In this document: piece by piece, positions 1 to 42,768 of the stretch
Position numbering within the stretch: the first letter of the stretch is position 1
Layout of the letters: the number at the start of each line of letters is the position of its first letter
From: Myxococcota bacterium
Lineage (GTDB): Bacteria > Myxococcota_A > Polyangia > Polyangiales > Houyiibacteriaceae
Assembly: GCA_039814655.1 (NCBI GenBank)
Contig: JBCCAW010000002.1
Location: 1 to 42,768, forward strand
Length of the DNA stretch: 42,768 nucleotides
Direction: 5' to 3'
Program-made: the position numbers and the translations under genes
Notes under the pieces: generated by a model
What the model was told of the DNA's origin: nothing
Databases searched by the model: none
The model's input: the letters and a program-made list of their open reading frames with translations, nothing else

Positions 1-5
1 AGTCC

Positions 6-1175
6 ATGGAGGAACGCGAGGACGTGGTGATCGTGGGAGGCGGCCTCGGCGGCCTGTCCCTGGCCATGCGCCTCGCGGAGACCGGACGGCGCCGCGTACG
101 CGTGCTCGAGCGGCGCCAGGCCTACTCCGAAGACCGCACCTTCAGCGCCTTCCACACCGGCGAGGACCACCTCTTCGCCCGCTGCGTCGCGCATCGCTGG
201 GAGCGCTGGCGCGTCGTCGACGGCGCGCGGCAGGTGGAGCGGCACGCCCCGGCGCGCGCCTACGAGACCCTCTTCGGCATGGCGGTCTACGACACGGCCC
301 AGGCCGCCCTCGCGGCGAGCCCGCGGGCCACGCTCGAGCTCGGCGTGAGCGTGCAGGCGCTCGTGCCGCGGAGCGAGGGCACGGACGTCGTGCTCGCCGA
401 CGGGCGCACGCTCTCGGCCCGGGACGTCATCGACGCGCGCCCCGCGAAGCTGCAAGAGACGCCGGAGACGCCGCGCTTCTGGCAGCATTTCGAAGGCTGG
501 TTCGTAGAGACCGAGCGGCCGGCCTTCGAGCCCGGCGTGGCCACGCTGATGGACTTCCGCCCCTGCCGGGATGGCATCCACTTCGTCTACGTGCTGCCGT
601 TCTCCGAGCATGAGGCGCTCGTGGAGGACACCTATTTCGACCAGCGCCGAAGCGGCAACTACGCACCGACGCTCGAGGCCGAGCTGGCCGGCGTCGGCCC
701 CTACCGGGTGACGCGAACGGAGACGGGCTGCCTGCCCATGAGCACCGGTCGCCCCGCCGCCAGCCCGGGCCAGGTGGCGCGCCTAGGCCTCGGCGGCGCC
801 GCCACGAAGCCGTCGACGGGCTACGCCTTCATGTTCACCCAGCGCCAGGCCACGGCCATGGCCCGGGCCCTCGACGCCGGCGAACGGCCCCGCACGCAGC
901 CGCCGCGCTCGGCCTGGACGACGAGCCTCGACGACGTCTTCCTCAGCTATCTCCGGCGTCACCCGGAGCGAGGCCCGGCGCTTTTCCTGCGCATGTTCGA
1001 GCGCAACTCCGCCGACGTGGTGGCCCGCTTTCTCATGGAGCGGACCACGCGCGCCGAGGACGTGGCGCTGATGTTGACCATGCCCATCCCCAAGCTCGGG
1101 GCCGAATCGGCGCGCGCGCCGCTGCGCTGGGCCCGCGACGCCGGGCGGCGGGCCCTGTCGCGCGTGACGCCCTGA
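6..1175 (+). CDS. Lycopene cyclase family (CrtY/CrtL-type) FAD-dependent protein
   Basis: 389-aa ORF with ATG at 6. N-terminal dinucleotide-binding motif DVVIVGGGLGGLSLA. HFVYVLPFSEHEALVEDTYF and LGLGGAATKPSTGYAF resemble conserved lycopene beta-cyclase signatures (FxYxLP..E.T and P.TGY). Confidence 0.65.
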   Translation: MEEREDVVIVGGGLGGLSLAMRLAETGRRRVRVLERRQAYSEDRTFSAFHTGEDHLFARCVAHRWERWRVVDGARQVERHAPARAYETLFGMAVYDTAQAALAASPRATLELGVSVQALVPRSEGTDVVLADGRTLSARDVIDARPAKLQETPETPRFWQHFEGWFVETERPAFEPGVATLMDFRPCRDGIHFVYVLPFSEHEALVEDTYFDQRRSGNYAPTLEAELAGVGPYRVTRTETGCLPMSTGRPAASPGQVARLGLGGAATKPSTGYAFMFTQRQATAMARALDAGERPRTQPPRSAWTTSLDDVFLSYLRRHPERGPALFLRMFERNSADVVARFLMERTTRAEDVALMLTMPIPKLGAESARAPLRWARDAGRRALSRVTP

Positions 1176-1236
1176 CACGACTCACTCGCAGCGACTGGCC
1201 ATCAACCCTCCCCTTTTGAAGACGTTTGGCGCCCGC

Positions 1237-2247
1237 ATGGAAGCGGGGCTGGGTGCGATCGTGGACCGCGGGCTGAGCGGCCTGGGCCGCGTGGCCGGCG
1301 ACGAGGACGGGCTCATGCCCCTCGGGCGTTCGCTCCCGCCGGTGGACGGCCCCGCCGAAGCCGCACGGCCCGACTGGGTCCAGGCGGACCCGGAACGCAT
1401 CGACCGGGCGCTGAAGCGCGCCCTCGGACGCGAAGGCGGGGGCTGGTGCGTGGTCGACGCCAGCCGAACGATCGGTGAGCAGCCGCAGCGCTACGTGCTC
1501 GACGGCAAGAGCTGGGTGTGCTGGCGCGACGACGATGGGCACCCGCACCTCGCCCCCAACAGCTGCCCGCATATGGGCGCGGAGCTCCACTGCGCGAAGG
1601 TGGAGCGCGGCGAGCTCGTCTGCCCCTGGCACGGCCTCAAGCTGGGCAAGAAGGGCCGCGGGAGCTGGCAGCCCGTGCCCTGCCACGACGACGGCGTGCT
1701 CGTGTGGGCACGCATCCTGGGCCACGAGACGCCCACGAATGCGCCGCTGCTCTCGCCGCGCCCGTCGCCCTTCCTCGAGGGAACGATTCGCATGACCGGC
1801 CGCTGCGAAGCGCAGGACATCGTCGCGAACCGCCTCGACCCCTGGCACGGCGTTCACTACCACCCGCACTCCTTCGCGCGGCTCCGGCTCCTCGAGGCCA
1901 CGGATGACGTGCTGACCGTGCGCGTGGCCTACAAGGTCGTCGGGCCGGTCTGCGTCGAGGTCGACTGCACCTTTCACAGCCCGCAGCGCCGGGCCATCGT
2001 GATGACCATCGTGCGCGGCGACGGCGCCGGAAGCGTCGTGGAGACCCACGCCACGCCGGTGCGGCCCGGCGAGACGGCGATGGTCGAGGCCACGCTGGCC
2101 AGCTCGGACCGCGAGGGCTTCCACCACGCCCTACGCATCGAGCGCATGGTGCGCCCCTTCGTCGAGAAGCGCGCCAAGCGCCTCTGGCAGGAAGACCTCG
2201 AGTACGCCGAGCGCCGCTACGCGCTCCGCCAGGGCGAAGCGAGCTGA
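1237..2247 (+). CDS. Rieske [2Fe-2S] domain protein with long C-terminal extension
   Basis: The track ORF starts at TTG 1216; the first ATG is at 1237. CPHMGAELHCAKVERGELVCPWHG matches the CxH-x16-CxxH Rieske ligand pattern. Lies directly downstream of the cyclase-family gene on the same strand. Confidence 0.75.
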   Translation: MEAGLGAIVDRGLSGLGRVAGDEDGLMPLGRSLPPVDGPAEAARPDWVQADPERIDRALKRALGREGGGWCVVDASRTIGEQPQRYVLDGKSWVCWRDDDGHPHLAPNSCPHMGAELHCAKVERGELVCPWHGLKLGKKGRGSWQPVPCHDDGVLVWARILGHETPTNAPLLSPRPSPFLEGTIRMTGRCEAQDIVANRLDPWHGVHYHPHSFARLRLLEATDDVLTVRVAYKVVGPVCVEVDCTFHSPQRRAIVMTIVRGDGAGSVVETHATPVRPGETAMVEATLASSDREGFHHALRIERMVRPFVEKRAKRLWQEDLEYAERRYALRQGEAS

Positions 2248-2363
2248 GCGCTCGCGGCCGTCGGAACCGCTTCGCTTCGACGGGGGCCGGTCCATGGACC
2301 GTTGCGCCCGCCGTATGAGGAGGGCGGGCGTCCCGGTCTCACGCTGGGCGAACCCTGCCGCGC

Positions 2364-2783
2364 ATGAAACACCAGGAGACGAAGACACGGGTGCTACTGG
2401 ACGAGAGCGTCCTGCCCGTGCTGCTCGTGACCTATCCGGAAGACGGGGACGAAGAGGACCTCACGGCGCTCTTTGCAGCCTACCGGCGAATCGCCGCCGC
2501 CCATCCGCGCGTGGCCTACCTGGTCGACATGCGACGGCTGAACCCGCGGGAGCAAACGGCCGCGAAACGCCGGCACGCCGGCAGGCTCTACGCCGAGCAC
2601 GCGGACGCGCTCGCGGTGAGCGCGGTCTGCGAGGCGCGGCTGGTGAGCAACTCGCTCGTTCGCGGCATCGTGGTCGCCTTCGACTGGATCAAGGGCGACC
2701 AACGCTGGCCCTGCCGTACCTTCACGGACCCGGAGGCGGCGCGCGCATGGATCGACGAGCAGCTCGCGGCCGCCGCCGCGTGA
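2364..2783 (+). CDS. Hypothetical cytoplasmic protein (139 aa)
   Basis: ATG-initiated ORF with normal, non-Arg/Pro-biased composition and no signal peptide. No motif recognised. Confidence 0.45.
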   Translation: MKHQETKTRVLLDESVLPVLLVTYPEDGDEEDLTALFAAYRRIAAAHPRVAYLVDMRRLNPREQTAAKRRHAGRLYAEHADALAVSAVCEARLVSNSLVRGIVVAFDWIKGDQRWPCRTFTDPEAARAWIDEQLAAAAA

Positions 2784-2895
2784 CGCCGCAAAAGGCCGAG
2801 CCCCACCTTCCCGCCAACGGCGCAGCGCCTCGGCCGCCGCGGCGCAACGAATGCCTGCCGGTCCGCGCGACCGCAGAGGTCCACGCGGGGGCGGC

Positions 2896-3579
2896 TCAGC
2901 CGCCGATGGCGCGCCAGCCGAGCTCGACGCGGAGCGCCGGGGCGAAGCCGTAGGTCTCGAGCGTGTCCTCGAGGAACGCCTCGGCCTCGTCGCGGAGGTC
3001 CTGGCGGTCGATGTCGGCGGTCGCCGTCGCACCCAGCGTGTGCACCCACTCGAGAGCCACGCGAAGCACGACGTGCCGGCCCAGCACGAAGCGACCGCCA
3101 AAGGACACGTGCGCGGCGTGCAGCGTGGCAGAGACCGGAACCGGGTCCGCCCCGAGGCCCGCGGCCTGCGCCACCACGTCCTCGGTGGCGACGCGGCCGG
3201 ACGCGGTGAGGCGCGTGTAGCCCACCATCAGCTCCGCCCGCTTGCCGAGGCGAAAGCCGGTCCCGAGGCGGAGCACGAAGGTGCGGTCGATGGCGTCCTC
3301 GACGCGCTCCGCGTCGCTCTCACCGTAGGCGCCGACGCCGACGAGCGCGCGGTTGATCGCGCCCAGGTAGGCCCGCGGCATGGTGCCCGCGCGGACGTCC
3401 AGGAGCAGCCGCCCCGGCGTCTCGAGCAGCACGCCCCCGCCCGCCGCCAGGGGAAAGGAGGTGCTGGCCGTGAGATCGAGAGCCCACCGCGAGGGCGCCT
3501 CGGCCGCGCGCTGGGCCAGCGCGCGCCCGGGGAGAAGGCCGAACACGACCAGAGCGAGGGCGAGCAATCGGTGGGTCAT
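2896..3579 (-). CDS. Secreted protein, possible small outer-membrane beta-barrel
   Basis: Signal peptide MTHRLLALALVVFGLLPGRALAQ (ATG 3579; alternative GTG 3585). Alternating hydrophobic/polar, Gly- and aromatic-rich strands (GYTRLTASGRV, HVSFGGRFVLG, VELGWRAIGG). Confidence 0.5.
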   Translation of the reverse strand: MTHRLLALALVVFGLLPGRALAQRAAEAPSRWALDLTASTSFPLAAGGGVLLETPGRLLLDVRAGTMPRAYLGAINRALVGVGAYGESDAERVEDAIDRTFVLRLGTGFRLGKRAELMVGYTRLTASGRVATEDVVAQAAGLGADPVPVSATLHAAHVSFGGRFVLGRHVVLRVALEWVHTLGATATADIDRQDLRDEAEAFLEDTLETYGFAPALRVELGWRAIGG

Positions 3580-3753
3580 GCCCACCCATACGTCCGCAAC
3601 GGAAATTTATTAGCTGACGGTACTAGCCGCCATCGAGAAACGCCTCGCCGGAGCATGCGAGAGGTAGGTGATCCACGGGGCCTCTCCGTTCAGACGACGG
3701 CGTTACGGCCCTGGAACCTCAGGGCGCGCGGGGCTTCGGCGAGGGTCGAGCCC

Positions 3754-5346
3754 TCAGGGGACGCGGTTGCGCGGGTCGCGAAGACCGCGCGGAACCAGCA
3801 CCGGCGCCGCGAAGGCGTCCTGGATCCGCGGGCTCCCCGTGACGATGCTCGAGAGCGCCTCGCCGCGCTGGCGGCGCGCCACGAAGCCGCGCGTGACCAG
3901 GTAGCCGCCCTCGCCTTGCTCGTCCGCATAGAAGCGGAGCCCCAGGGGGTCGCCCTGCACCTCGATGATCCACTCCCGCGGTGACCGGGCCGTGAGCGCC
4001 GCCGCGTAAGGAACCATGGCGTCGTCGAGGACGGGAATGGCGACGGCAAGACCGGCCGCCGTTCGCGTGAACTCCACGGATCCGACGCTGAAGGCGTCGA
4101 GGTAGCGCCCGGCGAGGGCGTCGGTCACGGCGTCGACGGGAGCCAATGCCGGCGGTGCGTCGCCGGGCGCCGGTAGGTCCGCCAGCGCCTCGAGCGCCGC
4201 CGCGGCGGTCGCCCGGAAATCGTCGCCGAGGCCGTTGCTCAAGATGGCGACGGCCACGCGCTGCGCGGGCAGCACGTACCAGGTCGACGTGTGCGTGAGC
4301 GTGTTGCCCCCGTGGCTCCACACCGCGACATCCGGGTAAAAGCCGCTCGGGAGCGTGAGCCCCCGGTCGACGACGACGCCGTAGCCGTAGCTCGTCCGGT
4401 CCGTGTCCGGGCTGGCGGCCACATGGGGCGTCGTGATGGCCTCGCGGCGCGCGTCGGAGAGCACCGCCGGGTCGCCGTCGACGAGGAAGGCTGCGAGGCG
4501 CATCTGGTCGCTCGGCGTCGACCACACGAGGCCCGCCGGACGGATCCAGGCGTCCTCCCAGGTCGCCTCGAGCTGCACGGGCCCGATGGCGCCCACGGCT
4601 CGTACCGTGCCCACGCCCGAGGCGTGGTTAGCGTCCACGTCCGCTCGCCGGGCCACGCTCCGCGTCATGCCGAGCGGCGCGAAGAGGTCATCTTCCACTC
4701 CGTCCGCCCAGGGCACCTCACTCGCGCGCTCGGCGAGCCAGCCCGCGAGGGCGAAGTTCGGGTTGCTGTAGTTCCAGAAGAGCCCCGGCGGGTTCATGGC
4801 GAAGAGCGCCGCGCCGAGGTCCTCCACCGTGACGCGCTCGAGCTCCCCGTCCGTGGTGCTCGCGGGGAAGGTGCCCGTGTAGTCGACGAGGCCGCTCTGC
4901 ATGGTGAGCAGCTGGTGCGGCGTGACCTCGAGAGCGAGTTCGGCCTCGGGCAGCCTCAGCTCCGGGGCGAGCTCCCGGAGCGGCGCCTCGAGGTCGAGGC
5001 CGGTGGCCTCGGCGCGCTGAAGCAGGTGCGCGGCGGTGATCTTCTTCGTGTCCGAGCCGATCATGAAGAGCGTGTCTTCGTCCGGCGCTCGTCCCTCGAG
5101 GCTCACGGTCGTCCCGAGGCCGAAGAGGTGCTCGACCTGGTCGTCGCGCCAGACGGCGACGGACACGCAGCTCGCCAGGTTGCGGCGAAGGTCCGCCTCC
5201 GCGGCGGCGACGATGGGCCGAATCTCCGGCGCGTGGGCCGAGCCGGCGTCGCTGCCTCCATCGAGGCTGCCGAGGTCCAGCACGGTGGCCGCGTCATCCC
5301 CGCAGGCCGCGAGGAGGACGCCGAGGAGCGTGAGCTTCAGCCGCAT
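3754..5346 (-). CDS. Lipoprotein serine hydrolase, beta-lactamase / DD-peptidase (class C-like) family
   Basis: Lipobox LLAAC in MRLKLTLLGVLLAACGDD. SxxK motif in IGSDTKKIT, YxN in WNYSNPNF, and an HGG motif (WSHGGNT) in the KTG/HxG position. Confidence 0.8.
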   Translation of the reverse strand: MRLKLTLLGVLLAACGDDAATVLDLGSLDGGSDAGSAHAPEIRPIVAAAEADLRRNLASCVSVAVWRDDQVEHLFGLGTTVSLEGRAPDEDTLFMIGSDTKKITAAHLLQRAEATGLDLEAPLRELAPELRLPEAELALEVTPHQLLTMQSGLVDYTGTFPASTTDGELERVTVEDLGAALFAMNPPGLFWNYSNPNFALAGWLAERASEVPWADGVEDDLFAPLGMTRSVARRADVDANHASGVGTVRAVGAIGPVQLEATWEDAWIRPAGLVWSTPSDQMRLAAFLVDGDPAVLSDARREAITTPHVAASPDTDRTSYGYGVVVDRGLTLPSGFYPDVAVWSHGGNTLTHTSTWYVLPAQRVAVAILSNGLGDDFRATAAAALEALADLPAPGDAPPALAPVDAVTDALAGRYLDAFSVGSVEFTRTAAGLAVAIPVLDDAMVPYAAALTARSPREWIIEVQGDPLGLRFYADEQGEGGYLVTRGFVARRQRGEALSSIVTGSPRIQDAFAAPVLVPRGLRDPRNRVP

Positions 5347-5352
5347 GCGAGC

Positions 5353-5358
5353 ACTATG
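5353..5358 (-). promoter_or_regulatory. -10-like hexamer CATAGT, 6 nt upstream of the ATG at 5346 (candidate leaderless promoter)
   Basis: The minus strand reads CCATAGT-GCTCGC-ATG with no Shine-Dalgarno sequence. The same CATAGTG box recurs at 25456 and 41489. Confidence 0.35.
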
Positions 5359-5397
5359 GCGGGGCTTTTTCGCCCTCGCTACGTGCGGCGCCGCGCA

Positions 5398-6138
5398 TCA
5401 GCGGCAGGGGTGGGCGTCGGCGCCCCGGGCCGCGAACTCCTCCGCCGAGAAGCTCGCGCGTCTCGGCCGGGTGGCGTTGGCCTCGAGAAAGTCGACGCGC
5501 CCCGCGTGAACGCGCATGCGCCAGCTGTGCATCGCGCGCGGCTGGGCCTCGAGCGCGTCGCTGGCGAGCACGGCGAGGTTCGCGCCCCCGTCCGGGCAGC
5601 GCAGCGACCGAAAGCGGATCACCTCGACGCCAAGCTCCCGGGCACGCCGGCCGATGCGCTGTGCCGTCGCGTAGTCGCCGGGACGCTCGAGTGCGTCGCG
5701 CAGCGGGTCGAAGAACGACGCGGTCGTATCGAGCGCCGCCTCCGTCGCGTAGACGAAGACGAAGGAGGTCTTGTCGACGACCGGCATGGCGAAGCCCTCC
5801 GCATGGCTCCCGAAGAGCAGGGCGTAGAAGGCGGTCTCGGCGAGCGCCGTCTCGAGGCGCTCCGAGCCATAGAAGATGCCGCGCTGGTCTTCGGTGCCGT
5901 AGCGCGATCCATGGCGAAGCGGCGGATAGCGAAAGGGCGTCGAGAGCAGGTAGTGGCGATGCTCCGGCAGACGCCCGGGCTTGGTGCCTTCGAGGAGCTC
6001 CTCGAGCACGCGCTGCTCCTCGAGGTCGTCGACGAGCTCCATGGTCGCGACCTGCGATTGGGACTCGACCACGCGCACCCCCGTTCCCGCGAGCGGCGCC
6101 GGCACGGGGAGCGCCGGCGGAGGCTCGGTCCCGCTCAC
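5398..6138 (-). CDS. RES-domain toxin (NAD+-targeting RES family) of an Xre-RES toxin-antitoxin pair
   Basis: LLSTPFRYPPLRHGSRYGTEDQRGIFYGSERLETALAETAFY is a typical RES-domain core. GTG 6138 overlaps the upstream antitoxin stop as GTGA; an alternative ATG is at 6042. The track ORF extends to 6249 but would then overlap the antitoxin. Confidence 0.8.
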   Translation of the reverse strand: MSGTEPPPALPVPAPLAGTGVRVVESQSQVATMELVDDLEEQRVLEELLEGTKPGRLPEHRHYLLSTPFRYPPLRHGSRYGTEDQRGIFYGSERLETALAETAFYALLFGSHAEGFAMPVVDKTSFVFVYATEAALDTTASFFDPLRDALERPGDYATAQRIGRRARELGVEVIRFRSLRCPDGGANLAVLASDALEAQPRAMHSWRMRVHAGRVDFLEANATRPRRASFSAEEFAARGADAHPCR

Positions 6139-6512
6139 GTGCGCGCGCGCATCGCGTCCAGGTAGCGGAGCGTCCCCGTGAGTCCTTCGACCTGCTGCAC
6201 GAGTTCGACGGGCCGCGCGCCGAGGTAGGCATTGTCCGTGGCCATCCAACGCCGAGGCCCATCGCCGGAGCCGACGATCCCGACGAGCGACCGGTAGACC
6301 CGAATCAAGAGCAGCGCGAGCTCGCGGGCTTTGGCCCGCGCGAGGGGTCGCTCGTCGAGGCGCGACACGGTCGACGGGGACACGCCGAGCACCCGCGCCA
6401 GCTCGGCGTCGTTCAAGCCCAGCCGCTTGGCCGCGCGGCGCACGGCCTTCGTGACCACTTCGGCCTCGTCGGGACCCGGCACCTCGGCGCGCTGCACGAC
6501 GCGTGATGTCAT
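6135..6512 (-). CDS. Xre-like antitoxin (MbcA/ParS, DUF2384-type) partner of the RES toxin
   Basis: 125 aa. HTH-like AKRLGLNDAELARVLGVSPSTVSRL, then C-terminal WMATDNAYLGARPVELVQQVEGLTGTLRYLD typical of DUF2384 antitoxins. Lies immediately upstream of and coupled to the RES gene. Confidence 0.8.
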   Translation of the reverse strand: MTSRVVQRAEVPGPDEAEVVTKAVRRAAKRLGLNDAELARVLGVSPSTVSRLDERPLARAKARELALLLIRVYRSLVGIVGSGDGPRRWMATDNAYLGARPVELVQQVEGLTGTLRYLDAMRART

Positions 6513-6518
6513 GGGGTC

Positions 6519-6524
6519 ATGTTA
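6519..6524 (-). promoter_or_regulatory. -10-like hexamer TAACAT, 6 nt upstream of the antitoxin ATG at 6512 (candidate leaderless promoter)
   Basis: The minus strand reads CGTAACAT-GACCCC-ATG. This fits TAnnnT, and no SD is present. Confidence 0.35.
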
Positions 6525-6638
6525 CGGACGGATCCGGTCCTCTGCAATGCAACGGTGCGTCAGTTTCACATGCACGCGCGCGGTAGTCATCCGTCTTGCC
6601 GGGGAAGCGTTCCTCCCCGAGCGTGTTGGCCCGTGCAC

Positions 6639-7688
6639 ATGCTCTGGTTTCGCGCCGTGGCGCTCTTCGCCTGCTCCGTCTTAATCGGCTGTGCCGCCGC
6701 CGGGCCTACGACGCTCGAGGCCGCGCTGGGAGAGCGCGGCGTCGACGTCGCCGCGCTCTTTGCCGCGCCGACGGCGGCCGAGCTCGACGCGGTGCGCGCG
6801 GACTGGGCCGGGCGCGATCTCGCCCCGCGGGACGTCGAGGTGCTTCACGAGGAGACGCTGTCCGACGGCCGCCGGCTGCTCATCGTGGGCCACGGCGTCC
6901 ACGGCGCACGGCACGTCGGCGCCCTGATCGCACCGGCCCGGGACGCGCCCAGCCCGCCCGGAGGCTTTCCCCTGGCGCTTTCGCTCATCGGCTTCGGGCC
7001 GCCCTTCGAGGTCACGGTCACGGACCCGCCGCCGCAGGGAGACGACGCGGCCCCGGTCATCGCCCTGCTCCCGGCCTTCCGCGGCCACACGATGATCCGC
7101 GGCGACCAGCGCTTCGAAGCCGGGGGCGCCCGCTACGACCAGTGCGACGGAGGCAGCGACGACGCGCTCGCCTTCGCCCAGGTGGCCGCCACCCTCGAGC
7201 CGCGCGCGCGTACGGACCGAATCGTGAGCGTCGGCGGAAGCCGCGGCGGCAACGTCTCACTGATCCTCGGCGCCCGGGACCCGCGCGTCGTCGCCGTCGC
7301 CAGCCTCGCCGGACCCACGAGCTATCTGCGTCGCGACTGGCTCGACCATCCGAACCTCCGAACGCTCTACGAGGAGTGGTTCGTGCGCGGCCTGCTCGAA
7401 GGAACGAGCGACCTGGCGGAGGCACGGCGGCGCATGATCGCCTGCTCACCGACCTTGTTCGTCGCCGACCTGCCCCCGACGCAGCTCCACCACGGCACCG
7501 GCGACCTCCAGGTCCCCGTGGACACGGTGGACGCGCTCGAGGTCGCCTGGAACCGCGAGCGAACGGACGCGGACACGTCCCTCGAGGTCTTCCGCTACCC
7601 GGACGAAGGCCACGCCCTCGCCGAGAGCCTCGACCTGATCAACCCGCGCATCAGCGCCTTCCTGGCGCCGCTCCTCACCGGCGACTGA
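6639..7688 (+). CDS. Lipoprotein alpha/beta hydrolase (dienelactone hydrolase / prolyl oligopeptidase-like)
   Basis: Signal plus lipobox MLWFRAVALFACSVLIGC from ATG 6639 (the track ORF starts at 6519). Nucleophile elbow VGGSRGGN, HHGTGDLQVP, and C-terminal EGHAL histidine. Confidence 0.7.
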   Translation: MLWFRAVALFACSVLIGCAAAGPTTLEAALGERGVDVAALFAAPTAAELDAVRADWAGRDLAPRDVEVLHEETLSDGRRLLIVGHGVHGARHVGALIAPARDAPSPPGGFPLALSLIGFGPPFEVTVTDPPPQGDDAAPVIALLPAFRGHTMIRGDQRFEAGGARYDQCDGGSDDALAFAQVAATLEPRARTDRIVSVGGSRGGNVSLILGARDPRVVAVASLAGPTSYLRRDWLDHPNLRTLYEEWFVRGLLEGTSDLAEARRRMIACSPTLFVADLPPTQLHHGTGDLQVPVDTVDALEVAWNRERTDADTSLEVFRYPDEGHALAESLDLINPRISAFLAPLLTGD

Positions 7689-7721
7689 ACGCTTACTTTC
7701 GCGCCTCGGAGATCCGCAGCG

Positions 7722-7727
7722 TAGTGT
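7722..7727 (+). promoter_or_regulatory. -10-like hexamer TAGTGT, 6 nt upstream of the ATG at 7734 (candidate leaderless promoter)
   Basis: Reads GCGTAGTGT-GCGCGC-ATG. This fits TAnnnT, and no SD is present. Confidence 0.3.
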
Positions 7728-7733
7728 GCGCGC

Positions 7734-8486
7734 ATGCAGGGGTGTAAGCGAGTCGCTCTGGTCGTGCTCATGGCCGGCTGCGGGAACGGAGACGGCGGGG
7801 CCCTCGACGGCGGGGCCGCTGGCGACCCCCTCGAGTGTTTCGAGACGCGCGAGGGCATCGCCGTCATCGAAGGCGAGCAGCTCCCCTTCGTGGACGAGTG
7901 GCGCGTAGGCCGCGACGCCGACGCCAGCGGCGGCGCCTACCTCGAGTGGTCCGCGGACTCGCACAACAACGACACCAGCTTCGGTCGCTTCGAGCTCACC
8001 CTGCGCCTCGCGAATGCCGGAACCTACGTGCTCGACATTCACACGCGCATCGGCCGCGGTGACAACCCCACCGAGCACAACGATCTCTGGATGCAGATCG
8101 CCGACGCCGGCGCCTTCTACGGCCGGCGCGACCGGGACGGCGCCGAGAGCCGCGTGCTGCCGCGCCCGCTCTGCATGGATGACGACGCCCTCGCCGCCCA
8201 GGAGGCGGAGGAGGGTGTAGGCGAGGTCCGTTGCCCCGAGGGCTCGAGCCGCGACGGCTACTTCAAGGTGTACTCGAGCGGCGCCCGGGACTGGCGCTGG
8301 TCGGCCCGCACCTCCGACAACGACGCGCACACGCTCGTCGTCCGCGTCGACGCGCCCGGTGATGTGACGCTCCAGCTCGCGGCGCGCGCGGACTTCATGC
8401 AGGTCGACCGCCTCGTCTTTTACGAAGAGGGCGTCGACCGTGACCTCGCGCGAGACCTCACCCGCGCCAGCACGCCCTGCCGCTGA
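7734..8486 (+). CDS. Lipoprotein of unknown function (possible carbohydrate-binding-module-like fold)
   Basis: Lipobox in MQGCKRVALVVLMAGCGNG. The body (IEGEQLPF..GGAYLEWS..FELTLRLANAGTYVLDIHTRIG) looks like a beta-sandwich binding module. No catalytic motif seen. Confidence 0.55.
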   Translation: MQGCKRVALVVLMAGCGNGDGGALDGGAAGDPLECFETREGIAVIEGEQLPFVDEWRVGRDADASGGAYLEWSADSHNNDTSFGRFELTLRLANAGTYVLDIHTRIGRGDNPTEHNDLWMQIADAGAFYGRRDRDGAESRVLPRPLCMDDDALAAQEAEEGVGEVRCPEGSSRDGYFKVYSSGARDWRWSARTSDNDAHTLVVRVDAPGDVTLQLAARADFMQVDRLVFYEEGVDRDLARDLTRASTPCR

Positions 8487-8555
8487 GCCGCGACGCGAGC
8501 CCCGAGTCGCCCCGGGGCATGCCGGGCATCGCGCGGAAGCCACCGCGCCCTGCGT

Positions 8556-11500
8556 TCAGCGAAGGCGGCGGCGGCGGAAGACGACGAGGGCGAAGAGGCC
8601 GAGGCTCACGGCCATGGCGCCCGCCGGCGGGCTCTTCGAGCCGGCCACGTGGCAGCCGCAGCCGCCGCTCGATGCCATCTCGGGCATGTCGTCGCCACCG
8701 TCCGCCGGCGGCATCTCCATGTCGAGCGGGGCCATGCCCATGTCCTCGTCCATCGGGCCCATGTCGGCGGGCCCCATGTCCTCGTCCATCGGACCCATAT
8801 CGGCGGGGGGCGGCGGCGCCACGAGCACGTTCACCGTCGTATCCGCCGTGTCGCTGCCGACTCCGTCGCTCACCGTGAGCCGGTAGGCGAAGAGCGTCGC
8901 CTCCAGCACCTCCGGCGCCAGGAAGCTGGCCAGAGGCGCGTCGCTCGCGTCGAGGGCCGGTGCGTCCTCGAGCGGCGTCCAGGCGAAGGTCAGCACGTCC
9001 CCGTCGGGGTCCGAGCTGCCGCTGCCGTCGAGCACCGCCGTCTCGCCGCCGAAGACCTCCTGGGGCGGACCCGGGTCCGCCGTGGGCGCGCCCGCGCAGT
9101 CGCTCCCGTCGCCCACGTAGGCCGGGAAGCTCGGTCCGGTCACGCCGCTCACCGTCAGATCGTCGATCTCCCAGCCCGGCGCGCCGCGGGCCTGGTCCGT
9201 GCCCACGCGGAAGCGGAGCTGCACGGTCTCGCCGGCGAGCACGCTCCCGAAGTCGAGCACCACCGCGTCCGCTTCCGGCGCCGACGGGTTGGTGCCGCTG
9301 AAGGCGCGCCGGTCGGAGAGCGGGTTGTCCGCGCGGTCCGAGAGCTGCCCGTCGTAGCCCGGCTCGAGCACGCCGGGGATCTCGACGTCGTTCCAGGTCG
9401 CCCCGCCGTCGCGGCTCACCTCGATGACGCCGCCGTCCCAGTAGACGACCTCATCGTCGAAGTCCGCCTCGAACTCGTAGCGGTGCGTGAAGGAAAAGAC
9501 GAAGCTCTCGGTGGCCGAGACCTCCATGGGCGGCAGCACCACCGCCGTGTCCGTGATGCCCGGCGCGTCCAGGGCTCGGAGCACGCCGTTGGCCGGCTCG
9601 GCCTCGCTCGGCACCACGGCCCACACGCCCGTGGTCCGCCCGTCCAGGCTCGACTCCGCGAACCAGGGCGGCTCCACCTCGAAGTCCGCATCGTCGCGAA
9701 GGCCGAGGTCCGCGCTCACGGCGAGCTCGAGGGTCGTCTCGACGGTGTCGCAGAGCGAGTCGTTCAAAAGCGACGCCCGCACCTCGAGGGGCGCGCCCGG
9801 GTCCGCCGGGTCGCCCACGAGGCGCACGGGCAGCAGCAGCTCCCGCGCCTCGCCGCGGGCCATGGGCGAAAGGGCGACGTTGCCCTCGCCGGAGGGGTCG
9901 AAGAGCAGACGCAGCGCCGGGTCGGACACCTCGACGTGGAGCGTCGCCGCTTCGAGGGGCAGGATGCCGAAGTTTCGGAGCTGCACGCGGAGCTCGCCGT
10001 CTTCGCCCACGTCGAGCACATCGTCGGCGTCGCAGCGCGTCCCGGGCCCGTCCAGGGCGAACTCCAAGGACTCGATGCGCGCGCTCGGCGAGAGCTCGAA
10101 GTCCTCGACCACACCCGAATGGTCGTTCGAGAACCGCGCCGGGCTCACGGCGCAGGTGCCCGCGCCGCGGCCGGCGAAGGCCAGAGCGATGACCCGCGCG
10201 TCCTCGACGTCGTTTTCGAGGGCCGCCAGCACGATGCCGTCCCGCTGCTCGGTGTAGGTGGGGTTCTCCGGCGCGAGCTGCATGCCCGTCACCACGTAGG
10301 ACATCATGCGCCGCTTGGCCTCAGCGAAGTCGTAGGGCGCCGCGGGCTCGCGGGAGCGGTCCACGAGGGCCCAGGTCGCGTCGAACATCATGGACGCCCA
10401 GATCTCGCCGGAGTTGTGCACCTGCGCGTTGTTGGCCGAGCCGCCGCCGAGGGGATGCTCCGTGGGCAGCGCCTCGCCCTGGCTGATGTGCCGGAAGCTC
10501 AGCGCGTTGAAGGCCGGGTCGTCCGAGTAGGGCACGCGGCGCACGCCGAAGTAGACCGGCGTTCGGCCGCTCAGGGCAAAGCTGCCCGCCGGGTAGGGCT
10601 CCCCGCGCACATCGTCCTCGTTCAAAAACGAGAGCAGGGCCATGTAGTCGCCCCAGCCTTCGCCCATGCCGCCGCACTGGTTGTTGCCGCAGCGCACGAG
10701 GCGGTTGTGAATGTAGTGGCCCCACTCGTGGGCGATGATCTGGTTGTCGAGGGACCCGGAGAGGTTGTTCACCGCCGAGAGGCGCATCTGCACCTCGTCG
10801 CCCTCGGCGTCCGCGAGGCGGCCGCCGTTGCCCTGGCTGACCATGGTGGCCGGGATGGTGACGGACGGGTCCTCATCGCCGCCGAGCGTCGTCGGTCCGC
10901 CGCCGCGGTTGTTCATGATGATGACGCCGACGGCTCCCTGGGCCTGCGCGTTCCGCACCTTGACGATGAAGTTGCAGCCGCCGCGGTCGATGAGCGCGAT
11001 GGTGCCCGAGAGGTCGTTGGTGATCGGCTCGCAGCCGTCGCGCGTCGATCCCGTCCCGTCGTCGACGAGGCGCGAGGGCGCGGTCACGTCGTAGGTGCTC
11101 GGGCCGAAGTTCGAGGCGCTCGAGGTGAAGAAGGCGCCGTCGAGACGCACGAAGCGCGAGCCCGTGTCCCAGAGGAACATCTGCATGCGCGGCGAGTTCC
11201 CGTCCGCCGGCGTCGCCATGTTGGCGTTGTTGCGCCCGCCGGAGTCGAAGCCCTCGGCGTTGATGCGGTCGCCGTCTTCGCCGCCGCGGCCGAAGTTGTC
11301 CTGCTGGGCGTTGCCCGCCGCCTCGTCGAAGCCGACGTCGTAGAAGGCGTCGTGGAGCCAGTTGATCACGTAGAAGAGGTTCGTGATGCCGGCCTGGTAC
11401 TGCGTGTCGTTGGCCGTGGGGTCCGCCTCCGGATCCCAGACGTGCGCGAACACGCCGGGCTGCGTCACCTGGGCCCGAAGGTCGCCGGCGCTGAAGCCGC

Positions 11501-12593
11501 TCGGCGCCGTGCGGTCCGCGTAGGCGTCGACGTTGTTGCCCGTCGTCTCCGTCGCCCCGTCGGGCAGCCAGGGGTCGCCCATGCCCGCCGGATTCGTGTT
11601 GAGCCCCTCCACGAGGAAGGTGTCCTGCGTCGTGAACGCCGGCCGCGGGCTGTCCACCACCGGCGGGTCGAGGGGCGTGGTGTCGCCGTAGGCGCCGTCG
11701 AAGGGCTGACCGCCAAAGGGATGGCCGCCCGGCTGCGCGTAGACGAGGTAGCTGAAGGTCTCGTCCTGCGTGAGCGAGCGGCGGAGGAGCGGCGCGCCAT
11801 CCTCGGCGCTCACCACCGTGGCGACCAGCTCCGAGCTTCCCTGCCCGTCGGGGATCCACAGCTCGGCGTAGTAGGCCGGCACGAGACGACGGGGCAGCGG
11901 GTAGAGCACGGGCCGGCTTCGCACCGGGCCCTCGAGGGCGTAGCCGGCGTTGCGCCCGGCCGGCGCCAGGGCGAAGTCCCGGTAGCCGTCGCGACGCTGC
12001 ACGCCCGGGGCAACCGCGCCGGGCACCACCGCGCCGCCGAGGTGGTCGGCGAGCGCGTGCGCGATGGCCTGACGCTCGCTCAGCGCGAAGCCCGGCGCCG
12101 CCGTCGGCACCGCCGCATGGAGCGCGCCGCCCGCACCCACCAGCGCGCCGGCCGCATCGAGCAGCAAGGTCATGCGCGACCCGTGCACGGGCAGGCCCTG
12201 TGCGCGCTGCTCGAAGACCACCACGTGGCCGCCGGACGGCGTCCGCCGCGCCAGCTTCACGCGCGCCGTCTGCAGCGCGCGGGGGCCAAGCCCGTAGGTC
12301 GGCGCGAGCGCGCGCAGCAGCTCTGACGCGCGCCCTTCGGCGCTCCAGGGGCCCACGGCCGGCGGGAGCGCGCCGGGCGCGGCCACGAGCAGCGTCGGCG
12401 CACCGCGACGCAGGTCCCGAGAGAGCACCGAGAGGCCCGCCGGTGGCGCGAGCTGCTGTCCCTGCGTGGGGAGGGCCTGAGCGTAGGCATCGAAGGCCGG
12501 GGCCCGAAGCTGGGCGGCAGCCGGCGCGGGCGCCAGCGCGGCCGCGAGGCCCACGAGCATCGCGCTCGCGCGGGCGAGGGAGTTACAGCGCAT
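8556..12593 (-). CDS. Giant secreted zinc metalloprotease (M36 fungalysin-like HExxH) with PA domain, PKD-like repeat and MYXO-CTERM-like anchor
   Basis: Signal peptide MRCNSLARASAMLVGLAAALAPAPAAAQ from ATG 12593. HEWGH zinc motif at 10716-10730. PA-domain-like IALIDRGGCNFIVKVRNAQAQGAVGVIIMNN and PKD-like DPDGDVLTFAWTP. C-terminus SSGGCGCHVAG plus TM plus RRRRLR. Confidence 0.8.
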   Translation of the reverse strand: MRCNSLARASAMLVGLAAALAPAPAAAQLRAPAFDAYAQALPTQGQQLAPPAGLSVLSRDLRRGAPTLLVAAPGALPPAVGPWSAEGRASELLRALAPTYGLGPRALQTARVKLARRTPSGGHVVVFEQRAQGLPVHGSRMTLLLDAAGALVGAGGALHAAVPTAAPGFALSERQAIAHALADHLGGAVVPGAVAPGVQRRDGYRDFALAPAGRNAGYALEGPVRSRPVLYPLPRRLVPAYYAELWIPDGQGSSELVATVVSAEDGAPLLRRSLTQDETFSYLVYAQPGGHPFGGQPFDGAYGDTTPLDPPVVDSPRPAFTTQDTFLVEGLNTNPAGMGDPWLPDGATETTGNNVDAYADRTAPSGFSAGDLRAQVTQPGVFAHVWDPEADPTANDTQYQAGITNLFYVINWLHDAFYDVGFDEAAGNAQQDNFGRGGEDGDRINAEGFDSGGRNNANMATPADGNSPRMQMFLWDTGSRFVRLDGAFFTSSASNFGPSTYDVTAPSRLVDDGTGSTRDGCEPITNDLSGTIALIDRGGCNFIVKVRNAQAQGAVGVIIMNNRGGGPTTLGGDEDPSVTIPATMVSQGNGGRLADAEGDEVQMRLSAVNNLSGSLDNQIIAHEWGHYIHNRLVRCGNNQCGGMGEGWGDYMALLSFLNEDDVRGEPYPAGSFALSGRTPVYFGVRRVPYSDDPAFNALSFRHISQGEALPTEHPLGGGSANNAQVHNSGEIWASMMFDATWALVDRSREPAAPYDFAEAKRRMMSYVVTGMQLAPENPTYTEQRDGIVLAALENDVEDARVIALAFAGRGAGTCAVSPARFSNDHSGVVEDFELSPSARIESLEFALDGPGTRCDADDVLDVGEDGELRVQLRNFGILPLEAATLHVEVSDPALRLLFDPSGEGNVALSPMARGEARELLLPVRLVGDPADPGAPLEVRASLLNDSLCDTVETTLELAVSADLGLRDDADFEVEPPWFAESSLDGRTTGVWAVVPSEAEPANGVLRALDAPGITDTAVVLPPMEVSATESFVFSFTHRYEFEADFDDEVVYWDGGVIEVSRDGGATWNDVEIPGVLEPGYDGQLSDRADNPLSDRRAFSGTNPSAPEADAVVLDFGSVLAGETVQLRFRVGTDQARGAPGWEIDDLTVSGVTGPSFPAYVGDGSDCAGAPTADPGPPQEVFGGETAVLDGSGSSDPDGDVLTFAWTPLEDAPALDASDAPLASFLAPEVLEATLFAYRLTVSDGVGSDTADTTVNVLVAPPPPADMGPMDEDMGPADMGPMDEDMGMAPLDMEMPPADGGDDMPEMASSGGCGCHVAGSKSPPAGAMAVSLGLFALVVFRRRRLR
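8737..8808 (-). repeat. 2 x 36-bp in-frame tandem duplication encoding a DMGPMDEDMGPA acidic Met/Pro linker
   Basis: cccatgtcctcgtccatcgggcccatgtcggcgggc (8737-8772) is repeated with 3 mismatches at 8773-8808. It sits just upstream of the C-terminal sorting tail of the protease. Confidence 0.8.
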
Positions 12594-12601
12594 ATCCCGG
12601 T

Positions 12602-12607
12602 AGCTTA
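12602..12607 (-). promoter_or_regulatory. -10-like hexamer TAAGCT, 8 nt upstream of the protease ATG at 12593
   Basis: The minus strand reads CCCTAAGCT-ACCGGGAT-ATG. This fits TAnnnT with no SD, and the spacing is slightly longer than in the other candidates. Confidence 0.25.
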
Positions 12608-12734
12608 GGGCAACCGAAGCGCTCGGCGCGGCGAGCATCGTTGCGTTTTCCGTTACAGGCCGTGCGCGCGGGAGCTTTCCCGGGAAGATCCGGCTCATAA
12701 CGGCGTCCGCGCGGCGCCGCTCTTGTGAGTACCC

Positions 12735-14030
12735 TCAGGCGAGGACGCGGCGGAGCGCCGCTTTCGTCGCGTCGAAGGCCGCCGTTTCGTCGCGGCCCTG
12801 GCGCAAGAACCCCTCGATGGCGTCCAAACGCGCGAGCGCCGCGTCGAGGGCCGGGTCGCTACCGGCGGCGTAGGCACCGAGGGAAACCAGGTCGCGCTTG
12901 GCCTCGTAGGCCGCGAGGTGCGCCCGGAGCGTGGCGGCGTCTGCGAGATGCTCGGCGCTGACGACCTGGTCCATCACGCGCGAGAGGCTCGCCAGCACAT
13001 CCACGGCCGGCCAGCGCCCGCGCGCGCCGAGGGCCCGGTCGAGCACGACGTGCCCGTCGAGAATGCCGCGCACCTCGTCGGCCACGGGCTCCTCCATGTC
13101 GCCGCCTTCGAGGAGCACGGTGTAGAAGGCCGTGATCGACCCCTCCGGGCTCGTGCCGCTCCGCTCGAGGAGCGCCGGCAGCGCGGCGAACACGCTCGGC
13201 GGGTAGCCACGACGCGCCGGAGGCTCCCCGGCGGCCAAGCCCACCTCGCGGCCCGCGCGTGCAAAACGCGTGACGCTGTCCATGAGCAGCACGACGCGCT
13301 TGCCCTGGGCGCGGAAGTACTCGGCGACGCTCGTGGCGACCCAGGCGCTCTTCAAGCGCACCAAGGCCGGCGCGTCGCTCGTGGCGCAGACGACCACGCT
13401 CCGGCGCCGGCCCGCGTCGCCGAGGCTGTCCTCGAGAAACTCCCGCACCTCCCGGCCGCGTTCGCCGATCAGGCACACCACGAACACGTCGGCTTCGGCG
13501 AAGCGCGCGATCTGCCCGAGCAGCGTGCTCTTGCCGACGCCGGAGCCGGCGAAGAGGCCCACGCGCTGCCCCTCACCCACGGTCAGGAGCCCGTCGAGCA
13601 CGCGCACGCCGAGGCTCAGCGGCCGCGTGATCCGCGGGCGCGTGAGCGGCGCCGGGGGCGGGCGCATCACGGGCCACGGGTCCCCTTCGAGGGCCGGGCC
13701 GCCGTCCACGGGCCGGCCGAGGCCGTCGAGCACGCGGCCGAGGAGCGCAGGGGACGCGCGCACGCTTAGCGCCTCCGCCGCCGGGCGCACGGGATCGTCG
13801 GGCCCCAGGCCCTCCGCTTCGCCGAGGGGCAGGAGCAGCACCTCGTCGCCCTCGAAGCCGACCACCTCGGCGCGGAGCGGCGCCGGGCCCGGCCCGACCT
13901 CGACCACCTGGCCCACGCGTCCGCCGGGCAGCACGGCGCGGAGCGCGAGACCGACGAGGGAGGTCACCCGGCCCTGGACCCCGACGGTGCCGACGCCGGA
14001 GAGGCGCCGGCTGAGCGCGTCGGCGTCCAT
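12735..14030 (-). CDS. sctN: Type III secretion ATPase (SctN/YscN/FliI family)
   Basis: 431 aa from ATG 14030. Walker [12 protein letters not shown] and Walker [15 protein letters not shown]. Also [46 protein letters not shown] and [12 protein letters not shown], typical of the FliI/YscN family. The ATG overlaps the dnaJ stop (TGATG). Confidence 0.85.
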
Positions 14031-15136
14031 CAGTCGAAGAGCCGCTTGAGCTTGTCCAGAAAGCCCGCCTGCTGCGGCATGGAGTCCTCGCCGAGCTCCG
14101 CGGCGAGCTCTTCGATGAGCTTGCGCTGCTTCTTCGTCACCTTGGCCGGCACCTCGACCAGAATGGTGACGAGCTGGTCGCCCTTGCCCATGCCGCCGTA
14201 CACGGGGATGCCCTTGCCGCGCAGGCGGAAGACCTTGCCGGACTGGGTGCCCGGCGGGAGCTTCATCTGCACCTTGGCCTCGAGCGTCGGCACCTCGAGC
14301 GTCGCGCCGAGCACCGCCTGCGGGAAGGAGACGGGGACCGTGCAGAGCACGTCGGCCCCCTCCCGGCCAAAGAGCTCGTGGGGCGCGACGCGCACGGTCA
14401 CGTGCAGGTCGCCGGCGCCGGAGGCCGTCGCCTCGCCGGCGCCCCGGAGCGTGCGCACGGCACCATCCTCGACGCCGGCCGGGAGACGTACCTCGAGGCT
14501 CTCGCGCTGGGCGTTGATGCCCCGGCCCTCGCATTGGGCGCAGGGCAGGTGAATCTTGGTGCCCAAGCCGTTGCAGGCGGCGCAGCTCCGGTACCCTCCG
14601 AGGAAGCCGCGCTGCGAGCGCACCTCGCCGCGCCCTTTGCATACCGGGCACTCACTCACCTTGGTACCCGGCGCGGCGCCGCTCCCCTTGCAGGAGACGC
14701 AGGGCGCCGGGCGCTCGATCTCGACGTGTTTGGTGACGCCGAGCGCCGCCTCGACGAAGCTCACCTTGAGCTCGTAGGTCAGGTCCCGGCCGCTCCGGCG
14801 CCGGCGCCGGCCGCCGAAGACCTCGCCGAAGAGCCCATCGAGGATCTCGCCGAGGCCGCCAAGGTCCGCGGGGTCGAAGCCCGCAGACCCATCGCCACCA
14901 AAGGCCGCGTGCCCCAGACGGTCATAGCGGCGTCGCTGCTCCGAGTCGGAGAGCACGCGGTAGGCCTCGCTGGCCTCCTTGAAGGACTCCTCGGCGGCCG
15001 GGTCGCCGGGGTTTCGGTCCGGGTGGAGCTCCCTCGCCAGGCGCCGATAGGCCTTCTTCAGCTCGTCCGGCGGGGCGTCGCGGGGGACGCCGAGAACCTC
15101 GTAATAGTCGCGCTTTGCCACGGAGGCGTGGAGCAT
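14030..15136 (-). CDS. dnaJ: Molecular chaperone DnaJ (type I, with zinc-finger domain)
   Basis: J-domain [38 protein letters not shown] region and four CxxCxGxG repeats ([32 protein letters not shown]). ATG at 15136; the track ORF extends to 15274. Confidence 0.9.
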
Positions 15137-15341
15137 AGCGTCGCCGCGCGGTGGCGCCGCTGCCTTCGCGCCTGCCTGGAAATTTTTTCTCAGCTCCGCA
15201 CCGAGTTCCGCCGCAAGAGGCGCCCCGCCGCTCCAGGGCCGGGGCCCCCGCCGGCGTGAAGGAACCGAAATCATGAATGAAACACGCCACCGCGGCGGTC
15301 CTTGGCGGGGGGAACGGGCCTTGCACGGAGGTCACCTGCCC

Positions 15342-16109
15342 ATGCTGCGCCGTCTCCCACGCACCAAACTGCAGGCCGCTCCGCGCAGCGATTCGGCTGG
15401 TAACCGCGCCGTGGGTGACTGCGCCGTGGGTGACTGCGCCGTGGGTGACCGTGCCGTTCGCGGCGGCGTCCCGCCGCAAGTGCGCCGAAGCGCGCCCGGT
15501 CCCGCGCGCCGGGCGCGCCGGCAGGGTGGCTTTTCGCTCATCGAGCTGATGGTGGTGCTGCTCATCATCATCACCGCCGTCGGCCTCGCGGCGCCGACCA
15601 TCCGCGACGCGCTCGCGTCGAACCGGCAGCAGGAGCTGGCGCTGGCCATCGTGCGCATCGCCCGTGAGGCGCGCGCCCAGGCCGCATCGACGGGCCGGGC
15701 GCACCTGCTCGAGTTCAACGCGGCGGGCGCCGCGGGTCGGGGGCAGTTCTTTCTCTGGCGCGGCACGACCAACGTGTGCCGGAACAACGATTGGGCGGTG
15801 ATTCGCGCGCCCCTCGACTGCGCCGCGAACCCCAACTGCCGCGACATCGTCGACTCCGAGGACATCGAGGCCGGCAGCTCCATGCGCCTCCAGCTCGCAG
15901 CCTCCATCGCCGGCGGCGGCACCTTTTGCTACGAGCCCACGGGGGGGATGCTCTGGCCCATCGGCGGCCTGATCAACTTCACGGCGCTGAATCCCGGCGG
16001 CGGCGCCGTGACCATGCAGGTGCAGATGCAGGACACGGACGGGACGCCCGTGGGCGTGAACCGAAACGTGGTCTTCCCCATCGGCGGCGACGCGAGGATC
16101 CAGCGATGA
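15342..16109 (+). CDS. Minor (pseudo)pilin, FimT/GspH-like, with prepilin-type N-terminal methylation motif
   Basis: GGFSLIELMVVLLIIITAVGLA is a class III signal/cleavage motif. ATG 15342 has a GGAGG box 11 nt upstream but gives an unusually long leader. Alternative GTG 15480 gives a normal 17-aa leader (VRRSAPGPARRARRQGG/F). Confidence 0.7.
   Translation: MLRRLPRTKLQAAPRSDSAGNRAVGDCAVGDCAVGDRAVRGGVPPQVRRSAPGPARRARRQGGFSLIELMVVLLIIITAVGLAAPTIRDALASNRQQELALAIVRIAREARAQAASTGRAHLLEFNAAGAAGRGQFFLWRGTTNVCRNNDWAVIRAPLDCAANPNCRDIVDSEDIEAGSSMRLQLAASIAGGGTFCYEPTGGMLWPIGGLINFTALNPGGGAVTMQVQMQDTDGTPVGVNRNVVFPIGGDARIQR
15406..15457 (+). repeat. 3.5 x 15-bp tandem repeat (gcgccgtgggtgact)
   Basis: Units at 15406-15420, 15421-15435 and 15436-15450, plus a partial unit. 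It encodes AVGDC-AVGDC-AVGDR if the pilin gene starts at 15342, and is 5'-UTR if it starts at 15480. Confidence 0.85.
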
Positions 16110-16759
16110 GGCGCCGGCTTCGGAGCGCATCCGCACGGCGCGGCGGGTTCACCATCATCGAGGTAATGATGGCCATCACGGTGCTCGCCATCGGCGCCGT
16201 CGGTCTCATGGGCCTCGTGCAGGCCACGGTGCGCGGCAACCAGCAGGGGCGACGCATCACGACGGCCACGCAGGTCGCGCGCACCTGGCTCGAGCGCGTG
16301 CGTACGGACACCATCGGCTGGACCACCAACACGCCCGGGGGCACGGCGACGACCTGCTACCTGCAGAACGCGCCGGCCGTGGCCGTGGGTGCCTCGTCGG
16401 GCTGGTTCGTGCCCCAGCCCGGTGGCGCCAACTGCGTCGACGTGGGCGGGCTCCCGGCGGCCTCCGAGGTGGGCATCGCCGCCGGCGCGGCCTGGACCGG
16501 CGCGGACGCGGTGAACTCCTCCGGCATCGGCAACCAGGCCCGCTACTGCACGCTGCTTCGCGTCACCTGGGTCGTCGCCGGCGAGATGCTTCGCGCCGAC
16601 GTGCGCACCTGGTGGGACGACAGCAGCGAGGCGCAGCTCGCGCCGAACTGCGGCCTCGGCAACGAGGCGGACATCGTGGCCGAGCTCGACGGCCCCATCG
16701 AAGACACGACGCTGCGCTCCGTGGAGACCTCCACGCTCGTGCGCTGGAGGCAGCAATGA
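16106..16759 (+). CDS. pilV: Minor pilin, PilV-like
   Basis: MRRRLRSASARRGGFTIIEVMMAITVLAIGAVGL prepilin motif. The ATG overlaps the upstream stop (ATGA). Confidence 0.7.
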   Translation: MRRRLRSASARRGGFTIIEVMMAITVLAIGAVGLMGLVQATVRGNQQGRRITTATQVARTWLERVRTDTIGWTTNTPGGTATTCYLQNAPAVAVGASSGWFVPQPGGANCVDVGGLPAASEVGIAAGAAWTGADAVNSSGIGNQARYCTLLRVTWVVAGEMLRADVRTWWDDSSEAQLAPNCGLGNEADIVAELDGPIEDTTLRSVETSTLVRWRQQ

Positions 16760-17970
16760 ACGCGCATCGCACGCGGCCGGCGCGCCGAGGAGGCGGCCGG
16801 CGCGAGGCTGGCTTCACGCTGCTCGAGCTCATGACGGCGCTCGTGGCCGGGCTCGTGGCGGTCACGGCGACCTATCTCATCAGCGCCGAGACCTCGCGCC
16901 ACTTCAACGAGCAGGCCCGCGTCGCGCAAACGCAGACCAGCGTGCGCATGGCCATGGAGCAGCTCCGCCGGGACATTGCTCGCGCGGGCTTCTTCGGTAC
17001 GCCGAACACGCAGACCGAGCAGCGCTGCGTGAACGCGGCCTTCAACTACGGCGCCCTCGCCTACCAGGACGGCGCAGGCACGGCCGCGCTTCCCCTCGCG
17101 GGCGTCAACAACGTCGAAGCCGACCAGCTCACGCTCGTCGGCAACTACGCGACGAGCGACGGCTACCTCGCGCGCCCCGCCGGCGCCGCGAACAACGCGG
17201 TCATCGTCCAGGAAGGCTGGCAGGCCTTCCGGCGGAGCTTCGGGGCCCCGGAGATCCCCGCCGGCGGCGCCGGGTTCACGGCCAACGCCTACGACCCGAA
17301 CTTCTTCCAGGCGGTCTTCAGCCAGGACAACCAGCTCCATATCGAGACCACCGCGGGCAACCACTTCTTCGTGGCCATCCAGGGCAGCACCGGGGTGAAC
17401 CGGCAGGTGGCCTTCGCGCCGGGGACGCCGCCCAACCCGGACTGCGGCGACCTCACGGGGTCCACGGTCGCGCCGCTCTCGCGCATTCGCTACCGCGTGC
17501 TGGACCCGGCGGCGGACGCGCGCTTCGCCGCCCTCGTGAACCCGACGGATGCGGCCCGCGGCATCACCAACTCGGTGCTCATCCGCGAGCAGATTCAGTT
17601 CAACGGCGCGGACACGGTGGTCCCGGGCACCGAGCGCGTCATTCTCGAGTACGTCGCCAACTTCTCGCTCACCTTCGTCGTCGACAACCGGGCGCCGCCC
17701 TTCGCTGGGCCGCCCAACCTGGTGCTCCTCGACGACACGCAGGGCGCCCAGGCCTTCCTCGCCGCCAACCCGGAGCGCGTGCGCTCGGTCATCGTGGATC
17801 TCAGCGCGCGCACGCCGGACGCGGACCCGGGCTTCCGGCCCCTCGCGGGCAACCGTGACCCGGCCGCCAACGGGCCACTCACGCGCTACCGGGTCATTCC
17901 CAACCTCGACGCCGCCGCCCGCGTCCGCAGCATCCGGAGCGAAATCTTTCTCCCGAACGTCGCTCCCTGA
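16756..17970 (+). CDS. pilW: Minor pilin, PilW-like
   Basis: EAGFTLLELMTALVAGLVAVTATYLI prepilin motif; 404 aa. ATGA overlap with the pilV-like stop. Confidence 0.7.
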   Translation: MNAHRTRPARRGGGRREAGFTLLELMTALVAGLVAVTATYLISAETSRHFNEQARVAQTQTSVRMAMEQLRRDIARAGFFGTPNTQTEQRCVNAAFNYGALAYQDGAGTAALPLAGVNNVEADQLTLVGNYATSDGYLARPAGAANNAVIVQEGWQAFRRSFGAPEIPAGGAGFTANAYDPNFFQAVFSQDNQLHIETTAGNHFFVAIQGSTGVNRQVAFAPGTPPNPDCGDLTGSTVAPLSRIRYRVLDPAADARFAALVNPTDAARGITNSVLIREQIQFNGADTVVPGTERVILEYVANFSLTFVVDNRAPPFAGPPNLVLLDDTQGAQAFLAANPERVRSVIVDLSARTPDADPGFRPLAGNRDPAANGPLTRYRVIPNLDAAARVRSIRSEIFLPNVAP

Positions 17971-17987
17971 TCCCCGGCTTTTTCGTC

Positions 17988-18668
17988 ATGCGTACTTCCC
18001 CGACCCATCGCTCCATTCGCTCTCGTCGCCAGCAGCGCGTTGCCCGCCAACAGGGCGCCGCCATGCTCGTCGTGATGCTCGTGCTCCTCATGGGCACGGC
18101 CACGGGAATCTACGCGGCGCACCAGACCACCTTCGAGATTCGCGCGGCCGGGCATCTCCGCCAGGCCATGCAGACCGAATACGTGGGGCTCACCGGGGCG
18201 GCGGCGGCGCTGGGGTGGACGGACCAGTTCCGGGCGAGCGGACTCAACCAAGCCATGGAGCGGACGACGCAGCTGCAGGGGGGCGCGCCGGCGCTCGACC
18301 TCGCGCCCTTCGAGCCGCCCATGCTGCCGGGCAAGCGGGCCTACCGGCTCTACGCCGGTGACTTCGCGCTGGCCTTCCAGGGCACCATCACGGACCCGGA
18401 CGCATCGGCGGCGGCGCTCGGCGCGCACACGCCCTACGTGCCCACGCACACCGTGGACGTCTACGACGACTACCGGACCACGCGGCCCGTGCCCGGCGCA
18501 CCGGCCGACGGCCGGGCAGAGCTCGTCTACCTGAACGCCACCTACACGGCGCGCGGGCGCTCCGGCGTGCCGGGGCTCGCGGCCAACGTCGGCCCCGACG
18601 GCCGGCCCTTCTTCGAGGTGTCGAGCGATTCCCGCGCCTACGGGCGCTCCGGACCCATGGGCCTCTGA
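17988..18668 (+). CDS. pilX: PilX-like minor pilin / pilus assembly protein
   Basis: RQQGAAMLVVMLVLLMGTATGIYA is a PilX_N-type hydrophobic N-terminus lacking the G-F-T-x-x-E motif. It sits between the pilW-like and pilY1-like genes. Confidence 0.6.
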   Translation: MRTSPTHRSIRSRRQQRVARQQGAAMLVVMLVLLMGTATGIYAAHQTTFEIRAAGHLRQAMQTEYVGLTGAAAALGWTDQFRASGLNQAMERTTQLQGGAPALDLAPFEPPMLPGKRAYRLYAGDFALAFQGTITDPDASAAALGAHTPYVPTHTVDVYDDYRTTRPVPGAPADGRAELVYLNATYTARGRSGVPGLAANVGPDGRPFFEVSSDSRAYGRSGPMGL

Positions 18669-18679
18669 GGCGGATTGTC

Positions 18680-21600
18680 ATGAACGGACTCACCCAACAC
18701 ACGACCCGCCTGCTCGCAGCCCTCGGCCTCGCGCTCGCTTCGGCCAGCGTGGCGCCGACGCCGGCGGCGGCGCAGAACGACATCCGGGACATCCCGCCGC
18801 TGGTCACGCTCCTCGTCGACACGTCGAGCTCCATGCAGCGCCTCGGCGCCTGCGAGTGCGACACGTCGACGGATCCGGCGTGCCGGGGCTGCCTCCCGGA
18901 GTGCACCACGGGCACGCCGGAGCGGAACCGCTGGTGGACCGTCGTCGAGGCGCTGACGGGCACCTTCGCCGACTTCAGCTGCTCCGTCGAAGACCGGGAC
19001 GCGCCTTCCTACGCTGGCGAGCCCGACTACACGGACCCGATCCCGCACGTGCGCGCCGGCGGCATCGCGTGCCTGTCGAACTCGGACTGCCCCGGCGCGC
19101 TCACCTGCCTGAGCGACGGCGCAACGCAGGGTCTCTGCCAGGAAGAGGACGGCATTCTGGACATCTACCGCGAGCGCGTTCGCTTCGGGTTCATGACCTT
19201 CGACACCGGGGACACCTTCCTCAGCGGTCCGGGCATCAACATCGAGAACGAGCTCGTGACGCGCGCCCTTTACCAGTCGCGCATCGGCGAAGAGTCCACG
19301 GCCATGGGCACCTACTCCTACGGCGAGGCTCGGCCCTTCAGCTTCCCGGGCTGCGGTGAGCCCTACATGATCAACAACGGCGTCCGGACCTACCGGGCCG
19401 ACGGCGGCTCGCTCATCTCGAGCGGTCGCGAGGGCGTCGACGACCTCGTGACCATCAACCAGCTCATCCAGGAGTCGCTCCTGGACCCCTCGCTGCGCCC
19501 CACGGGGGCGACGCCAGTCGCGGGCATGCTCGAGGACCTCGACTTCTACTTCGACAACGACCCGGACGTGAGCCCCATTCGCGCCGGGACGCTCGGCTCC
19601 GGTGACCCCTTCAACGCCTGCCGCGCGCGCTACGCCATCCTGCTCACGGACGGAGCGCCGAACGCGGACATGCGCGACTCCACGGTCAACTGCGAAGCCA
19701 TGGGCAACGGCGTGGGCGAGCTCGGCTGCCCCTACGACACGCCGGTGAACACGGCGGCGCGCCTCGTCACCGAGGGCGACATCCAGGCGCTCTATGTCGT
19801 GGGCTTCAACGTGACGGCGGACAACTGCCCTTCCGGCGTGGCCGGGGACCGCTGCCGGCAGAACGCCGCGGACGCCATCGCCGAGCTCGATGCCATCGCC
19901 GACGCGGGCAACACGGGCTCGGCGATCTTCGCGGACGACCGGGCGACGCTGATCGCGGCGCTGGCAACCATCATCGACGAGTCGGCCCCGGGCACGACCT
20001 CGCGCACGCAGCCCGCCTTCGCGAACACTGGCTCCTCGACGGGCGCGGTGAACAGGCAGATTCAGCTCAACACGGGCTTCAACGTGTCCCGGGAGGCCGG
20101 CGAGCCCTGGACCGGCGTGCTCGAGCGGCGCCGCTTCGAGTGCGACGGGCTCACCGTGGAAGAGCAGCCCGTGCTTCCCACGGACCGCTTCCAGAACGTG
20201 TTGAACGCACAGACCGGCGCGCCGGGATCGGGCTCCGAACCGCGCCGCCTGCTGACCGTCGTGGCGCCCACGCTGCCGCCCTTCCTCGACTTCTACGGCG
20301 ACGGGCAGGCCGATCTCCAGGCGCGCTCCCCGACGCCGCCGCTCCCGCCGACGGGGCTGCCGACCAACGCGCTTCAGGTCGGGCTCGATCTGCAGGCCTT
20401 CGGGCTGAGCAACCCGGCGCTGACGCCGGAGGTGCTGGGCCTGGACGACCCGCTGCTCTCCGGGGCCGAGCAGCTGCTGGCGCTGCAGAACACCTTCGAG
20501 TGGATGCAGGGCCTCGCGGGGACCGCGCGTGACGGGCGACGGCTCGGCTCCATCGTGCATTCGTCGCCGGTGGTCGTCGGGCCCCCGAGCCTCGACATCG
20601 CCGACGAGGACTACAACCTCTTCCGCGAGCGCGTGGGCGAGCGGCCCACGGTGACCTATGTGGGCACCAACGACGGGCTAATGCACGCCTTCCTCACGGA
20701 GGACTACGAGGTGCCGGCCACGGACCCGGACTTCGCGGGCCTGAACATCACCGCGGGAACGGAGCTCTGGGGCTTCGTGCCGCCGGTGCTGCTGCGTCAG
20801 CTCCCGGACGTGCAGGACGCGCCGCGGGCCATGGTGGACGCCACGCCGGTCGTCCGCGACGTCTTCGACGCGCGGCTCCTCGGGCAGATCGCCTCCGGCG
20901 ACGCCTACCGCACGGTCATGGTCTCGGGCCTCCGGGCCGGCGCCCCGGCCTTCTTCGCCCTCGACGTCACGGACCCCTTCCGGCCCGAGTTCCTCTGGCA
21001 GTACACGGACCCGGGCATGCTCGGGGAGACCTACGGGGAGCCCACGCTGGCGCAGGTGCGCGTCGAGTTCGGGAGCGTGACCCACGAGCGCGGCATCGCG
21101 ATTCTCCCGGGCGGAAAGGGCACCCAGGACCTGACGCTCGGCGGCGTCGACCTGGACGGCGACGGCACGCCGGAGACCTCCCCGGCGTGCTCCGTTCCGG
21201 CGAACGCCGTGGGCCTCACGCCGGAGCGCGGGGAGGCCGGGCGCACCGACCGCCGCTGCTGGATGCCCGACGAGGGCCGGGCGCTGGTCATCCTGGACCT
21301 GGCCACCGGCGCCGTCCTCCGCTCCTGGGATGCCGCGACCTTCCCGGCGCCCCTCGCCGGCGGCGTCTCCGCCTTCCCCGGCGACACGGGCAACATCGCC
21401 ACGCGCGCCTTCGTGACCGACGAGGACGGCGTCATCTGGCGCATCGACCTGTCCGAACCGGACCCGGACGACTGGGAGGTCTCGGCCTTCTACGACATGT
21501 TCCATGGCCTGGGCTACGCGGCGGGTCAGCCGGCCTTCGGCCCGCCGGTGCTCAGCACCGACGAGGACGGCAACGTGGTCATCCTTCACGGCACCGGTGA

Positions 21601-22240
21601 CATCGACCGCCTCGAGAACCCGGGCGTTCGGAACCGCATCGTGTCCTTGACGGAGCAGATCACCTTCGACGACGCGACGGGGGCGGTGACGGATGTGGGC
21701 GCGCGCCTCAACTGGGAGATCACCCTGGACGAGGGCGAGCTCGTGACCGGGCCCCTGGAGCTCTTCAACGGGGAGGTCTTCTTCGGCACCTTCACGAGCA
21801 CCACGGACATCACCAACGCCTGCGAGTTCGGCTTCAGCCGCATCTGGGGCGTGCAGTATATCGAGAGCGAGCCGGCCGTGAGCACGGACCCGGCGCCGGC
21901 CCTCGAGTCCACGCCGGGGTCGGGCATCCAGGACGTGACGAACCTCGGCCCCGGCGACTCGCCGGGCCTCGACAACCGGCTCGTGCTCGGTGTGTCGGTC
22001 ACCGAGCGGCCCAACTGCGCGCTCCGCGACGAGGTCAGCGAAACGGACCCCTACATCGGCACACGACAGACCGTGCGTATGCGGCAGGTCGCGCCGCCGA
22101 CCTTCGAGCTCGTGGCTCAGCTCTCCGGCGGTCCCGGCGGGGGCGGTGCCGGCGGGGGCTCGGTGCAGGAGTTCAACCGTGAGCTGCCGCCGCCGGTCGG
22201 GTACACGACGCAACGCGCGCTCCTCGGCATCGTCGACTGA
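18680..22240 (+). CDS. pilY1: PilY1-like type IV pilus tip adhesin with N-terminal vWA domain
   Basis: 1186 aa. Signal peptide ..ASASVAPTPAAAQ. MIDAS DxSxS motif (LLVDTSSSM, D-T-S-S-S at 18818-18832). C-terminal beta-propeller-like region with a Ca-binding-like loop DLDGDGTPE (21149-21175). Position after the pilVWX-like genes supports the call. Confidence 0.8.
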   Translation: MNGLTQHTTRLLAALGLALASASVAPTPAAAQNDIRDIPPLVTLLVDTSSSMQRLGACECDTSTDPACRGCLPECTTGTPERNRWWTVVEALTGTFADFSCSVEDRDAPSYAGEPDYTDPIPHVRAGGIACLSNSDCPGALTCLSDGATQGLCQEEDGILDIYRERVRFGFMTFDTGDTFLSGPGINIENELVTRALYQSRIGEESTAMGTYSYGEARPFSFPGCGEPYMINNGVRTYRADGGSLISSGREGVDDLVTINQLIQESLLDPSLRPTGATPVAGMLEDLDFYFDNDPDVSPIRAGTLGSGDPFNACRARYAILLTDGAPNADMRDSTVNCEAMGNGVGELGCPYDTPVNTAARLVTEGDIQALYVVGFNVTADNCPSGVAGDRCRQNAADAIAELDAIADAGNTGSAIFADDRATLIAALATIIDESAPGTTSRTQPAFANTGSSTGAVNRQIQLNTGFNVSREAGEPWTGVLERRRFECDGLTVEEQPVLPTDRFQNVLNAQTGAPGSGSEPRRLLTVVAPTLPPFLDFYGDGQADLQARSPTPPLPPTGLPTNALQVGLDLQAFGLSNPALTPEVLGLDDPLLSGAEQLLALQNTFEWMQGLAGTARDGRRLGSIVHSSPVVVGPPSLDIADEDYNLFRERVGERPTVTYVGTNDGLMHAFLTEDYEVPATDPDFAGLNITAGTELWGFVPPVLLRQLPDVQDAPRAMVDATPVVRDVFDARLLGQIASGDAYRTVMVSGLRAGAPAFFALDVTDPFRPEFLWQYTDPGMLGETYGEPTLAQVRVEFGSVTHERGIAILPGGKGTQDLTLGGVDLDGDGTPETSPACSVPANAVGLTPERGEAGRTDRRCWMPDEGRALVILDLATGAVLRSWDAATFPAPLAGGVSAFPGDTGNIATRAFVTDEDGVIWRIDLSEPDPDDWEVSAFYDMFHGLGYAAGQPAFGPPVLSTDEDGNVVILHGTGDIDRLENPGVRNRIVSLTEQITFDDATGAVTDVGARLNWEITLDEGELVTGPLELFNGEVFFGTFTSTTDITNACEFGFSRIWGVQYIESEPAVSTDPAPALESTPGSGIQDVTNLGPGDSPGLDNRLVLGVSVTERPNCALRDEVSETDPYIGTRQTVRMRQVAPPTFELVAQLSGGPGGGGAGGGSVQEFNRELPPPVGYTTQRALLGIVD

Positions 22241-22277
22241 GGTCGACTCCGCGCGCGCCGCAGCGCATGCTCGATGC

Positions 22278-22826
22278 GTGCGTGGAGTCATCTCGCCCCT
22301 CGGAGGCGGCAGCGGCCTGGCGGCCCTGCTGCTCGTGGTGACGGCCTGCGGCGGCGACGCGGTGGTGACGCCTCGGCCGCCGCCGGCTCCCGTGGTCGAA
22401 GCGGCTCCCGAACCGGGTCCGCGCGCGCCCAGCGCCGATGCGCTCTACGACGCGGAGGGCGCACTCCTCGAGAGCGAAGAGATCATCGCGGGCCTCACGC
22501 TGCCGCGCGGGCTCACGCTCCTCGCCCAGCGCGAGAGGCACCACAGCTTCGAGTCCCGGGTGCCCCGGCCCAAGCTCGTCGCCTACTTCGGGCCCCGGCT
22601 CTTCACCGGCGCCGTGGAGCCGCTCGCCGACGGCGCCATCTACCGCGCCGCCATCCCGCGCGGCGTGCGCGAGGACCAGGCGGTCAAGCTCGACGTGTCC
22701 ATCGTGCCGGCCTCGAACGGCCGGACACGCGTGGAGATTCACGCCATCCCGCCGCTGCCGGCCGATGGCGTGACCACGGAGGAGCGGCTTCGGCGCTACC
22801 GCGAGAAGCTCCGCTACGACCCGTGA
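22278..22826 (+). CDS. Lipoprotein of unknown function
   Basis: GTG 22278 gives VRGVISPLGGGSGLAALLLVVTACGGD (lipobox VTAC). It lies 38 nt after pilY1, and its stop overlaps the recF start (GTGA). Confidence 0.5.
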   Translation: MRGVISPLGGGSGLAALLLVVTACGGDAVVTPRPPPAPVVEAAPEPGPRAPSADALYDAEGALLESEEIIAGLTLPRGLTLLAQRERHHSFESRVPRPKLVAYFGPRLFTGAVEPLADGAIYRAAIPRGVREDQAVKLDVSIVPASNGRTRVEIHAIPPLPADGVTTEERLRRYREKLRYDP

Positions 22827-23935
22827 GCGCGACGCCGCTCCGCATCGAGGGGGTTCAGCTTCGCGGCTGGCGAAACCTGGCCCCGACGACGCTCCGGCCG
22901 GGCCCGGCGTTCAACGTGGTCCATGGCGACAACGGGGCCGGCAAGTCGAACCTGCTCGAGGCCCTGGCCTACCTCGGCGCGCTGAAGAGCTTCCGCGGCG
23001 CGCGCACGGACGACCTCATCGGCCTCGGCCACGACGCGGCCGCCGTGGAGGCCAAGGTGAGCGGCGAGGCTGCGCCGCGGCGCTTCCGGCTGGCCCTCGG
23101 GCGCGGCGTACCGCGGCGGCTCCAGCTCGATGGCAAGCGTCCCCGGGCCCTCGGCGCCTGGCACCAGGCGCTCCAGCTCGTGCTCTTTCACCCCGGCGAC
23201 CTGGAGCTCGCGGCCGGTCCGGCGGAGCCGCGACGCGCCTTCCTCGACCGCATTCTCGAGCAGCTCGACGCTGCCTACGGAAGGGCGCTCCAGAGCTACG
23301 GCAAAGCGCTGCGGAGCCGGAACCGGCTGCTGAAGGACGAGGACGCGGACCCGCGGCAGATTCGCGCCTACGACCAGGTGCTCGCCCAGGCCGGGGCCAT
23401 CGTGGGGCAGGCGCGCGCCGCCATGGTGGACGACCTGGCCCCGCGGGCCGAGAAGGCCTTCCGCGAGGTGGCCGGCGAGGTGCTGCCGCTCCGCGTGCGC
23501 TACGCGCCCAAGGTCCCGCCGGAGCCGGAGGCCATTCGCGACGCGCTGGCCCGGGACTTCGCCAAGGACCGCGCCCGGGGCTTCACCGGCGCGGGACCGC
23601 ATGGCGACGAGCTGGCCCTCGAGGTCCGCGCGGGCATCGGCGACGCGACGCAGACCGCGCGGCACCACGCCTCCCAGGGCCAGCAGCGGGCGCTCGTGCT
23701 GGCCCTGAAGGTCGCCGAACTACAGCTGCTGACGGCGCGCACGGGCCGCGTGCCCGTGCTGCTCCTCGACGACGTGTCGAGCGAGCTCGACCGCTCGCGC
23801 AACCGGCGCTTCTTCGCGCTGCTGCGCACGCTCGGCGGCCAGGTCTTCCTGAGCACCACGCACCCGGAGTTCATCCTCCTCGAGGACGACCGCGTGGACT
23901 TTCACGTCGAGGCCGGGAGCATCACGCGGGCATAG
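22823..23935 (+). CDS. recF: DNA replication and repair protein RecF
   Basis: [14 protein letters not shown], Walker [15 protein letters not shown], signature [16 protein letters not shown], and Walker [15 protein letters not shown]. 370 aa from GTG 22823. Confidence 0.85.
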
Positions 23936-25400
23936 GCGGCAGGCTCGAGGGCGTCGACGCCGGCTCGACCCGCGCAATCTCGGCAACGAGTGCTGCGTCC
24001 GGGTTGAGCGTCTGGAAGAAGCGCCGGCGGAAGACGCCCTTCCGCGTCACGAGCTGCGCGGCGAGCTCGTCGATGGCGCGGACGCTCATCACCGTCTGCA
24101 CGTAGGCCTCGATCATGTCGTCGAGGCCGACGCCGAGCTTGTTGAAGTCCCGGCTGTCGAAGAGCACGAGCCGTTCGGTCTCCGAGTCCCAGCCGCCGTC
24201 GTCTCGCTTCACCGAGAGGTTCGTGCCGAGCATGTCCCAGGAGGAGGCGCCACCCCGGAGCTCGAGCTCGAGGGGCGTGCGCGCGCGGCGCGCATACATG
24301 GCGACGGGAAAGAAGCCTTCGGGTCCATTGCCGACCATCATGCGGAGGTCCGCGGCGAAGATGCGCCCGCGCTTATCCGGCACCGTTCCCACGTGATAGA
24401 GGCGACCGGCCTCACTCCGGGAGCTCCAGCCGAGGTTGCCGATGAGCGCCTGCACGATGAACACGTCGTAGGCCTGCTCACTGTCCATGAAGGCCTCGAG
24501 CTCGTCGGGGCCCGTGATCGTGTAGACGCCCTGGCCGGCGTTCGAATAGGGGTTCTTCACCACGGCGACGCCGCCCATGCGCTGCACCCAGAGCGGCACC
24601 TCGCTCCGGGACACGTCCCAGATGGTCTCCGGCGTGCGGATGCGAAGGCCTCGCTCCTGCCGGCTCGCGTTGAAGAGGTCGTAGGCCTTGCTCGCCAGGA
24701 GCTTGTTCCGGCCGCCGGCGAGGCACACCAGCACCGGGTTGAAGATGCGCGTGCGGACCACCGGCGGGATGCGCTGCCAGGGCTGCTGGGTGACGTAGCG
24801 GAGCGCGGCGCGCATGGGACGCCAGGTGCCCTCCAGGCGCACCTCGAGGACCCCCTGGGTGAAGCGATGAAAGCACTCCTGGCCGCGAAAGCAGGGCGTG
24901 AGCACGACCTCTTCGCCGGTGAGCTCGGCCAATGCCGCGGCGTAGCCCGACGCCTCCATGAGGTTCTTGTCGTAGAGCACGGCGAGTCCGCCGGCCGGGA
25001 GCTTCCGCTTCTCCTTGAGCATGGGGAGGAAGGCGCGCGTGAGGAGGCGCCGGTAACCGGCGAGCTCGTCGGCCTCGTCGGGAACGGGCATGGACTTTTG
25101 CCCCGAGGGACAGCTGTTGGTCTCGATGACGACGATACGGCGCGCGCCCCGCTCGGAGCTGGTCAGGAAAAGATCCGCCCCGCCCCAGCGGAAGTGCTCC
25201 GTTGGCGCGAGCAGCACGGCCTCCACGGCAACCCGGTCCGCCTCCGGATGAAGGTGGAGGTAGCGCTCGGCGATGCGCCGGTTCCCGAGGTTCAGGAAGT
25301 GCCGAACCAACGGGTGAAGCTGAGCGTTCAGCACGCGCGGATAGAAATGCGCAGAAGGCTCGAAGTCGCCGGAGCGGAACACGCGGGGAGCCGTGGTCAT
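23922..25400 (-). CDS. ATP-grasp-like ligase (weak TTL/RimK-superfamily resemblance), function unknown
   Basis: 492 aa from ATG 25400, with GGAGG 7 nt upstream. ATP-grasp-like string: [43 protein letters not shown] (resembles the TTL-type HLTN motif). No canonical E-x-N motif was found. Confidence 0.45.
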
Positions 25401-25455
25401 GGCGTCCCTCCTCTGTTGCCGCGGACGGTCTCCGATTCCCTCAGGACGCACAAGC

Positions 25456-25463
25456 ACTATGCT
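25456..25463. promoter_or_regulatory. Overlapping face-to-face -10-like boxes (minus CATAGT 25456-25461; plus TATGCT 25458-25463) in the 90-nt divergent spacer
   Basis: The plus strand reads gcACTATGCTgcc. The minus-strand box lies about 55 nt upstream of ATG 25400. The plus-strand box lies 27 nt upstream of ATG 25491. Both genes have SD-like boxes. Confidence 0.3.
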
Positions 25464-25490
25464 GCCGCGCTCCGAGGGGGAGCCACGCTC

Positions 25491-26492
25491 ATGTCGTCCT
25501 GGATCGAAACCCATGCCCGCGGCGCCTTCGAAGAGGTGGCGGAGCTCGACGTCGCGGCGCTCTCACCGGGGCGCCACCACCTGGCCGTCGCGCTCATCTC
25601 CGACGGGACGAGCCAGCCCGTGCGGGCGCCGGTCATCGTGGTGAAGGGCGCGGCCGGGCCCGGCCCGGTCTTCGGGCTCACGGCCGCCGTGCACGGCAAC
25701 GAGCTGAACGGCATCCCGACGATTCACCGCCTGATGCGCACCATCGACCCGGCGACGCTCGAGGGCACGCTCGTCGGCGTGACCATCGTGAACGTGCCGG
25801 GCTATCTCCGACATGAGCGCCTCTTTCCCGACGCCCGGGACCTGAACCGGGTGATGCCGGGCAAGGACGCGGGGCGGGAGTCCTCGGTGTACGCGCATCG
25901 GTTGATGGAGCGCATTCTGTCCAAGCTCGACGTGCTCATCGACCTTCACACGGCGAGCTTCGGCCGGGTCAACACGCTCTACGTGCGGGCAGACATGCGC
26001 GATCCGGCCACGGCCATGCTCGCGCGTACGATCGGCCCACAGATCATCGTGCACAACGAAGGCGCCGACGGGACCGTGCGCTCGAGCGTGGCGGACCGGG
26101 GCGTCCCGGCGATCACCGTGGAGATCGGCGACCCGCAGATCATCGACCGAGACAAGGTGCGCGAGGCGCGCATCGGCATCCGCGACTGCCTCGAGAACAT
26201 GGGCATGGTGCCGCCGGACGCGCAGGAGGCGCCGGAGACGGCCATCGAATGCGTGCGCAGCTACTGGCTCTACACGGACGCCGGCGGCTTCCTCGAGGTT
26301 CGGGCGCCCCTCGGTTCCCGCGTGGCGGAAGGCGCGGTCATCGCGACGTTGATGGACCCCTGGGGAGGACTGCTCCGCACCTACCGCGCGCCGGAGGCCG
26401 GGGTGGTCGTCGGCCGAAGCACCAACCCCGTCGCCTCGAGCGGCGCGCGGATCCTGCACCTGGGCATCGAGGGCCGCCCGGGCCAGGGCTGA
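25491..26492 (+). CDS. Succinylglutamate desuccinylase / aspartoacylase (AstE/AspA) family zinc hydrolase (M14-like)
   Basis: 333 aa from ATG 25491. Zinc-ligand pattern VHGNELNG (HxxE), DLNRVMPG, and IDLHTA (second His). GAGGGGGAG SD-like box upstream. Confidence 0.8.
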
Positions 26493-26514
26493 CGCCCATC
26501 ACCGGCCGCGCGAG

Positions 26515-27543
26515 TTAGCTCGAGCGGACGGCCAAGCGGTCGGCCACGGCCTTCAGCAGGGTCACACCCTCCGCCGAAAAGGGCGCGCCCTCGAGGGCGC
26601 CGTGGGCCGCGGCGAGGAGCGTCTTCAGCCGCGCCTCGACGTTGGCCTTGGCGCCGCTCGAGACGAGGAGCGCCGAGGCGGCTTCGAGGGCCGGCTCGGA
26701 GCGATCCTGTCCGCCGATGACCTGGTCGAGGGCGTCGCGCTGGCCCGCCGGGAGCAGGCGCTCGGCCTCGGCGACGAGACAGGTGCGCTTGCCGTTGCGG
26801 AGGTCGTTGCCGGGCTTTCCCGTGGCGCCCTGGTCGCCGAAGGTGCCGAGCAGATCGTCGGCGAGCTGAAAGGCCTCGCCGAGGGGGTTTCCGTAGGCGA
26901 GGAACGCCGCCATGGCCTCGGCGCTCGCGTCGCCGAGCAGACCGCCGAGGCGCAGGGGCCCGCGCACCGTGTAGGAGCCGGTCTTCAGGTCGTGCATGCG
27001 CGAGACGTCGGGGTTGGCCGTGAGATCGAGGTGATGGCCGAGGATGACTTCCTTCTGGATGCGGAGGAACGCCTCCATGGCCTCGCCGCGCCGGGCGGCG
27101 GGGAAGGGCGCCTCGACGAAGAGCTCGAAGGCGTAGGCGCTGCCGATGTCGCCGGCGAGAATGGCGAGGCTGTCGGCGAGGTGGCCTTCGTGGCGGTCGC
27201 GGAAGGCCGCGTGCACCGCGGGGCCGCCGCGGCGCTCGTCGTCCTGGTCCATCCAGTCGTCGTGGATCAGTAGGTAGCTCTGGAGCAGCTCGAGGGCTGC
27301 GCCGGCGCTCACGGTGTCGCTCAGCGGGCGCTCCGGGGCGACGCACGCCGTGGCCGCCGCGAGCACGACGGGGCGGAAGCGCTTGCCGCCGCGAAGCGTG
27401 AGGTCGCGAATTCCCTCGACGAGCTCGACGCTCTCCGGGGAGATGGCCGTGGCTTCGGCCACCTTGAGCTCGAAGTAGGCGGCAAGCTTCGCGTCCACGA
27501 GGTCGCGAACGCGGGGGAGAAAGTCGGCGAGGGTCTCGGACAT
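26515..27543 (-). CDS. Polyprenyl diphosphate synthase (GGPP/FPP synthase family)
   Basis: First Asp-rich motif LLIHDDWMDQDDERRG, second Asp-rich motif FQLADDLLG, and GKRFRP near the N-terminus. Confidence 0.85.
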   Translation of the reverse strand: MSETLADFLPRVRDLVDAKLAAYFELKVAEATAISPESVELVEGIRDLTLRGGKRFRPVVLAAATACVAPERPLSDTVSAGAALELLQSYLLIHDDWMDQDDERRGGPAVHAAFRDRHEGHLADSLAILAGDIGSAYAFELFVEAPFPAARRGEAMEAFLRIQKEVILGHHLDLTANPDVSRMHDLKTGSYTVRGPLRLGGLLGDASAEAMAAFLAYGNPLGEAFQLADDLLGTFGDQGATGKPGNDLRNGKRTCLVAEAERLLPAGQRDALDQVIGGQDRSEPALEAASALLVSSGAKANVEARLKTLLAAAHGALEGAPFSAEGVTLLKAVADRLAVRSS

Positions 27544-27791
27544 GGGGCGCTCCGGGGCGGCGCGAGGGCAGGCCTGGGGCCGGGCAGGCGAGCTGCGGCG
27601 CGCGAGGCGCGGGCGTAGCCTTCGACGTGCCCGTGGGCAAGGGCGCTTCGGCCCCTGCGGCTCGCGACCGCGGGAGCGCAGCTCGGCCCGCGCTCGTCAC
27701 GGTCCGGCGGGGCGCCGCTTGCGTCACACCGCCGGCTGGTGGACGTCATCGTGCGGCCCCACGGTCCCCTCCCATGAGCCGCGGAGACACC

Positions 27792-28862
27792 ATGAGCAGC
27801 GAAGCGTCCAACGTCCTCGACATCGGCCAGCGCAAGGCCGACCACCTCGACCTCTGCGCCACCGACGCCGTGGCCTTCAAGAAGGTGACGACGCTCCTCG
27901 AGGAGGTGCGGCTGGTGCATCAGTCGCTTCCGGACCTCGACGTCGATAGCGTGGACCTGTCGACGACGCTGCTCGGCAAGACGCTCCGGGCGCCCATCGT
28001 CATCGCGGCCATGACCGGCGGCCACGAGCGGGCGGCGGAGGTGAACCACACGCTTGCCTCCATCGCGAACGACCGGGGCTACGGCTTCGGCCTCGGGTCC
28101 CAGCGAGCCATGCAGAAGCGTCCCGACACGGCCTGGACCTTCCAGGTGCGGGAGAAGGCGCCGGACGTGCTGCTGATGGGCAACGTGGGCGTGGTGCAGG
28201 CGCGGGACATGGACGTGGAGATCATCGCGACGATGATCGAGCAGGTCGGGGCCGACGCGCTCTGCGTGCACCTGAACCCGGCCATGGAGCTCGTGCAGCC
28301 CGGCGGCGACCGGGACTTCACGCGGGGCACGGAGACCATCGCGCGCCTCGTGAAGGCGCTGCCCGTGCCCGTGGTGGGCAAGGAGACGGGCAACGGCATC
28401 AGCGTGGAGACGGCGCGGAAGCTCCGCGACGCGGGCGTCAGCACCGTGGACACGAGCGGCGCCGGCGGCACGAGCTGGGTGGGTGTGGAGACGCTCCGGG
28501 CCGAGGGCGATCAGAAGACGCTGGGCGAGATGCTCTGGGATTGGGGCGTGCCGACGGCGGCGAGCGTGCACAACGTGGTGCGCTGCGGCATGCACGCCAT
28601 CGCGACCGGCGGCATGAAGAACGGCTACGACGTGGCTCGGGCCATCGCGCTCGGCGCGAGCGCCGGGGGATTCGCGCGGCAGGTGTTCCAGGCCTTCGTG
28701 AGTGGCGGCCGCGACGGCGCCGAGGCCTTCTTGAACCGGGTGGAGAACGAACTCCGGGCGGTGATGCTCCTGAGCGGAGCGCAGACCGTGGACGAGCTCC
28801 GCCGCGCCCCGCGCATGATCGGCCCCCAGCTCCGCGAATGGATGACCCTCACCGACCGCTGA
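27792..28862 (+). CDS. fni: Type 2 isopentenyl-diphosphate delta-isomerase (FMN-dependent)
   Basis: QRKADHLDLC, AAMTGG, VGKETGNGIS and DTSGAGGTSW match IDI-2 signatures. ATG 27792 has GGAG 5 nt upstream; an alternative ATG is at 27774. Confidence 0.85.
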   Translation: MSSEASNVLDIGQRKADHLDLCATDAVAFKKVTTLLEEVRLVHQSLPDLDVDSVDLSTTLLGKTLRAPIVIAAMTGGHERAAEVNHTLASIANDRGYGFGLGSQRAMQKRPDTAWTFQVREKAPDVLLMGNVGVVQARDMDVEIIATMIEQVGADALCVHLNPAMELVQPGGDRDFTRGTETIARLVKALPVPVVGKETGNGISVETARKLRDAGVSTVDTSGAGGTSWVGVETLRAEGDQKTLGEMLWDWGVPTAASVHNVVRCGMHAIATGGMKNGYDVARAIALGASAGGFARQVFQAFVSGGRDGAEAFLNRVENELRAVMLLSGAQTVDELRRAPRMIGPQLREWMTLTDR

Positions 28863-28869
28863 GCGCTGA

Positions 28870-28960
28870 GGGGACGGACCCGACCAACCGAACAAACGCC
28901 CCCAAAACCCGTGTGGTTTCAAGCCCGCATCGGGGACGGACCCGACTAACCGAACCAAGG
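28870..28960 (+). repeat. Left arm of a roughly 91-nt inverted repeat flanking sctS, with two direct copies of a 27-nt core
   Basis: Core GGGGACGGACCCGACYAACCGAAC occurs at 28870 and 28932. The whole arm matches the reverse complement of 29279-29370 along most of its length, apart from a divergent central segment. Confidence 0.85.
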
Positions 28961-28989
28961 CCCCGGGCCCCGGCACCCGCGGGCCCTGG

Positions 28990-28995
28990 TACGCT
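28990..28995 (+). promoter_or_regulatory. -10-like hexamer TACGCT, 6 nt upstream of the sctS ATG (candidate leaderless promoter)
   Basis: Reads GGTACGCT-TCCCCC-ATG. This fits TAnnnT with no SD. It lies between the left repeat arm and sctS. Confidence 0.3.
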
Positions 28996-29001
28996 TCCCC
29001 C

Positions 29002-29271
29002 ATGAACGGGGCGGAGCTCGGGAGGCTGGCGGCGGAAGCCCTGTACCTGGTGCTGCTCGTCTCGGCCCCGGCTCTGCTCGTGAGCCTCGCCGTCGGCCTG
29101 AGCGTCGGACTTCTCCAGGCCGTGACCCAGGTGCAGGAGCAGACGCTGAGCTTCGTGCCGAAGCTCGCAGGCGTCGCCATCGCGCTCGTCGTGGGCGGCG
29201 GCTGGATGGGCGCGCAGCTGATTCGCTTCACGTCGCGGCTCTGGGAGAGCCTGCCGCTGCTCTTCCCATGA
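29002..29271 (+). CDS. sctS: Type III secretion export-gate protein SctS (FliQ/YscS family)
   Basis: 89 aa. LLVSAPALLVSLAVGLSVGLLQAVTQVQEQTLSFVPKLAGVAIAL is an almost textbook FliQ/YscS core (QA.TQ.QEQTL.FVPK). Confidence 0.9.
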   Translation: MNGAELGRLAAEALYLVLLVSAPALLVSLAVGLSVGLLQAVTQVQEQTLSFVPKLAGVAIALVVGGGWMGAQLIRFTSRLWESLPLLFP

Positions 29272-29278
29272 TCGCGCG

Positions 29279-29370
29279 CTTGGTTCGCTTAGTCGGGTCC
29301 GTCCCCGCTGCGGGGCCCGAGATGATTGGGGTTTCGGGGGCGGTTGGTTCGGTTAGTCGGGTCCGTCCCC
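29279..29370 (-). repeat. Right arm of the inverted repeat flanking sctS (two copies of the core in reverse orientation)
   Basis: GTCGGGTCCGTCCCC occurs at 29291-29305 and 29356-29370. The arm lies wholly within the 117-nt sctS-sctT spacer. Confidence 0.85.
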
Positions 29371-29388
29371 TTGCTTGAGGCGGTGTTG

Positions 29389-30174
29389 ATGGTGCTGGGG
29401 CTCGAGGATGGGCGGGTCCTTTCCCTCGGGGCGCTCACGGCGGCACGCGTGGCGCCGCTCACCGTCGTCGCGCCCTGGCTCATGGTGCGCGACGCGCCGG
29501 CCCTGGTGCGGAGCGGCGTCATTTTGGCGCTCACCGTCGCCTTCGCGCCCTTGGCCTTCGCCTCGGCGCCGGCGACGCTCCAGGTGCCCTTCGTCGTCGC
29601 GCTGGTTCGCGAAGGCCTCATCGGCACCTGCTTTGCCTTCGCGACGGCGCTGCCCTTCTACGCCTTCGATTTCGCCGGCCGCCTCGTCGACACCTGGCGC
29701 GGCGCCGGCCTCGCCGAGGTCATCGCGCCCCCGACGGGCGAACGCACGAGCCCCCTCGGCGACCTCCAGCTCCTCGCCGCCGTCGCGCTCTTCGCCACGC
29801 TCGGAGGCCACCGCCTCGCGCTCCTGGCCTTCGCCGAAGGCCTGACCATCGCGCCCGTCGGCGCCACGCCCCTCGCCGGAGGGACCGCGAGCGTGGCCCT
29901 CGGCGCCGCCGCGCTCTCGGGAGCCGCGCTGGCGTTCGCCGCCGCCGTTGCCGCGCCCGCCGCCGCCGCCATCGTGCTCGTGGAAGCGAGCCTCGGCCTC
30001 GTCGCCCGGGCCACTCCGCAGATTCCCGTCTTCTTCGCCGGCATGCCGCTCCGCGCCGCCGCGGGTCTCCTGGGCGCGCTACTCGCCGCCGCCGCCCTCG
30101 GCGACACGCTCGCGCCAGCCCTCGCCGAAGGGCTGCGCACGGCGACCGATTGGTTGCGGGCCTTTGCTCGCTGA
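29389..30174 (+). CDS. sctT: Type III secretion export-gate protein SctT (FliR/YscT family)
   Basis: 261 aa from ATG 29389 (the track ORF starts at 29326 inside the repeat). Polytopic membrane protein. LVREGLIGTCFAF..FDFAGRLVD and LVEASLGLVARATPQIPVFFAGMPLRAAAGLL match FliR/YscT blocks (..R..PQ.n.F..g.P.k). Position after sctS supports the call. Confidence 0.8.
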   Translation: MVLGLEDGRVLSLGALTAARVAPLTVVAPWLMVRDAPALVRSGVILALTVAFAPLAFASAPATLQVPFVVALVREGLIGTCFAFATALPFYAFDFAGRLVDTWRGAGLAEVIAPPTGERTSPLGDLQLLAAVALFATLGGHRLALLAFAEGLTIAPVGATPLAGGTASVALGAAALSGAALAFAAAVAAPAAAAIVLVEASLGLVARATPQIPVFFAGMPLRAAAGLLGALLAAAALGDTLAPALAEGLRTATDWLRAFAR

Positions 30175-30216
30175 CCCTTGACGGTGCGCCCCACCCGCCG
30201 GTTCACTCGGCGGCCC

Positions 30217-30774
30217 ATGGCCCGCATCGAGACGCTCATCGACGAGACCACCCTTCGTCACCGGGTCCAGCAGCTGGGCACGCAGATCACCGAAGACCAC
30301 GCCGAGCTCGAAAGCGAGCTCATGGTGGTGCCCGTGCTCACCGGGAGCTTCATCTTCGCGGCGGATCTGGTGCGCCACATCGACCTGCCGCTCTCCGTGG
30401 ACTTCCTCGGGCTCCGCTCCTACGTGGGCACGAGGTCGAGCGGCATCGTCGAGATCACCAAGGACCTCACGCGGAGCCTCACGGGCCGCCACGTGCTCAT
30501 CGTGGAGGACATCGTCGATACGGGGCTCACCATGCGCTACCTCCTCGAGAACCTCCGCACGCGACAGCCCGCCTCGGTCAAGCTCGCGTCGCTGCTGCAC
30601 AAGCCGGCGCGCACGGAGGTCGCCGTGGACATCGATTACCTCGGCTTCACCATCGAAGACGTCTTCGTCGTCGGCTACGGCCTCGACTTCGACCAGCGCT
30701 TTCGAAACCTCCCCTTCCTCGGCCTCGCGCATCCCGACGAAGCCCCCGGCGCCGCCCCCGAGTCCACGACGTGA
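30217..30774 (+). CDS. hpt: Hypoxanthine-guanine phosphoribosyltransferase
   Basis: [17 protein letters not shown]-binding motif [14 protein letters not shown], and [20 protein letters not shown] 30217. Confidence 0.88.
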
Positions 30775-31091
30775 GCGACAAGAACCAAAAGCGCCTCGCC
30801 ATGCTCGAGGCGATGATCGCCAAGGGCACGGACGACCCCTTCGTGCACTACGCCCGCGCCATGGCCCTGCGCGGGCTCGACCGCCGCGAGGACGCCCTGG
30901 CCGCCTTTGCCGACGTCGAGACGCGCTTCCCCGGCTACGTGCCCACCTACCTCATGGCCGGGCAGGTCGCCGGCGAGCTCGAACGCGAAGACGACGCACG
31001 GGCCTGGTTCGAGCGCGGCCTCGCTAAGGCCCGGGACGCCGGCGACGGTCACGCCGAGGGCGAGCTCGAGGCCGCCCTCGCCGAGCTCTGA
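30771..31091 (+). CDS. Small TPR-like repeat protein (106 aa)
   Basis: GTG 30771 overlaps the hpt stop (GTGA). Helical-repeat composition: [54 protein letters not shown]. Confidence 0.45.
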
Positions 31092-31244
31092 CCGACGCTC
31101 AGCGCGTCGCCCGGCCTGACGCGTCGACCAGCGGCCCCGCGAGCGCCGTGCAAGTCGCCGCGCGGATATCCGCCTGGCGCCCGGTGCCGAACCAGACACT
31201 GCCGCTCCCGCCGCCAGTTGCGCGGCGGAGCGAGGGCAGGCGTC

Positions 31245-31868
31245 TCAGGCTGGCCGAGCCGGCTGGCGTGCGACGCCGAACACGAGGGGAACGAGCTGAA
31301 AAGGCGTCGGCCCGACCTTGCGCTCGAGGGAGGCGAGCTCGAAGCCCGCCTCCCGGATGCGCCGCGGCGTGTCCCGGCTGAGCTCGCAGCCGCAACCGAG
31401 ACGCCGCTGCAGCGGGTCGAGGCGGCGCTGCCACGCGGCGACCGCGGGCTCTTCGCTCATGACGTGCTCGACGAAGTGGAAGGTCCCGCCGGGCTTCAGC
31501 ACCCGGCGAAGCTCGGCGAGCACGGCGCCTGGGTCGCCCACGGAGCAGAGCGTCAGCGTGCACACGGCCGCGTCGAAGCGCTGGTCCTCGAGGGGCAGCG
31601 CTTCGCCGCGCGCGTCGATCACCGCCGTGTCGAAAGGCGCCGCCGCCAAGAGCGGCGCCGTACGCCGGTTCATGGCCGCCGAGGGCTCGACCACCGTCAG
31701 GCTGCGAACGGCCGGCCCATAATGAGGCAGCGTTTTGCCCATGCCGAAGCCGATCTCCAGCACGTCGCCCTGCGCGCCGGCCACCACCCGGCCCACGAGC
31801 GCCCGGAGCTTGGGCCCCTCGAGCGTCGTGACGAGCCAGGGAAACACGCGGTCCTCGTAGATGCCCAT
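31245..31868 (-). CDS. Class I SAM-dependent methyltransferase
   Basis: Motif I VLEIGFGMG, post-I VVEPS, and LKPGGTFHFVEH. ATG 31868 is preceded by a purine-rich SD (GGGAGAGAGAAGGG). Confidence 0.8.
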   Translation of the reverse strand: MGIYEDRVFPWLVTTLEGPKLRALVGRVVAGAQGDVLEIGFGMGKTLPHYGPAVRSLTVVEPSAAMNRRTAPLLAAAPFDTAVIDARGEALPLEDQRFDAAVCTLTLCSVGDPGAVLAELRRVLKPGGTFHFVEHVMSEEPAVAAWQRRLDPLQRRLGCGCELSRDTPRRIREAGFELASLERKVGPTPFQLVPLVFGVARQPARPA

Positions 31869-31955
31869 GGAGCCCTTCTCTCTCCCTTCCCGGGCGCGTC
31901 GCAAGGGCCGGCGAGGCGTTGCGGAGGCGTCGTGGACCCACCTCGAACGTGGGGT

Positions 31956-31961
31956 TAGGCT
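31956..31961 (+). promoter_or_regulatory. -10-like hexamer TAGGCT, 7 nt upstream of ATG 31969 (candidate leaderless promoter)
   Basis: Reads GGTTAGGCT-GCGCGCC-ATG. This fits TAnnnT, and no SD is present. Confidence 0.3.
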
Positions 31962-31968
31962 GCGCGCC

Positions 31969-33873
31969 ATGGTCTCCGGGTTCCCCGCCCGCTTTCTTTC
32001 CTTCGTCGCCCTCGCCGCGCTCGCCCTCCCGGGCCGGGCATCGGCCCAGGACCGCGTGCTCGAGGTGGAGTTCACGCCGACGGAGCGCGCGCAGCTCGCC
32101 GTCTGGCTCGAAGCGGAAGACGGCAGCTTCGTCCGCACGCTCTTGCTCACGAACGCCGTGGGCAAGTACGGCATCGGCAACCGGCCCGGAGCGCTCCAGA
32201 TGAACAGCGGCTACCGCTGGCCCTACGGCCGCCGGGAAGGCGCGCTGCCGGTCTGGGGCCATCGCCGCGCCGACGCGCAGGGGCCTTTCGCCCGCGTCAT
32301 CTTCCAGGACCGCCGCTCCGAGGGCTACGCGAGCCGCACCTCGTCGGACTTCTCGCCGGACGCCTACTTTTGCCTGAGCTTCGACCGGGCGCTGAGTGAC
32401 CGGGACGCCCTCGACGCCGTCACCTGCGCCAGCCAGTTCAACAGCGACAAGGGCCGCTACATCACCGACGACGACGTCGACGCCGGCTACACGGAGCCGT
32501 GGATCGACGAGGCCGGCGCCGCCGGAGACCGGGCGCTCACGCTGACGAGCGTGTACCCGCCGCGGCGCGACCTCGGGGACCCGGTGCTCTCGGACCATCC
32601 GGACGTGGCCCGCTTCGCTGGCGACGCACGGGACGTGATGCCCGAGATCGACGCGGTCACCACGGCCACGCTCCCCGGCGACACGCGGCGCCGGCTCACC
32701 TTCGCGGTGCCCGACGACATCCCCGACGGCGCCTACCTGGTCTGGCTCGAGGTGAACACGGAGGGCGACTACAGCGACGCCTGGGGCCCGGAGCGCTTCC
32801 CGGGACCCACGGACCCGACGGGGACCCGCTGGGACACCTGGGCCGTGAACTTCGGCTACCCCTACCGCGGTCAGCCCTCGGTGGTCTACGCGGTGCCCAT
32901 CACGCTCAGCGGCGCCGAAGACGAGGCCGGCACGGCGACGCCCGTGGGCTATGGCGACCTCGAGGGCGAGACCGGCACGCTCCGCGCCATGGACGCCACC
33001 ATCGCGGCGGACCCGGACAGGGCCCCCGGGAGCGGTACGGACCGGCTCCGCATCGACGGGCAGAGCGGCCACCGGCTCGTGGTGCGGGTCGTGGGCACCA
33101 ACGTCTGCGAGGCGCCCAACCCGCCGCCGGAGTGCGGCGCGGCCTGCACCGCCGTGGACGGCTGCGGCGAGGGCTTCCTCTGCGACGTGGGCGCCGGCAC
33201 CTGCGTGGGCCGCTGTGAGCTCGACGCGACGCCGGACGCCATCGCGGATCTTGGGGCCCGGGCAGACGCGGACCGCAGCTGGGACCGCGCGCAAGTGGAG
33301 CTCACGCTCCCGAGCTCGCTCCGCGGTCTCGGCGAGGTCGAGATTCGCGTCTCCCCCGATCCCTTCGACGGAAGCGTGCCCTTCGAATCCTGGGGCGTGA
33401 CCGCCAAGACCTACAGCGAAGACAACGAGGAGGAGACCTTCCAGCTCCTGCTCCAGGCCGAGCAGCTCGCGGCCCTCGGCGCCGGGCCTGGCGACCGCAT
33501 CGCCGTCGACCTCGCCGGCCTCGCCTTCGCCAGCACGCACTACGTGGGCGTACGCGCCAAGGACGAGTGCGGCCGCGCCGGCCCCGTCGCCACGGCCCAG
33601 CTCCAGACCACGGAGATCGTCTTCGAGACCGTGTCGCCCTGCTTCGTGGCGACGGCCAGCTACGGCACGCCCCAGGCCGAAGAGATCGGCGTGCTCCGGC
33701 GCTTCCGGGACCGCTACCTGCGCAGCACATCCCTCGGCGAAGAGCTCACGCAGGCCTACTACGCGCACGGGCCCGTGCTCGCTGCCGAAGTGCGCGAAAG
33801 CGAGACGCTCCGGCGCGTGAGCCGCTCGGTGCTGGAGCCCGTGCTGGCCTTCGCGGAGTGGCTCGAGCGATGA
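31969..33873 (+). CDS. Large secreted multidomain protein: DUF2271-like N-terminus, Cys-rich central module, C-terminal CFVATASYG..LRRFRDRYL module
   Basis: Signal peptide MVSGFPARFLSFVALAALALPGRASAQ. LEVEFTPTERAQLAVWLEAEDGSFVRTLLL resembles DUF2271 (low certainty). Cys cluster CEAPNPPPECGAACTAVDGCGEGFLCDVGAGTCVGRC. The stop overlaps the next start (ATGA). Confidence 0.6.
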   Translation: MVSGFPARFLSFVALAALALPGRASAQDRVLEVEFTPTERAQLAVWLEAEDGSFVRTLLLTNAVGKYGIGNRPGALQMNSGYRWPYGRREGALPVWGHRRADAQGPFARVIFQDRRSEGYASRTSSDFSPDAYFCLSFDRALSDRDALDAVTCASQFNSDKGRYITDDDVDAGYTEPWIDEAGAAGDRALTLTSVYPPRRDLGDPVLSDHPDVARFAGDARDVMPEIDAVTTATLPGDTRRRLTFAVPDDIPDGAYLVWLEVNTEGDYSDAWGPERFPGPTDPTGTRWDTWAVNFGYPYRGQPSVVYAVPITLSGAEDEAGTATPVGYGDLEGETGTLRAMDATIAADPDRAPGSGTDRLRIDGQSGHRLVVRVVGTNVCEAPNPPPECGAACTAVDGCGEGFLCDVGAGTCVGRCELDATPDAIADLGARADADRSWDRAQVELTLPSSLRGLGEVEIRVSPDPFDGSVPFESWGVTAKTYSEDNEEETFQLLLQAEQLAALGAGPGDRIAVDLAGLAFASTHYVGVRAKDECGRAGPVATAQLQTTEIVFETVSPCFVATASYGTPQAEEIGVLRRFRDRYLRSTSLGEELTQAYYAHGPVLAAEVRESETLRRVSRSVLEPVLAFAEWLER

Positions 33874-34079
33874 CGCGGCTCCTCCTCGCGCTCGGCCTCG
33901 CGGCCTCGCTGGCCGGCTGCGCCACCGTCGCGCCCTACGAGCGCGAAGACCTCGCCAAGCCTGGGATGGACCTCGAACGCGAAGGCGTCGAGACCGGCTT
34001 CCGCGCCCACGTGCACGACGCCCGCGAGGGCGCCACGGGCGGCCACGGCTCCTCCGGCGGCGGCTGCGGCTGCAATTGA
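33870..34079 (+). CDS. DUF4266-like small lipoprotein ending in GGGCGCN
   Basis: 69 aa. MTRLLLALGLAASLAGCATVAPYEREDLAKPGMD... ends with the terminal motif SSGGGCGCN, which I recognise as the DUF4266 family signature. ATGA overlap upstream and TTGA overlap downstream. Confidence 0.75.
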   Translation: MTRLLLALGLAASLAGCATVAPYEREDLAKPGMDLEREGVETGFRAHVHDAREGATGGHGSSGGGCGCN

Positions 34080-35254
34080 GCGCGCACGTGCGTCGTCGCC
34101 TTTCGCTCCTCGCCGCGCTCGCCGCGCTCGCCGCGGCTCCCGGCGCCGCCGACGAGGCCAGCGGCGATTGGACCGGCGCCCTCGAGCTGCGCGGCAACTA
34201 CTACTGGGAGACGTCGACGCGCGTGGTCGCGCCTTCCCTCGACGTAGGCCTCGAGGCGCCCAACGGGACGCGCTTTGGCGTCGAGTACCTCGTCGACGCG
34301 ATCACGAGCGCGAGCCAGGCCGCCGGCGCGCTCACGGACAACCGCTTCACGGAGATTCGCCATCAGGGCAGCGGCCGCGTGAGCCACGAGCTCGAGCTCC
34401 GGAGCGGCCAGTTCCTGACCCTCGGCGGCGGCTTCTACGCGAGCCGGGAGCCGGACTACCGGAGCGGCGGCGTGAGCCTCCTGGGCGCGCTCTCGACCGC
34501 GGACCGGCAAACGACCCTCGGCTTCAACGCTTCGTTCCTTCATGACGAGGTGCGCCAGCTCTTCCGCACCGGTTCGCGCGTGTCCCCGAACCCCATGGGC
34601 GGCACGGACGCCAACCGCTTCGCGGAGAACTTCGACGCCATGACGCTGGCGGGCACCGTGGAGCACATCCTGACGCCGCAGCTCTACGTGCAGGCCGGCT
34701 ACCAGTACGCCTACCTCAACGGGTTCCTCGCGAACCCGTACCGGCGCGTGCCCCTGGGCGACGTGACGGCGCGCGAGGGCACCGTCACCGAGGTGCATCC
34801 CGGCGTGCGCCGCCGGCACACGCTGCACGCGCGCCTCGCCTATTACATTCGCGCCACGGGCACGTCCCTGCACCTGGCCATGCGCGGCTACGCCGACAGC
34901 TGGGACGTTCGCGCCGTCACTCCGGAAGTGCGCCTCTACCAGGAGCTCGGCGAGGACGCGCTCGTGCGCCTTCGTTACCGCCACTACAACCAGTCGGCGG
35001 CGTTCTTCTACCAGGACGTCTACGTGCCGACGGACGTCGACGACGGCGACGTGGCCACCTTCGACCCGAAGATGAGCAACTTCCACAGCCACCTGGCGGG
35101 CTTTCAGCTCCGGCTGCGCGGCGGCTTCTTGGCCGGCACGGTGCTCGACGGGCTTCGCGACGCGACCCTCGACTTCAACCTCTCGTACATCTGGAACACG
35201 AACCGCTTCGGCAACGGCGTCATCGGCAGCGCCGGCCTCACGGTTCCGTTCTGA
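34076..35254 (+). CDS. DUF3570-like outer-membrane beta-barrel protein
   Basis: Signal peptide RRRLSLLAALAALAAAPGAADE (TTG 34076 or GTG 34088). Repeated Y/G-rich amphipathic strands. C-terminal ...SAGLTVPF has the terminal Phe typical of OMPs. Its position directly after a DUF4266-like gene matches the known co-occurrence. Confidence 0.7.
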   Translation: MSAHVRRRLSLLAALAALAAAPGAADEASGDWTGALELRGNYYWETSTRVVAPSLDVGLEAPNGTRFGVEYLVDAITSASQAAGALTDNRFTEIRHQGSGRVSHELELRSGQFLTLGGGFYASREPDYRSGGVSLLGALSTADRQTTLGFNASFLHDEVRQLFRTGSRVSPNPMGGTDANRFAENFDAMTLAGTVEHILTPQLYVQAGYQYAYLNGFLANPYRRVPLGDVTAREGTVTEVHPGVRRRHTLHARLAYYIRATGTSLHLAMRGYADSWDVRAVTPEVRLYQELGEDALVRLRYRHYNQSAAFFYQDVYVPTDVDDGDVATFDPKMSNFHSHLAGFQLRLRGGFLAGTVLDGLRDATLDFNLSYIWNTNRFGNGVIGSAGLTVPF

Positions 35255-35677
35255 GGCTCTCCGCGCCGTCCGGCAGCGCACCGCCGGGACCCGGCTTCGT
35301 GACGCCATATGACCCTACGTTGGGCGTCATGCGGAGCCTTGCGCGCATCATGCCGGCTGCGGTACTTCGCTCGGAGCCCGTTTCCTGGTCCTGGGGAAGA
35401 CTCCTGTGGGCGCGGAGGGGGCTTTTCCTGGGGAGTTTCGATCCCCAGACTGCCCCGTGGTTCTTCCCGTCCCGAGATCGCCACAAGCCTGAACGATCTC
35501 ATCCGCTTGGCTTCCAAACCCCCCAATCCACAGCCCTTAAGACGAAGACGAGAGAGACCTTAACCCTCTAATTCTCTCCCCTTCCGACTCGCTCTCCGCA
35601 CCGGGCGCTCGCGGGGGCCACCGCGCCTTCGCTTCCCTTCACGCTTCGCTCACGACTCCCCCTGCATCGAGGTACCG

Positions 35678-36811
35678 ATGGAGCTCTCCATCCCCAAGCG
35701 CGAGCTCTTCCGCGGTCTCCAGCGCACGCATGGCGTGGCGGACCGGAAGAGCTCCATGCCGATCCTCTCCAACGTGCTCCTCACCACGGAGGGGCAGGAC
35801 ACGCTCCGGCTGGCGGCCACGGACCTCTACCTCGGCGTGACGAGCACCGTCGCGGCCTCGGTGACGCAGCCGGGCAGCATCGCCCTGGCCGCGCGCACGC
35901 TCTACGACATCGTGCGCGCGCTGCCCGAAGGCCAGGTGACCCTCGAGGTCGGGCAGAACCAGGCCGTCGCGATCCGCTCGGGGCGCATTCGCTACAGCAT
36001 TCCCGGGCTGCCCGGCGAGGATTTCCCGCCGCTCCCGCATCCCGGTGAAGCGACGCTTCAGCCCCTCGGCGCCGCGGCCCTGCACGAGCTCATCGCGCTC
36101 ACGAGCTACTCGATGTCGACGGACGACACGCGGCCGCACCTCGCGGGAACGCTCTTCGAGGGGGACGGTCCGCTGCTCCGCATGGTGACCACGGACGGGC
36201 ACCGGCTGAGCAAGGCCGAGTCCGCCACCGAGGGCGCCGAGCTCGCCTTCAAGATGCTCGTGCCCCACAAGGGCATCAGCGAGCTCAAGAAGCTCCTCGA
36301 CGACCTCAAGGGCGCCAAGACACCGGAGGGGCCCGCGAAGGTCGAGGTGGGCACGGACGCCGCCGGCAACGCCTTCTTCCGGAGCCCGGACGTGCTGCTC
36401 AGCGTGAAGCTCGCGGACGAGCAGTTCCCGCCCTACGACAAGGTCATCCCGCAGCAGCAGGACAAGCGCGTCATCGCCGACCGCTCGCGGCTGGTGGATT
36501 CGCTCAAGCGCATCTCGCTCGTGACGAGCGACAAGAGCGGCGGCGGCGTGCAGCTCCAGATCGAAGACGGCCTGGTGCGCATCAAGAGCCAGAACCCGGA
36601 CGTGGGCGAAGGCATCGAGGAGGTCGAGGTCGACTACGCCGGGGAGGGCGTGACCATCGGCTTCAACGCCAAGTACCTCCTCGACGCGCTCGGTGCGCTG
36701 CCCCAGGACGAGGTGGCCCTCGAGCTCAGCGGGACCCTGGACCCCGGCGTCGTGAAGCCCGTCGGCGAAGGCGCGGACTTCGTGGGCGTCATCATGCCCA
36801 TGCGCATCTGA
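35678..36811 (+). CDS. dnaN: DNA polymerase III beta subunit (sliding clamp)
   Basis: MELSIPKRELFRGLQRTHGVADRKSSMPILSNVLLTTEG..LRLAATDLYLG, plus MSTDDTRPHLAGTLFE and C-terminal DFVGVIMPMRI. GAGG SD 8 nt upstream. Confidence 0.9.
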   Translation: MELSIPKRELFRGLQRTHGVADRKSSMPILSNVLLTTEGQDTLRLAATDLYLGVTSTVAASVTQPGSIALAARTLYDIVRALPEGQVTLEVGQNQAVAIRSGRIRYSIPGLPGEDFPPLPHPGEATLQPLGAAALHELIALTSYSMSTDDTRPHLAGTLFEGDGPLLRMVTTDGHRLSKAESATEGAELAFKMLVPHKGISELKKLLDDLKGAKTPEGPAKVEVGTDAAGNAFFRSPDVLLSVKLADEQFPPYDKVIPQQQDKRVIADRSRLVDSLKRISLVTSDKSGGGVQLQIEDGLVRIKSQNPDVGEGIEEVEVDYAGEGVTIGFNAKYLLDALGALPQDEVALELSGTLDPGVVKPVGEGADFVGVIMPMRI

Positions 36812-37074
36812 TGAAGGCCGACCCCGGCGGCGACCAGGGCACCGGCACGGCGCGCGTCGATGCGCTCCGGGGTCAGCTGAAGCTGGCCTACGTCATCGCC
36901 GGTGCGCTCTCCGTGCCCGTGGCCATCCTCGCCGGCGCGGCCTGGTACATCAGCGGCTTCGGCGTGGGCCCCATGGTCATGCTGAGCATGATCGCGGCGC
37001 TCTTCGTCGCGGTGAGCGTCATCGGTGCCGCGGCCATTCATCGCGCCAAGAAGCGCGGGCCCGCTGACGGGTGA
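36811..37074 (+). CDS. Small two-TM membrane protein (87 aa), translationally coupled to dnaN
   Basis: The ATG shares its A with the dnaN TGA (TGATG). Two hydrophobic helices (LAYVIAGALSVPVAILAGAAWYI and PMVMLSMIAALFVAVSVIGAAAI), then the basic tail HRAKKRG. Confidence 0.5.
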   Translation: MKADPGGDQGTGTARVDALRGQLKLAYVIAGALSVPVAILAGAAWYISGFGVGPMVMLSMIAALFVAVSVIGAAAIHRAKKRGPADG

Positions 37075-37164
37075 GGTGCCACGGGGGGCCGTCCAGCGGC
37101 CTTCCGGTCAGGCTCACGGTGCCTCCCGTCGCCCGCGCACGCGCGTGTGCTAGGACCCGGCGCC

Positions 37165-38106
37165 ATGAGCGGTTTCGTCGGGCGGGGCCGAGGCAAGGTC
37201 ATCCTCCTCGGCGAGCACAGCGTGGTCTACGGCCGGCCGGCGCTGGCCGCGGGCCTCGAGCGTGGGGTGCAAGCGAGGGTCCGCGCTGCCGACGCCGACG
37301 CCATGCAGCTTTCGCCGTGGGAGGTGCGCGTCACGCCGGCGCAAGGAGACGAGCCCCTCGGCCAGGCGCTCGCGGCGGCGCTCGCCCTCTACGCCGAGCG
37401 CAGCACCGGGGCCGCCGTGCAGGTCCAGGTGGGGCTCCCCGGTGGCGCCGGCCTCGGCTGCTCTGCGGCCATCGGCGTGGCGGTGATCGAAGCGCTCGAC
37501 GGCCTCTACGGCGTGCCACGAACGCCGGCGGAGCGGGGTGACGCCTCCCTCGCCTGGGAGAAGGTCTTCCACGGCTCGCCCTCCGGCGTGGACAACGCCG
37601 TTGCCGCCGTGGGCGGCGTGGTGCGCTTCGTGCGCGGCCAAGGCGTGAGGCCCGTGGCCTTCGGCCGGCCCTTGCCCCTCGTGGTGGCCCACAGCGGCAT
37701 CGCCTCGAGCACCAAGGTCGTCGTCGATGGCGTACGCGAGCGCTGGACCGCGAACCGGCCGGCCATGGAGCGGATCTTCGACGCCATCGCCGGCCTCGTC
37801 GACCGGGCGGAGACGGCGCTCGCGGCCGGCGAGCTCGACGTGCTGGGCGGGCTCATGAACGACAACCAGCGCGAGCTCGAAGCCATGGGCGTGAGCACGC
37901 CGGCGCTCGAGGCGCTGGTGGCCGAGGCCCGGGCCGCCGGCGCCCTTGGGGCGAAGCTGACCGGGGCCGGCGGCGGCGGCTGCATGGTGGCGCTCGCTCC
38001 CGACTCAGCCACCGCCGCGCGCATCGAGGCGCGGCTGGCCGCGCGGGCGTCGATGACCTTCACCACCACCGTTGGCGGCGACGCCGACGCGGGAGACGAC
38101 ACGTGA
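37165..38106 (+). CDS. mvk: Mevalonate kinase
   Basis: GKVILLGEHSVVYGRPALA, GHMP motif GLPGGAGLGCSAAIGVA, and KLTGAGGGGCMVAL. ATG 37165. Confidence 0.85.
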   Translation: MSGFVGRGRGKVILLGEHSVVYGRPALAAGLERGVQARVRAADADAMQLSPWEVRVTPAQGDEPLGQALAAALALYAERSTGAAVQVQVGLPGGAGLGCSAAIGVAVIEALDGLYGVPRTPAERGDASLAWEKVFHGSPSGVDNAVAAVGGVVRFVRGQGVRPVAFGRPLPLVVAHSGIASSTKVVVDGVRERWTANRPAMERIFDAIAGLVDRAETALAAGELDVLGGLMNDNQRELEAMGVSTPALEALVAEARAAGALGAKLTGAGGGGCMVALAPDSATAARIEARLAARASMTFTTTVGGDADAGDDT

Positions 38107-39107
38107 CGCACCTCGACGGCAAGGCCCGCGCTACGGCGCGCGCCAACATCGCGCTGGCCAAGTACTGGGGCAAAGCCGACGTCGCCCTGAACCTCCCGGC
38201 GGTGCCGAGCATCTCCCTCACCCTCGACGGCCTGGTGACGCGCACGAGCGTGCGCTTCGACCGGCGCCTCGACGCGGACGAGGTGGAGCTCGACGGGCGC
38301 CCGGCGACGGCGAAGGAGAGCGCGCGCGTGGTCGAGCTACTCGACCGGGTGCGCGCGGCGGCGAAGGCGGAGACGCGGGCGAAGGTCGTCAGCAACAACC
38401 GCTTCCCGACGGCGGCGGGGCTCGCTTCGAGCGCCAGTGGCTTCGCGGCGCTGGCGGCGGCGGCGAGCCACGCGGCGGGCCTCGGCTGGGGCCTCCGCAA
38501 GGTGAGCAGCGAGGCCCGGCGCTCGAGCGCCAGCGCGGCCCGGAGCGTCTATGGCGGCTTCGCCGAGCTGCCCGCGGGCAAGCAGCGCAAGGATGGCCGC
38601 TGGGACGGCTTCCTGCCGGCCAAGGCGCTGCACGGCCCGGAGCATTGGGACCTGCGCCTCGTGGTCGCGGAGACCGCCCGCGGGCCGAAGAAGGTCGGCT
38701 CGACCGAGGGCATGGAGCGCTCGCGAACGACCTCGCCCTATTACGACGCCTGGGTGAGGGAGGCGCCGGCGTGGGCCGACCAGCTCCGGAAGGCGCTGAA
38801 GCGTCGGGACCTCCCGGGCGTCGGTGAGGCCATGGAGCGGAGCACGCTCGCCTTCCACACCTGCGCCATCACCGCGTATCCCTCGATCCTCTACTGGCAG
38901 GCGCCGACGGTGGCGGTGCTCCACGCGGTGCGGGAGCTGCGCGAGGCCCGGGGCCTCGCCTGCTGGGCCACCATGGACGCGGGCCCGCACGTGAAGGTGC
39001 TCTGCGCCGCCGCGGACGCGCGGAAGATCCGCGCGGCGCTGAAGCGGGTCGAGGGCGTGACGGGAACGCTCGTGTGCAAGCCCGGCGCGGGCATCGAGGT
39101 CGCGTGA
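38103..39107 (+). CDS. mvaD: Diphosphomevalonate decarboxylase
   Basis: ARANIALAKYWGKADVALNLPAVPSISLTL and NNRFPTAAGLASSASGFAALA. GTG 38103 overlaps the mvk stop (GTGA). Confidence 0.85.
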   Translation: MTHLDGKARATARANIALAKYWGKADVALNLPAVPSISLTLDGLVTRTSVRFDRRLDADEVELDGRPATAKESARVVELLDRVRAAAKAETRAKVVSNNRFPTAAGLASSASGFAALAAAASHAAGLGWGLRKVSSEARRSSASAARSVYGGFAELPAGKQRKDGRWDGFLPAKALHGPEHWDLRLVVAETARGPKKVGSTEGMERSRTTSPYYDAWVREAPAWADQLRKALKRRDLPGVGEAMERSTLAFHTCAITAYPSILYWQAPTVAVLHAVRELREARGLACWATMDAGPHVKVLCAAADARKIRAALKRVEGVTGTLVCKPGAGIEVA

Positions 39108-40204
39108 GCGGCGACGTCTCGCGCGGTTCCGTCTCGCGCGGCTCCGTTTCGCGAGGTGCCGTCTCGGCGCCGGGAAAGATGATGGTCGGCGGCGAGTACG
39201 CGGTGCTGGCTGGCGCGCCAGCGGTGGTCGCTGCGGTGCAGGCCCGAGCCCGGGTGCACTTCGTGACCGCCGCCGTGGCCGAGGCGCGTGAGACCGCCGC
39301 GGCCGCCCGCCACGAGGCCGGAGACGGCTGGGACGGGACCGCCATCGCGTCGCCGGAGCGCTTCCCCGAGGCCTTCGCCGCACGGCGACTCGCCGAGCAA
39401 GCGCTCGGCCCCGTGCCCGGGCGCCTCGCCGTCGACGTGTCCGCGCTCCGCCGGGCAGGGCAGAAGCTCGGCGTCGGCTCGAGCGCGGCGGCGGCGGCGG
39501 CGGCCTCGGCGGCCGTGCACGCGTGGCACGGCGCCGACGTAGCGGCCCCGGAGGTGCGGGCGCGCGCCCTCCGCTTCGCCCTCGAGGGGCACCGGGAAGT
39601 GGCCCCGCGCGGTTCCGGCGCCGACGTGGCGGCGGCAGCGCTCGGCGGCTTCGTGCGCTTTCGGCGCCCCGGCGGCGTGGAGGATCCCGCCTACGAGGCC
39701 GCGGCCCTTCCCGCGCCCGAGGGGCTCTCGCTACGCGTGGTCTGGACCGGCGAGGCGGCCAGCACGCGGGAGCTCATCGCGAAGGTCGAAGCGCTCCGCG
39801 TGAAGGACCCGGCGCTCCACGGCCGGTGCATGGACCGGCTCGCGGACGAGGCGGCGGCCTTCGTGAGCGCCTTCGAGACCGGCGTCGCGCGTCCCGTCGT
39901 GGACGCGGCGGCGCGCTACCACGCCGCGATGAAGGCGCTGGGCGAGGCGGCGGACGCGCCCATCGTCGAAGCGCGCCTCGACCGGGCGGCGACGCTCGCC
40001 GCGGCCCACGGAGGCGCCGCAAAACCGAGCGGAGCCGGCGGCGGCGACGTGGCCTTGGCCTTCTTCGAGTCGGGCGCCGAAGCCGACGCCTTCACGGCCG
40101 CGGCGGCTAGCGCGGGTCTTACGCCGCTGGCCCTCCGCCTCGGCGGCCCCGGCCCGCTCCCCGGGGACGAGCCCTCGAAAGACGAGGCTGCCGAGGACGT
40201 CTAG
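39104..40204 (+). CDS. mvaK2: Phosphomevalonate kinase (GHMP/ERG8-type)
   Basis: SAPGKMMVGGEYAVLAGAPAVV, GQKLGVGSSAAAAAA, and KPSGAGGGDVALAF. GTG 39104 overlaps the mvaD stop (GTGA). Confidence 0.75.
   Translation: MSGDVSRGSVSRGSVSRGAVSAPGKMMVGGEYAVLAGAPAVVAAVQARARVHFVTAAVAEARETAAAARHEAGDGWDGTAIASPERFPEAFAARRLAEQALGPVPGRLAVDVSALRRAGQKLGVGSSAAAAAAASAAVHAWHGADVAAPEVRARALRFALEGHREVAPRGSGADVAAAALGGFVRFRRPGGVEDPAYEAAALPAPEGLSLRVVWTGEAASTRELIAKVEALRVKDPALHGRCMDRLADEAAAFVSAFETGVARPVVDAAARYHAAMKALGEAADAPIVEARLDRAATLAAAHGGAAKPSGAGGGDVALAFFESGAEADAFTAAAASAGLTPLALRLGGPGPLPGDEPSKDEAAEDV
39116..39166 (+). repeat. 3.4 x 15-bp in-frame tandem repeat (gtctcgcgcggytcc) encoding VSRGS-VSRGS-VSRGA at the PMK N-terminus
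   Basis: Units at 39116-39130, 39131-39145 and 39146-39160, plus a partial unit. It lies upstream of the first conserved PMK motif. Confidence 0.85.
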
Positions 40205-40252
40205 ACGAAGGCGCAACGAACGGGCCTCGCTCCGCGGTTGGCGGGCCGCAGG

Positions 40253-41482
40253 TCAGAAGCTCACGGCGCAGCGCAGGCCCGCGCCAAGGGGACCGCACCC
40301 GACGGTTCGGCGGGCGCGGGCCGTCGACGCGCGCGGGGCGTCTTCATCCCCGGCGTTCGCGTCCACGACCCGTCGCCGGCGCTTGCCGACGAAGGTGAGC
40401 ACGGCGCCGAGGACCGTGAAGGTCACGCCGGTCCCGAGGAGCGGGCCCGCCGCCCGGCGGAGATCGTCCTGGAGACCCGGGTCCCCTTCGCCGCAGCCGA
40501 AACATCCAGCGGCCACGGCCCGATCCTGGTTTTCGTCGTAGTCGGCCCAGAAGCGCAGACCGATGGCGCCGAGGGTGGTGACCGTGCCGGCGGCGACGAA
40601 GAAGCGGCCCCATTTCAGGCGCCTTCGGTTGCGCGCGTTGGCCTCGAAGGCCTCGCGGTCGAGCTCGAGGCGCCGCTCTTCCGCCTGGGCCCGCTGCGCT
40701 TCGTGTTGGGCCAGCGCGCGCCGCTCGGCGTCGCTCAGCGCGGGCGCCACCGGCGGCGCGGGGGCGCCTGTGCCCGTGCCCGGTACCGGCACCGGGGCGA
40801 CCGCGACCTCCTCGAGGGTGACCTCCACCCGCTCTCGCTCCCCGCCGAGGATGCTCAGCCGCTGCGCGAAGGGCTGAAAGCCCGGCGCCTCCACCCGGAG
40901 CTCGTGGCTGCCGGGTGTGAGCAGGACGCGCCCCTGCCCATCGGGCTCCGCGAGCACGCCGTCGATCGTCGCCGTCGCACTCGAGGGCGCGAGCTGCAGT
41001 TCGAGCACGCCGAGAAAGCGCGCGGTCCGCTCGAGGCCGTCCTCCGCTTCCCTTCGTTGCTGGGCCGAGAGCGGGGCCTCGCGCATGGCCAGGGCCTGCT
41101 CGAAGCCGCGAAACGCCACGGGGTACTCGCGCAGCTCGTAGGAGCAGACCGCGCCGAGGCGTACCGCATTGGCCGAGGGGCGAATGCGATGCGCGCCCAC
41201 GAAGAGCGCCCGCGCGTCGGCCCAGTTGCCTCCTCCGTAGGCCGCGAGCGCTTCCTCGATGGTTCGCTGAAACTCCGCTTCGCGCCGGTCCTCGGAGGCG
41301 CCCGGGGTCGCGTCGCCGGCGCCTTCGCTCGCTCCGGCCGGGGTCGCGCCGGCATCGCCGGAGGCCGGCTGCGCGGCGGCGGGCCGACCGGCGGCGCCCA
41401 GCACCAGCGCGAGCCCGAGCACGCACACCACCCGCCCGCCGGGAACACGGGCCCCGACGCGGCTCGGACCGCCCTCCGCCAT
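40253..41482 (-). CDS. Envelope protein with TPR-like region, PEGA domain and two C-terminal TM segments
   Basis: Signal/anchor VVCVLGLALVLGAAGRPAAAQ from ATG 41482. PEGA-like ATIDGVLAEPDGQGRVLLTPGSHELRVEAPGFQPFAQRLSI. TM segments FFVAAGTVTTLGAIGL and GVTFTVLGAVLTFVG flank CFGCGEGDPG. Confidence 0.7.
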   Translation of the reverse strand: MAEGGPSRVGARVPGGRVVCVLGLALVLGAAGRPAAAQPASGDAGATPAGASEGAGDATPGASEDRREAEFQRTIEEALAAYGGGNWADARALFVGAHRIRPSANAVRLGAVCSYELREYPVAFRGFEQALAMREAPLSAQQRREAEDGLERTARFLGVLELQLAPSSATATIDGVLAEPDGQGRVLLTPGSHELRVEAPGFQPFAQRLSILGGERERVEVTLEEVAVAPVPVPGTGTGAPAPPVAPALSDAERRALAQHEAQRAQAEERRLELDREAFEANARNRRRLKWGRFFVAAGTVTTLGAIGLRFWADYDENQDRAVAAGCFGCGEGDPGLQDDLRRAAGPLLGTGVTFTVLGAVLTFVGKRRRRVVDANAGDEDAPRASTARARRTVGCGPLGAGLRCAVSF

Positions 41483-41488
41483 CCGCAC

Positions 41489-41494
41489 ACTATG
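41489..41494 (-). promoter_or_regulatory. -10-like hexamer CATAGT, 6 nt upstream of ATG 41482 (candidate leaderless promoter)
   Basis: The minus strand reads CCATAGT-GTGCGG-ATG, nearly identical to the arrangement at 5346. No SD is present. Confidence 0.35.
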
Positions 41495-41626
41495 GCCCTG
41501 GAGCCGAGCTCCGGCCACCGGGGAGAAGCGCGCACTCTATCGCCGGATTTCAAAGGGCCCCGAGCGCGTGACGTGGACCCGTCTCGGCTTTAGCTTGCGC
41601 AGGCCGGGCGGCGGCGCGGGGGGCGA

Positions 41627-42768
41627 ATGAGCGAGCTGGCGACACGCGACAACCAAGCGCACCCGCCTCCGGGCGCTCGAATCGCGGAAAAGTACGAGGT
41701 GGTTCGCCTCATCGGGCGCGGCGGCATGGGCGCCGTGCTCGAGGCCTTTCACACGCGCACGGAGCGGCGCGTCGCCATCAAGTGGCTGCTCCCGGGGCTC
41801 GTCGAGAACCCGGCGGCCGTCGCCCGTTTCGAGCACGAGGCCAAGGCGTCGGGGCGCATCGACCATCCGAACGTCGTTGGCATTCACGACTTCGGCGAGT
41901 TCGAGGGCTCCTACTACCTCGTCATGGATTACCTCGAGGGCCTGACGCTCGGGGAGCGGCTCGAGGCCGGGGCGCTGGGCGTCGCCGAGTGTGCGCGGCT
42001 GATGCTGCCGGTGCTTCGCGGCGTCGCCGCGGCGCACGAGCAGGGGGTCATTCACCGGGACCTCAAGCCGGACAACATCTTCCTGCCCGTCGACCGGAAC
42101 GGCCTGCCGCGGCCGCCCAAGGTGCTCGACTTCGGTATCTCCAAGCTCGAGCGCCGCGAGGCCCGGGACCTCGAGATCACCCGCGCCGGCGAGGTCGTCG
42201 GCACGCCCTTCTACATGTCGCCGGAGCAATCGCAGGGGAAGGACGACGTGGACGCGCGAACGGACGTGTTCTCGTTGGGCATCATCCTCTACGAGTGCCT
42301 CACGGGCCGGCGACCCTTCACCGGCAAGTCCTACGCCGAGACGCTGGTGAAGATCGCAACGGAGGATGCGACGCCGGTGGACATGCTCGCCCCGGAGGTG
42401 CCCTCGGAGCTCGCGGCGGTCATCGAGACGGCCATGGCCAAGGACCCCGCGGAGCGCTACGCGGGCGTCGCGGAGCTCGGCGCCGCGCTCGCCGCTTTTG
42501 CGGACCAGAGCTTCGACGGTGGCGCCGACTGGACCGGCTCCTTCTCCGCGACGGGAACGCGCTCCGTTCCGTCCGTGCCGGCGGTCGCGGCGGAGCTTCC
42601 GGAGGCGGTCCACCACGACGCACCGCACCACGACGCACCGCACCACGACGCGCCGCACCACGACGCGCCGGTCACGCTGCCGGTGGCTGCCGGGCCCTCG
42701 CGGCGCACGCTCGGACTCGTCGCCGCCGGCCTCCTGGGGCTCGCGGCCGTGCTGGCGGCGCTCGCCTC
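41627..42768 (+). CDS. Hanks-type Ser/Thr protein kinase, 3'-truncated by the window end
   Basis: Missing from the ORF track because no stop is reached. ATG 41627 with a GGGGGG box upstream. IGRGGMGAVLEA, VAIKWL, HRDLKPDNIF, DFGISK and TPFYMSPEQ. Linker with (HHDAP)x4, then TM LGLVAAGLLGLAAVLAALA. Confidence 0.85.
   Translation, partial: MSELATRDNQAHPPPGARIAEKYEVVRLIGRGGMGAVLEAFHTRTERRVAIKWLLPGLVENPAAVARFEHEAKASGRIDHPNVVGIHDFGEFEGSYYLVMDYLEGLTLGERLEAGALGVAECARLMLPVLRGVAAAHEQGVIHRDLKPDNIFLPVDRNGLPRPPKVLDFGISKLERREARDLEITRAGEVVGTPFYMSPEQSQGKDDVDARTDVFSLGIILYECLTGRRPFTGKSYAETLVKIATEDATPVDMLAPEVPSELAAVIETAMAKDPAERYAGVAELGAALAAFADQSFDGGADWTGSFSATGTRSVPSVPAVAAELPEAVHHDAPHHDAPHHDAPHHDAPVTLPVAAGPSRRTLGLVAAGLLGLAAVLAALA
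42611..42670 (+). repeat. 4 x 15-bp perfect-period tandem repeat (caccacgacgcrccg) encoding (HHDAP)4
   Basis: Units at 42611, 42626, 42641 and 42656. In frame with the kinase, between the catalytic domain and the TM segment. Confidence 0.9.

Follow-up and report, generated by a model that had tools for sequence, protein, structure and literature searches.

The locus examined here raises the question of why sctN, the gene for a T3SS ATPase, lies directly behind dnaJ, and of whether the two genes form a dedicated secretion unit, share a transcript by descent, or reflect the use of the ATPase in another process. The gene pair is found in the window, a 42,768-nt stretch of DNA that represents contig C771 of the source assembly, a Polyangiales MAG of an uncultured myxobacterium (6.1 Mb, 868 contigs, 72% GC, 93% completeness, 2% contamination). 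Because the MAG is 93% complete and divided into 868 contigs, gene absences reported below are provisional. Our preferred explanation, which we hold to be fairly probable, is that sctN encodes the ATPase of a dispersed, needle-less "Myxo"-type T3SS within a dnaJ-led gene block, that its link with dnaJ reflects inherited gene order, and that co-transcription of the two genes is probable.

Identity and phylogeny of the ATPase

The sctN gene (12735..14030, minus strand) encodes a 431-aa myxobacterial ATPase of the non-flagellar (NF) T3SS, as assigned by its score against TIGR01026 (548.2 versus a cut-off of 379.5) and by its position in the phylogenetic tree. Domain matches to PF00006 (E=3e-83), PF18269 (E=1.9e-23), and PF02874 (E=2e-4) comprise an N-terminal barrel, an alpha/beta nucleotide-binding domain, and a T3SS ATPase C-terminal domain. 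The best-scoring model was the SctN equivalog TIGR02546, although the score of 574.3 remained below its cut-off of 604.75; the FliI clade 2 model gave 548.5 against a cut-off of 629.8. The catalytic motifs are intact, with Walker A (AGSGVGKS, residues 161-168), GERGRE with the catalytic Glu (residue 189), Walker B (VLLMDS, residue 247), and the SLSRV arginine finger (residue 348) all aligning to solved T3SS ATPases (PDB matches 9e58, EscN 6njo, and FliI 2dpy). This alignment confirms an earlier reading of the sequence, in which no inactivating substitution had been visible in the Walker motifs. Alignments with orthologs begin at the first residue of the ATPase and thereby support the assigned ATG of sctN.

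About 48 of the 61 genomes from the same order encode orthologs of the ATPase, with identities of 56-92% and with the catalytic motifs kept. Named records with orthologs include Polyangiales, Polyangiaceae, and Sandaracinaceae MAGs, with distant copies in Bradymonadales and Archangium. In a maximum-likelihood tree of 106 ATPases (quick search, rooted with the genome's own F1 subunit as a long-branch outgroup), the window protein is placed inside a Myxococcota clade (SH-aLRT 98) that includes the Archangium sequence and is sister to the chlamydial and classical injectisome SctN proteins (SH-aLRT 97). The FliI sequences, including the flagellar FliI of the source genome, fall outside the NF clade. 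The phylogeny against the FliI, SctN, and F1 clades, which the earlier note had called for, thus groups the ATPase with the NF-T3SS SctN proteins and apart from FliI. This placement matches the basal "Myxo" group of NF-T3SS, a group of needle-less systems at the base of the injectisome tree (Abby & Rocha 2012, PMC3459982). The sctN product is probably the hexameric ATPase of such a needle-less "Myxo"-type NF-T3SS.

Dispersal of the T3SS core genes

The ATPase had been described as an orphan, a view that does not survive inspection of the whole genome: it belongs to a complete T3SS core that is dispersed around the genome. Two export gate genes, sctS (29002..29271, plus strand; PF01313, E=1.4e-28; TIGR01403 score of 89.6 versus a cut-off of 76.5) and sctT (29386..30174, plus strand; PF01311, E=3.4e-39), are found in the window itself, 15 kb from sctN and between fni-like and hpt genes. 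The genes for FHIPEP/SctV (C76:21682-23805), an FlhB/SctU-like protein (C357:7965-9065), a FliP/SctR-like protein (C366:10180-10848), an SctJ-like lipoprotein (C707:8121-8888), and an SctQ-like protein of 365 aa with a C-terminal SpoA domain (C643:7984-9081) are located on other contigs, each alone among unrelated housekeeping genes. The NCBIfam scores for this dispersed set favor non-flagellar models, with 768 for SctV (cut-off 692) versus 654 for FlhA, 333 for SctU versus 297 for FlhB, and 232 versus 209 for SctR; the lipoprotein scored 151 with the SctJ model. The NF-type export gate SctRSTUV and SctJ therefore co-occur with the ATPase in the source genome. More generally, the T3SS genes of Polyangiales appear to be dispersed among housekeeping genes as single genes or pairs.

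The flagellar genes are found elsewhere in the assembly. A second FliI/SctN paralog, 54% identical to the window ATPase, lies on contig C39 in a flgB-flgC-fliE-fliF-fliG-fliH-fliI-fliJ row, while flhB-flhA-flhF, fliP-fliQ-fliR, and two FliM/N genes are located on contigs C572, C332, and C151, respectively. The search for an SctL stator recovered only the flagellar FliH with PF02108 and nothing with TIGR02499, in a family that diverges fast and a MAG that is 93% complete. The surroundings of sctN showed no genes for a needle or a secretin. The undetected SctL leaves room for an unconventional partner of the ATPase, which counts against our preferred explanation.

Conservation of the gene adjacency and of the surrounding block

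The arrangement of dnaJ and sctN was tallied by hand, from coordinates and from tblastn on the loci, in the 48 genomes that carry the ATPase. In 29 of them, representing 15 of about 20 families, dnaJ lies directly upstream of sctN on the same strand with a gap of <200 nt, and the adjacency is thus not a peculiarity of the source strain. The two genes are on the same strand but 0.8-2.7 kb apart in two genomes, adjacent yet convergent in six, and at different loci or contigs in 11. The gap in the co-directional genomes ranges from -4 (a GTGA overlap) to +159 nt, and the longest spacers (131-159 nt) occur at the loci L022 and L033. The exact 1-nt TGATG overlap was seen in the source genome only. 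Given the 29 adjacent pairs, the variable gaps, and the single TGATG, we concluded that the adjacency is ancient and widespread, whereas strict translational coupling is not.

Gene calling and clustering in 16-kb regions of 20 genomes revealed the recurrent order uvrB-F4-F5-pcm/rluD(<)-dnaJ(>)-sctN(>)-[F17]-F2-F13-F9(<)-F10(<). The block gene F17 codes for a membrane protein, and by sequence inspection the others appear to code for a lycopene-cyclase-like protein (F2), a Rieske protein (F13), a desaturase-like protein (F9), and a methyltransferase (F10); on this inspection alone, F2, F13, F9, and F10 were rejected as hidden T3SS parts. When 29 loci with 1.5-kb flanks were mapped by tblastn, F2, with or without F17, was found to follow sctN in 17 loci and dnaJ to precede it in 16, indicating that sctN is linked to dnaJ no more strongly than to the unrelated downstream F2. 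Within the window's genus, a pilin operon upstream and an M36 protease gene downstream have replaced the two flanks of the block, and dnaJ and sctN alone have stayed together.

These patterns are consistent with a history in which the order's ancestor came to have sctN immediately behind a general type I dnaJ, inside a tight co-directional block of rluD | dnaJ-sctN-(membrane protein)-lycopene-cyclase-like-Rieske. In the window's genus, both flanks would later have been rearranged and the dnaJ-sctN spacer would have shrunk to TGATG. The link between the two genes is thus probably historical.

The dnaJ paralogs and a possible DnaJ-SctN partnership

The window dnaJ (14030..15121, minus strand) encodes a type I DnaJ of 363 aa that belongs to a clade termed A. 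The protein has a J domain with HPD, a zinc-finger center with four CXXCXGXG repeats, and a C-terminal domain, and is thus a complete type I DnaJ, with matches to the Pfam profiles DnaJ, DnaJ_CXXCXGXG, and DnaJ_C (PF00226, PF00684, and PF01556) and a PRK10767 score of 417 (cut-off 338). A start at ATG 15136, as first proposed, is in frame and would add five residues, but GTG 15121 is the likelier start, since the resulting MAKRDYY... matches the N-termini of orthologs. The GC3 values of 0.92-0.94 for the dnaJ and sctN reading frames indicate that both are real genes.

Clade-A orthologs, 54-88% identical, are present in nearly all 61 relatives, and almost all relatives carry a pair of full-length dnaJ genes of type I, one of clade A and one of clade B. 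The clade-B proteins are 42-47% identical to the window DnaJ. Both copies of the source genome, the second of which is located at C651:18485-19564, pass the DnaJ equivalog cut-off of TIGR02349 (377.2), with scores of 380.7 for A and 388.8 for B. Neither copy adjoins dnaK or grpE, which agrees with what had been noticed for the window gene. Because Bradymonadia have one dnaJ of each clade in our trees, clades A and B predate Polyangiales. DnaJ-A is kept in four complete genomes of the genus g3 (99-100%) that have lost SctN and SctV, and therefore has a T3SS-independent role. The count of dnaJ paralogs thus gives two ancient canonical copies, of which the window copy is a general paralog that persists without the T3SS. 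DnaJ-A would be an ordinary co-chaperone of DnaK, and its contribution to T3SS assembly or to substrates, if any, would be generic rather than dedicated.

One deep sister lineage within the ATPase tree has the clade-B dnaJ beside sctN in place of the clade-A gene. The dnaJ-B and sctN genes are co-directional in L065, L076, and G052, and convergent in L066, L082, and L096. A synteny test found none of the A-block neighbors at these loci, which points to a context different from the A block, although such deep lineages share little synteny anyway. In a third lineage (G051 and G067), dnaJ-A and dnaJ-B form a tandem and sctN is located elsewhere, and in G047 dnaJ-B lies 4.9 kb from dnaJ-A-sctN. 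The simplest history that we infer from these gene orders is an ancestral neighborhood of dnaJ-A, dnaJ-B, and sctN that was resolved differently by lineage; pure synteny inertia would explain the dnaJ-B adjacency only if the ancestor had all three genes together. Repeated juxtaposition of dnaJ and sctN under selection is a possible alternative history.

Such selection is central to a rather unlikely alternative to inherited gene order, namely that type I DnaJ and DnaK are genuine partners of SctN and that selection keeps sctN beside a dnaJ. The chaperones could hold unfolded substrates and deliver them to the ATPase, or could aid assembly of the hexamer or the sorting platform, and DnaJ might take the place of the undetected SctL or of dedicated T3S chaperones that are missing. 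The fact that two deep lineages, with different dnaJ paralogs and different surroundings, both have sctN beside a dnaJ of type I argues for this partnership, as does the fate of the window locus, where the pair has tightened to an overlap after the loss of both ancestral flanks. The searches for SctL with PF02108 and TIGR02499 point in the same direction. In Escherichia coli, cytoplasmic flagellar parts interact with HtpG in a manner that requires DnaJ/CbpA, and motor components are among the contacts of DnaK (PMC3708813). With DnaK/DnaJ/CbpA and HtpG working on cytoplasmic components of flagellar export and of the switch, there is a precedent for the use of general chaperones on cytoplasmic parts of T3SS-type systems, but the E. 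coli link is physiological and involves no gene pair.

Against the partnership, DnaJ-A is retained in complete genomes without SctN and SctV, sctN is intact in the 17 of 48 genomes where the two genes are convergent or apart, the sctN-cyclase adjacency is equally conserved, and both DnaJ proteins look canonical, without any T3SS-specific domain. The dnaJ-A/dnaJ-B tandem in G051 and G067 also permits a single ancestral three-gene cluster. The dedicated substrate-delivery pairing suggested in the earlier note therefore finds little room in these data, given the persistence of DnaJ-A without the secretion proteins, the cyclase link, and the 6 convergent and 11 separated arrangements. We regard as doubtful the more specific proposal that the needle-less T3SS ATPase of Polyangiales works together with a type I DnaJ (mostly A, and B in the deep sister lineage), which might replace secretion chaperones or SctL. 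If true, it would mean that selection holds sctN beside a dnaJ while the rest of the T3SS disperses. The presence of two dnaJ paralogs beside sctN, together with the undetected SctL, provides a testable hypothesis on substrate recruitment and unfolding in a minimal T3SS.

The dnaJ-sctN junction

On the minus strand, the junction reads ...CTCTTCGAC-TGATG-GACGCC, with TGATG at 14028..14032. The stop codon of dnaJ (TGA, 14032-14030) and the start codon of sctN (ATG, 14030-14028) share the A, exactly as had been reported, and the two intact genes thus overlap by 1 nt. The final 20 nt of dnaJ, ahead of the sctN ATG, contain no Shine-Dalgarno-like GGAGG, an absence that fits coupling of the two genes by termination-reinitiation. 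The coding strand between dnaJ and sctN contains no promoter-like or terminator-like site in a scan that carries little weight at 72% GC, and hence neither an internal promoter nor a terminator was seen to separate the genes. Likewise, no sigma-70-like site was found in 12400-15700, where the scan is weak for a myxobacterium of 72% GC, and no CIRCE/HrcA operator was found upstream of dnaJ in the window with three mismatches allowed. At the gene level, the pair has the features of a coupled bicistron, namely a common strand, overlapping stop and start codons, and no terminator-like site in between. The bicistron proposed earlier is thus plausible, co-transcription of dnaJ and sctN is plausible from the gene arrangement, and the two genes are probably translationally coupled in the source genome.

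With the spacer reduced to the TGATG overlap, sctN would most likely be transcribed from the dnaJ promoter and translated via termination-reinitiation coupling; both steps are inferred. Transcription from the dnaJ promoter would imply a housekeeping-type expression of sctN, as in the scattered T3SS of Chlamydiae. It is distinctly unlikely that the two genes are simply neighbors, with sctN expressed mainly from its own promoter within the 3' part of dnaJ and the overlap an accident of spacer loss without any coupling. Such independence would agree with the promoter-sized spacers of relatives (L022 and L033), with the convergent arrangements, which show that sctN can use its own promoter, and with the nearest relative (SctN 92% identical), in which a 46-nt dnaJ-sctN spacer contains a separate GGGAGGGG ribosome-binding site for sctN. 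However, the source genome has no spacer, no sigma-70-like site in the region scanned, within the limits of that scan at 72% GC, and no recognizable Shine-Dalgarno sequence ahead of sctN, and we therefore retain the dnaJ-led transcript as the preferred reading.

Joint retention and loss of SctN and SctV

Among the 61 relatives, SctN and the NF-type SctV share one pattern of retention and loss. Both proteins are absent from G004, G020, G028, G034, and G039 (99-100% complete), as well as from G021 and G023, and nearly all remaining relatives carry both. This co-retention and co-loss makes a non-secretion role for the ATPase unlikely. The suggestion that the ATPase has left the T3SS for another process, which could draw on the lack of T3SS neighbors around sctN and on the undetected SctL, is highly improbable, since the genome encodes the rest of the core in an equally dispersed form, SctN and SctV share their fate, and the ATPase is conserved across the order with all its catalytic motifs.

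Comparison with known systems

In Myxococcus xanthus, an ATPase of the "Myxo" group marks a needle-less T3SS* at prey contacts, and T3SS* works in predation and prey lysis (PMC12075869). The SctN of the M. xanthus T3SS* and T3SS(2) belongs to the same protein family and to the same Myxococcota ATPase clade as the window protein. Descriptions of myxobacterial needle-less T3SS have so far concerned compact loci in Cystobacterineae (PMC3459982); according to one comparative study, T3SS occur mainly within the order Myxococcales (PMC10196010). In contrast to the one or two compact loci of Myxococcia, every core gene of the source genome is dispersed, the ATPase gene is part of a dnaJ-led block, and SctL is undetected. 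Polyangiales thus keep a complete, fully dispersed T3SS core with the ATPase in a dnaJ-led housekeeping block, an arrangement that cluster-based detectors would miss.

The T3SS of Chlamydiae is scattered and constitutively expressed (PMC3459982), and resembles the present system in having core genes dispersed among housekeeping genes. The chlamydial ATPase (CdsN) is about 53% identical to the window ATPase, and the chlamydial clade lies within the sister group in our tree. By analogy, the dispersed arrangement in Polyangiales suggests constitutive expression. Chlamydiae differ in having multi-gene sub-clusters with the secretin, needle, and SctL genes, and no dnaJ adjacency was seen at the chlamydial loci examined. 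The flagellar FliI, which acts with FliH and FliJ, shares the fold and catalytic motifs of the window ATPase, but the latter groups with NF-T3SS, and dnaJ occupies the upstream place where fliH or sctL is usually found.

Genes flanking the pair in the window

The secreted metalloprotease gene reported behind sctN is indeed present on the same strand. It encodes an M36 fungalysin-type protease with PA and PKD domains (8556..12554/12698, minus strand; 1332-1380 aa). The protease was rejected as a conserved partner because it follows sctN only within the same genus (G002) and is absent from the other loci. On the opposite side of the pair, a minor-pilin/PilY1 operon is located upstream of the window dnaJ in divergent orientation.

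Genomic context of the dispersed T3SS genes

Within one deep lineage of the Polyangiales, the gene adjoining sctN is the clade B dnaJ (the second type I paralogue) instead of the clade A gene found in the window, in either co-directional or convergent orientation. The genes surrounding these sctN/dnaJ-B loci (L065, L076, L160 in G052:C4, L066, L082, and L096) are unrelated to the A block, the conserved gene order around dnaJ-A-sctN. The two dnaJ paralogues form a same-strand tandem in two related genomes, G051 (locus L166, C45:20746-23019) and G067 (C2:90029-92394), and dnaJ-B is located 4.9 kb from dnaJ-A-sctN on contig C213 of G047.

The export-gate genes sctS and sctT (window positions 29002-29271 and 29386-30174, plus strand) reside in core housekeeping territory, since the genes around them (26515-28862 and 37222-38106) include dnaN and recF and encode a polyprenyl synthetase, an FMN enzyme resembling type 2 IDI, and a GHMP kinase of the mevalonate type. 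An orphan SctQ-like protein of 365 aa with a C-terminal SpoA (FliMN_C) domain is encoded on another contig of the same genome (C643:7984-9081, minus strand) by a gene adjoining tmk and the heme A/O synthase gene; this protein is likely the SctQ of the dispersed T3SS.

An operon of minor-pilin (N_methyl) and PilY1-like genes (15342-22240, plus strand) is divergent from dnaJ-sctN in the window. In M. xanthus, the needle-less T3SS* acts jointly with a pilus that has minor pilins at its tips (PMC12075869). The juxtaposition observed in the window is genus-specific and probably coincidental.

Flagellar genes

Myxobacteria are commonly considered non-flagellated. Outside the window, the Polyangiales MAG possesses a full flagellar gene set, flgBC, fliEFGHIJ, fliPQR, flhBAF, and fliMN (contigs C39:23569-30276, C572, C332, and C151). 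Flagellar-type FliI and FlhA are also present in many relatives, including G013, a single-contig genome of 9.07 Mb. Two flagellar-locus proteins of the MAG, FliH (C39:27576-28538) and the product of C332:3-932, contain long Thr-Asp/Thr-Glu dipeptide repeat tracts (TDTETETE...).

What the first reader, a model, noticed from the sequence alone, without database searches (positions are those of the whole stretch)
28870..29370. sctS is bracketed by a roughly 90-bp nested inverted repeat built from four copies of a 27-nt core
The 139-nt fni-sctS spacer and the 117-nt sctS-sctT spacer carry the same element in opposite orientation. Left arm (28870-28960): GGGGACGGACCCGACCAACCGAACAAACGCCCCCAAAACCC...GCCCGCATCGGGGACGGACCCGACTAACCGAACCAAGG. 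Reverse complement of the right arm (29279-29370): GGGGACGGACCCGACTAACCGAACCAACCGCCCCCGAAACCCC...GCCCCGCAGCGGGGACGGACCCGACTAAGCGAACCAAG. Each arm holds two direct copies of the core GGGGACGGACCCGACYAASCGAAC, giving the order A-B-[sctS]-B'-A'. I saw no further copy of the core elsewhere in the 42.7 kb. The only content enclosed is the 270-nt sctS ORF plus its own -10-like box. Possible meanings, all inferred: (i) an invertible or excisable single-gene cassette acting as a phase switch for the export gate; (ii) a long-range RNA duplex that loops sctS out of a fni-sctS-sctT-hpt transcript for RNase III processing or stoichiometry control; (iii) four operator sites for a DNA-looping regulator; (iv) a REP/MITE-like element inserted twice.
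Basis: partly seen in the sequence, partly recalled or inferred. Interest (0 to 1): 0.78.

Follow-up and report, generated by a model that had tools for sequence, protein, structure and literature searches.

The report
Inverted repeat pair bracketing sctS
A small secretion-gate gene (sctS) and its own promoter are bracketed by two mirror-image copies of a 95-base spacer in one uncultured myxobacterial lineage; the repeat is real and unique to this locus but is decaying in the closest relatives, so it is a local curiosity and not a new system.

Summary
Four copies of a 24-27-nt core form two ~95-nt arms in the order A-B-[sctS]-B'-A', with none expected by chance and no other copy in the window.

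What is there:
- The core is absent from reference genomes and viral contigs, and the arm from plasmids and phages. JGI metagenomes gave only two unrelated single hits. It is therefore not a REP/MITE family.
- Only two metagenomic relatives (SctS 96-98% identical) carry the arms, at the same positions. Their inner arms no longer pair; the outer pairing survives in one.
- In the window the four cores were homogenised by gene conversion.
- Other Polyangia have a 1-13-nt sctS-sctT junction, so the right arm is an insertion that ends exactly at the sctT start codon.
- New finding: sctS has a conserved extended -10 box 6-9 nt before its start codon (19 of 24 loci). That implies a leaderless transcript starting inside the bracket.
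- No recombinase lies in the 42.7 kb, and four assemblies show one orientation.

Best reading (about 0.35): the arms matter only in read-through transcripts from fni. There they form a ~90-bp duplex that loops out sctS, buries the sctT start and would be an RNase III target.

Nearly as likely (about 0.3): it is a neutral inverted duplication. Interest is moderate to low.

The parts
27792..28862 (+). fni (type 2 isopentenyl-diphosphate isomerase); its stop codon lies 7 nt before the left arm
   Evidence: TIGR02151 E = 8e-112. The 356-aa form matches the L002 gene call and is found as an exact product in a second sample.
28857..28870 (+). 7-nt tandem duplication CGCTGAG-CGCTGAG that repeats the fni stop codon and abuts core A; L001 has a single copy
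   Evidence: Sequence read directly; alignment A1.
28869..28964 (+). Left arm: core A, a degenerate central hairpin segment, then core B. It lies at -133 to -38 from the inferred sctS transcription start.
   Evidence: the repeat finder D1, I1, I2; orthologous arms in L001 and L002.
28870..28896 (+). Core A (outer left), GGGGACGGACCCGACCAACCGAACAAA
28932..28958 (+). Core B (inner left), GGGGACGGACCCGACTAACCGAACCAA; its centre is about 57-58 nt upstream of the inferred start
28987..28995 (+). Extended -10-like promoter box TGG-TACGCT, 6 nt before the sctS ATG. This implies a leaderless sctS mRNA starting at about 29002, inside the bracket.
   Evidence: TAnnnT lies 5-9 nt before the start codon in 19 of 24 Polyangia-like loci, 14 of them with TGn, against a background rate of 0.4%. 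No Shine-Dalgarno sequence is present.
29002..29271 (+). sctS/fliQ, 89 aa, export-gate subunit
   Evidence: PF01313 E = 1.4e-28; TIGR01402 and TIGR01403.
29276..29371 (-). Right arm (B' then A' on the + strand). It fills the sctS-sctT spacer from 5 nt after the sctS stop to the first base of the sctT start codon.
   Evidence: the repeat finder D2, I1, I2. Relatives outside the clade have a 1-13-nt junction here.
29280..29306 (-). Core B' (inner right)
   Evidence: L001 and L002 share GGCCTC here where the window has GGACCC, so the window copy was overwritten by conversion.
29344..29370 (-). Core A' (outer right), 100% identical to core B over 27 nt; ends at the base before the sctT start codon
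   Evidence: (I4).
29371..30174 (+). sctT/fliR; the start is most likely TTG 29371 (the gene caller used ATG 29389)
   Evidence: PF01311 E = 4e-39; start column shared with the L001 ATG and L002 GTG and with the xEALL N-termini of relatives.
30178..30774 (+). hpt, 3 nt after sctT, probably co-transcribed
   Evidence: TIGR01203 E = 4e-56.

Best explanation
SHOWN
- A ~95-bp intergenic module (core, former hairpin, core) exists in two inverted copies.
- One copy follows the fni stop codon and lies upstream of sctS's own promoter.
- The other is inserted into the formerly tight sctS-sctT junction and ends exactly at the sctT start codon.
- The pair arose in the common ancestor of a small uncultured Polyangia clade.
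- In this genome the four cores have since been homogenised by gene conversion.

INFERRED MECHANISM
- sctS-sctT(-hpt) is normally transcribed as a leaderless mRNA from the extended -10 promoter inside the bracket. That RNA carries only the right arm, which is unstructured on its own.
- No terminator follows fni. Transcripts that read through from fni would therefore carry both arms.
- In those transcripts the arms pair into a nested, nearly continuous ~90-bp duplex (net about -95 kcal/mol). The duplex loops out sctS and buries the sctT start codon.
- It also contains perfect runs of 15-19 bp within longer near-perfect helices, the kind of double-stranded RNA that RNase III cuts.
- The bracket would thus work as an RNA-level insulator and processing site. 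It would uncouple the export-gate genes from fni read-through and keep SctT output low relative to SctS.
For: - Reality and uniqueness of the repeat.
- Duplex strength: whole region z = -10.6. Arm co-fold net -94.7 kcal/mol against about -86 +/- 5 total energy for shuffles. Inner and outer stems separately give z = -10.0 and -8.9.
- Each arm alone folds no better than shuffles (z = +1.9 and +0.9), so nothing competes with arm-to-arm pairing.
- Exact placement: the left arm begins 7 nt after the fni stop and the right arm ends at the base before the sctT start.
- No terminator-like site on the + strand between fni and sctS.
- The outer stem is still significant in L001 (net -22.5 kcal/mol, z = -4.5, 0 of 200 shuffles), with two double changes that keep pairs (AU to UA and AU to CG).
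- In L001, 9 of 10 arm-to-arm transition mismatches are the type that stays G-U paired on the sense RNA.
- The window's paralogous arms are more alike (82%) than orthologous arms (76% and 67%), so complementarity has been actively restored.
- The conserved leaderless promoter defines which transcripts carry both arms.
Against: - The main sctS promoter lies inside the loop, so the left arm is absent from the principal transcript. The model depends on unmeasured fni read-through.
- The inner stem has decayed in both relatives (L001 z = -1.5, L002 z = -0.3). L001's whole-arm net gain is only -22 kcal/mol, so any function is weakly conserved.
- The duplex is as stable on the antisense strand as on the sense strand in the window (-103.8 against -94.7).
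- All four cores, including the direct copies A and B, are near-identical. Pairing does not require that; gene conversion or a sequence-specific ligand explains it better.
- The 9:1 wobble asymmetry rests on a 61%-identity alignment and could reflect strand-biased C-to-T mutation.
- Only two or three comparator sequences exist.
- There are no expression data.
Confidence: 0.35

Rival explanations
1. Neutral relic. A local inverted duplication, for example by template switching during the rearrangement that placed fni next to sctS, persists without a selected function. Occasional gene conversion between the nearby copies keeps them alike in this genome, while they decay in the relatives.
For: - The arms are restricted to three closely related metagenomic lineages. 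They are absent from all other Polyangia loci (scores equal to shuffles).
- Between genomes the arms diverge by 24-33%, about the same as synonymous sites at 14-34%.
- L001's arms are only 61% alike, and the inner stems are lost in L001 and L002.
- Conversion is demonstrable. Core B' is GGCCTC in both L001 and L002 but GGACCC in the window, like the window's other three cores. Core position 13 is A in L001-A, L001-B and L002-A but G in all four window cores.
- The same junction tolerates an unrelated palindromic insertion (164-nt spacer) in L009.
Against: - Both arms have been retained at exact positions in three lineages despite bacterial deletion bias.
- The outer stem remains significantly complementary in L001 with paired double changes.
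- The arm ends coincide precisely with the fni stop and the sctT start.
- The single arms are unusually unstructured.
Confidence: 0.3
2. Four operator sites for a DNA-binding regulator. Two lie upstream of the sctS promoter (centres about -120 and -58) and two downstream (about +293 and +357). They would allow a repression or activation loop around the promoter and sctS.
For: - Four near-identical 27-mers, with 0-3 mismatches between them.
- Direct copies are spaced 62 and 64 bp apart, about six helical turns.
- They flank a conserved promoter.
- The first 12 nt, GGGGACGGACCC, are the best-kept block: 0-2 mismatches in all 9 cores compared across three genomes.
- A spaced motif of the form CRAC-N4-CGAMC is visible in the L001 cores (read).
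Against: - No regulator gene was identified nearby.
- The last 15 nt of the cores differ by 4-8 positions in the relatives.
- Right-arm spacing is 55 bp in L001, so helical phasing is not kept.
- The segments between the cores are also homologous and complementary, which operators do not need.
- The 8-mer GGGGACGG occurs only once elsewhere in the window, inside dnaN.
Confidence: 0.15
3. Invertible cassette. Recombination between the arms flips the promoter and sctS, which disconnects sctT-hpt from its promoter and acts as a phase switch.
For: - The inverted repeats enclose a promoter-bearing 311-bp segment, which is the architecture of known invertons.
- Gene conversion shows that the arms do recombine.
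- Short-read assemblies break inside both arms. L002 has 10-N gaps in both. In SRR22824269 one contig ends at 28898 and the next starts at 29333. The longest exact inverted match is only 27 nt.
Against: - No invertase, integrase or transposase lies in 42.7 kb.
- Four independent assemblies all show the same orientation.
- The arms are too diverged in L001 and L002 for a conserved site-specific system.
- sctS itself would stay expressed in either orientation.
Confidence: 0.12
4. Two independent insertions of a REP-like or MITE-like mobile element.
For: - The sctS-sctT junction has taken up a genuine palindromic element in L009.
- The source genome beyond this contig could not be searched.
Against: - There is no further copy anywhere that could be searched.
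- Single arms have no hairpin, no terminal inverted repeats and no target-site duplication.
- The arms are vertically inherited at fixed positions in three lineages.
- Two hits on either side of one 270-bp gene, with none in the other 42 kb, would be a remarkable coincidence.
Confidence: 0.05

Closest known systems
RNase III processing stalks of rRNA operons, where long-range inverted sequences bracket 16S and 23S rRNA (own knowledge)
   Same: Complementary sequences hundreds of nt apart bracket one functional unit within a longer transcript. They are predicted to form a long duplex with perfect runs of 15-19 bp.
   Different: - The bracketed unit here is a protein-coding gene with its own promoter inside the loop.
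- No cleavage data exist.
- The stem is conserved only partly, and only within a tiny clade.
- rRNA stalks are universal and essential for maturation.
Long-range mRNA pairing that hides a downstream start site, as in the E. coli IF3-L35-L20 operon and the MS2 phage coat-replicase interaction (own knowledge)
   Same: The distal arm abuts and would occlude the start codon of the next cistron (sctT). Translation or transcript architecture decides whether that start is exposed.
   Different: - The pairing partner lies upstream of the preceding gene's promoter, not inside a translated region.
- The ribosome-mediated opening that defines those systems is therefore not obviously available.
Invertible promoter elements (invertons): fimS of E. 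coli, hin of Salmonella, Bacteroides invertons (own knowledge)
   Same: Inverted repeats flank a ~311-bp segment that contains a promoter driving a downstream gene.
   Different: - The arms are 95 nt and imperfect, with internal direct repeats, instead of short exact sites of 9-30 bp.
- A whole gene lies inside.
- There is no recombinase nearby.
- No second orientation has been seen.
Auxiliary-operator DNA loops: lac O1/O2/O3, gal OE/OI, deo (own knowledge)
   Same: Several copies of one sequence lie upstream and hundreds of bp downstream of a promoter.
   Different: - The sites are long (24-27 nt), non-palindromic and embedded in larger homologous arms.
- The regulator is unknown.
- The sites are poorly conserved in orthologous loci.
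REP/BIME, REPIN and MITE elements such as Neisseria Correia elements (own knowledge)
   Same: Short GC-rich intergenic repeats that can form RNA duplexes and be cut by RNase III.
   Different: - The element is not dispersed; this is the only locus.
- Each unit is not itself palindromic.
- There is no target-site duplication.
- It is vertically inherited.
IR/DR-type transposon ends, where each terminal inverted repeat holds two direct binding sites (Sleeping Beauty, Tn7, Mu) (own knowledge)
   Same: The formal layout A-B-[cargo]-B'-A'.
   Different: - There is no transposase and no target duplication.
- The 'cargo' sctS is syntenic with sctT in all relatives that lack the arms, so it did not arrive as a mobile unit.

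Membership tests
REP / REPIN / MITE | Many dispersed copies per genome | tested here: not met
   There are 0 further copies in the 42.7-kb contig and 0 in 574 kb of related loci at up to 5 mismatches. Exact core-pattern scans found 0 in 185,579 reference genomes, 0 in viral contigs and only 2 unrelated singletons in JGI metagenomes. The rest of the source genome is unavailable.
REP / REPIN / MITE | Each unit is a hairpin (REP) or has terminal inverted repeats plus a target-site duplication (MITE) | tested here: not met
   Single arms fold no better than shuffles (z = +1.9, +0.9, -0.2, -1.3). No terminal inverted repeats or duplicated flank are seen.
Inverton / invertible promoter switch | Inverted repeats flanking a promoter-containing segment | tested here: met
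   The arms enclose the conserved extended -10 box and sctS.
Inverton / invertible promoter switch | Both orientations present in the population | tested here: inconclusive
   The window, ERR4592245, L001 and L002 all have the same orientation. Assemblies break inside the arms in L002 and SRR22824269. Reads were not available.
Inverton / invertible promoter switch | Cognate site-specific recombinase, usually adjacent | tested here: not met
   Pfam scans of 30 ORFs across the window found no recombinase, integrase or transposase.
RNase III processing stalk / long-range mRNA duplex | Complementary flanks able to form a duplex of at least about 20 bp | tested here: met
   Co-fold net -94.7 kcal/mol. 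Inner stem z = -10.0 and outer stem z = -8.9.
RNase III processing stalk / long-range mRNA duplex | Both arms carried on one transcript, with mapped cleavage | not testable with these tools
   No terminator is predicted after fni, but the conserved promoter lies inside the loop. No RNA data were available.
RNase III processing stalk / long-range mRNA duplex | Stem maintained across relatives by covariation | tested here: inconclusive
   The outer stem is kept in L001 (z = -4.5) with 2 double changes. The inner stem is lost in L001 (z = -1.5) and L002 (z = -0.3). Only 2-3 sequences exist.
Looping operator set | Repeated operator copies flanking a promoter and conserved in orthologous loci | tested here: inconclusive
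   The window has four near-identical copies. In L001 and L002 the first 12 nt are kept (0-2 mismatches) but the last 15 nt differ at 4-8 positions. Spacing is 63 and 55 bp in L001.
Looping operator set | Identified cognate DNA-binding protein | not testable with these tools
   No candidate regulator lies next to the locus.
CRISPR mini-array | Identical repeats separated by unrelated spacers, with a leader or cas genes | tested here: not met
   There are only two repeats per arm. The 'spacers' of the two arms are homologous (68%). No cas genes are present.
Known RNA families (Rfam 15) | Match to a curated covariance model | tested here: not met
   No hit at gathering thresholds in the window. 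Only chance-level hits (E > 5) appear in 28750-29500.

The most novel reading that the evidence does not exclude
The bracket is a functional single-gene switch for the type III export gate. It could act in either of two ways:
- as an inversion that flips the promoter and sctS and so silences sctT-hpt;
- as an RNA loop-out with RNase III processing that sets the SctS:SctT ratio. The known gate stoichiometry is about 4 SctS/FliQ to 1 SctT/FliR (own knowledge).

The assembly breaks inside both arms in two independent short-read data sets would then be traces of structural heterogeneity.
Probability: 0.12. Interest if true: 0.65.

Novelty: new variant of a known kind. Interest (0 to 1): 0.33.

Why it matters
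- If the RNA model holds, this would be a natural case of a long-range mRNA duplex that insulates a promoter-bearing gene from upstream read-through. It would also tune the output of two subunits needed in unequal amounts in a secretion gate.
- If inversion occurs, it would be a phase switch acting on a core T3SS component.
- As the evidence stands, the finding mainly illustrates two things. A local inverted duplication can be kept near-perfect by gene conversion in one lineage while it decays in sister lineages. And striking complementarity in one genome is weak evidence of function.
- The more general by-product is the conserved leaderless-type promoter in front of an orphan sctS-sctT pair across Polyangia.

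Tried and rejected
- Dispersed repeat family: rejected after scans of the window, all fetched loci, reference genomes, JGI metagenomes and viral contigs for the core, and of plasmids and phages for the arm.
- General 'sctS is bracketed by an inverted repeat' rule in Polyangia: rejected. In 28 related loci the flank complementarity equals shuffles, and only the window stands out (score 110 against about 22).
- Self-contained structured RNA, terminator or riboswitch in each arm: rejected. The only terminator-like hit is on the minus strand at 28923-28901 and is within chance expectation.
- CRISPR-like mini-array: rejected, because the spacers are homologous and there are no cas genes.
- Composite transposon carrying sctS: rejected, because sctS-sctT synteny holds in relatives without the arms and there is no transposase or target duplication.
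- Assembly artefact: rejected.
- Strand test for RNA-level selection: no asymmetry in the window (5:4; duplex energies similar on both strands), and 9:1 in L001 on a weak alignment. Suggestive only.
- More comparators: the SctS and SctT protein searches and the cluster look-up found only two other genomes of the clade.
- Literature searches for a described analogue or for myxobacterial leaderless start-site maps returned nothing relevant.
- Direct evidence for inversion: exact-protein look-ups of SctS, SctT and Fni gave only forward-orientation or truncated contigs.
Full report

Yes. The core GGGGACGGACCCGACTAACCGAAC occurs four times with 0-1 mismatch. Two copies are on the + strand (28870, 28932) and two on the - strand (29283-29306, 29347-29370). 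There is no other copy in the 42,768 bases, and none appeared in 100 shuffles.

The repeat finder gives:
- nested inverted pairs 28869-28910 / 29330-29371 (83%) and 28924-28959 / 29279-29314 (94%);
- a perfect 27-nt cross-pair between core B and core A';
- direct copies 62 and 64 nt apart within each arm.

Whole 95-nt arms are 82% identical after reverse-complementing one of them. Folded as RNA, 28855-29385 forms the nested long-range duplex around sctS at -339.9 kcal/mol, z = -10.6.

The repeat is not an assembly artefact. Contigs from another run (SRR22824269) are identical over the parts of both outer arms they cover. Two other metagenomes carry orthologous arms.

**2. Revised anatomy**

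*sctT start.* sctT most likely starts at TTG 29371, not at the gene caller's ATG 29389. L001 has ATG and L002 has GTG in the same alignment column, and the encoded N-terminus (xEALL) matches relatives. The right arm therefore ends at the base before the sctT start codon. The left arm starts 7 nt after the fni stop.

*Promoter inside the bracket.* The '-10-like box' is an extended -10 element, TGG-TACGCT at 28987-28995, 6 nt before the sctS ATG. There is no Shine-Dalgarno sequence. A TAnnnT hexamer lies 5-9 nt before the sctS start in 19 of 24 Polyangia-like loci, 14 of them with TGn. The background rate is 0.4%. The loci are related, so the P values overstate independence, but the flanks are otherwise unalignable. 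I infer that sctS is transcribed as a leaderless mRNA from its own promoter. The bracket thus encloses a promoter plus a gene, and the left arm (-133 to -38) is not part of that primary transcript.

*Right arm is an insertion.* In relatives outside the clade the sctS stop and the sctT start are usually 1-13 nt apart. The right arm was therefore inserted into a formerly tight junction.

**3. Distribution**

The core pattern has no exact match in one genome each of 185,579 species or in viral contigs. JGI metagenomes gave two hits. One lies inside a coding region of a mid-GC organism and the other is a lone copy in an unrelated context. The arm has no blastn match in plasmids or phages. At up to 5 mismatches the core appears nowhere else in 574 kb of fetched DNA.

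SctS homologues place the organism among uncultured Polyangia/Sandaracinus-like Myxococcota. Only two other genomes belong to the close clade: L001 (SctS 98%) and L002 (96%). Both have both arms at the same positions. The next relatives (SctS 82% or lower) lack the arms. Across 28 loci the complementarity of the sctS flanks is no better than shuffles.

This rules out a dispersed REP/MITE family in all searchable data. It shows that the pair is a vertically inherited, clade-specific feature.

**4. Evolution of the arms**

Between the window and L001, third-codon positions differ by 34% in sctS and 14% in fni. Orthologous arms differ by 24% (left) and 33% (right), which is roughly neutral.

| Comparison | Identity |
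|---|---|
| Window left vs window right (paralogous) | 82% |
| Window left vs L001 left (orthologous) | 76% |
| Window right vs L001 right (orthologous) | 67% |
| L001 left vs L001 right (paralogous) | 61% |

The window's two arms are more alike than either is to its orthologue.

At the core level, the four window cores differ by 0-3 of 27 positions. The four L001 cores differ from each other by 7-14.

Two sites show that the window copies were overwritten:
- Core B' reads GGCCTC in both L001 and L002, but GGACCC in the window, like the window's other three cores.
- Core position 13 is A in L001-A, L001-B and L002-A, but G in all four window cores.

The segments between the cores keep arm-specific features shared with orthologues and are only 68% alike within the window.

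Conclusion: the inverted duplication predates the three lineages, and gene conversion has homogenised the cores in the window lineage.

**5. Is the pairing conserved?**

Only partly.

| Stem | Window | L001 | L002 |
|---|---|---|---|
| Inner, net kcal/mol (z) | -48.8 (-10.0) | -13.9 (-1.5) | -9.4 (-0.3) |
| Outer, net kcal/mol (z) | -53.4 (-8.9) | -22.5 (-4.5; 0 of 200 shuffles) | right arm lost in a scaffold gap |

RNAalifold on the window plus L001 keeps the outer and middle helices, with two double changes in the outer stem. In L001, 9 of 10 arm-to-arm transition mismatches are the type that remains G-U paired on the sense RNA. That hints at RNA-level constraint. However, it rests on a 61%-identity alignment and could reflect strand-biased C-to-T mutation. 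The window shows no strand asymmetry.

Each arm alone is no more structured than shuffled sequence. Rfam has no match. The arms are therefore not independent RNA elements or terminators.

**6. Inversion?**

Pfam scans of 30 ORFs across the contig found no recombinase or transposase. They also found no other T3SS gene. The neighbours are mevalonate and carotenoid genes, dnaN, pilus genes, a protease and a RES toxin.

Four independent assemblies (the window, ERR4592245, L001 and L002) have the same orientation.

One observation remains unexplained. Short-read assemblies tend to break inside the arms:
- L002 has 10-N gaps in the middle of both arms.
- In SRR22824269 the fni contig ends at 28898 and the sctT contig starts at 29333.
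- The longest exact inverted match is only 27 nt, which is shorter than the assembler's k-mer as I recall it (k = 31, own knowledge). Exact-repeat collapse therefore does not obviously explain the breaks.

Coverage loss at a hairpin-prone GC-rich repeat and real heterogeneity are both possible. Only reads can decide.

**7. Most likely mechanism**

*Shown:* a conserved promoter lies inside the loop, no terminator-like signal follows fni on the + strand, the duplex potential is very strong, and the arms abut the fni stop and the sctT start.

*Inferred:*
- Leaderless sctS-sctT(-hpt) transcripts carry only the unstructured right arm and are expressed normally.
- Read-through transcripts from fni carry both arms. 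The arms pair, loop out sctS, bury the sctT start codon and offer an RNase III substrate.
- The bracket would insulate the export-gate genes from fni transcription and restrain SctT relative to SctS.

I give this 0.35. A neutral relic maintained by conversion is nearly as likely (0.30). It is favoured by the clade restriction, near-neutral divergence and decay of the inner stems. Operator sites for a looping regulator get 0.15, an inversion switch 0.12 and a double mobile-element insertion 0.05.

**8. Comparison with known systems**

It works most like long-range RNA brackets, namely rRNA processing stalks and long-distance pairing that hides a downstream start site. Formally it resembles invertons and multi-operator loops. 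It meets no family definition in full (see the membership table). I class it as a new variant of a known kind: a gene-flanking inverted repeat or long-range duplex.

**9. Verdict**

The finding is real, locus-unique and anatomically neat. It is also confined to a tiny uncultured clade, evolutionarily unstable and without functional data. Interest is about 0.33. The most exciting reading still allowed is a single-gene switch for the export gate, at about 0.12 probability.

Noticed in passing
window 28987-29002; L001-L030 immediately upstream of sctS: A conserved extended -10 box (TGnTAnnnT) lies 5-9 nt before the sctS start codon in 19 of 24 Polyangia-like loci, with no Shine-Dalgarno sequence. 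sctS is probably expressed from a leaderless mRNA across this group.
   Followed up: yes
window 29002-30174 and the whole window; L001-L010: sctS-sctT stand alone. No sctR, sctU, sctV or other T3SS gene is present in 42.7 kb. In all relatives the pair sits next to hpt and a small TPR gene, so it is an orphan export-gate pair embedded among housekeeping genes.
   Followed up: partly
L003, L007, L008 versus the window and L001: Gene order differs between lineages. hpt-TPR lies upstream of sctS and divergent in the relatives at 82% identity or lower, but downstream of sctT and co-directional in the window clade. That is equivalent to an inversion of the sctS-sctT block. The left arm sits at the new fni-sctS junction.
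   Followed up: partly
L009 4008-4171: An unrelated palindromic, MITE-like element with 38-nt terminal inverted repeats (89% complementary, 88 nt apart) fills the 163-164-nt sctS-sctT spacer. It is absent from L007, L008 and L010, which encode the identical SctS. The junction tolerates insertions.
   Followed up: partly
L002 3926-3935 and 4314-4323; L094 end (window 28898); L093 start (window 29333): Two independent short-read assemblies break inside both arms at roughly mirror-image positions, although the longest exact inverted match in the window is only 27 nt. The cause is unresolved: either coverage loss at the repeat or structural heterogeneity.
   Followed up: partly
window 28857-28870: A 7-nt tandem duplication, CGCTGAG-CGCTGAG, repeats the fni stop codon directly in front of core A. 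L001 has a single copy.
   Followed up: no
L001 3910-3936: The centre of L001's left arm is a perfect 11-bp hairpin (CCTCCGAAACC-CGAGT-GGTTTCGGAGG) just after fni. The window has only a degenerate version. It may be the ancestral fni 3' hairpin from which the module derives.
   Followed up: partly
window 5398-6512 (-): A RES-domain protein lies next to a small upstream ORF. This looks like a RES-Xre type toxin-antitoxin pair.
   Followed up: no
window 6-2247, 26515-28862, 37147-40204: Isoprenoid genes are scattered along the contig around dnaN and the sctS-sctT pair: lycopene cyclase, a Rieske/DUF5914 protein, polyprenyl synthase, fni, and a mevalonate-pathway block of GHMP kinases and diphosphomevalonate decarboxylase.
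   Followed up: no
window 15273-22240 (+): A cluster of N-methylation-motif (minor pilin-like) proteins and a 1186-aa PilY1-domain protein, which looks like a type IV pilus tip module.
   Followed up: no

What the first reader, a model, noticed from the sequence alone, without database searches (positions are those of the whole stretch)
29002..30174. sctS-sctT pair without sctR or sctU, wedged between isoprenoid (fni) and purine-salvage (hpt) genes
In T3SS and flagellar systems the export-gate genes are normally contiguous as sctR-sctS-sctT-sctU (fliPQR-flhB). The products assemble as an R5-S4-T1 complex. Here clear SctS and SctT homologues stand alone. The upstream gene is a type-2 IPP isomerase and the downstream gene is hpt, 42 nt away. 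No sctR, U, V, J, C, Q or L gene occurs anywhere in the window. Myxobacteria lack flagella, and needle-less T3SS-like systems have been reported in Myxococcus. A dispersed, chlamydia-like layout of core genes among housekeeping operons is unusual.
Basis: partly seen in the sequence, partly recalled or inferred. Interest (0 to 1): 0.68.

Follow-up and report, generated by a model that had tools for sequence, protein, structure and literature searches.

The report
Dispersed type III secretion genes
Two intact genes for the core channel of a type III secretion machine sit alone between housekeeping genes because this group of myxobacteria (Polyangiales) keeps the whole machine scattered around the chromosome, and only this one gene pair has stayed together.

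Summary
29002-29271 encodes an SctS/FliQ protein and 29371-30174 an SctT/FliR protein. They lie between a type-2 IPP isomerase gene and hpt. No sctR, U, V, J, Q, L or C gene is in the window.

The pair is not decaying. dN/dS against the closest relative is 0.03 (sctS) and 0.17 (sctT). The block sctS-sctT-hpt-small TPR gene recurs in about 35 loci from Polyangiales/Sandaracinaceae genomes. The fni neighbour occurs only in the window's own lineage.

In a complete 9.07-Mb Polyangiales chromosome with the same pair, sctR is a singleton about 437 kb away. A published table of Polyangiales bins also lists sctU, sctV, sctJ, sctQ and sctL homologues at scattered positions.

Best reading: part of a functional, chromosomally dispersed T3SS related to the Myxococcus needle-less systems. 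sctS-sctT is the one adjacency that has been kept. This is a new variant of a known kind.

Separately, two inverted copies of a roughly 100-nt element bracket sctS and end at the sctT start codon. Their role is unexplained.

The parts
29002..29271 (+). sctS (FliQ/SctS family), 89 aa, export-gate subunit
   Evidence: PF01313 at E 1.4e-28. TIGR01403 SctS scores 89.6 bits, above the 76.5 cut-off. phmmer matches FliQ/SpaQ chains of solved complexes at 1e-16 to 1e-13, and the motif LLQAVTQVQEQTLSFVPKL is intact. dN/dS is 0.03 against L006.
29371..30174 (+). sctT (FliR/SctT family), 267 aa from TTG 29371. Alternative starts are TTG 29326 and ATG 29389.
   Evidence: PF01311 at E 4.3e-39. FliR 6s3r_F matches at 1.7e-17 over residues 22-264. 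The AlphaFold model matches FliR/SctT chains with TM 0.52-0.73. The start was set by alignment with L006 and with 25 homologues. dN/dS is 0.17. NCBIfam equivalog cut-offs are not reached (109.5 against 163).
12735..14030 (-). sctN, FliI/YscN-family T3SS ATPase, 431 aa. Its ATG overlaps the dnaJ stop codon by 1 nt (TGATG).
   Evidence: Walker A motif found by the scan. TIGR01026 fliI_yscN scores 548 bits (cut-off 379.5) and TIGR02546 SctN scores 574 bits (cut-off 604.75). PDB T3SS ATPases match at up to 3e-125. The overlap was read. Orthologues are 69-92% identical and include one in Sandaracinus amylolyticus.
14030..15274 (-). dnaJ (J domain, CXXCXGXG domain and C-terminal domain), directly upstream of sctN on the same strand
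   Evidence: Pfam DnaJ, DnaJ_CXXCXGXG and DnaJ_C. Junction sequence read.
28864..28965 (+). Upstream copy of a roughly 100-nt element between the fni stop and sctS. It has two GGGGACGGACCCGAC boxes 62 nt apart.
   Evidence: Repeat families D3, I1 and I2. The 24-nt core occurs 4 times in the window against 0 expected. It is homologous to the L006 copies.
29276..29371 (-). Downstream copy of the same element in inverted orientation. It fills the sctS-sctT spacer and ends at the sctT start codon.
   Evidence: The RNA fold of 28860-29385 pairs the two copies into a long duplex enclosing sctS: MFE -331 kcal/mol against -259 for shuffles, z -10.2. The duplex is weaker in L006, z -4.3.
27792..28862 (+). 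fni, type-2 isopentenyl-diphosphate isomerase (upstream neighbour, specific to this lineage)
   Evidence: TIGR02151 at E 8e-112, 373 bits against a cut-off of 281. It lies next to sctS only in the window and in L006.
30217..30774 (+). hpt, hypoxanthine phosphoribosyltransferase (conserved neighbour)
   Evidence: TIGR01203 scores 189 bits against a cut-off of 150. The 42-nt gap was read. It is linked to sctS-sctT in about 35 loci.
30771..31091 (+). Small TPR protein, 106 aa. Its start overlaps the hpt stop (ATGA). It always travels with hpt.
   Evidence: Synteny. TPR families in all 20 members scanned. Best solved relatives are the small TPR proteins 3ma5 and 2kcl at 1.8e-16. There is only a weak, sub-threshold SctY hit (22.5 bits against 70).

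Best explanation
The two ORFs encode the SctS and SctT subunits of a type III secretion export gate. The gate belongs to a T3SS whose genes are dispersed around the chromosome in this branch of the Myxococcota (Polyangiales/Sandaracinaceae). SctS and SctT would assemble in the inner membrane with an SctR encoded elsewhere, as in the solved R5-S4-T1 complexes. Export would be energised by the SctN ATPase, which is encoded 15 kb away behind dnaJ. Shown here: the family membership and fold of both proteins; purifying selection on both; deep conservation of the sctS-sctT adjacency and of its linkage to hpt; a conserved sctN in the same contig; and a singleton sctR on the same chromosome as the pair in a relative. 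Inferred: that the window's own genome has sctR, sctU and sctV; that the proteins assemble into one machine; and that the machine resembles the needle-less T3SS* that Myxococcus xanthus uses in prey lysis. One further inference: sctS-sctT has stayed adjacent while everything else separated because SctT synthesis must be tied to SctS synthesis, as was shown for Salmonella.
For: Family and fold. Selection: dN/dS against L006 is 0.03 for sctS and 0.17 for sctT, compared with 0.09 for hpt. SctS is 62-98% identical across the clade, more conserved than Hpt. Synteny: sctS-sctT, with hpt-TPR beside them or within about 4 kb, occurs in about 35 independent loci. It extends to relatives scoring only 187-292 bits against the clade profile. 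In none of about a dozen of these loci with gene calls does any other T3SS Pfam family lie within +-10 kb. Other components: sctN is in the window. Its 90% orthologue is on a contig of 54,224 bases, the same length as the contig that carries the sctS-sctT pair of L006, so it is taken to be the same contig. S. amylolyticus has a 72% orthologue. An isolated sctR lies beside hom on a 71% GC contig. It has 120 listed relatives at 64-100% identity, and those with organism names are Sandaracinaceae, Sandaracinus or Polyangiaceae LLY-WYZ-15. That last label also carries the sctS-sctT locus L015 and an SctN. Relative P0416 lies at about 915.6-916.4 kb of a 9,074,070-bp chromosome, among mreBC, ECF sigma factor and ion-channel genes. 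The sctS-sctT pair of that chromosome (L010) is at about 477.8-478.9 kb. Literature: Table S5 of PMC11821767 lists adjacent sctS/sctT in Polyangiales bins of families SG8-38 and Ga0077539. In those bins sctR, U, V, N, L, J, Q and D homologues sit at unrelated locus-tag numbers. PMC11509652 counts sctR and sctV among the genes common to Polyangia. bioRxiv 10.64898/2026.02.19.706803 shows that sctS-sctT translational coupling limits SctT in Salmonella.
Against: The window is a complete 42.8-kb contig, so sctR, U, V, J and Q were not seen in this genome itself. sctU, sctV, sctJ and sctQ in the clade rest on a published homology table with loose thresholds, not on tests made here. The match between the ENA contig and OZ245758.1 rests on identical length. 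SctT and SctN fall below the NCBIfam equivalog cut-offs for both the flagellar and the injectisome models, so the subtype is undetermined. In the window sctS and sctT are about 100 nt apart, not tightly coupled. No conserved local hairpin was found at the junction in nine loci. Some Polyangiales bins in the published table also have a contiguous cluster, so these genes could be a second set.
Confidence: 0.72

Rival explanations
1. The pair is a decaying remnant or paralogue of a T3SS or flagellar operon, left behind after the rest was lost, and has no function.
For: The pair is isolated from all other export-gate genes. SctT scores below the NCBIfam equivalog cut-offs. M. xanthus T3SS loci were once annotated as relics (PMC3459982).
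Against: dN/dS is 0.03 and 0.17, like the housekeeping gene hpt. Both reading frames are intact in about 35 lineages that differ by up to 55% in SctT. The conserved SctS motif and the FliR fold are kept. The partner genes sctN and sctR are also conserved in the clade.
Confidence: 0.04
2. SctS and SctT form an autonomous membrane module that works without the rest of a T3SS. An example would be a small channel built from SctT (structurally an SctR-SctS fusion) and SctS, perhaps tied functionally to hpt and the TPR protein.
For: The linkage to hpt-TPR is very old and nearly universal, and persists even where hpt-TPR has been inverted relative to sctS (L010, L012, L014). No other T3SS gene lies within +-10 kb in about a dozen relatives with gene calls.
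Against: sctR and sctN orthologues are conserved at 64-92% identity in the same clade. sctR is on the same chromosome as the pair in one relative, and sctN is on the window's own contig. The TPR family's nearest solved relatives are generic small TPR proteins, not T3SS chaperones. hpt is an ordinary purine-salvage enzyme. The divergent orientation in three loci argues against obligatory co-transcription.
Confidence: 0.08
3. The dispersed genes are a second, accessory set, and the genome also carries a complete contiguous Myxo-type T3SS cluster that does the main work.
For: In Table S5 of PMC11821767 some Polyangiales bins (F1_Cluster.31_sub, E1_bin.389, E1_bin.123) show a contiguous L-N-Q-R-S-T-U-V run together with extra isolated copies. 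Contiguous Myxo-type clusters exist (L040).
Against: Other bins in that table (E1_bin338, H1_Bin.72_sub, E1_bin041) show only one copy of each gene, all scattered. This cannot be tested for the window's genome. It does not conflict with the dispersed set being functional.
Confidence: 0.2

Closest known systems
Myxococcus xanthus needle-less T3SS* (MXAN_2434-2464) and T3SS(2) (MXAN_5643-5654), the 'Myxo' NF-T3SS group of Abby and Rocha 2012
   Same: Same phylum, and the organisms are non-flagellate. The SctN, R, S and T proteins are homologous. The published table scores the Polyangiales SctS/SctT as hits to these M. xanthus genes. Both are conserved under selection although first regarded as relics.
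   Different: The Myxococcus systems are contiguous clusters of 12-30 genes and were described only in Cystobacterineae. Here the genes are singletons or a pair among housekeeping genes in Polyangiales. Absence of a needle or secretin was not tested here.
Scattered NF-T3SS of Chlamydiales (also Hamiltonella defensa and plasmid pYPTS01)
   Same: Core genes of one machine are spread over several chromosomal loci. Abby and Rocha link this to constitutive expression.
   Different: In Chlamydia the core genes lie in three loci. To my knowledge those loci are multi-gene blocks that keep sctR-S-T together; this was not checked here. In the Polyangiales case sctR is separated from sctS-sctT by hundreds of kb, and sctN stands alone behind dnaJ.
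Solved export-gate complexes FliP5Q4R1 and SctR5S4T1 (PDB 6f2d, 6s3r, 6r6b, 6pem)
   Same: There is full-length sequence and predicted-fold similarity of both proteins to the S and T chains.
   Different: Identity is only 20-26% for SctT. Assembly and stoichiometry were not tested. The genes for the solved complexes are contiguous.
sctS-sctT translational coupling in Salmonella SPI-1 (bioRxiv 10.64898/2026.02.19.706803)
   Same: S-then-T order and adjacency are preserved. In the window sctT uses a weak TTG start, and the region upstream of its start is predicted to be base-paired.
   Different: The Salmonella hairpin lies inside the end of sctS. Here the spacer is about 100 nt and the predicted pairing is long-range, with a copy upstream of sctS. 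No conserved local hairpin was seen across relatives. The layout 'R ... ST ... U' is not among that study's synteny classes.

Membership tests
SctS/FliQ (PF01313, TIGR01403/TIGR01402) | Profile score above the curated cut-off | tested here: met
   PF01313 scores 99.1 bits (cut-off 25). TIGR01403 scores 89.6 (76.5). TIGR01402 scores 91.4 (88.9).
SctS/FliQ (PF01313, TIGR01403/TIGR01402) | Protein of about 85-90 aa with the conserved loop motif (Q-x-x-T-Q-[LIV]-x-E-x-T-L-x-F-x-P-K) | tested here: met
   89 aa. LLQAVTQVQEQTLSFVPKL aligns with FliQ and SpaQ of solved complexes.
SctT/FliR (PF01311, TIGR01401/TIGR01400) | Pfam family score above the gathering threshold | tested here: met
   PF01311 scores 134.9 bits (cut-off 27.8) and covers profile positions 5-223 of 230.
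SctT/FliR (PF01311, TIGR01401/TIGR01400) | NCBIfam equivalog score for SctT or for FliR | tested here: not met
   TIGR01401 scores 109.5 (cut-off 163.05) and TIGR01400 scores 112.3 (168.6). It is a divergent member that cannot be assigned to either the injectisome or the flagellar subtype.
SctT/FliR (PF01311, TIGR01401/TIGR01400) | FliR/SctT fold | tested here: met
   AlphaFold model with pLDDT 79.1 and pTM 0.70. Its 13 best PDB matches are all FliR/SpaR/Spa29 chains, TM 0.52-0.73.
Type III secretion system (core set as used by Abby and Rocha / TXSScan) | T3SS ATPase SctN present | tested here: met
   Window 12735-14030 (-). TIGR01026 scores 548 bits (cut-off 379.5).
Type III secretion system (core set as used by Abby and Rocha / TXSScan) | SctR present in the same genome | tested here: inconclusive
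   Not in the window, and the rest of the source genome is unavailable. It is present as a singleton on the chromosome of a relative that carries the same pair.
Type III secretion system (core set as used by Abby and Rocha / TXSScan) | SctU, SctV, SctJ and SctQ present | not tested
The only evidence is the published homologue table for Polyangiales bins and a statement that sctV is common in Polyangia.
Type III secretion system (core set as used by Abby and Rocha / TXSScan) | Core genes co-localised in one locus | tested here: not met
   sctN lies 15 kb from sctS-sctT with unrelated genes between them. sctR lies about 437 kb away in a relative. No other T3SS gene lies within +-10 kb in about a dozen relatives with gene calls.
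Injectisome (contact-dependent NF-T3SS) | Secretin SctC, needle SctF and translocon | not testable with these tools
   None is in the window. The whole genome is not available.
Bacterial flagellum | Flagellum-specific genes (flgBC, fliE, fliG, motAB, flagellin) near the export genes | tested here: not met
   No such Pfam family was found in any window ORF or in the gene calls of the relatives' loci.
Class II/TPR T3SS chaperone (for the small TPR gene after hpt) | Profile or structural relatedness to LcrH/SycD/SctY-type chaperones | tested here: not met
   The SctY model scores 22.5 bits against a cut-off of 70. The family profile's best solved relatives are the generic small TPR proteins 3ma5 and 2kcl, and no T3SS chaperone is among the 60 listed.

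The most novel reading that the evidence does not exclude
Polyangiales carry an ancient T3SS that has been fully broken up into singletons and wired into housekeeping operons: dnaJ-sctN with overlapping stop and start codons, sctS-sctT beside hpt, and sctR alone. It would then be expressed constitutively as a general envelope or export device rather than as an inducible weapon. Within it, sctS-sctT would be the one indivisible unit because SctT output must be set by SctS translation. In the window's lineage this control would have been rebuilt as a roughly 100-bp long-range RNA duplex (or an invertible DNA segment) that brackets sctS and masks the weak TTG start of sctT.
Probability: 0.2. Interest if true: 0.75.

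Novelty: new variant of a known kind. Interest (0 to 1): 0.55.

Why it matters
T3SS export-gate genes are among the most strictly syntenic genes known. sctRSTU is contiguous in 87% of 1,152 reference genomes. Scattered systems have been described essentially only for Chlamydiales and a few other cases. In a large, free-living clade the machine has been taken apart gene by gene, yet every piece seen stays under purifying selection. That makes it a natural experiment on which adjacencies are needed for assembly. Here only S-T survived, which fits the recent experimental claim that SctT synthesis must be coupled to SctS synthesis. The result also extends Myxo-type T3SS beyond the Cystobacterineae, where they were described. 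It further shows that cluster-based detectors will score these genomes as lacking a T3SS. The cultured relative Sandaracinus amylolyticus has the sctN orthologue, which makes genetic tests feasible.

Tried and rejected
1. Small TPR gene after hpt as a T3SS chaperone. There is only a weak SctY hit. The family profile points to generic small TPR proteins. Rejected.
2. A conserved local hairpin at the end of sctS masking the sctT start, as in Salmonella. Folds of nine junctions are no better than shuffles. Not supported, although the window's long-range pairing is strong.
3. A known RNA family in the sctS flanks or anywhere in the window. Rfam gave nothing.
4. A recombinase next to the inverted repeats. 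No such Pfam family is in the window.
5. Looking for sctR, U and V in the roughly 40 loci around sctS-sctT by motif and tblastn. None was found.
6. Walking outwards from SctT to reach a contiguous cluster. The relatives at 292 and 187 bits still had the isolated pair. Only a 37% GC genome at 158 bits had a full cluster. Its SctR was judged too distant to use as the query in the last protein search.
Only the closest relative's contig (54,224) matched.
8. The two proteins of about 880-900 aa, and the MshEN-response-regulator and Zn-ribbon-GYF genes, that flank the pair in many relatives. They are absent from the window, so they are not needed next to the pair.
9. The supplement of PMC10196010 held no per-gene T3SS table.
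Full report
**What is at the coordinates.** The window is 72% GC. The ORF 29002-29271 (+) encodes an 89-aa protein. It matches Pfam Bac_export_3 at E 1.4e-28 and passes the NCBIfam cut-offs for both FliQ and SctS. The next ORF, ending at 30174, matches Bac_export_1 at E 4.3e-39. It stays below the equivalog cut-offs of both the FliR and the SctT models.

Against solved structures, the first protein aligns end to end with FliQ and SpaQ. Its hallmark loop LLQAVTQVQEQTLSFVPKL is intact. The second aligns with FliR and SpaR over about 240 residues. An AlphaFold model of it (pLDDT 79, pTM 0.70) has FliR, SpaR or Spa29 chains of export-gate complexes as its 13 best PDB matches, with TM 0.52-0.73.

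The upstream gene is a type-2 IPP isomerase and the downstream gene is hpt. The hpt ATG is 42 nt after the sctT stop. Alignment with the closest relative and with 25 homologues places the sctT start at TTG 29371.

**The rest of the window.** I translated every ORF with coding-like codon-position GC and scanned them against Pfam. No FliP, FlhB, FHIPEP, YscJ, FliM/N, FliH or secretin family appeared. A motif scan then found a FliI/YscN-type Walker A box on the minus strand.

The ORF 12735-14030 (-) is a 431-aa T3SS ATPase. TIGR01026 scores 548 bits against a cut-off of 379.5. The SctN equivalog scores 574 against 604.75. PDB T3SS ATPases match at up to 3e-125. Its ATG shares one base with the dnaJ stop codon, reading TGATG.

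I also ran all 23 ORFs of a complete T3SS cluster (L040) against the window by tblastn. Only these three genes were hit. So the window holds three T3SS core genes in two places, each embedded among housekeeping genes.

**Relatives, synteny and selection.** A protein search with SctT returned 125 relatives at 43-100% identity (one of them the window's own protein). Every hit that carries an organism name is from Myxococcota, Myxococcales, Deltaproteobacteria or Sandaracinus MAGs. A scan of one genome per species found 26 loci, named Polyangiales, Sandaracinus/Sandaracinaceae, Polyangiaceae or more broadly Myxococcota or Deltaproteobacteria. One of them is a complete 9.07-Mb chromosome.

In about 35 independent loci sctS is directly followed by sctT. 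In all but a few of these, most of which are too short to show it, hpt and a roughly 105-aa TPR gene lie beside the pair or within about 4 kb (gene calls). In three loci hpt-TPR is inverted and lies upstream, but is still adjacent. The same layout holds in much more distant relatives found by an exhaustive profile search.

In none of about a dozen loci with gene calls is another T3SS family present within 10 kb. The fni neighbour occurs only in the window and its 87% relative L006. Most other loci instead have MshEN-response-regulator and Zn-ribbon-GYF genes upstream, and two unknown proteins of about 880-900 aa downstream. None of these is in the window.

dN/dS against L006 is 0.03 for sctS, 0.17 for sctT and 0.09 for hpt. 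SctS is more conserved across the clade than Hpt. These genes are not decaying.

**Where the missing genes are.** SctN of the window has orthologues at 69-92% identity. One is on a contig of 54,224 bases, the same length as the L006 contig, so it is taken to be the same contig. Another is in the cultured Sandaracinus amylolyticus.

To find an sctR of this lineage I scanned metagenome contigs for a high-GC coding version of the PFK(L/M)xLFV motif. Of 120 loci, 119 held a FliP/SctR gene. Most had sctS downstream. L066 (71% GC) instead had an sctR standing alone beside a homoserine dehydrogenase gene.

Searching with that protein gave 120 listed FliP-family relatives at 64-100% identity. Those with organism names are Sandaracinaceae, Sandaracinus sp., Polyangiaceae LLY-WYZ-15 and Myxococcota. 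The LLY-WYZ-15 label also carries an sctS-sctT-hpt locus (L015) and an SctN.

One hit, P0416, lies on a 9,074,070-bp contig. That is the length of chromosome OZ245758.1, which holds the sctS-sctT locus L010 at about 477.8-478.9 kb. Its position is about 915.6-916.4 kb. It sits among mreB, mreC, ECF sigma factor and ion-channel genes, with no other T3SS family within 10 kb. In that relative, therefore, sctR and sctS-sctT are about 437 kb apart.

A published table of M. xanthus T3SS homologues in 46 activated-sludge Myxococcota bins points the same way. In Polyangiales bins of families SG8-38 and Ga0077539, sctS and sctT have consecutive locus tags. The sctR, U, V, N, L, J, Q and D homologues have unrelated tags. 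Other Polyangiales bins show a contiguous run instead (PMC11821767 Table S5). The authors did not comment on the layout.

**How it most likely works.** By homology to the solved complexes, SctS and SctT would join an SctR pentamer in the inner membrane. This forms the helical export gate onto which SctU and SctV dock. SctN supplies the ATPase. This assembly is inferred, not shown.

A 2026 preprint reports that sctRSTU is contiguous in 87% of 1,152 genomes. It also reports that in Salmonella a hairpin at the end of sctS blocks independent sctT translation, which prevents excess SctT from forming futile multimers. That offers a reason why S-T is the only adjacency kept here. In most relatives the S-T gap is 3-29 nt, or the genes overlap. 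It is 90-100 nt in the window's lineage and about 400 nt in one distant lineage. I did not find a conserved local hairpin, so coupling remains an inference.

**An unexpected feature inside the finding.** In the window a roughly 100-nt element lies between the fni stop and sctS (28864-28965). A second copy, in inverted orientation, fills the sctS-sctT spacer (29276-29371) and ends at the sctT TTG. Its 24-nt core occurs four times in the window, all here, against zero expected.

Folded as RNA, the two copies pair into a long duplex that encloses the whole sctS ORF (z -10.2). L006 has homologous but more diverged copies and a weaker predicted duplex (z -4.3). More distant relatives lack the element. 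It matches no Rfam family, and no recombinase gene is in the window.

The element could limit or time sctT translation, mark an RNase III processing site, or be the ends of an invertible segment. I cannot tell which.

**Comparison and novelty.** The nearest known systems are the clustered needle-less T3SS* and T3SS(2) of Myxococcus and the scattered T3SS of Chlamydiales. This case combines features of both. It is a Myxococcota T3SS, but in Polyangiales, and it is more finely dispersed than the chlamydial one, with sctR split from sctS-sctT. I found no paper that describes this layout. I rate it a new variant of a known kind, of moderate interest.

**Limits.** The window is the whole contig. 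Completeness, the presence of a needle or secretin, and the possible existence of a second clustered system in this genome therefore remain open.

Noticed in passing
window 28864-28965 and 29276-29371: Two inverted copies of a roughly 100-nt element bracket sctS. Each has two GGGGACGGACCCGAC boxes about 62 nt apart. As RNA the copies are predicted to pair (z -10.2). The 3' copy ends at the TTG start of sctT. The element is partly conserved in the closest relative only, matches no Rfam family, and has no nearby recombinase gene.
   Followed up: partly
window 12698-15274 (-): dnaJ and sctN overlap by one base (TGATG). A 1,380-aa M36 fungalysin-type metalloprotease with PA and PKD domains starts 37 nt after the sctN stop on the same strand. 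This could be a single dnaJ-sctN-protease transcript.
   Followed up: partly
window 30771-31091 (+): A small TPR gene overlaps the hpt stop (ATGA) and accompanies hpt in nearly all relatives. Its family resembles the structural-genomics TPR proteins 3ma5 and 2kcl. The weak SctY hit is probably generic TPR similarity.
   Followed up: yes
window 15108-23935 (+): A type IV pilus tip or minor-pilin set (two N-methyl-motif proteins and a 1,290-aa PilY1-like protein) is followed by a RecF/SMC-type ATPase. The same block lies upstream of fni-sctS in L006.
   Followed up: no
window 3-2247, 26515-28862, 37075-40204: The window is rich in isoprenoid genes: a lycopene cyclase and a Rieske/DUF5914 protein, a polyprenyl synthase divergent from fni, and three GHMP-kinase-type mevalonate-pathway genes (including diphosphomevalonate decarboxylase). 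dnaN lies at 35564-36811.
   Followed up: no
L001, L003, L005, L035, L036, L041 (about 6 kb upstream and 1-6 kb downstream of sctS-sctT): In most relatives the pair sits in a larger conserved block. Upstream are a sigma-54 activator, a biotin-lipoyl protein, an MshEN-response-regulator-TPR protein and a Zn-ribbon-GYF protein. Downstream of hpt-TPR are two unknown proteins of about 880-900 aa with no Pfam match. None of these is in the window.
   Followed up: partly
L007 9479-9703: A Sandaracinus sp. MAG has about 11 tandem copies of a 15-nt unit (CGCGGGGACTCTCGA and a variant) directly upstream of sctS. This is a different repeat from the window's, in the same place.
   Followed up: no
L040 (GCA_040755795.1, 37% GC): A low-GC uncultured bacterium carries a complete contiguous cluster with the M. 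xanthus T3SS* gene content: needle_F-like, sctJ, fliG-like, sctL, N, O, P, Q, fliO, sctR, S, T, CesT, sctU, DUF1521, a TPR chaperone and sctV. The Myxo-type system may therefore not be confined to high-GC Myxococcota.
   Followed up: no
window 6135-6521 (-): An Xre-like antitoxin (Xre-like HTH plus the MbcA/ParS toxin-binding domain). The adjacent ORF was not examined for a toxin.
   Followed up: no

Follow-up and report, generated by a model that had tools for sequence, protein, structure and literature searches.

A conserved Polyangia operon couples a putative split DUF2271 protein to DUF4266 and DUF3570 partners: a candidate ApbE-unlinked variant of a flavin-based envelope redox module

What do three tightly packed genes of an apparent envelope operon do in a member of the Myxococcota? 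The genes are co-directional open reading frames on the + strand of the window (the whole 42.7-kb stretch of DNA analysed), at positions 31969-33873 (ORF1), 33870-34079 (ORF2) and 34076 or 34088-35254 (ORF3). A preliminary description had read them as an operon of families without an experimentally defined role, chained by start/stop overlaps, in which a large exoprotein replaced the usual ApbE flavin transferase and thioredoxin. The ORF listing recovered all three frames, and public gene calls match the 634-aa ORF1 (P0001) and the 69-aa ORF2 (P0241). The ATGA overlap described at 33870 is present in the sequence, the ORF1 stop TGA (33871-33873) sharing letters with the ORF2 ATG. The TTGA overlap described at 34076 stands in part: a TTG does overlap the ORF2 stop (TGA, 34077-34079) and would give an ORF3 of 392 aa, but the public call for a protein identical to ORF3 (P0121) is 388 aa long, corresponding to GTG 34088, 8 nt past that stop. 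The ORF3 start is therefore ambiguous; with either start the junction spans at most 8 nt and the three genes are closely packed. A terminator before 33870 had been named as evidence against the operon, and no terminator-like site was found between the three genes.

ORF1 encodes a secreted multidomain protein of the Polyangia "CFI-box-CTERM domain-containing protein" family, with more than 1126 full-length homologues (45-87% identity), exclusively from Myxococcota. The DUF2271-like N-terminus, Cys-rich module and conserved C-terminal module that had been ascribed to it are all present. Read from the sequence, it begins with a Sec-type signal peptide (MVSGFPARFLSFVALAALALPGRASA; 31969-32046, + strand), likely cut after ASA, between ...LPGRASA and QD. 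The Pfam DUF2271 profile (PF10029) scored 25.5 bits against ORF1, below its threshold of 27.3, and matched only residues 38-64 (profile positions 16-42); precomputed DUF2271 matches in ORF1 homologues are likewise "faint". We aligned ORF1 by hhalign with a canonical DUF2271 protein from locus L088, which itself scores 40 bits in Pfam. With the full ORF1 sequence the probability was 54% and the C-terminal half was matched, whereas removal of residues 69-204 raised it to 96.3% (E = 1.5e-9), with both DUF2271 halves colinear. The alignments thus indicate a DUF2271 domain interrupted by a 136-residue, family-specific insertion: an N-terminal half at residues 27-68 (32047-32172; partial Pfam match and colinear hhalign alignment), the insertion at residues 69-204 (32173-32580; conserved in the family alignments) and a C-terminal half at residues 205-330 (32581-32958; hhalign against the L088 protein), all on the + strand. 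We also considered ORF1 as an exoprotein foreign to these families, and rejected this on account of the split DUF2271 domain.

The insertion is the most conserved stretch of ORF1 in alignments of 120 and of 30 sequences, with the motifs GIGNRPGA.QMNSG.RWPYGRREG.LPVW.HRR, YFCLSF, LDAVTCAS.FNSDKGRY and SLYPPRRD. Searches of Pfam, PDB and Foldseek returned no relatives of it, and AlphaFold2 modelled it at low confidence (pLDDT <50 at residues 70-88 and 120-160). Within the C-terminal half of the putative DUF2271 domain lies a candidate ApbE flavinylation site, D228-A-V-T-T-A-T234 (32650-32670, + strand), recognised by its conservation and because canonical DUF2271 proteins carry DAVTSAT or DAVSSAT at the aligned position. 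None of the aligned sequences departs from D228 or A233, and at least 90% keep each of T231 and T234. The family consensus is DAVTMAT; the position of the motif glycine varies among M, T, R, A, S, L and V, being T in ORF1 and M in most relatives. Further along the + strand follow a seven-cysteine module at residues 380-416 (33106-33216; Cys positions at least 90% conserved), an FN3/Ig-like beta-sandwich at residues 420-546 or thereabouts (33226-33606; AlphaFold2 strands of high pLDDT) and a CFI-box-CTERM domain at residues 558-625 (33640-33843; NCBIfam NF041770, 73.6 bits against a cut-off of 40). FN3 domains were the sole significant Foldseek matches of the whole ORF1 model, and probably reflect residues 420-546. 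The CFI box, for which we found no literature, opens with an invariant Cys-Phe followed by a predicted helical bundle (helices 559-633, pLDDT 81-93 in AlphaFold2).

The two downstream products had been recognised as DUF4266 and DUF3570, and profile searches bear this out. ORF2 (33870-34079, + strand) matched Pfam DUF4266 (PF14086) along the entire profile (1-50/50; 73.1 bits, E = 3.5e-20, threshold 27). It carries a lipobox (LAG/C, Cys17) and the C-terminal tail GGGCGCN (Cys66-Gly-Cys68), the pattern V.PYERE...REGATGG...GGGCGCN is kept across 47 homologues, and the lipoprotein is probably anchored in the outer membrane. ORF3 (34076-35254 for the longer form, + strand; ending TVPF) matched DUF3570 (PF12094) at 114 bits (E = 9.5e-33, threshold 25). 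Its AlphaFold2 model has 16 strands (pLDDT 85, pTM 0.81), and Foldseek matched the model to OprD/Occ, OmpG and FadL at E = 1e-9 to 1e-10; the barrel looks like a diffusion porin and carries no POTRA and no plug domain. ORF3 is thus predicted to be a 16-strand outer-membrane barrel with a signal peptide and a C-terminal aromatic residue.

Conservation likewise marks a candidate flavinylation site in ORF3, D74-A-I-T-S-A-S80 (34295-34315, + strand; numbering of the 392-aa form). DAITSAS is invariant among 40 members of the ORF3 subfamily. An exhaustive HMMER search gathered 1462 DUF3570 representatives at E <= 1e-3; among 109 representatives the aligned motif D-x-x-[ST]-[GSA]-A-[ST] is near-universal, distant members reading DAVSGAT or DAVTGAT. 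In ORF3 the glycine position is S, and a second DUF3570 site is lost, the sequence there being QAAGALT. The AlphaFold2 model places the retained site at the end of strand 3, beside loop 77-84, which by the usual porin topology rule would put it at the outer rim.

DUF3570 and DUF2271 have been shown experimentally to be ApbE flavinylation substrates (Méheust 2021, eLife, PMC8238504), and the statement that these families have no experimentally defined role is therefore outdated. The same study noted the CXC motif of DUF4266 and proposed that it redox-cycles (PMC8238504). The Chlorobium luteolum DUF3570 protein that has been tested carries two [S/T]GA[S/T] flavinylation motifs. The glycine of the known motif, D-x-x-[S/T]-G-A-[S/T], is dispensable, a G to A change having kept about 50% flavinylation (PMC12052999). 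The replacements in the present proteins are bulky (S in ORF3, T or M in the ORF1 family), whereas that precedent concerns alanine.

Where, then, would the flavin transferase and the reducing partner come from? Pfam searches found no ApbE (PF02424), thioredoxin or DsbD encoded in the window, in agreement with the earlier remark that ApbE and thioredoxin are missing there. Jackhmmer seeded with E. coli ApbE, for which the loci offered no positive control, found no ApbE within ±10 kb of 83 related loci, and there was none among the precomputed Pfam matches of 11 loci. With phmmer, the L088 DsbD as seed returned no DsbD in related loci, and the L088 Redoxin returned one weak Redoxin (thioredoxin-like) match, at an unlinked locus; with no DsbD and this single match, no electron source is visible. 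The proposal that ORF1 takes the place of ApbE and thioredoxin did not survive. Its N-terminal domain, split by the insertion, belongs instead among the candidate ApbE substrates, being of the DUF2271 type, so that the operon would need ApbE more, not less, yet ApbE is not encoded nearby. ApbE commonly modifies substrates encoded away from its own gene. Surveys have also found genomes with several ApbE substrates (PMC8238504).

We examined the gene neighbourhood across genomes. The order ORF1-DUF4266-DUF3570 recurs in 43 Polyangia loci spanning Sandaracinaceae and Polyangiales, with the partners directly downstream and the flanks differing; uvrB lies upstream in 28 of the 43, a methyltransferase in the stretch analysed here. 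The junctions are mostly tight, with start/stop overlaps or few-nt spacing in many loci. The trio is a conserved Polyangia operon whose recurrence exceeds chance. The linkage that had been supposed is upheld by these loci but is not obligatory, since 31 ORF1-family paralogues have neither partner gene nearby, five further loci of the family have DUF4266 and no DUF3570, and in Sandaracinus amylolyticus a DUF4266-DUF3570 pair sits behind an unrelated gene, with ORF1 missing from that position. In other lineages, DUF2271, DUF4266 and DUF3570 cluster together beside DsbD-Trx and Redoxin genes (loci L086 and L088); L090 has the same arrangement, with no DUF2271 gene in the stretch fetched.

These metagenome-assembled (MAG) clusters hold DUF2271, DUF4266, DUF3570, DsbD-Trx, Redoxin, two CxxCH proteins and an ECF sigma factor. 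They share with the trio the same three families, the lack of ApbE within 8 kb and motifs of the form [ST]SA[ST]. They differ in gene order, in the DsbD-Trx fusion and Redoxin of L088 and L090, in the haem-motif proteins of L086 and L088, in the canonical DUF2271 of L086 and L088 (about 280 aa, without insertion or CFI box), and in the L088 DUF3570, which retains both sites. Published DsbD-associated flavinylation clusters combine ApbE, DUF3570, a thioredoxin-like protein and DUF4266 (PMC8238504). The trio resembles them in its adjacent DUF4266 (CXC) and DUF3570 genes, the homologous position of the candidate DUF3570 motif and the predicted extracytoplasmic location of all products. It departs from them in having no ApbE, DsbD or thioredoxin-like gene in the window (ApbE and DsbD being likewise absent within ±10 kb of the 83 relatives), in an ORF3 that keeps one of two sites, as TSAS rather than [S/T]GA[S/T], and in the addition of a translationally coupled DUF2271-like multidomain protein. 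PepSY-like flavinylation clusters, composed of ApbE, DUF2271, DUF4198 and a PepSY-like membrane protein (PMC8238504), have in common with the trio the DUF2271-type fold predicted for ORF1, with a candidate motif where the proven flavinylation site lies. In ORF1, however, the conserved insertion splits that domain, Cys-rich, FN3-like and CFI-box domains follow it in the same chain, its score falls below the Pfam threshold, its motif glycine is replaced, and PepSY, DUF4198 and ApbE are not found nearby, the partners being DUF4266 and DUF3570.

What the operon encodes is not wholly unknown: it probably represents a lineage-specific version of an envelope electron-transfer system, based on flavin, that has been characterised in part. 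Its best reading, in our view, is as an ApbE-unlinked variant of a flavin/thiol redox module at the outer membrane. The more specific proposal, that the trio forms a Polyangia-specific version of the DUF4266-DUF3570 type of envelope redox relay, has in our judgement an even chance of being right. Against it weigh the missing ApbE and DsbD, the replaced motif glycines, the lost second DUF3570 site, the modular linkage and the low model confidence for the ORF1 insertion. It builds directly on the family memberships, predicted folds, motif conservation and gene linkage described above; from these we infer flavinylation, cellular location, a substrate and the direction in which electrons flow, together with the formation of a physical complex. 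In such a relay, FMN would be attached in the periplasm by an ApbE whose gene would lie elsewhere in the genome, both to ORF1, a putative Sec-exported DUF2271 flavin carrier, at DAVTTAT, and to the ORF3 barrel at DAITSAS. The Cys-Gly-Cys pair in the glycine-rich tail of ORF2 could switch between dithiol and disulfide, and electrons would move between this CXC thiol pair and the flavins covalently bound to ORF1 and ORF3, with a further partner, possibly a metal ion, as their source or destination. The near-invariant ORF1 insertion would probably form a pocket for a substrate or partner, and the Cys-rich, FN3-like and CFI-box domains would presumably serve assembly or anchoring. The stoichiometric outer-membrane complex suggested in the preliminary description is plausible for these candidate partners, given the barrel, the lipoprotein and the tight coupling.

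A flavin-independent outer-membrane complex, in which ApbE-dependent flavinylation was lost and D-x-x-T-x-A-T/S was kept for structure, strikes us as rather unlikely. Its role would be in transport or in envelope homeostasis; metals, for instance, might be handled with the CXC and the conserved His and Met side chains as their ligands. Such a complex would account for the absence of ApbE and DsbD from the loci searched, the restriction of thioredoxin to one weak unlinked match, the unretained motif glycine and the missing second DUF3570 site. In ORF1, M78 and M224 are invariant and H98, H210 and M232 are conserved in at least 90% of sequences, and metal-related genes lie near some related DUF4266-DUF3570 pairs: an HMA P-type ATPase in L092, the Cu-binding protein MopE in L091 and CusF at the edge of L001. 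These neighbours are anecdotal, however, coming from three loci; the aspartate and the Ser/Thr acceptor are as strictly kept as in ApbE-linked relatives, and ApbE often serves substrates whose genes lie apart from its own. Less likely again is that barrel and lipoprotein exist solely to export or anchor ORF1, as a surface enzyme or adhesin, carrying it over the outer membrane or holding it on the surface through its CFI box. The size of ORF1, its Sec signal, its FN3-like and Cys-rich modules, such as surface proteins typically have, the conserved domain at its C-terminus, in which one Cys is invariant, and the tight gene coupling would fit, and in some Pseudomonadota a protein with a Cys-bearing JDVT-CTERM sorting signal is found in DUF4266/DUF3570/TlpA neighbourhoods (10.1101/2023.06.07.544157). 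The likeness to those neighbourhoods is one of layout, a DUF4266-DUF3570 pair beside a larger exported protein whose C-terminal domain is conserved and contains Cys (10.1101/2023.06.07.544157); they belong to another phylum and have TlpA, which the trio lacks. The C-terminal domains also differ: a CPBP protease cleaves JDVT-CTERM, a sorting signal of transmembrane type, while the 69 residues of the CFI box are helical and are predicted to form a soluble bundle, not a membrane anchor. The author of that preprint, moreover, took the neighbours as working partners and not as sorting machinery (10.1101/2023.06.07.544157). DUF4266-DUF3570 pairs are also widespread without an ORF1-like gene, the 31 paralogues without the pair nearby have an intact CFI box in alignments, and a barrel like that of diffusion porins, with neither POTRA nor plug, speaks against export.

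That ORF1 is an independent exoprotein that happens to lie upstream of the pair is very improbable. The linkage is not universal, as such an accident would allow, but the gene order has been kept in the 43 loci across Sandaracinaceae and Polyangiales despite changes in the flanks, many junctions overlap or are separated by a few nt, no terminator-like site separates the genes, and DUF2271 joins DUF4266 and DUF3570 clusters in independent lineages. A bolder form of the redox reading draws on MtrCAB of Shewanella, a porin-cytochrome conduit with a barrel of 26 strands. In mechanism alone the trio is similar: its operon, too, combines an outer-membrane barrel with redox proteins, a combination that points to electrons passing at or across the outer membrane. 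There is no homology, however; the ORF3 barrel has 16 strands, no trio protein contains haem motifs, and the proposed cofactors are covalent FMN and a dithiol. A cytochrome-free outer-membrane electron conduit would have the DUF3570 flavin at the outer rim, fed from the periplasm by the DUF4266 Cys-Gly-Cys, with ORF1 as terminal reductase, using its own flavin and the 136-residue insertion to reduce a metal ion or other extracellular substrate. We think such a conduit unlikely; if real, it would give Polyangia, and Polyangia alone, a flavin/thiol equivalent of the porin-cytochrome systems.

A tightly coupled set of three co-directional ORFs spans 31969-35254 on the forward strand of the window, which has a G+C content of ~72%, and this part of the preliminary description was borne out by the ORF listing, the overlap between the first two genes and matching public gene calls. 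The stop codon of ORF1 (31969-33873, 634 aa) overlaps the ATG of ORF2 (33870-34079, 69 aa) within the ATGA at 33870-33873, and the public gene calls agree on both lengths. For ORF3, which ends at 35254, one candidate start is the TTG at 34076, which overlaps the ORF2 stop codon (34077-34079). The identical product in the public gene call is 388 aa long, corresponding to a GTG start at 34088, 8 nt downstream of that stop codon, and an exact-sequence look-up of the 392-aa form found no match for this reason. A promoter and terminator scan, uninformative in DNA of 72% G+C, returned no terminator-like hairpin between the three genes. Scanning the window for Rfam families and for tRNAs gave no hits, and tblastn of ORF3 against plasmids gave no match; homologues of the window's genes came exclusively from Myxococcota MAGs of the Sandaracinaceae/Polyangiales type.

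Pfam upheld the family assignments proposed for the two smaller proteins. ORF2 matched DUF4266 over its full length (73 bits) and has an LAG|C lipobox and a C-terminus reading GGGCGCN, and ORF3 matched DUF3570 (114 bits), with a signal peptide at its start and TVPF at its end. The AlphaFold2 model of ORF3, built with 40 homologues (pLDDT 85, pTM 0.81), contains 16 long antiparallel strands and was matched by Foldseek to OprD/Occ, OmpG, FadL and general porins (E ~1e-9 to 1e-10), which supports, as a prediction, an outer-membrane beta-barrel; searches of the PDB with the ORF3 sequence gave chance-level matches alone.

The preliminary description held that none of these families had an experimentally defined role. 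This is outdated, because DUF2271 and DUF3570 proteins have been demonstrated to be ApbE substrates by co-expression and site-directed mutagenesis (Méheust et al. 2021, PMC8238504). The accepted flavinylation motif is D-x-x-[S/T]-G-A-[S/T], in which loss of the last residue abolishes flavinylation and G to A or A to V changes only halve it (PMC12052999). In ORF3, D74-A-I-T-S-A-S80 is invariant across the subfamily. An exhaustive HMMER search returned 1462 DUF3570 representatives, and the same position in 109 full-length members is almost always D-x-[IVW]-[ST]-[SGA]-A-[ST], with canonical DAVSGAT or DAVTGAT in distant ones. Some distant members carry a second motif a few residues downstream (e.g. 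DIRTSAS in L088, a DUF4266-bearing locus fetched for comparison), which has become QAAGALT in the window's subfamily. In the AlphaFold2 model the remaining site is found where strand 3 ends, adjoining loop 77-84; given periplasmic termini and long loops outside, it would fall in extracellular loop 2, a placement read from the secondary structure without coordinates.

ORF1 starts with a Sec signal peptide, as read from its sequence, and belongs to a large family: more than 1126 homologues span its full length at 45-87% identity, clusters at 90% identity exceed 1100, and the N-terminal 330 residues are extremely conserved in alignments. Pfam gave a sub-threshold match to DUF2271 at residues 38-64 (25.5 bits), and NCBIfam identified residues 558-625 as CFI-box-CTERM (73.6 bits). 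From N- to C-terminus we distinguished the signal peptide; a beta-sandwich that opens with strands matching the beginning of DUF2271; an insertion of 136 residues (69-204) holding the strongest motifs of the family; the remainder of the sandwich, including I-D-A-V-T-T-A-T (consensus DAVTMAT); a seven-Cys module; an FN3-like sandwich; and the CFI-box domain, modelled by AlphaFold2 as four helices. When the profile was compared with the canonical 282-aa DUF2271 protein of L088, the motif-bearing half aligned at 54% probability with the insertion kept, and with the insertion excised both halves aligned colinearly (96.3% probability; E = 1.5e-9; hhalign). Across the ORF1 family D228 and A233 never vary, and conservation of T231 and T234 reaches 90% or more; where the canonical motif has glycine, most members have M and the others T, R, A, S, L or V.

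No relative of the insertion was detectable in Pfam, among PDB sequences or by fold, and it is conserved yet of low confidence in the AlphaFold2 model. Near-invariant as it is, this addition to DUF2271 looks like a putative active or binding site; that its pattern would fit a site for a cofactor, a substrate or a partner is only a guess. The ORF1 model matched only generic FN3 domains in a Foldseek search of the PDB, sequence and profile searches of the PDB returned nothing, and the CFI box was found in the literature neither by name nor by its CFIATAAYG motif. Searching the other proteins of the neighbourhoods turned up no CFI box, insertion or Cys/FN3 modules. The proposal that ORF1 replaces the usual ApbE and thioredoxin partners had to be rejected, because ORF1 resembles neither and its N-terminus is a substrate-type domain. 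A haem cofactor was also rejected, since CxxCH occurs in none of the three proteins.

We examined how regularly the three genes occur together in a scan with one genome per species, which gave 143 loci, the best 80 of which all belong to Polyangia MAGs. Where sufficient sequence was available downstream of an ORF1-family gene, DUF4266 and DUF3570 come directly after it in 43 cases, DUF4266 alone in five and neither in 31, confirming a conserved linkage. A distance tree placed most of the unlinked copies in a single paralogue clade, with the linked ones, that of the window among them, as the backbone. The trio has varying flanks: upstream, 28 linked loci have uvrB, and the window and its closest relatives have a divergently transcribed methyltransferase gene. 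Junctions are tight in most loci, and at least 17 of 41 could have the 4-nt ORF1/ORF2 overlap; these counts are lower bounds, as the start-codon heuristics were noisy and failed for Polyangiales-type lipoboxes. In Sandaracinus amylolyticus, a cultured species, the gene preceding the DUF4266-DUF3570 pair encodes an unrelated glycine-rich protein, and therefore the pair is the core and ORF1 a frequent, ancient but non-obligatory partner.

Several loci depart from this arrangement. Five have ORF1 and DUF4266 without DUF3570 downstream, past ~12080 (L001, L007, L009, L010 and L026; in L001 the next genes are an unrelated ORF of 83 aa and one on the opposite strand), so the barrel either can be dispensed with in these genomes or is encoded at another site. 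In L019 (12060-14600) and at the same position in L034, opposite-strand genes totalling ~2-2.7 kb lie between DUF4266 and DUF3570, and in one Sandaracinus lineage an insertion has apparently interrupted the operon. Unlinked paralogues of ORF1 occur at ~10001-11800 in L024, L040, L048, L049, L054, L062 and others; in 14 of 34 such loci a gene for a secreted YVTN-repeat beta-propeller lies immediately upstream and tightly coupled, which suggests a second, different partnership for the family.

Described clusters combine ApbE, DUF3570, a thioredoxin-like protein and DUF4266, with or without DsbD, or ApbE, DUF2271, DUF4198 and a PepSY-like protein, and the CXC end of DUF4266 has been pointed out as a possible redox pair (PMC8238504). 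None of the plausible genes in the window gave a Pfam match to ApbE, thioredoxin, DsbD or PepSY. A jackhmmer search seeded with E. coli ApbE, with no positive control there, had no match in the window or within ±10 kb of 83 loci, and ApbE was absent from the precomputed Pfam annotations of 11 fetched loci. With the DsbD and Redoxin proteins of L088 as seeds, phmmer found no DsbD in the related loci and one weak Redoxin match, in an unlinked locus.

Three comparison loci represent a different cluster type, apparently undescribed, with DUF3570, an unannotated 453-456-aa protein and DUF4266 (L088, 4828-13159; L086, 587-8249; L090, 4906-9702) and no ApbE within 8 kb. In L086 and L088 a more distant DUF4266 is clustered with DUF3570, a canonical-size DUF2271 (DAVSSAT or DAVTSAT), two CxxCH proteins and an ECF sigma factor; L088 and L090, unlike the window, encode a DsbD-thioredoxin fusion and Redoxin. 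One of the two small CxxCH proteins has a choice-of-anchor V match, and the 456-aa protein of L088 ends like an outer-membrane protein. In some Pseudomonadota, DUF4266-DUF3570 and TlpA stand beside a protein with a Cys-containing JDVT-CTERM signal (10.1101/2023.06.07.544157). An accessory exported protein beside the pair is thus a recurring theme, and DUF2271 serves as one in at least two forms. Metal-related neighbours, namely a heavy-metal P-type ATPase (L092, 4935-7196) and a MopE-type copper-binding protein (L091, 12276-15281) near DUF4266-DUF3570 pairs, and CusF (L001, 1-111), fit the iron/metal link proposed in the literature, anecdotally; the L091 pair also has a FadL-type barrel nearby.

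The reading with the best support takes the trio for a possible variant, specific to Polyangia, of the redox module that DUF4266 and DUF3570 form in the envelope. An unlinked ApbE would install the flavins, the barrel would hold one flavin site, ORF1 would be an elaborated DUF2271 flavin carrier, and ORF2 an outer-membrane lipoprotein with a dithiol tail. Our confidence in this prediction is about even. The glycine of the motif has been replaced, and no electron donor is in sight. A flavin-free complex reusing the same folds, with which the replaced glycine is compatible and against which the invariant motif residues of ORF1 and ORF3 can be set, is a good deal less probable. More doubtful still is a bolder form of the flavin-carrying reading, in which flavin and thiol groups would make up an outer-membrane conduit free of cytochromes and ORF1 would be the terminal reductase. 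A system that exports or anchors ORF1 would account for the coupling of the genes and sits less easily with the S. amylolyticus pair; we consider it unlikely. Mere adjacency, for which the incomplete linkage speaks, is highly improbable beside the recurrent gene order.

Extracytoplasmic covalent flavinylation is a recently recognised bacterial route for electrons through the envelope, and its DUF3570/DUF4266 branch is still without a known physiological role. As the trio shows, DUF2271 and DUF3570, both orphan families of proven substrates, can share one tight unit with a CXC lipoprotein, and this unit is widespread in the whole myxobacterial class, consistently apart from ApbE, DsbD and thioredoxin. 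Should the proteins carry flavin, the ORF1 family would be a good way to learn which substrates the system oxidises or reduces; should they not, it would be a natural case of fold reuse without flavin. The trio is valuable chiefly because it is well defined, widespread and open to experiment, and so suited to finding the function of DUF3570/DUF4266.

Between ORF3 and dnaN lies a 423-nt intergenic stretch of lower G+C (35255-35677), at the position of which an 87%-identical relative (L003) has a 1018-aa opposite-strand gene; recF is 12 kb away, and dnaA is absent from the window. Mevalonate-pathway GHMP kinase and diphosphomevalonate decarboxylase genes directly follow dnaN, and isoprenoid and carotenoid genes surround the operon (3-2247, 26515-28862 and 37147-40204), including a lycopene cyclase and Rieske/DUF5914 protein, a polyprenyl synthetase and an FMN_dh-type enzyme. 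Scattered genes for type III secretion or flagellar-type export occur at 12735-14029 (-) and 28870-30174 (+), with a FliI/YscN-like ATPase gene adjoining dnaJ and genes resembling FliQ and FliR (Bac_export_3, Bac_export_1); the window does not encode a complete apparatus. L003 has the same arrangement, and S. amylolyticus (L085) has a T3SS ATPase gene near dnaJ. A run of genes with pilin-like N-terminal methylation motifs, followed by a 1292-aa PilY1 beta-propeller (15108-22240, +), resembles a set of minor pilins and PilY1 for type IV pili. A fungalysin-type (M36) metalloprotease of 1392 aa, which carries PA and PKD domains (8556-12734, -), ends in a hydrophobic and then Arg-rich tail (...LFALVVFRRRRLR) that looks like a C-terminal sorting signal, and an Xre-like antitoxin gene at 6135-6521 (-) encodes an MbcA/ParS-type C-terminal toxin-binding domain.
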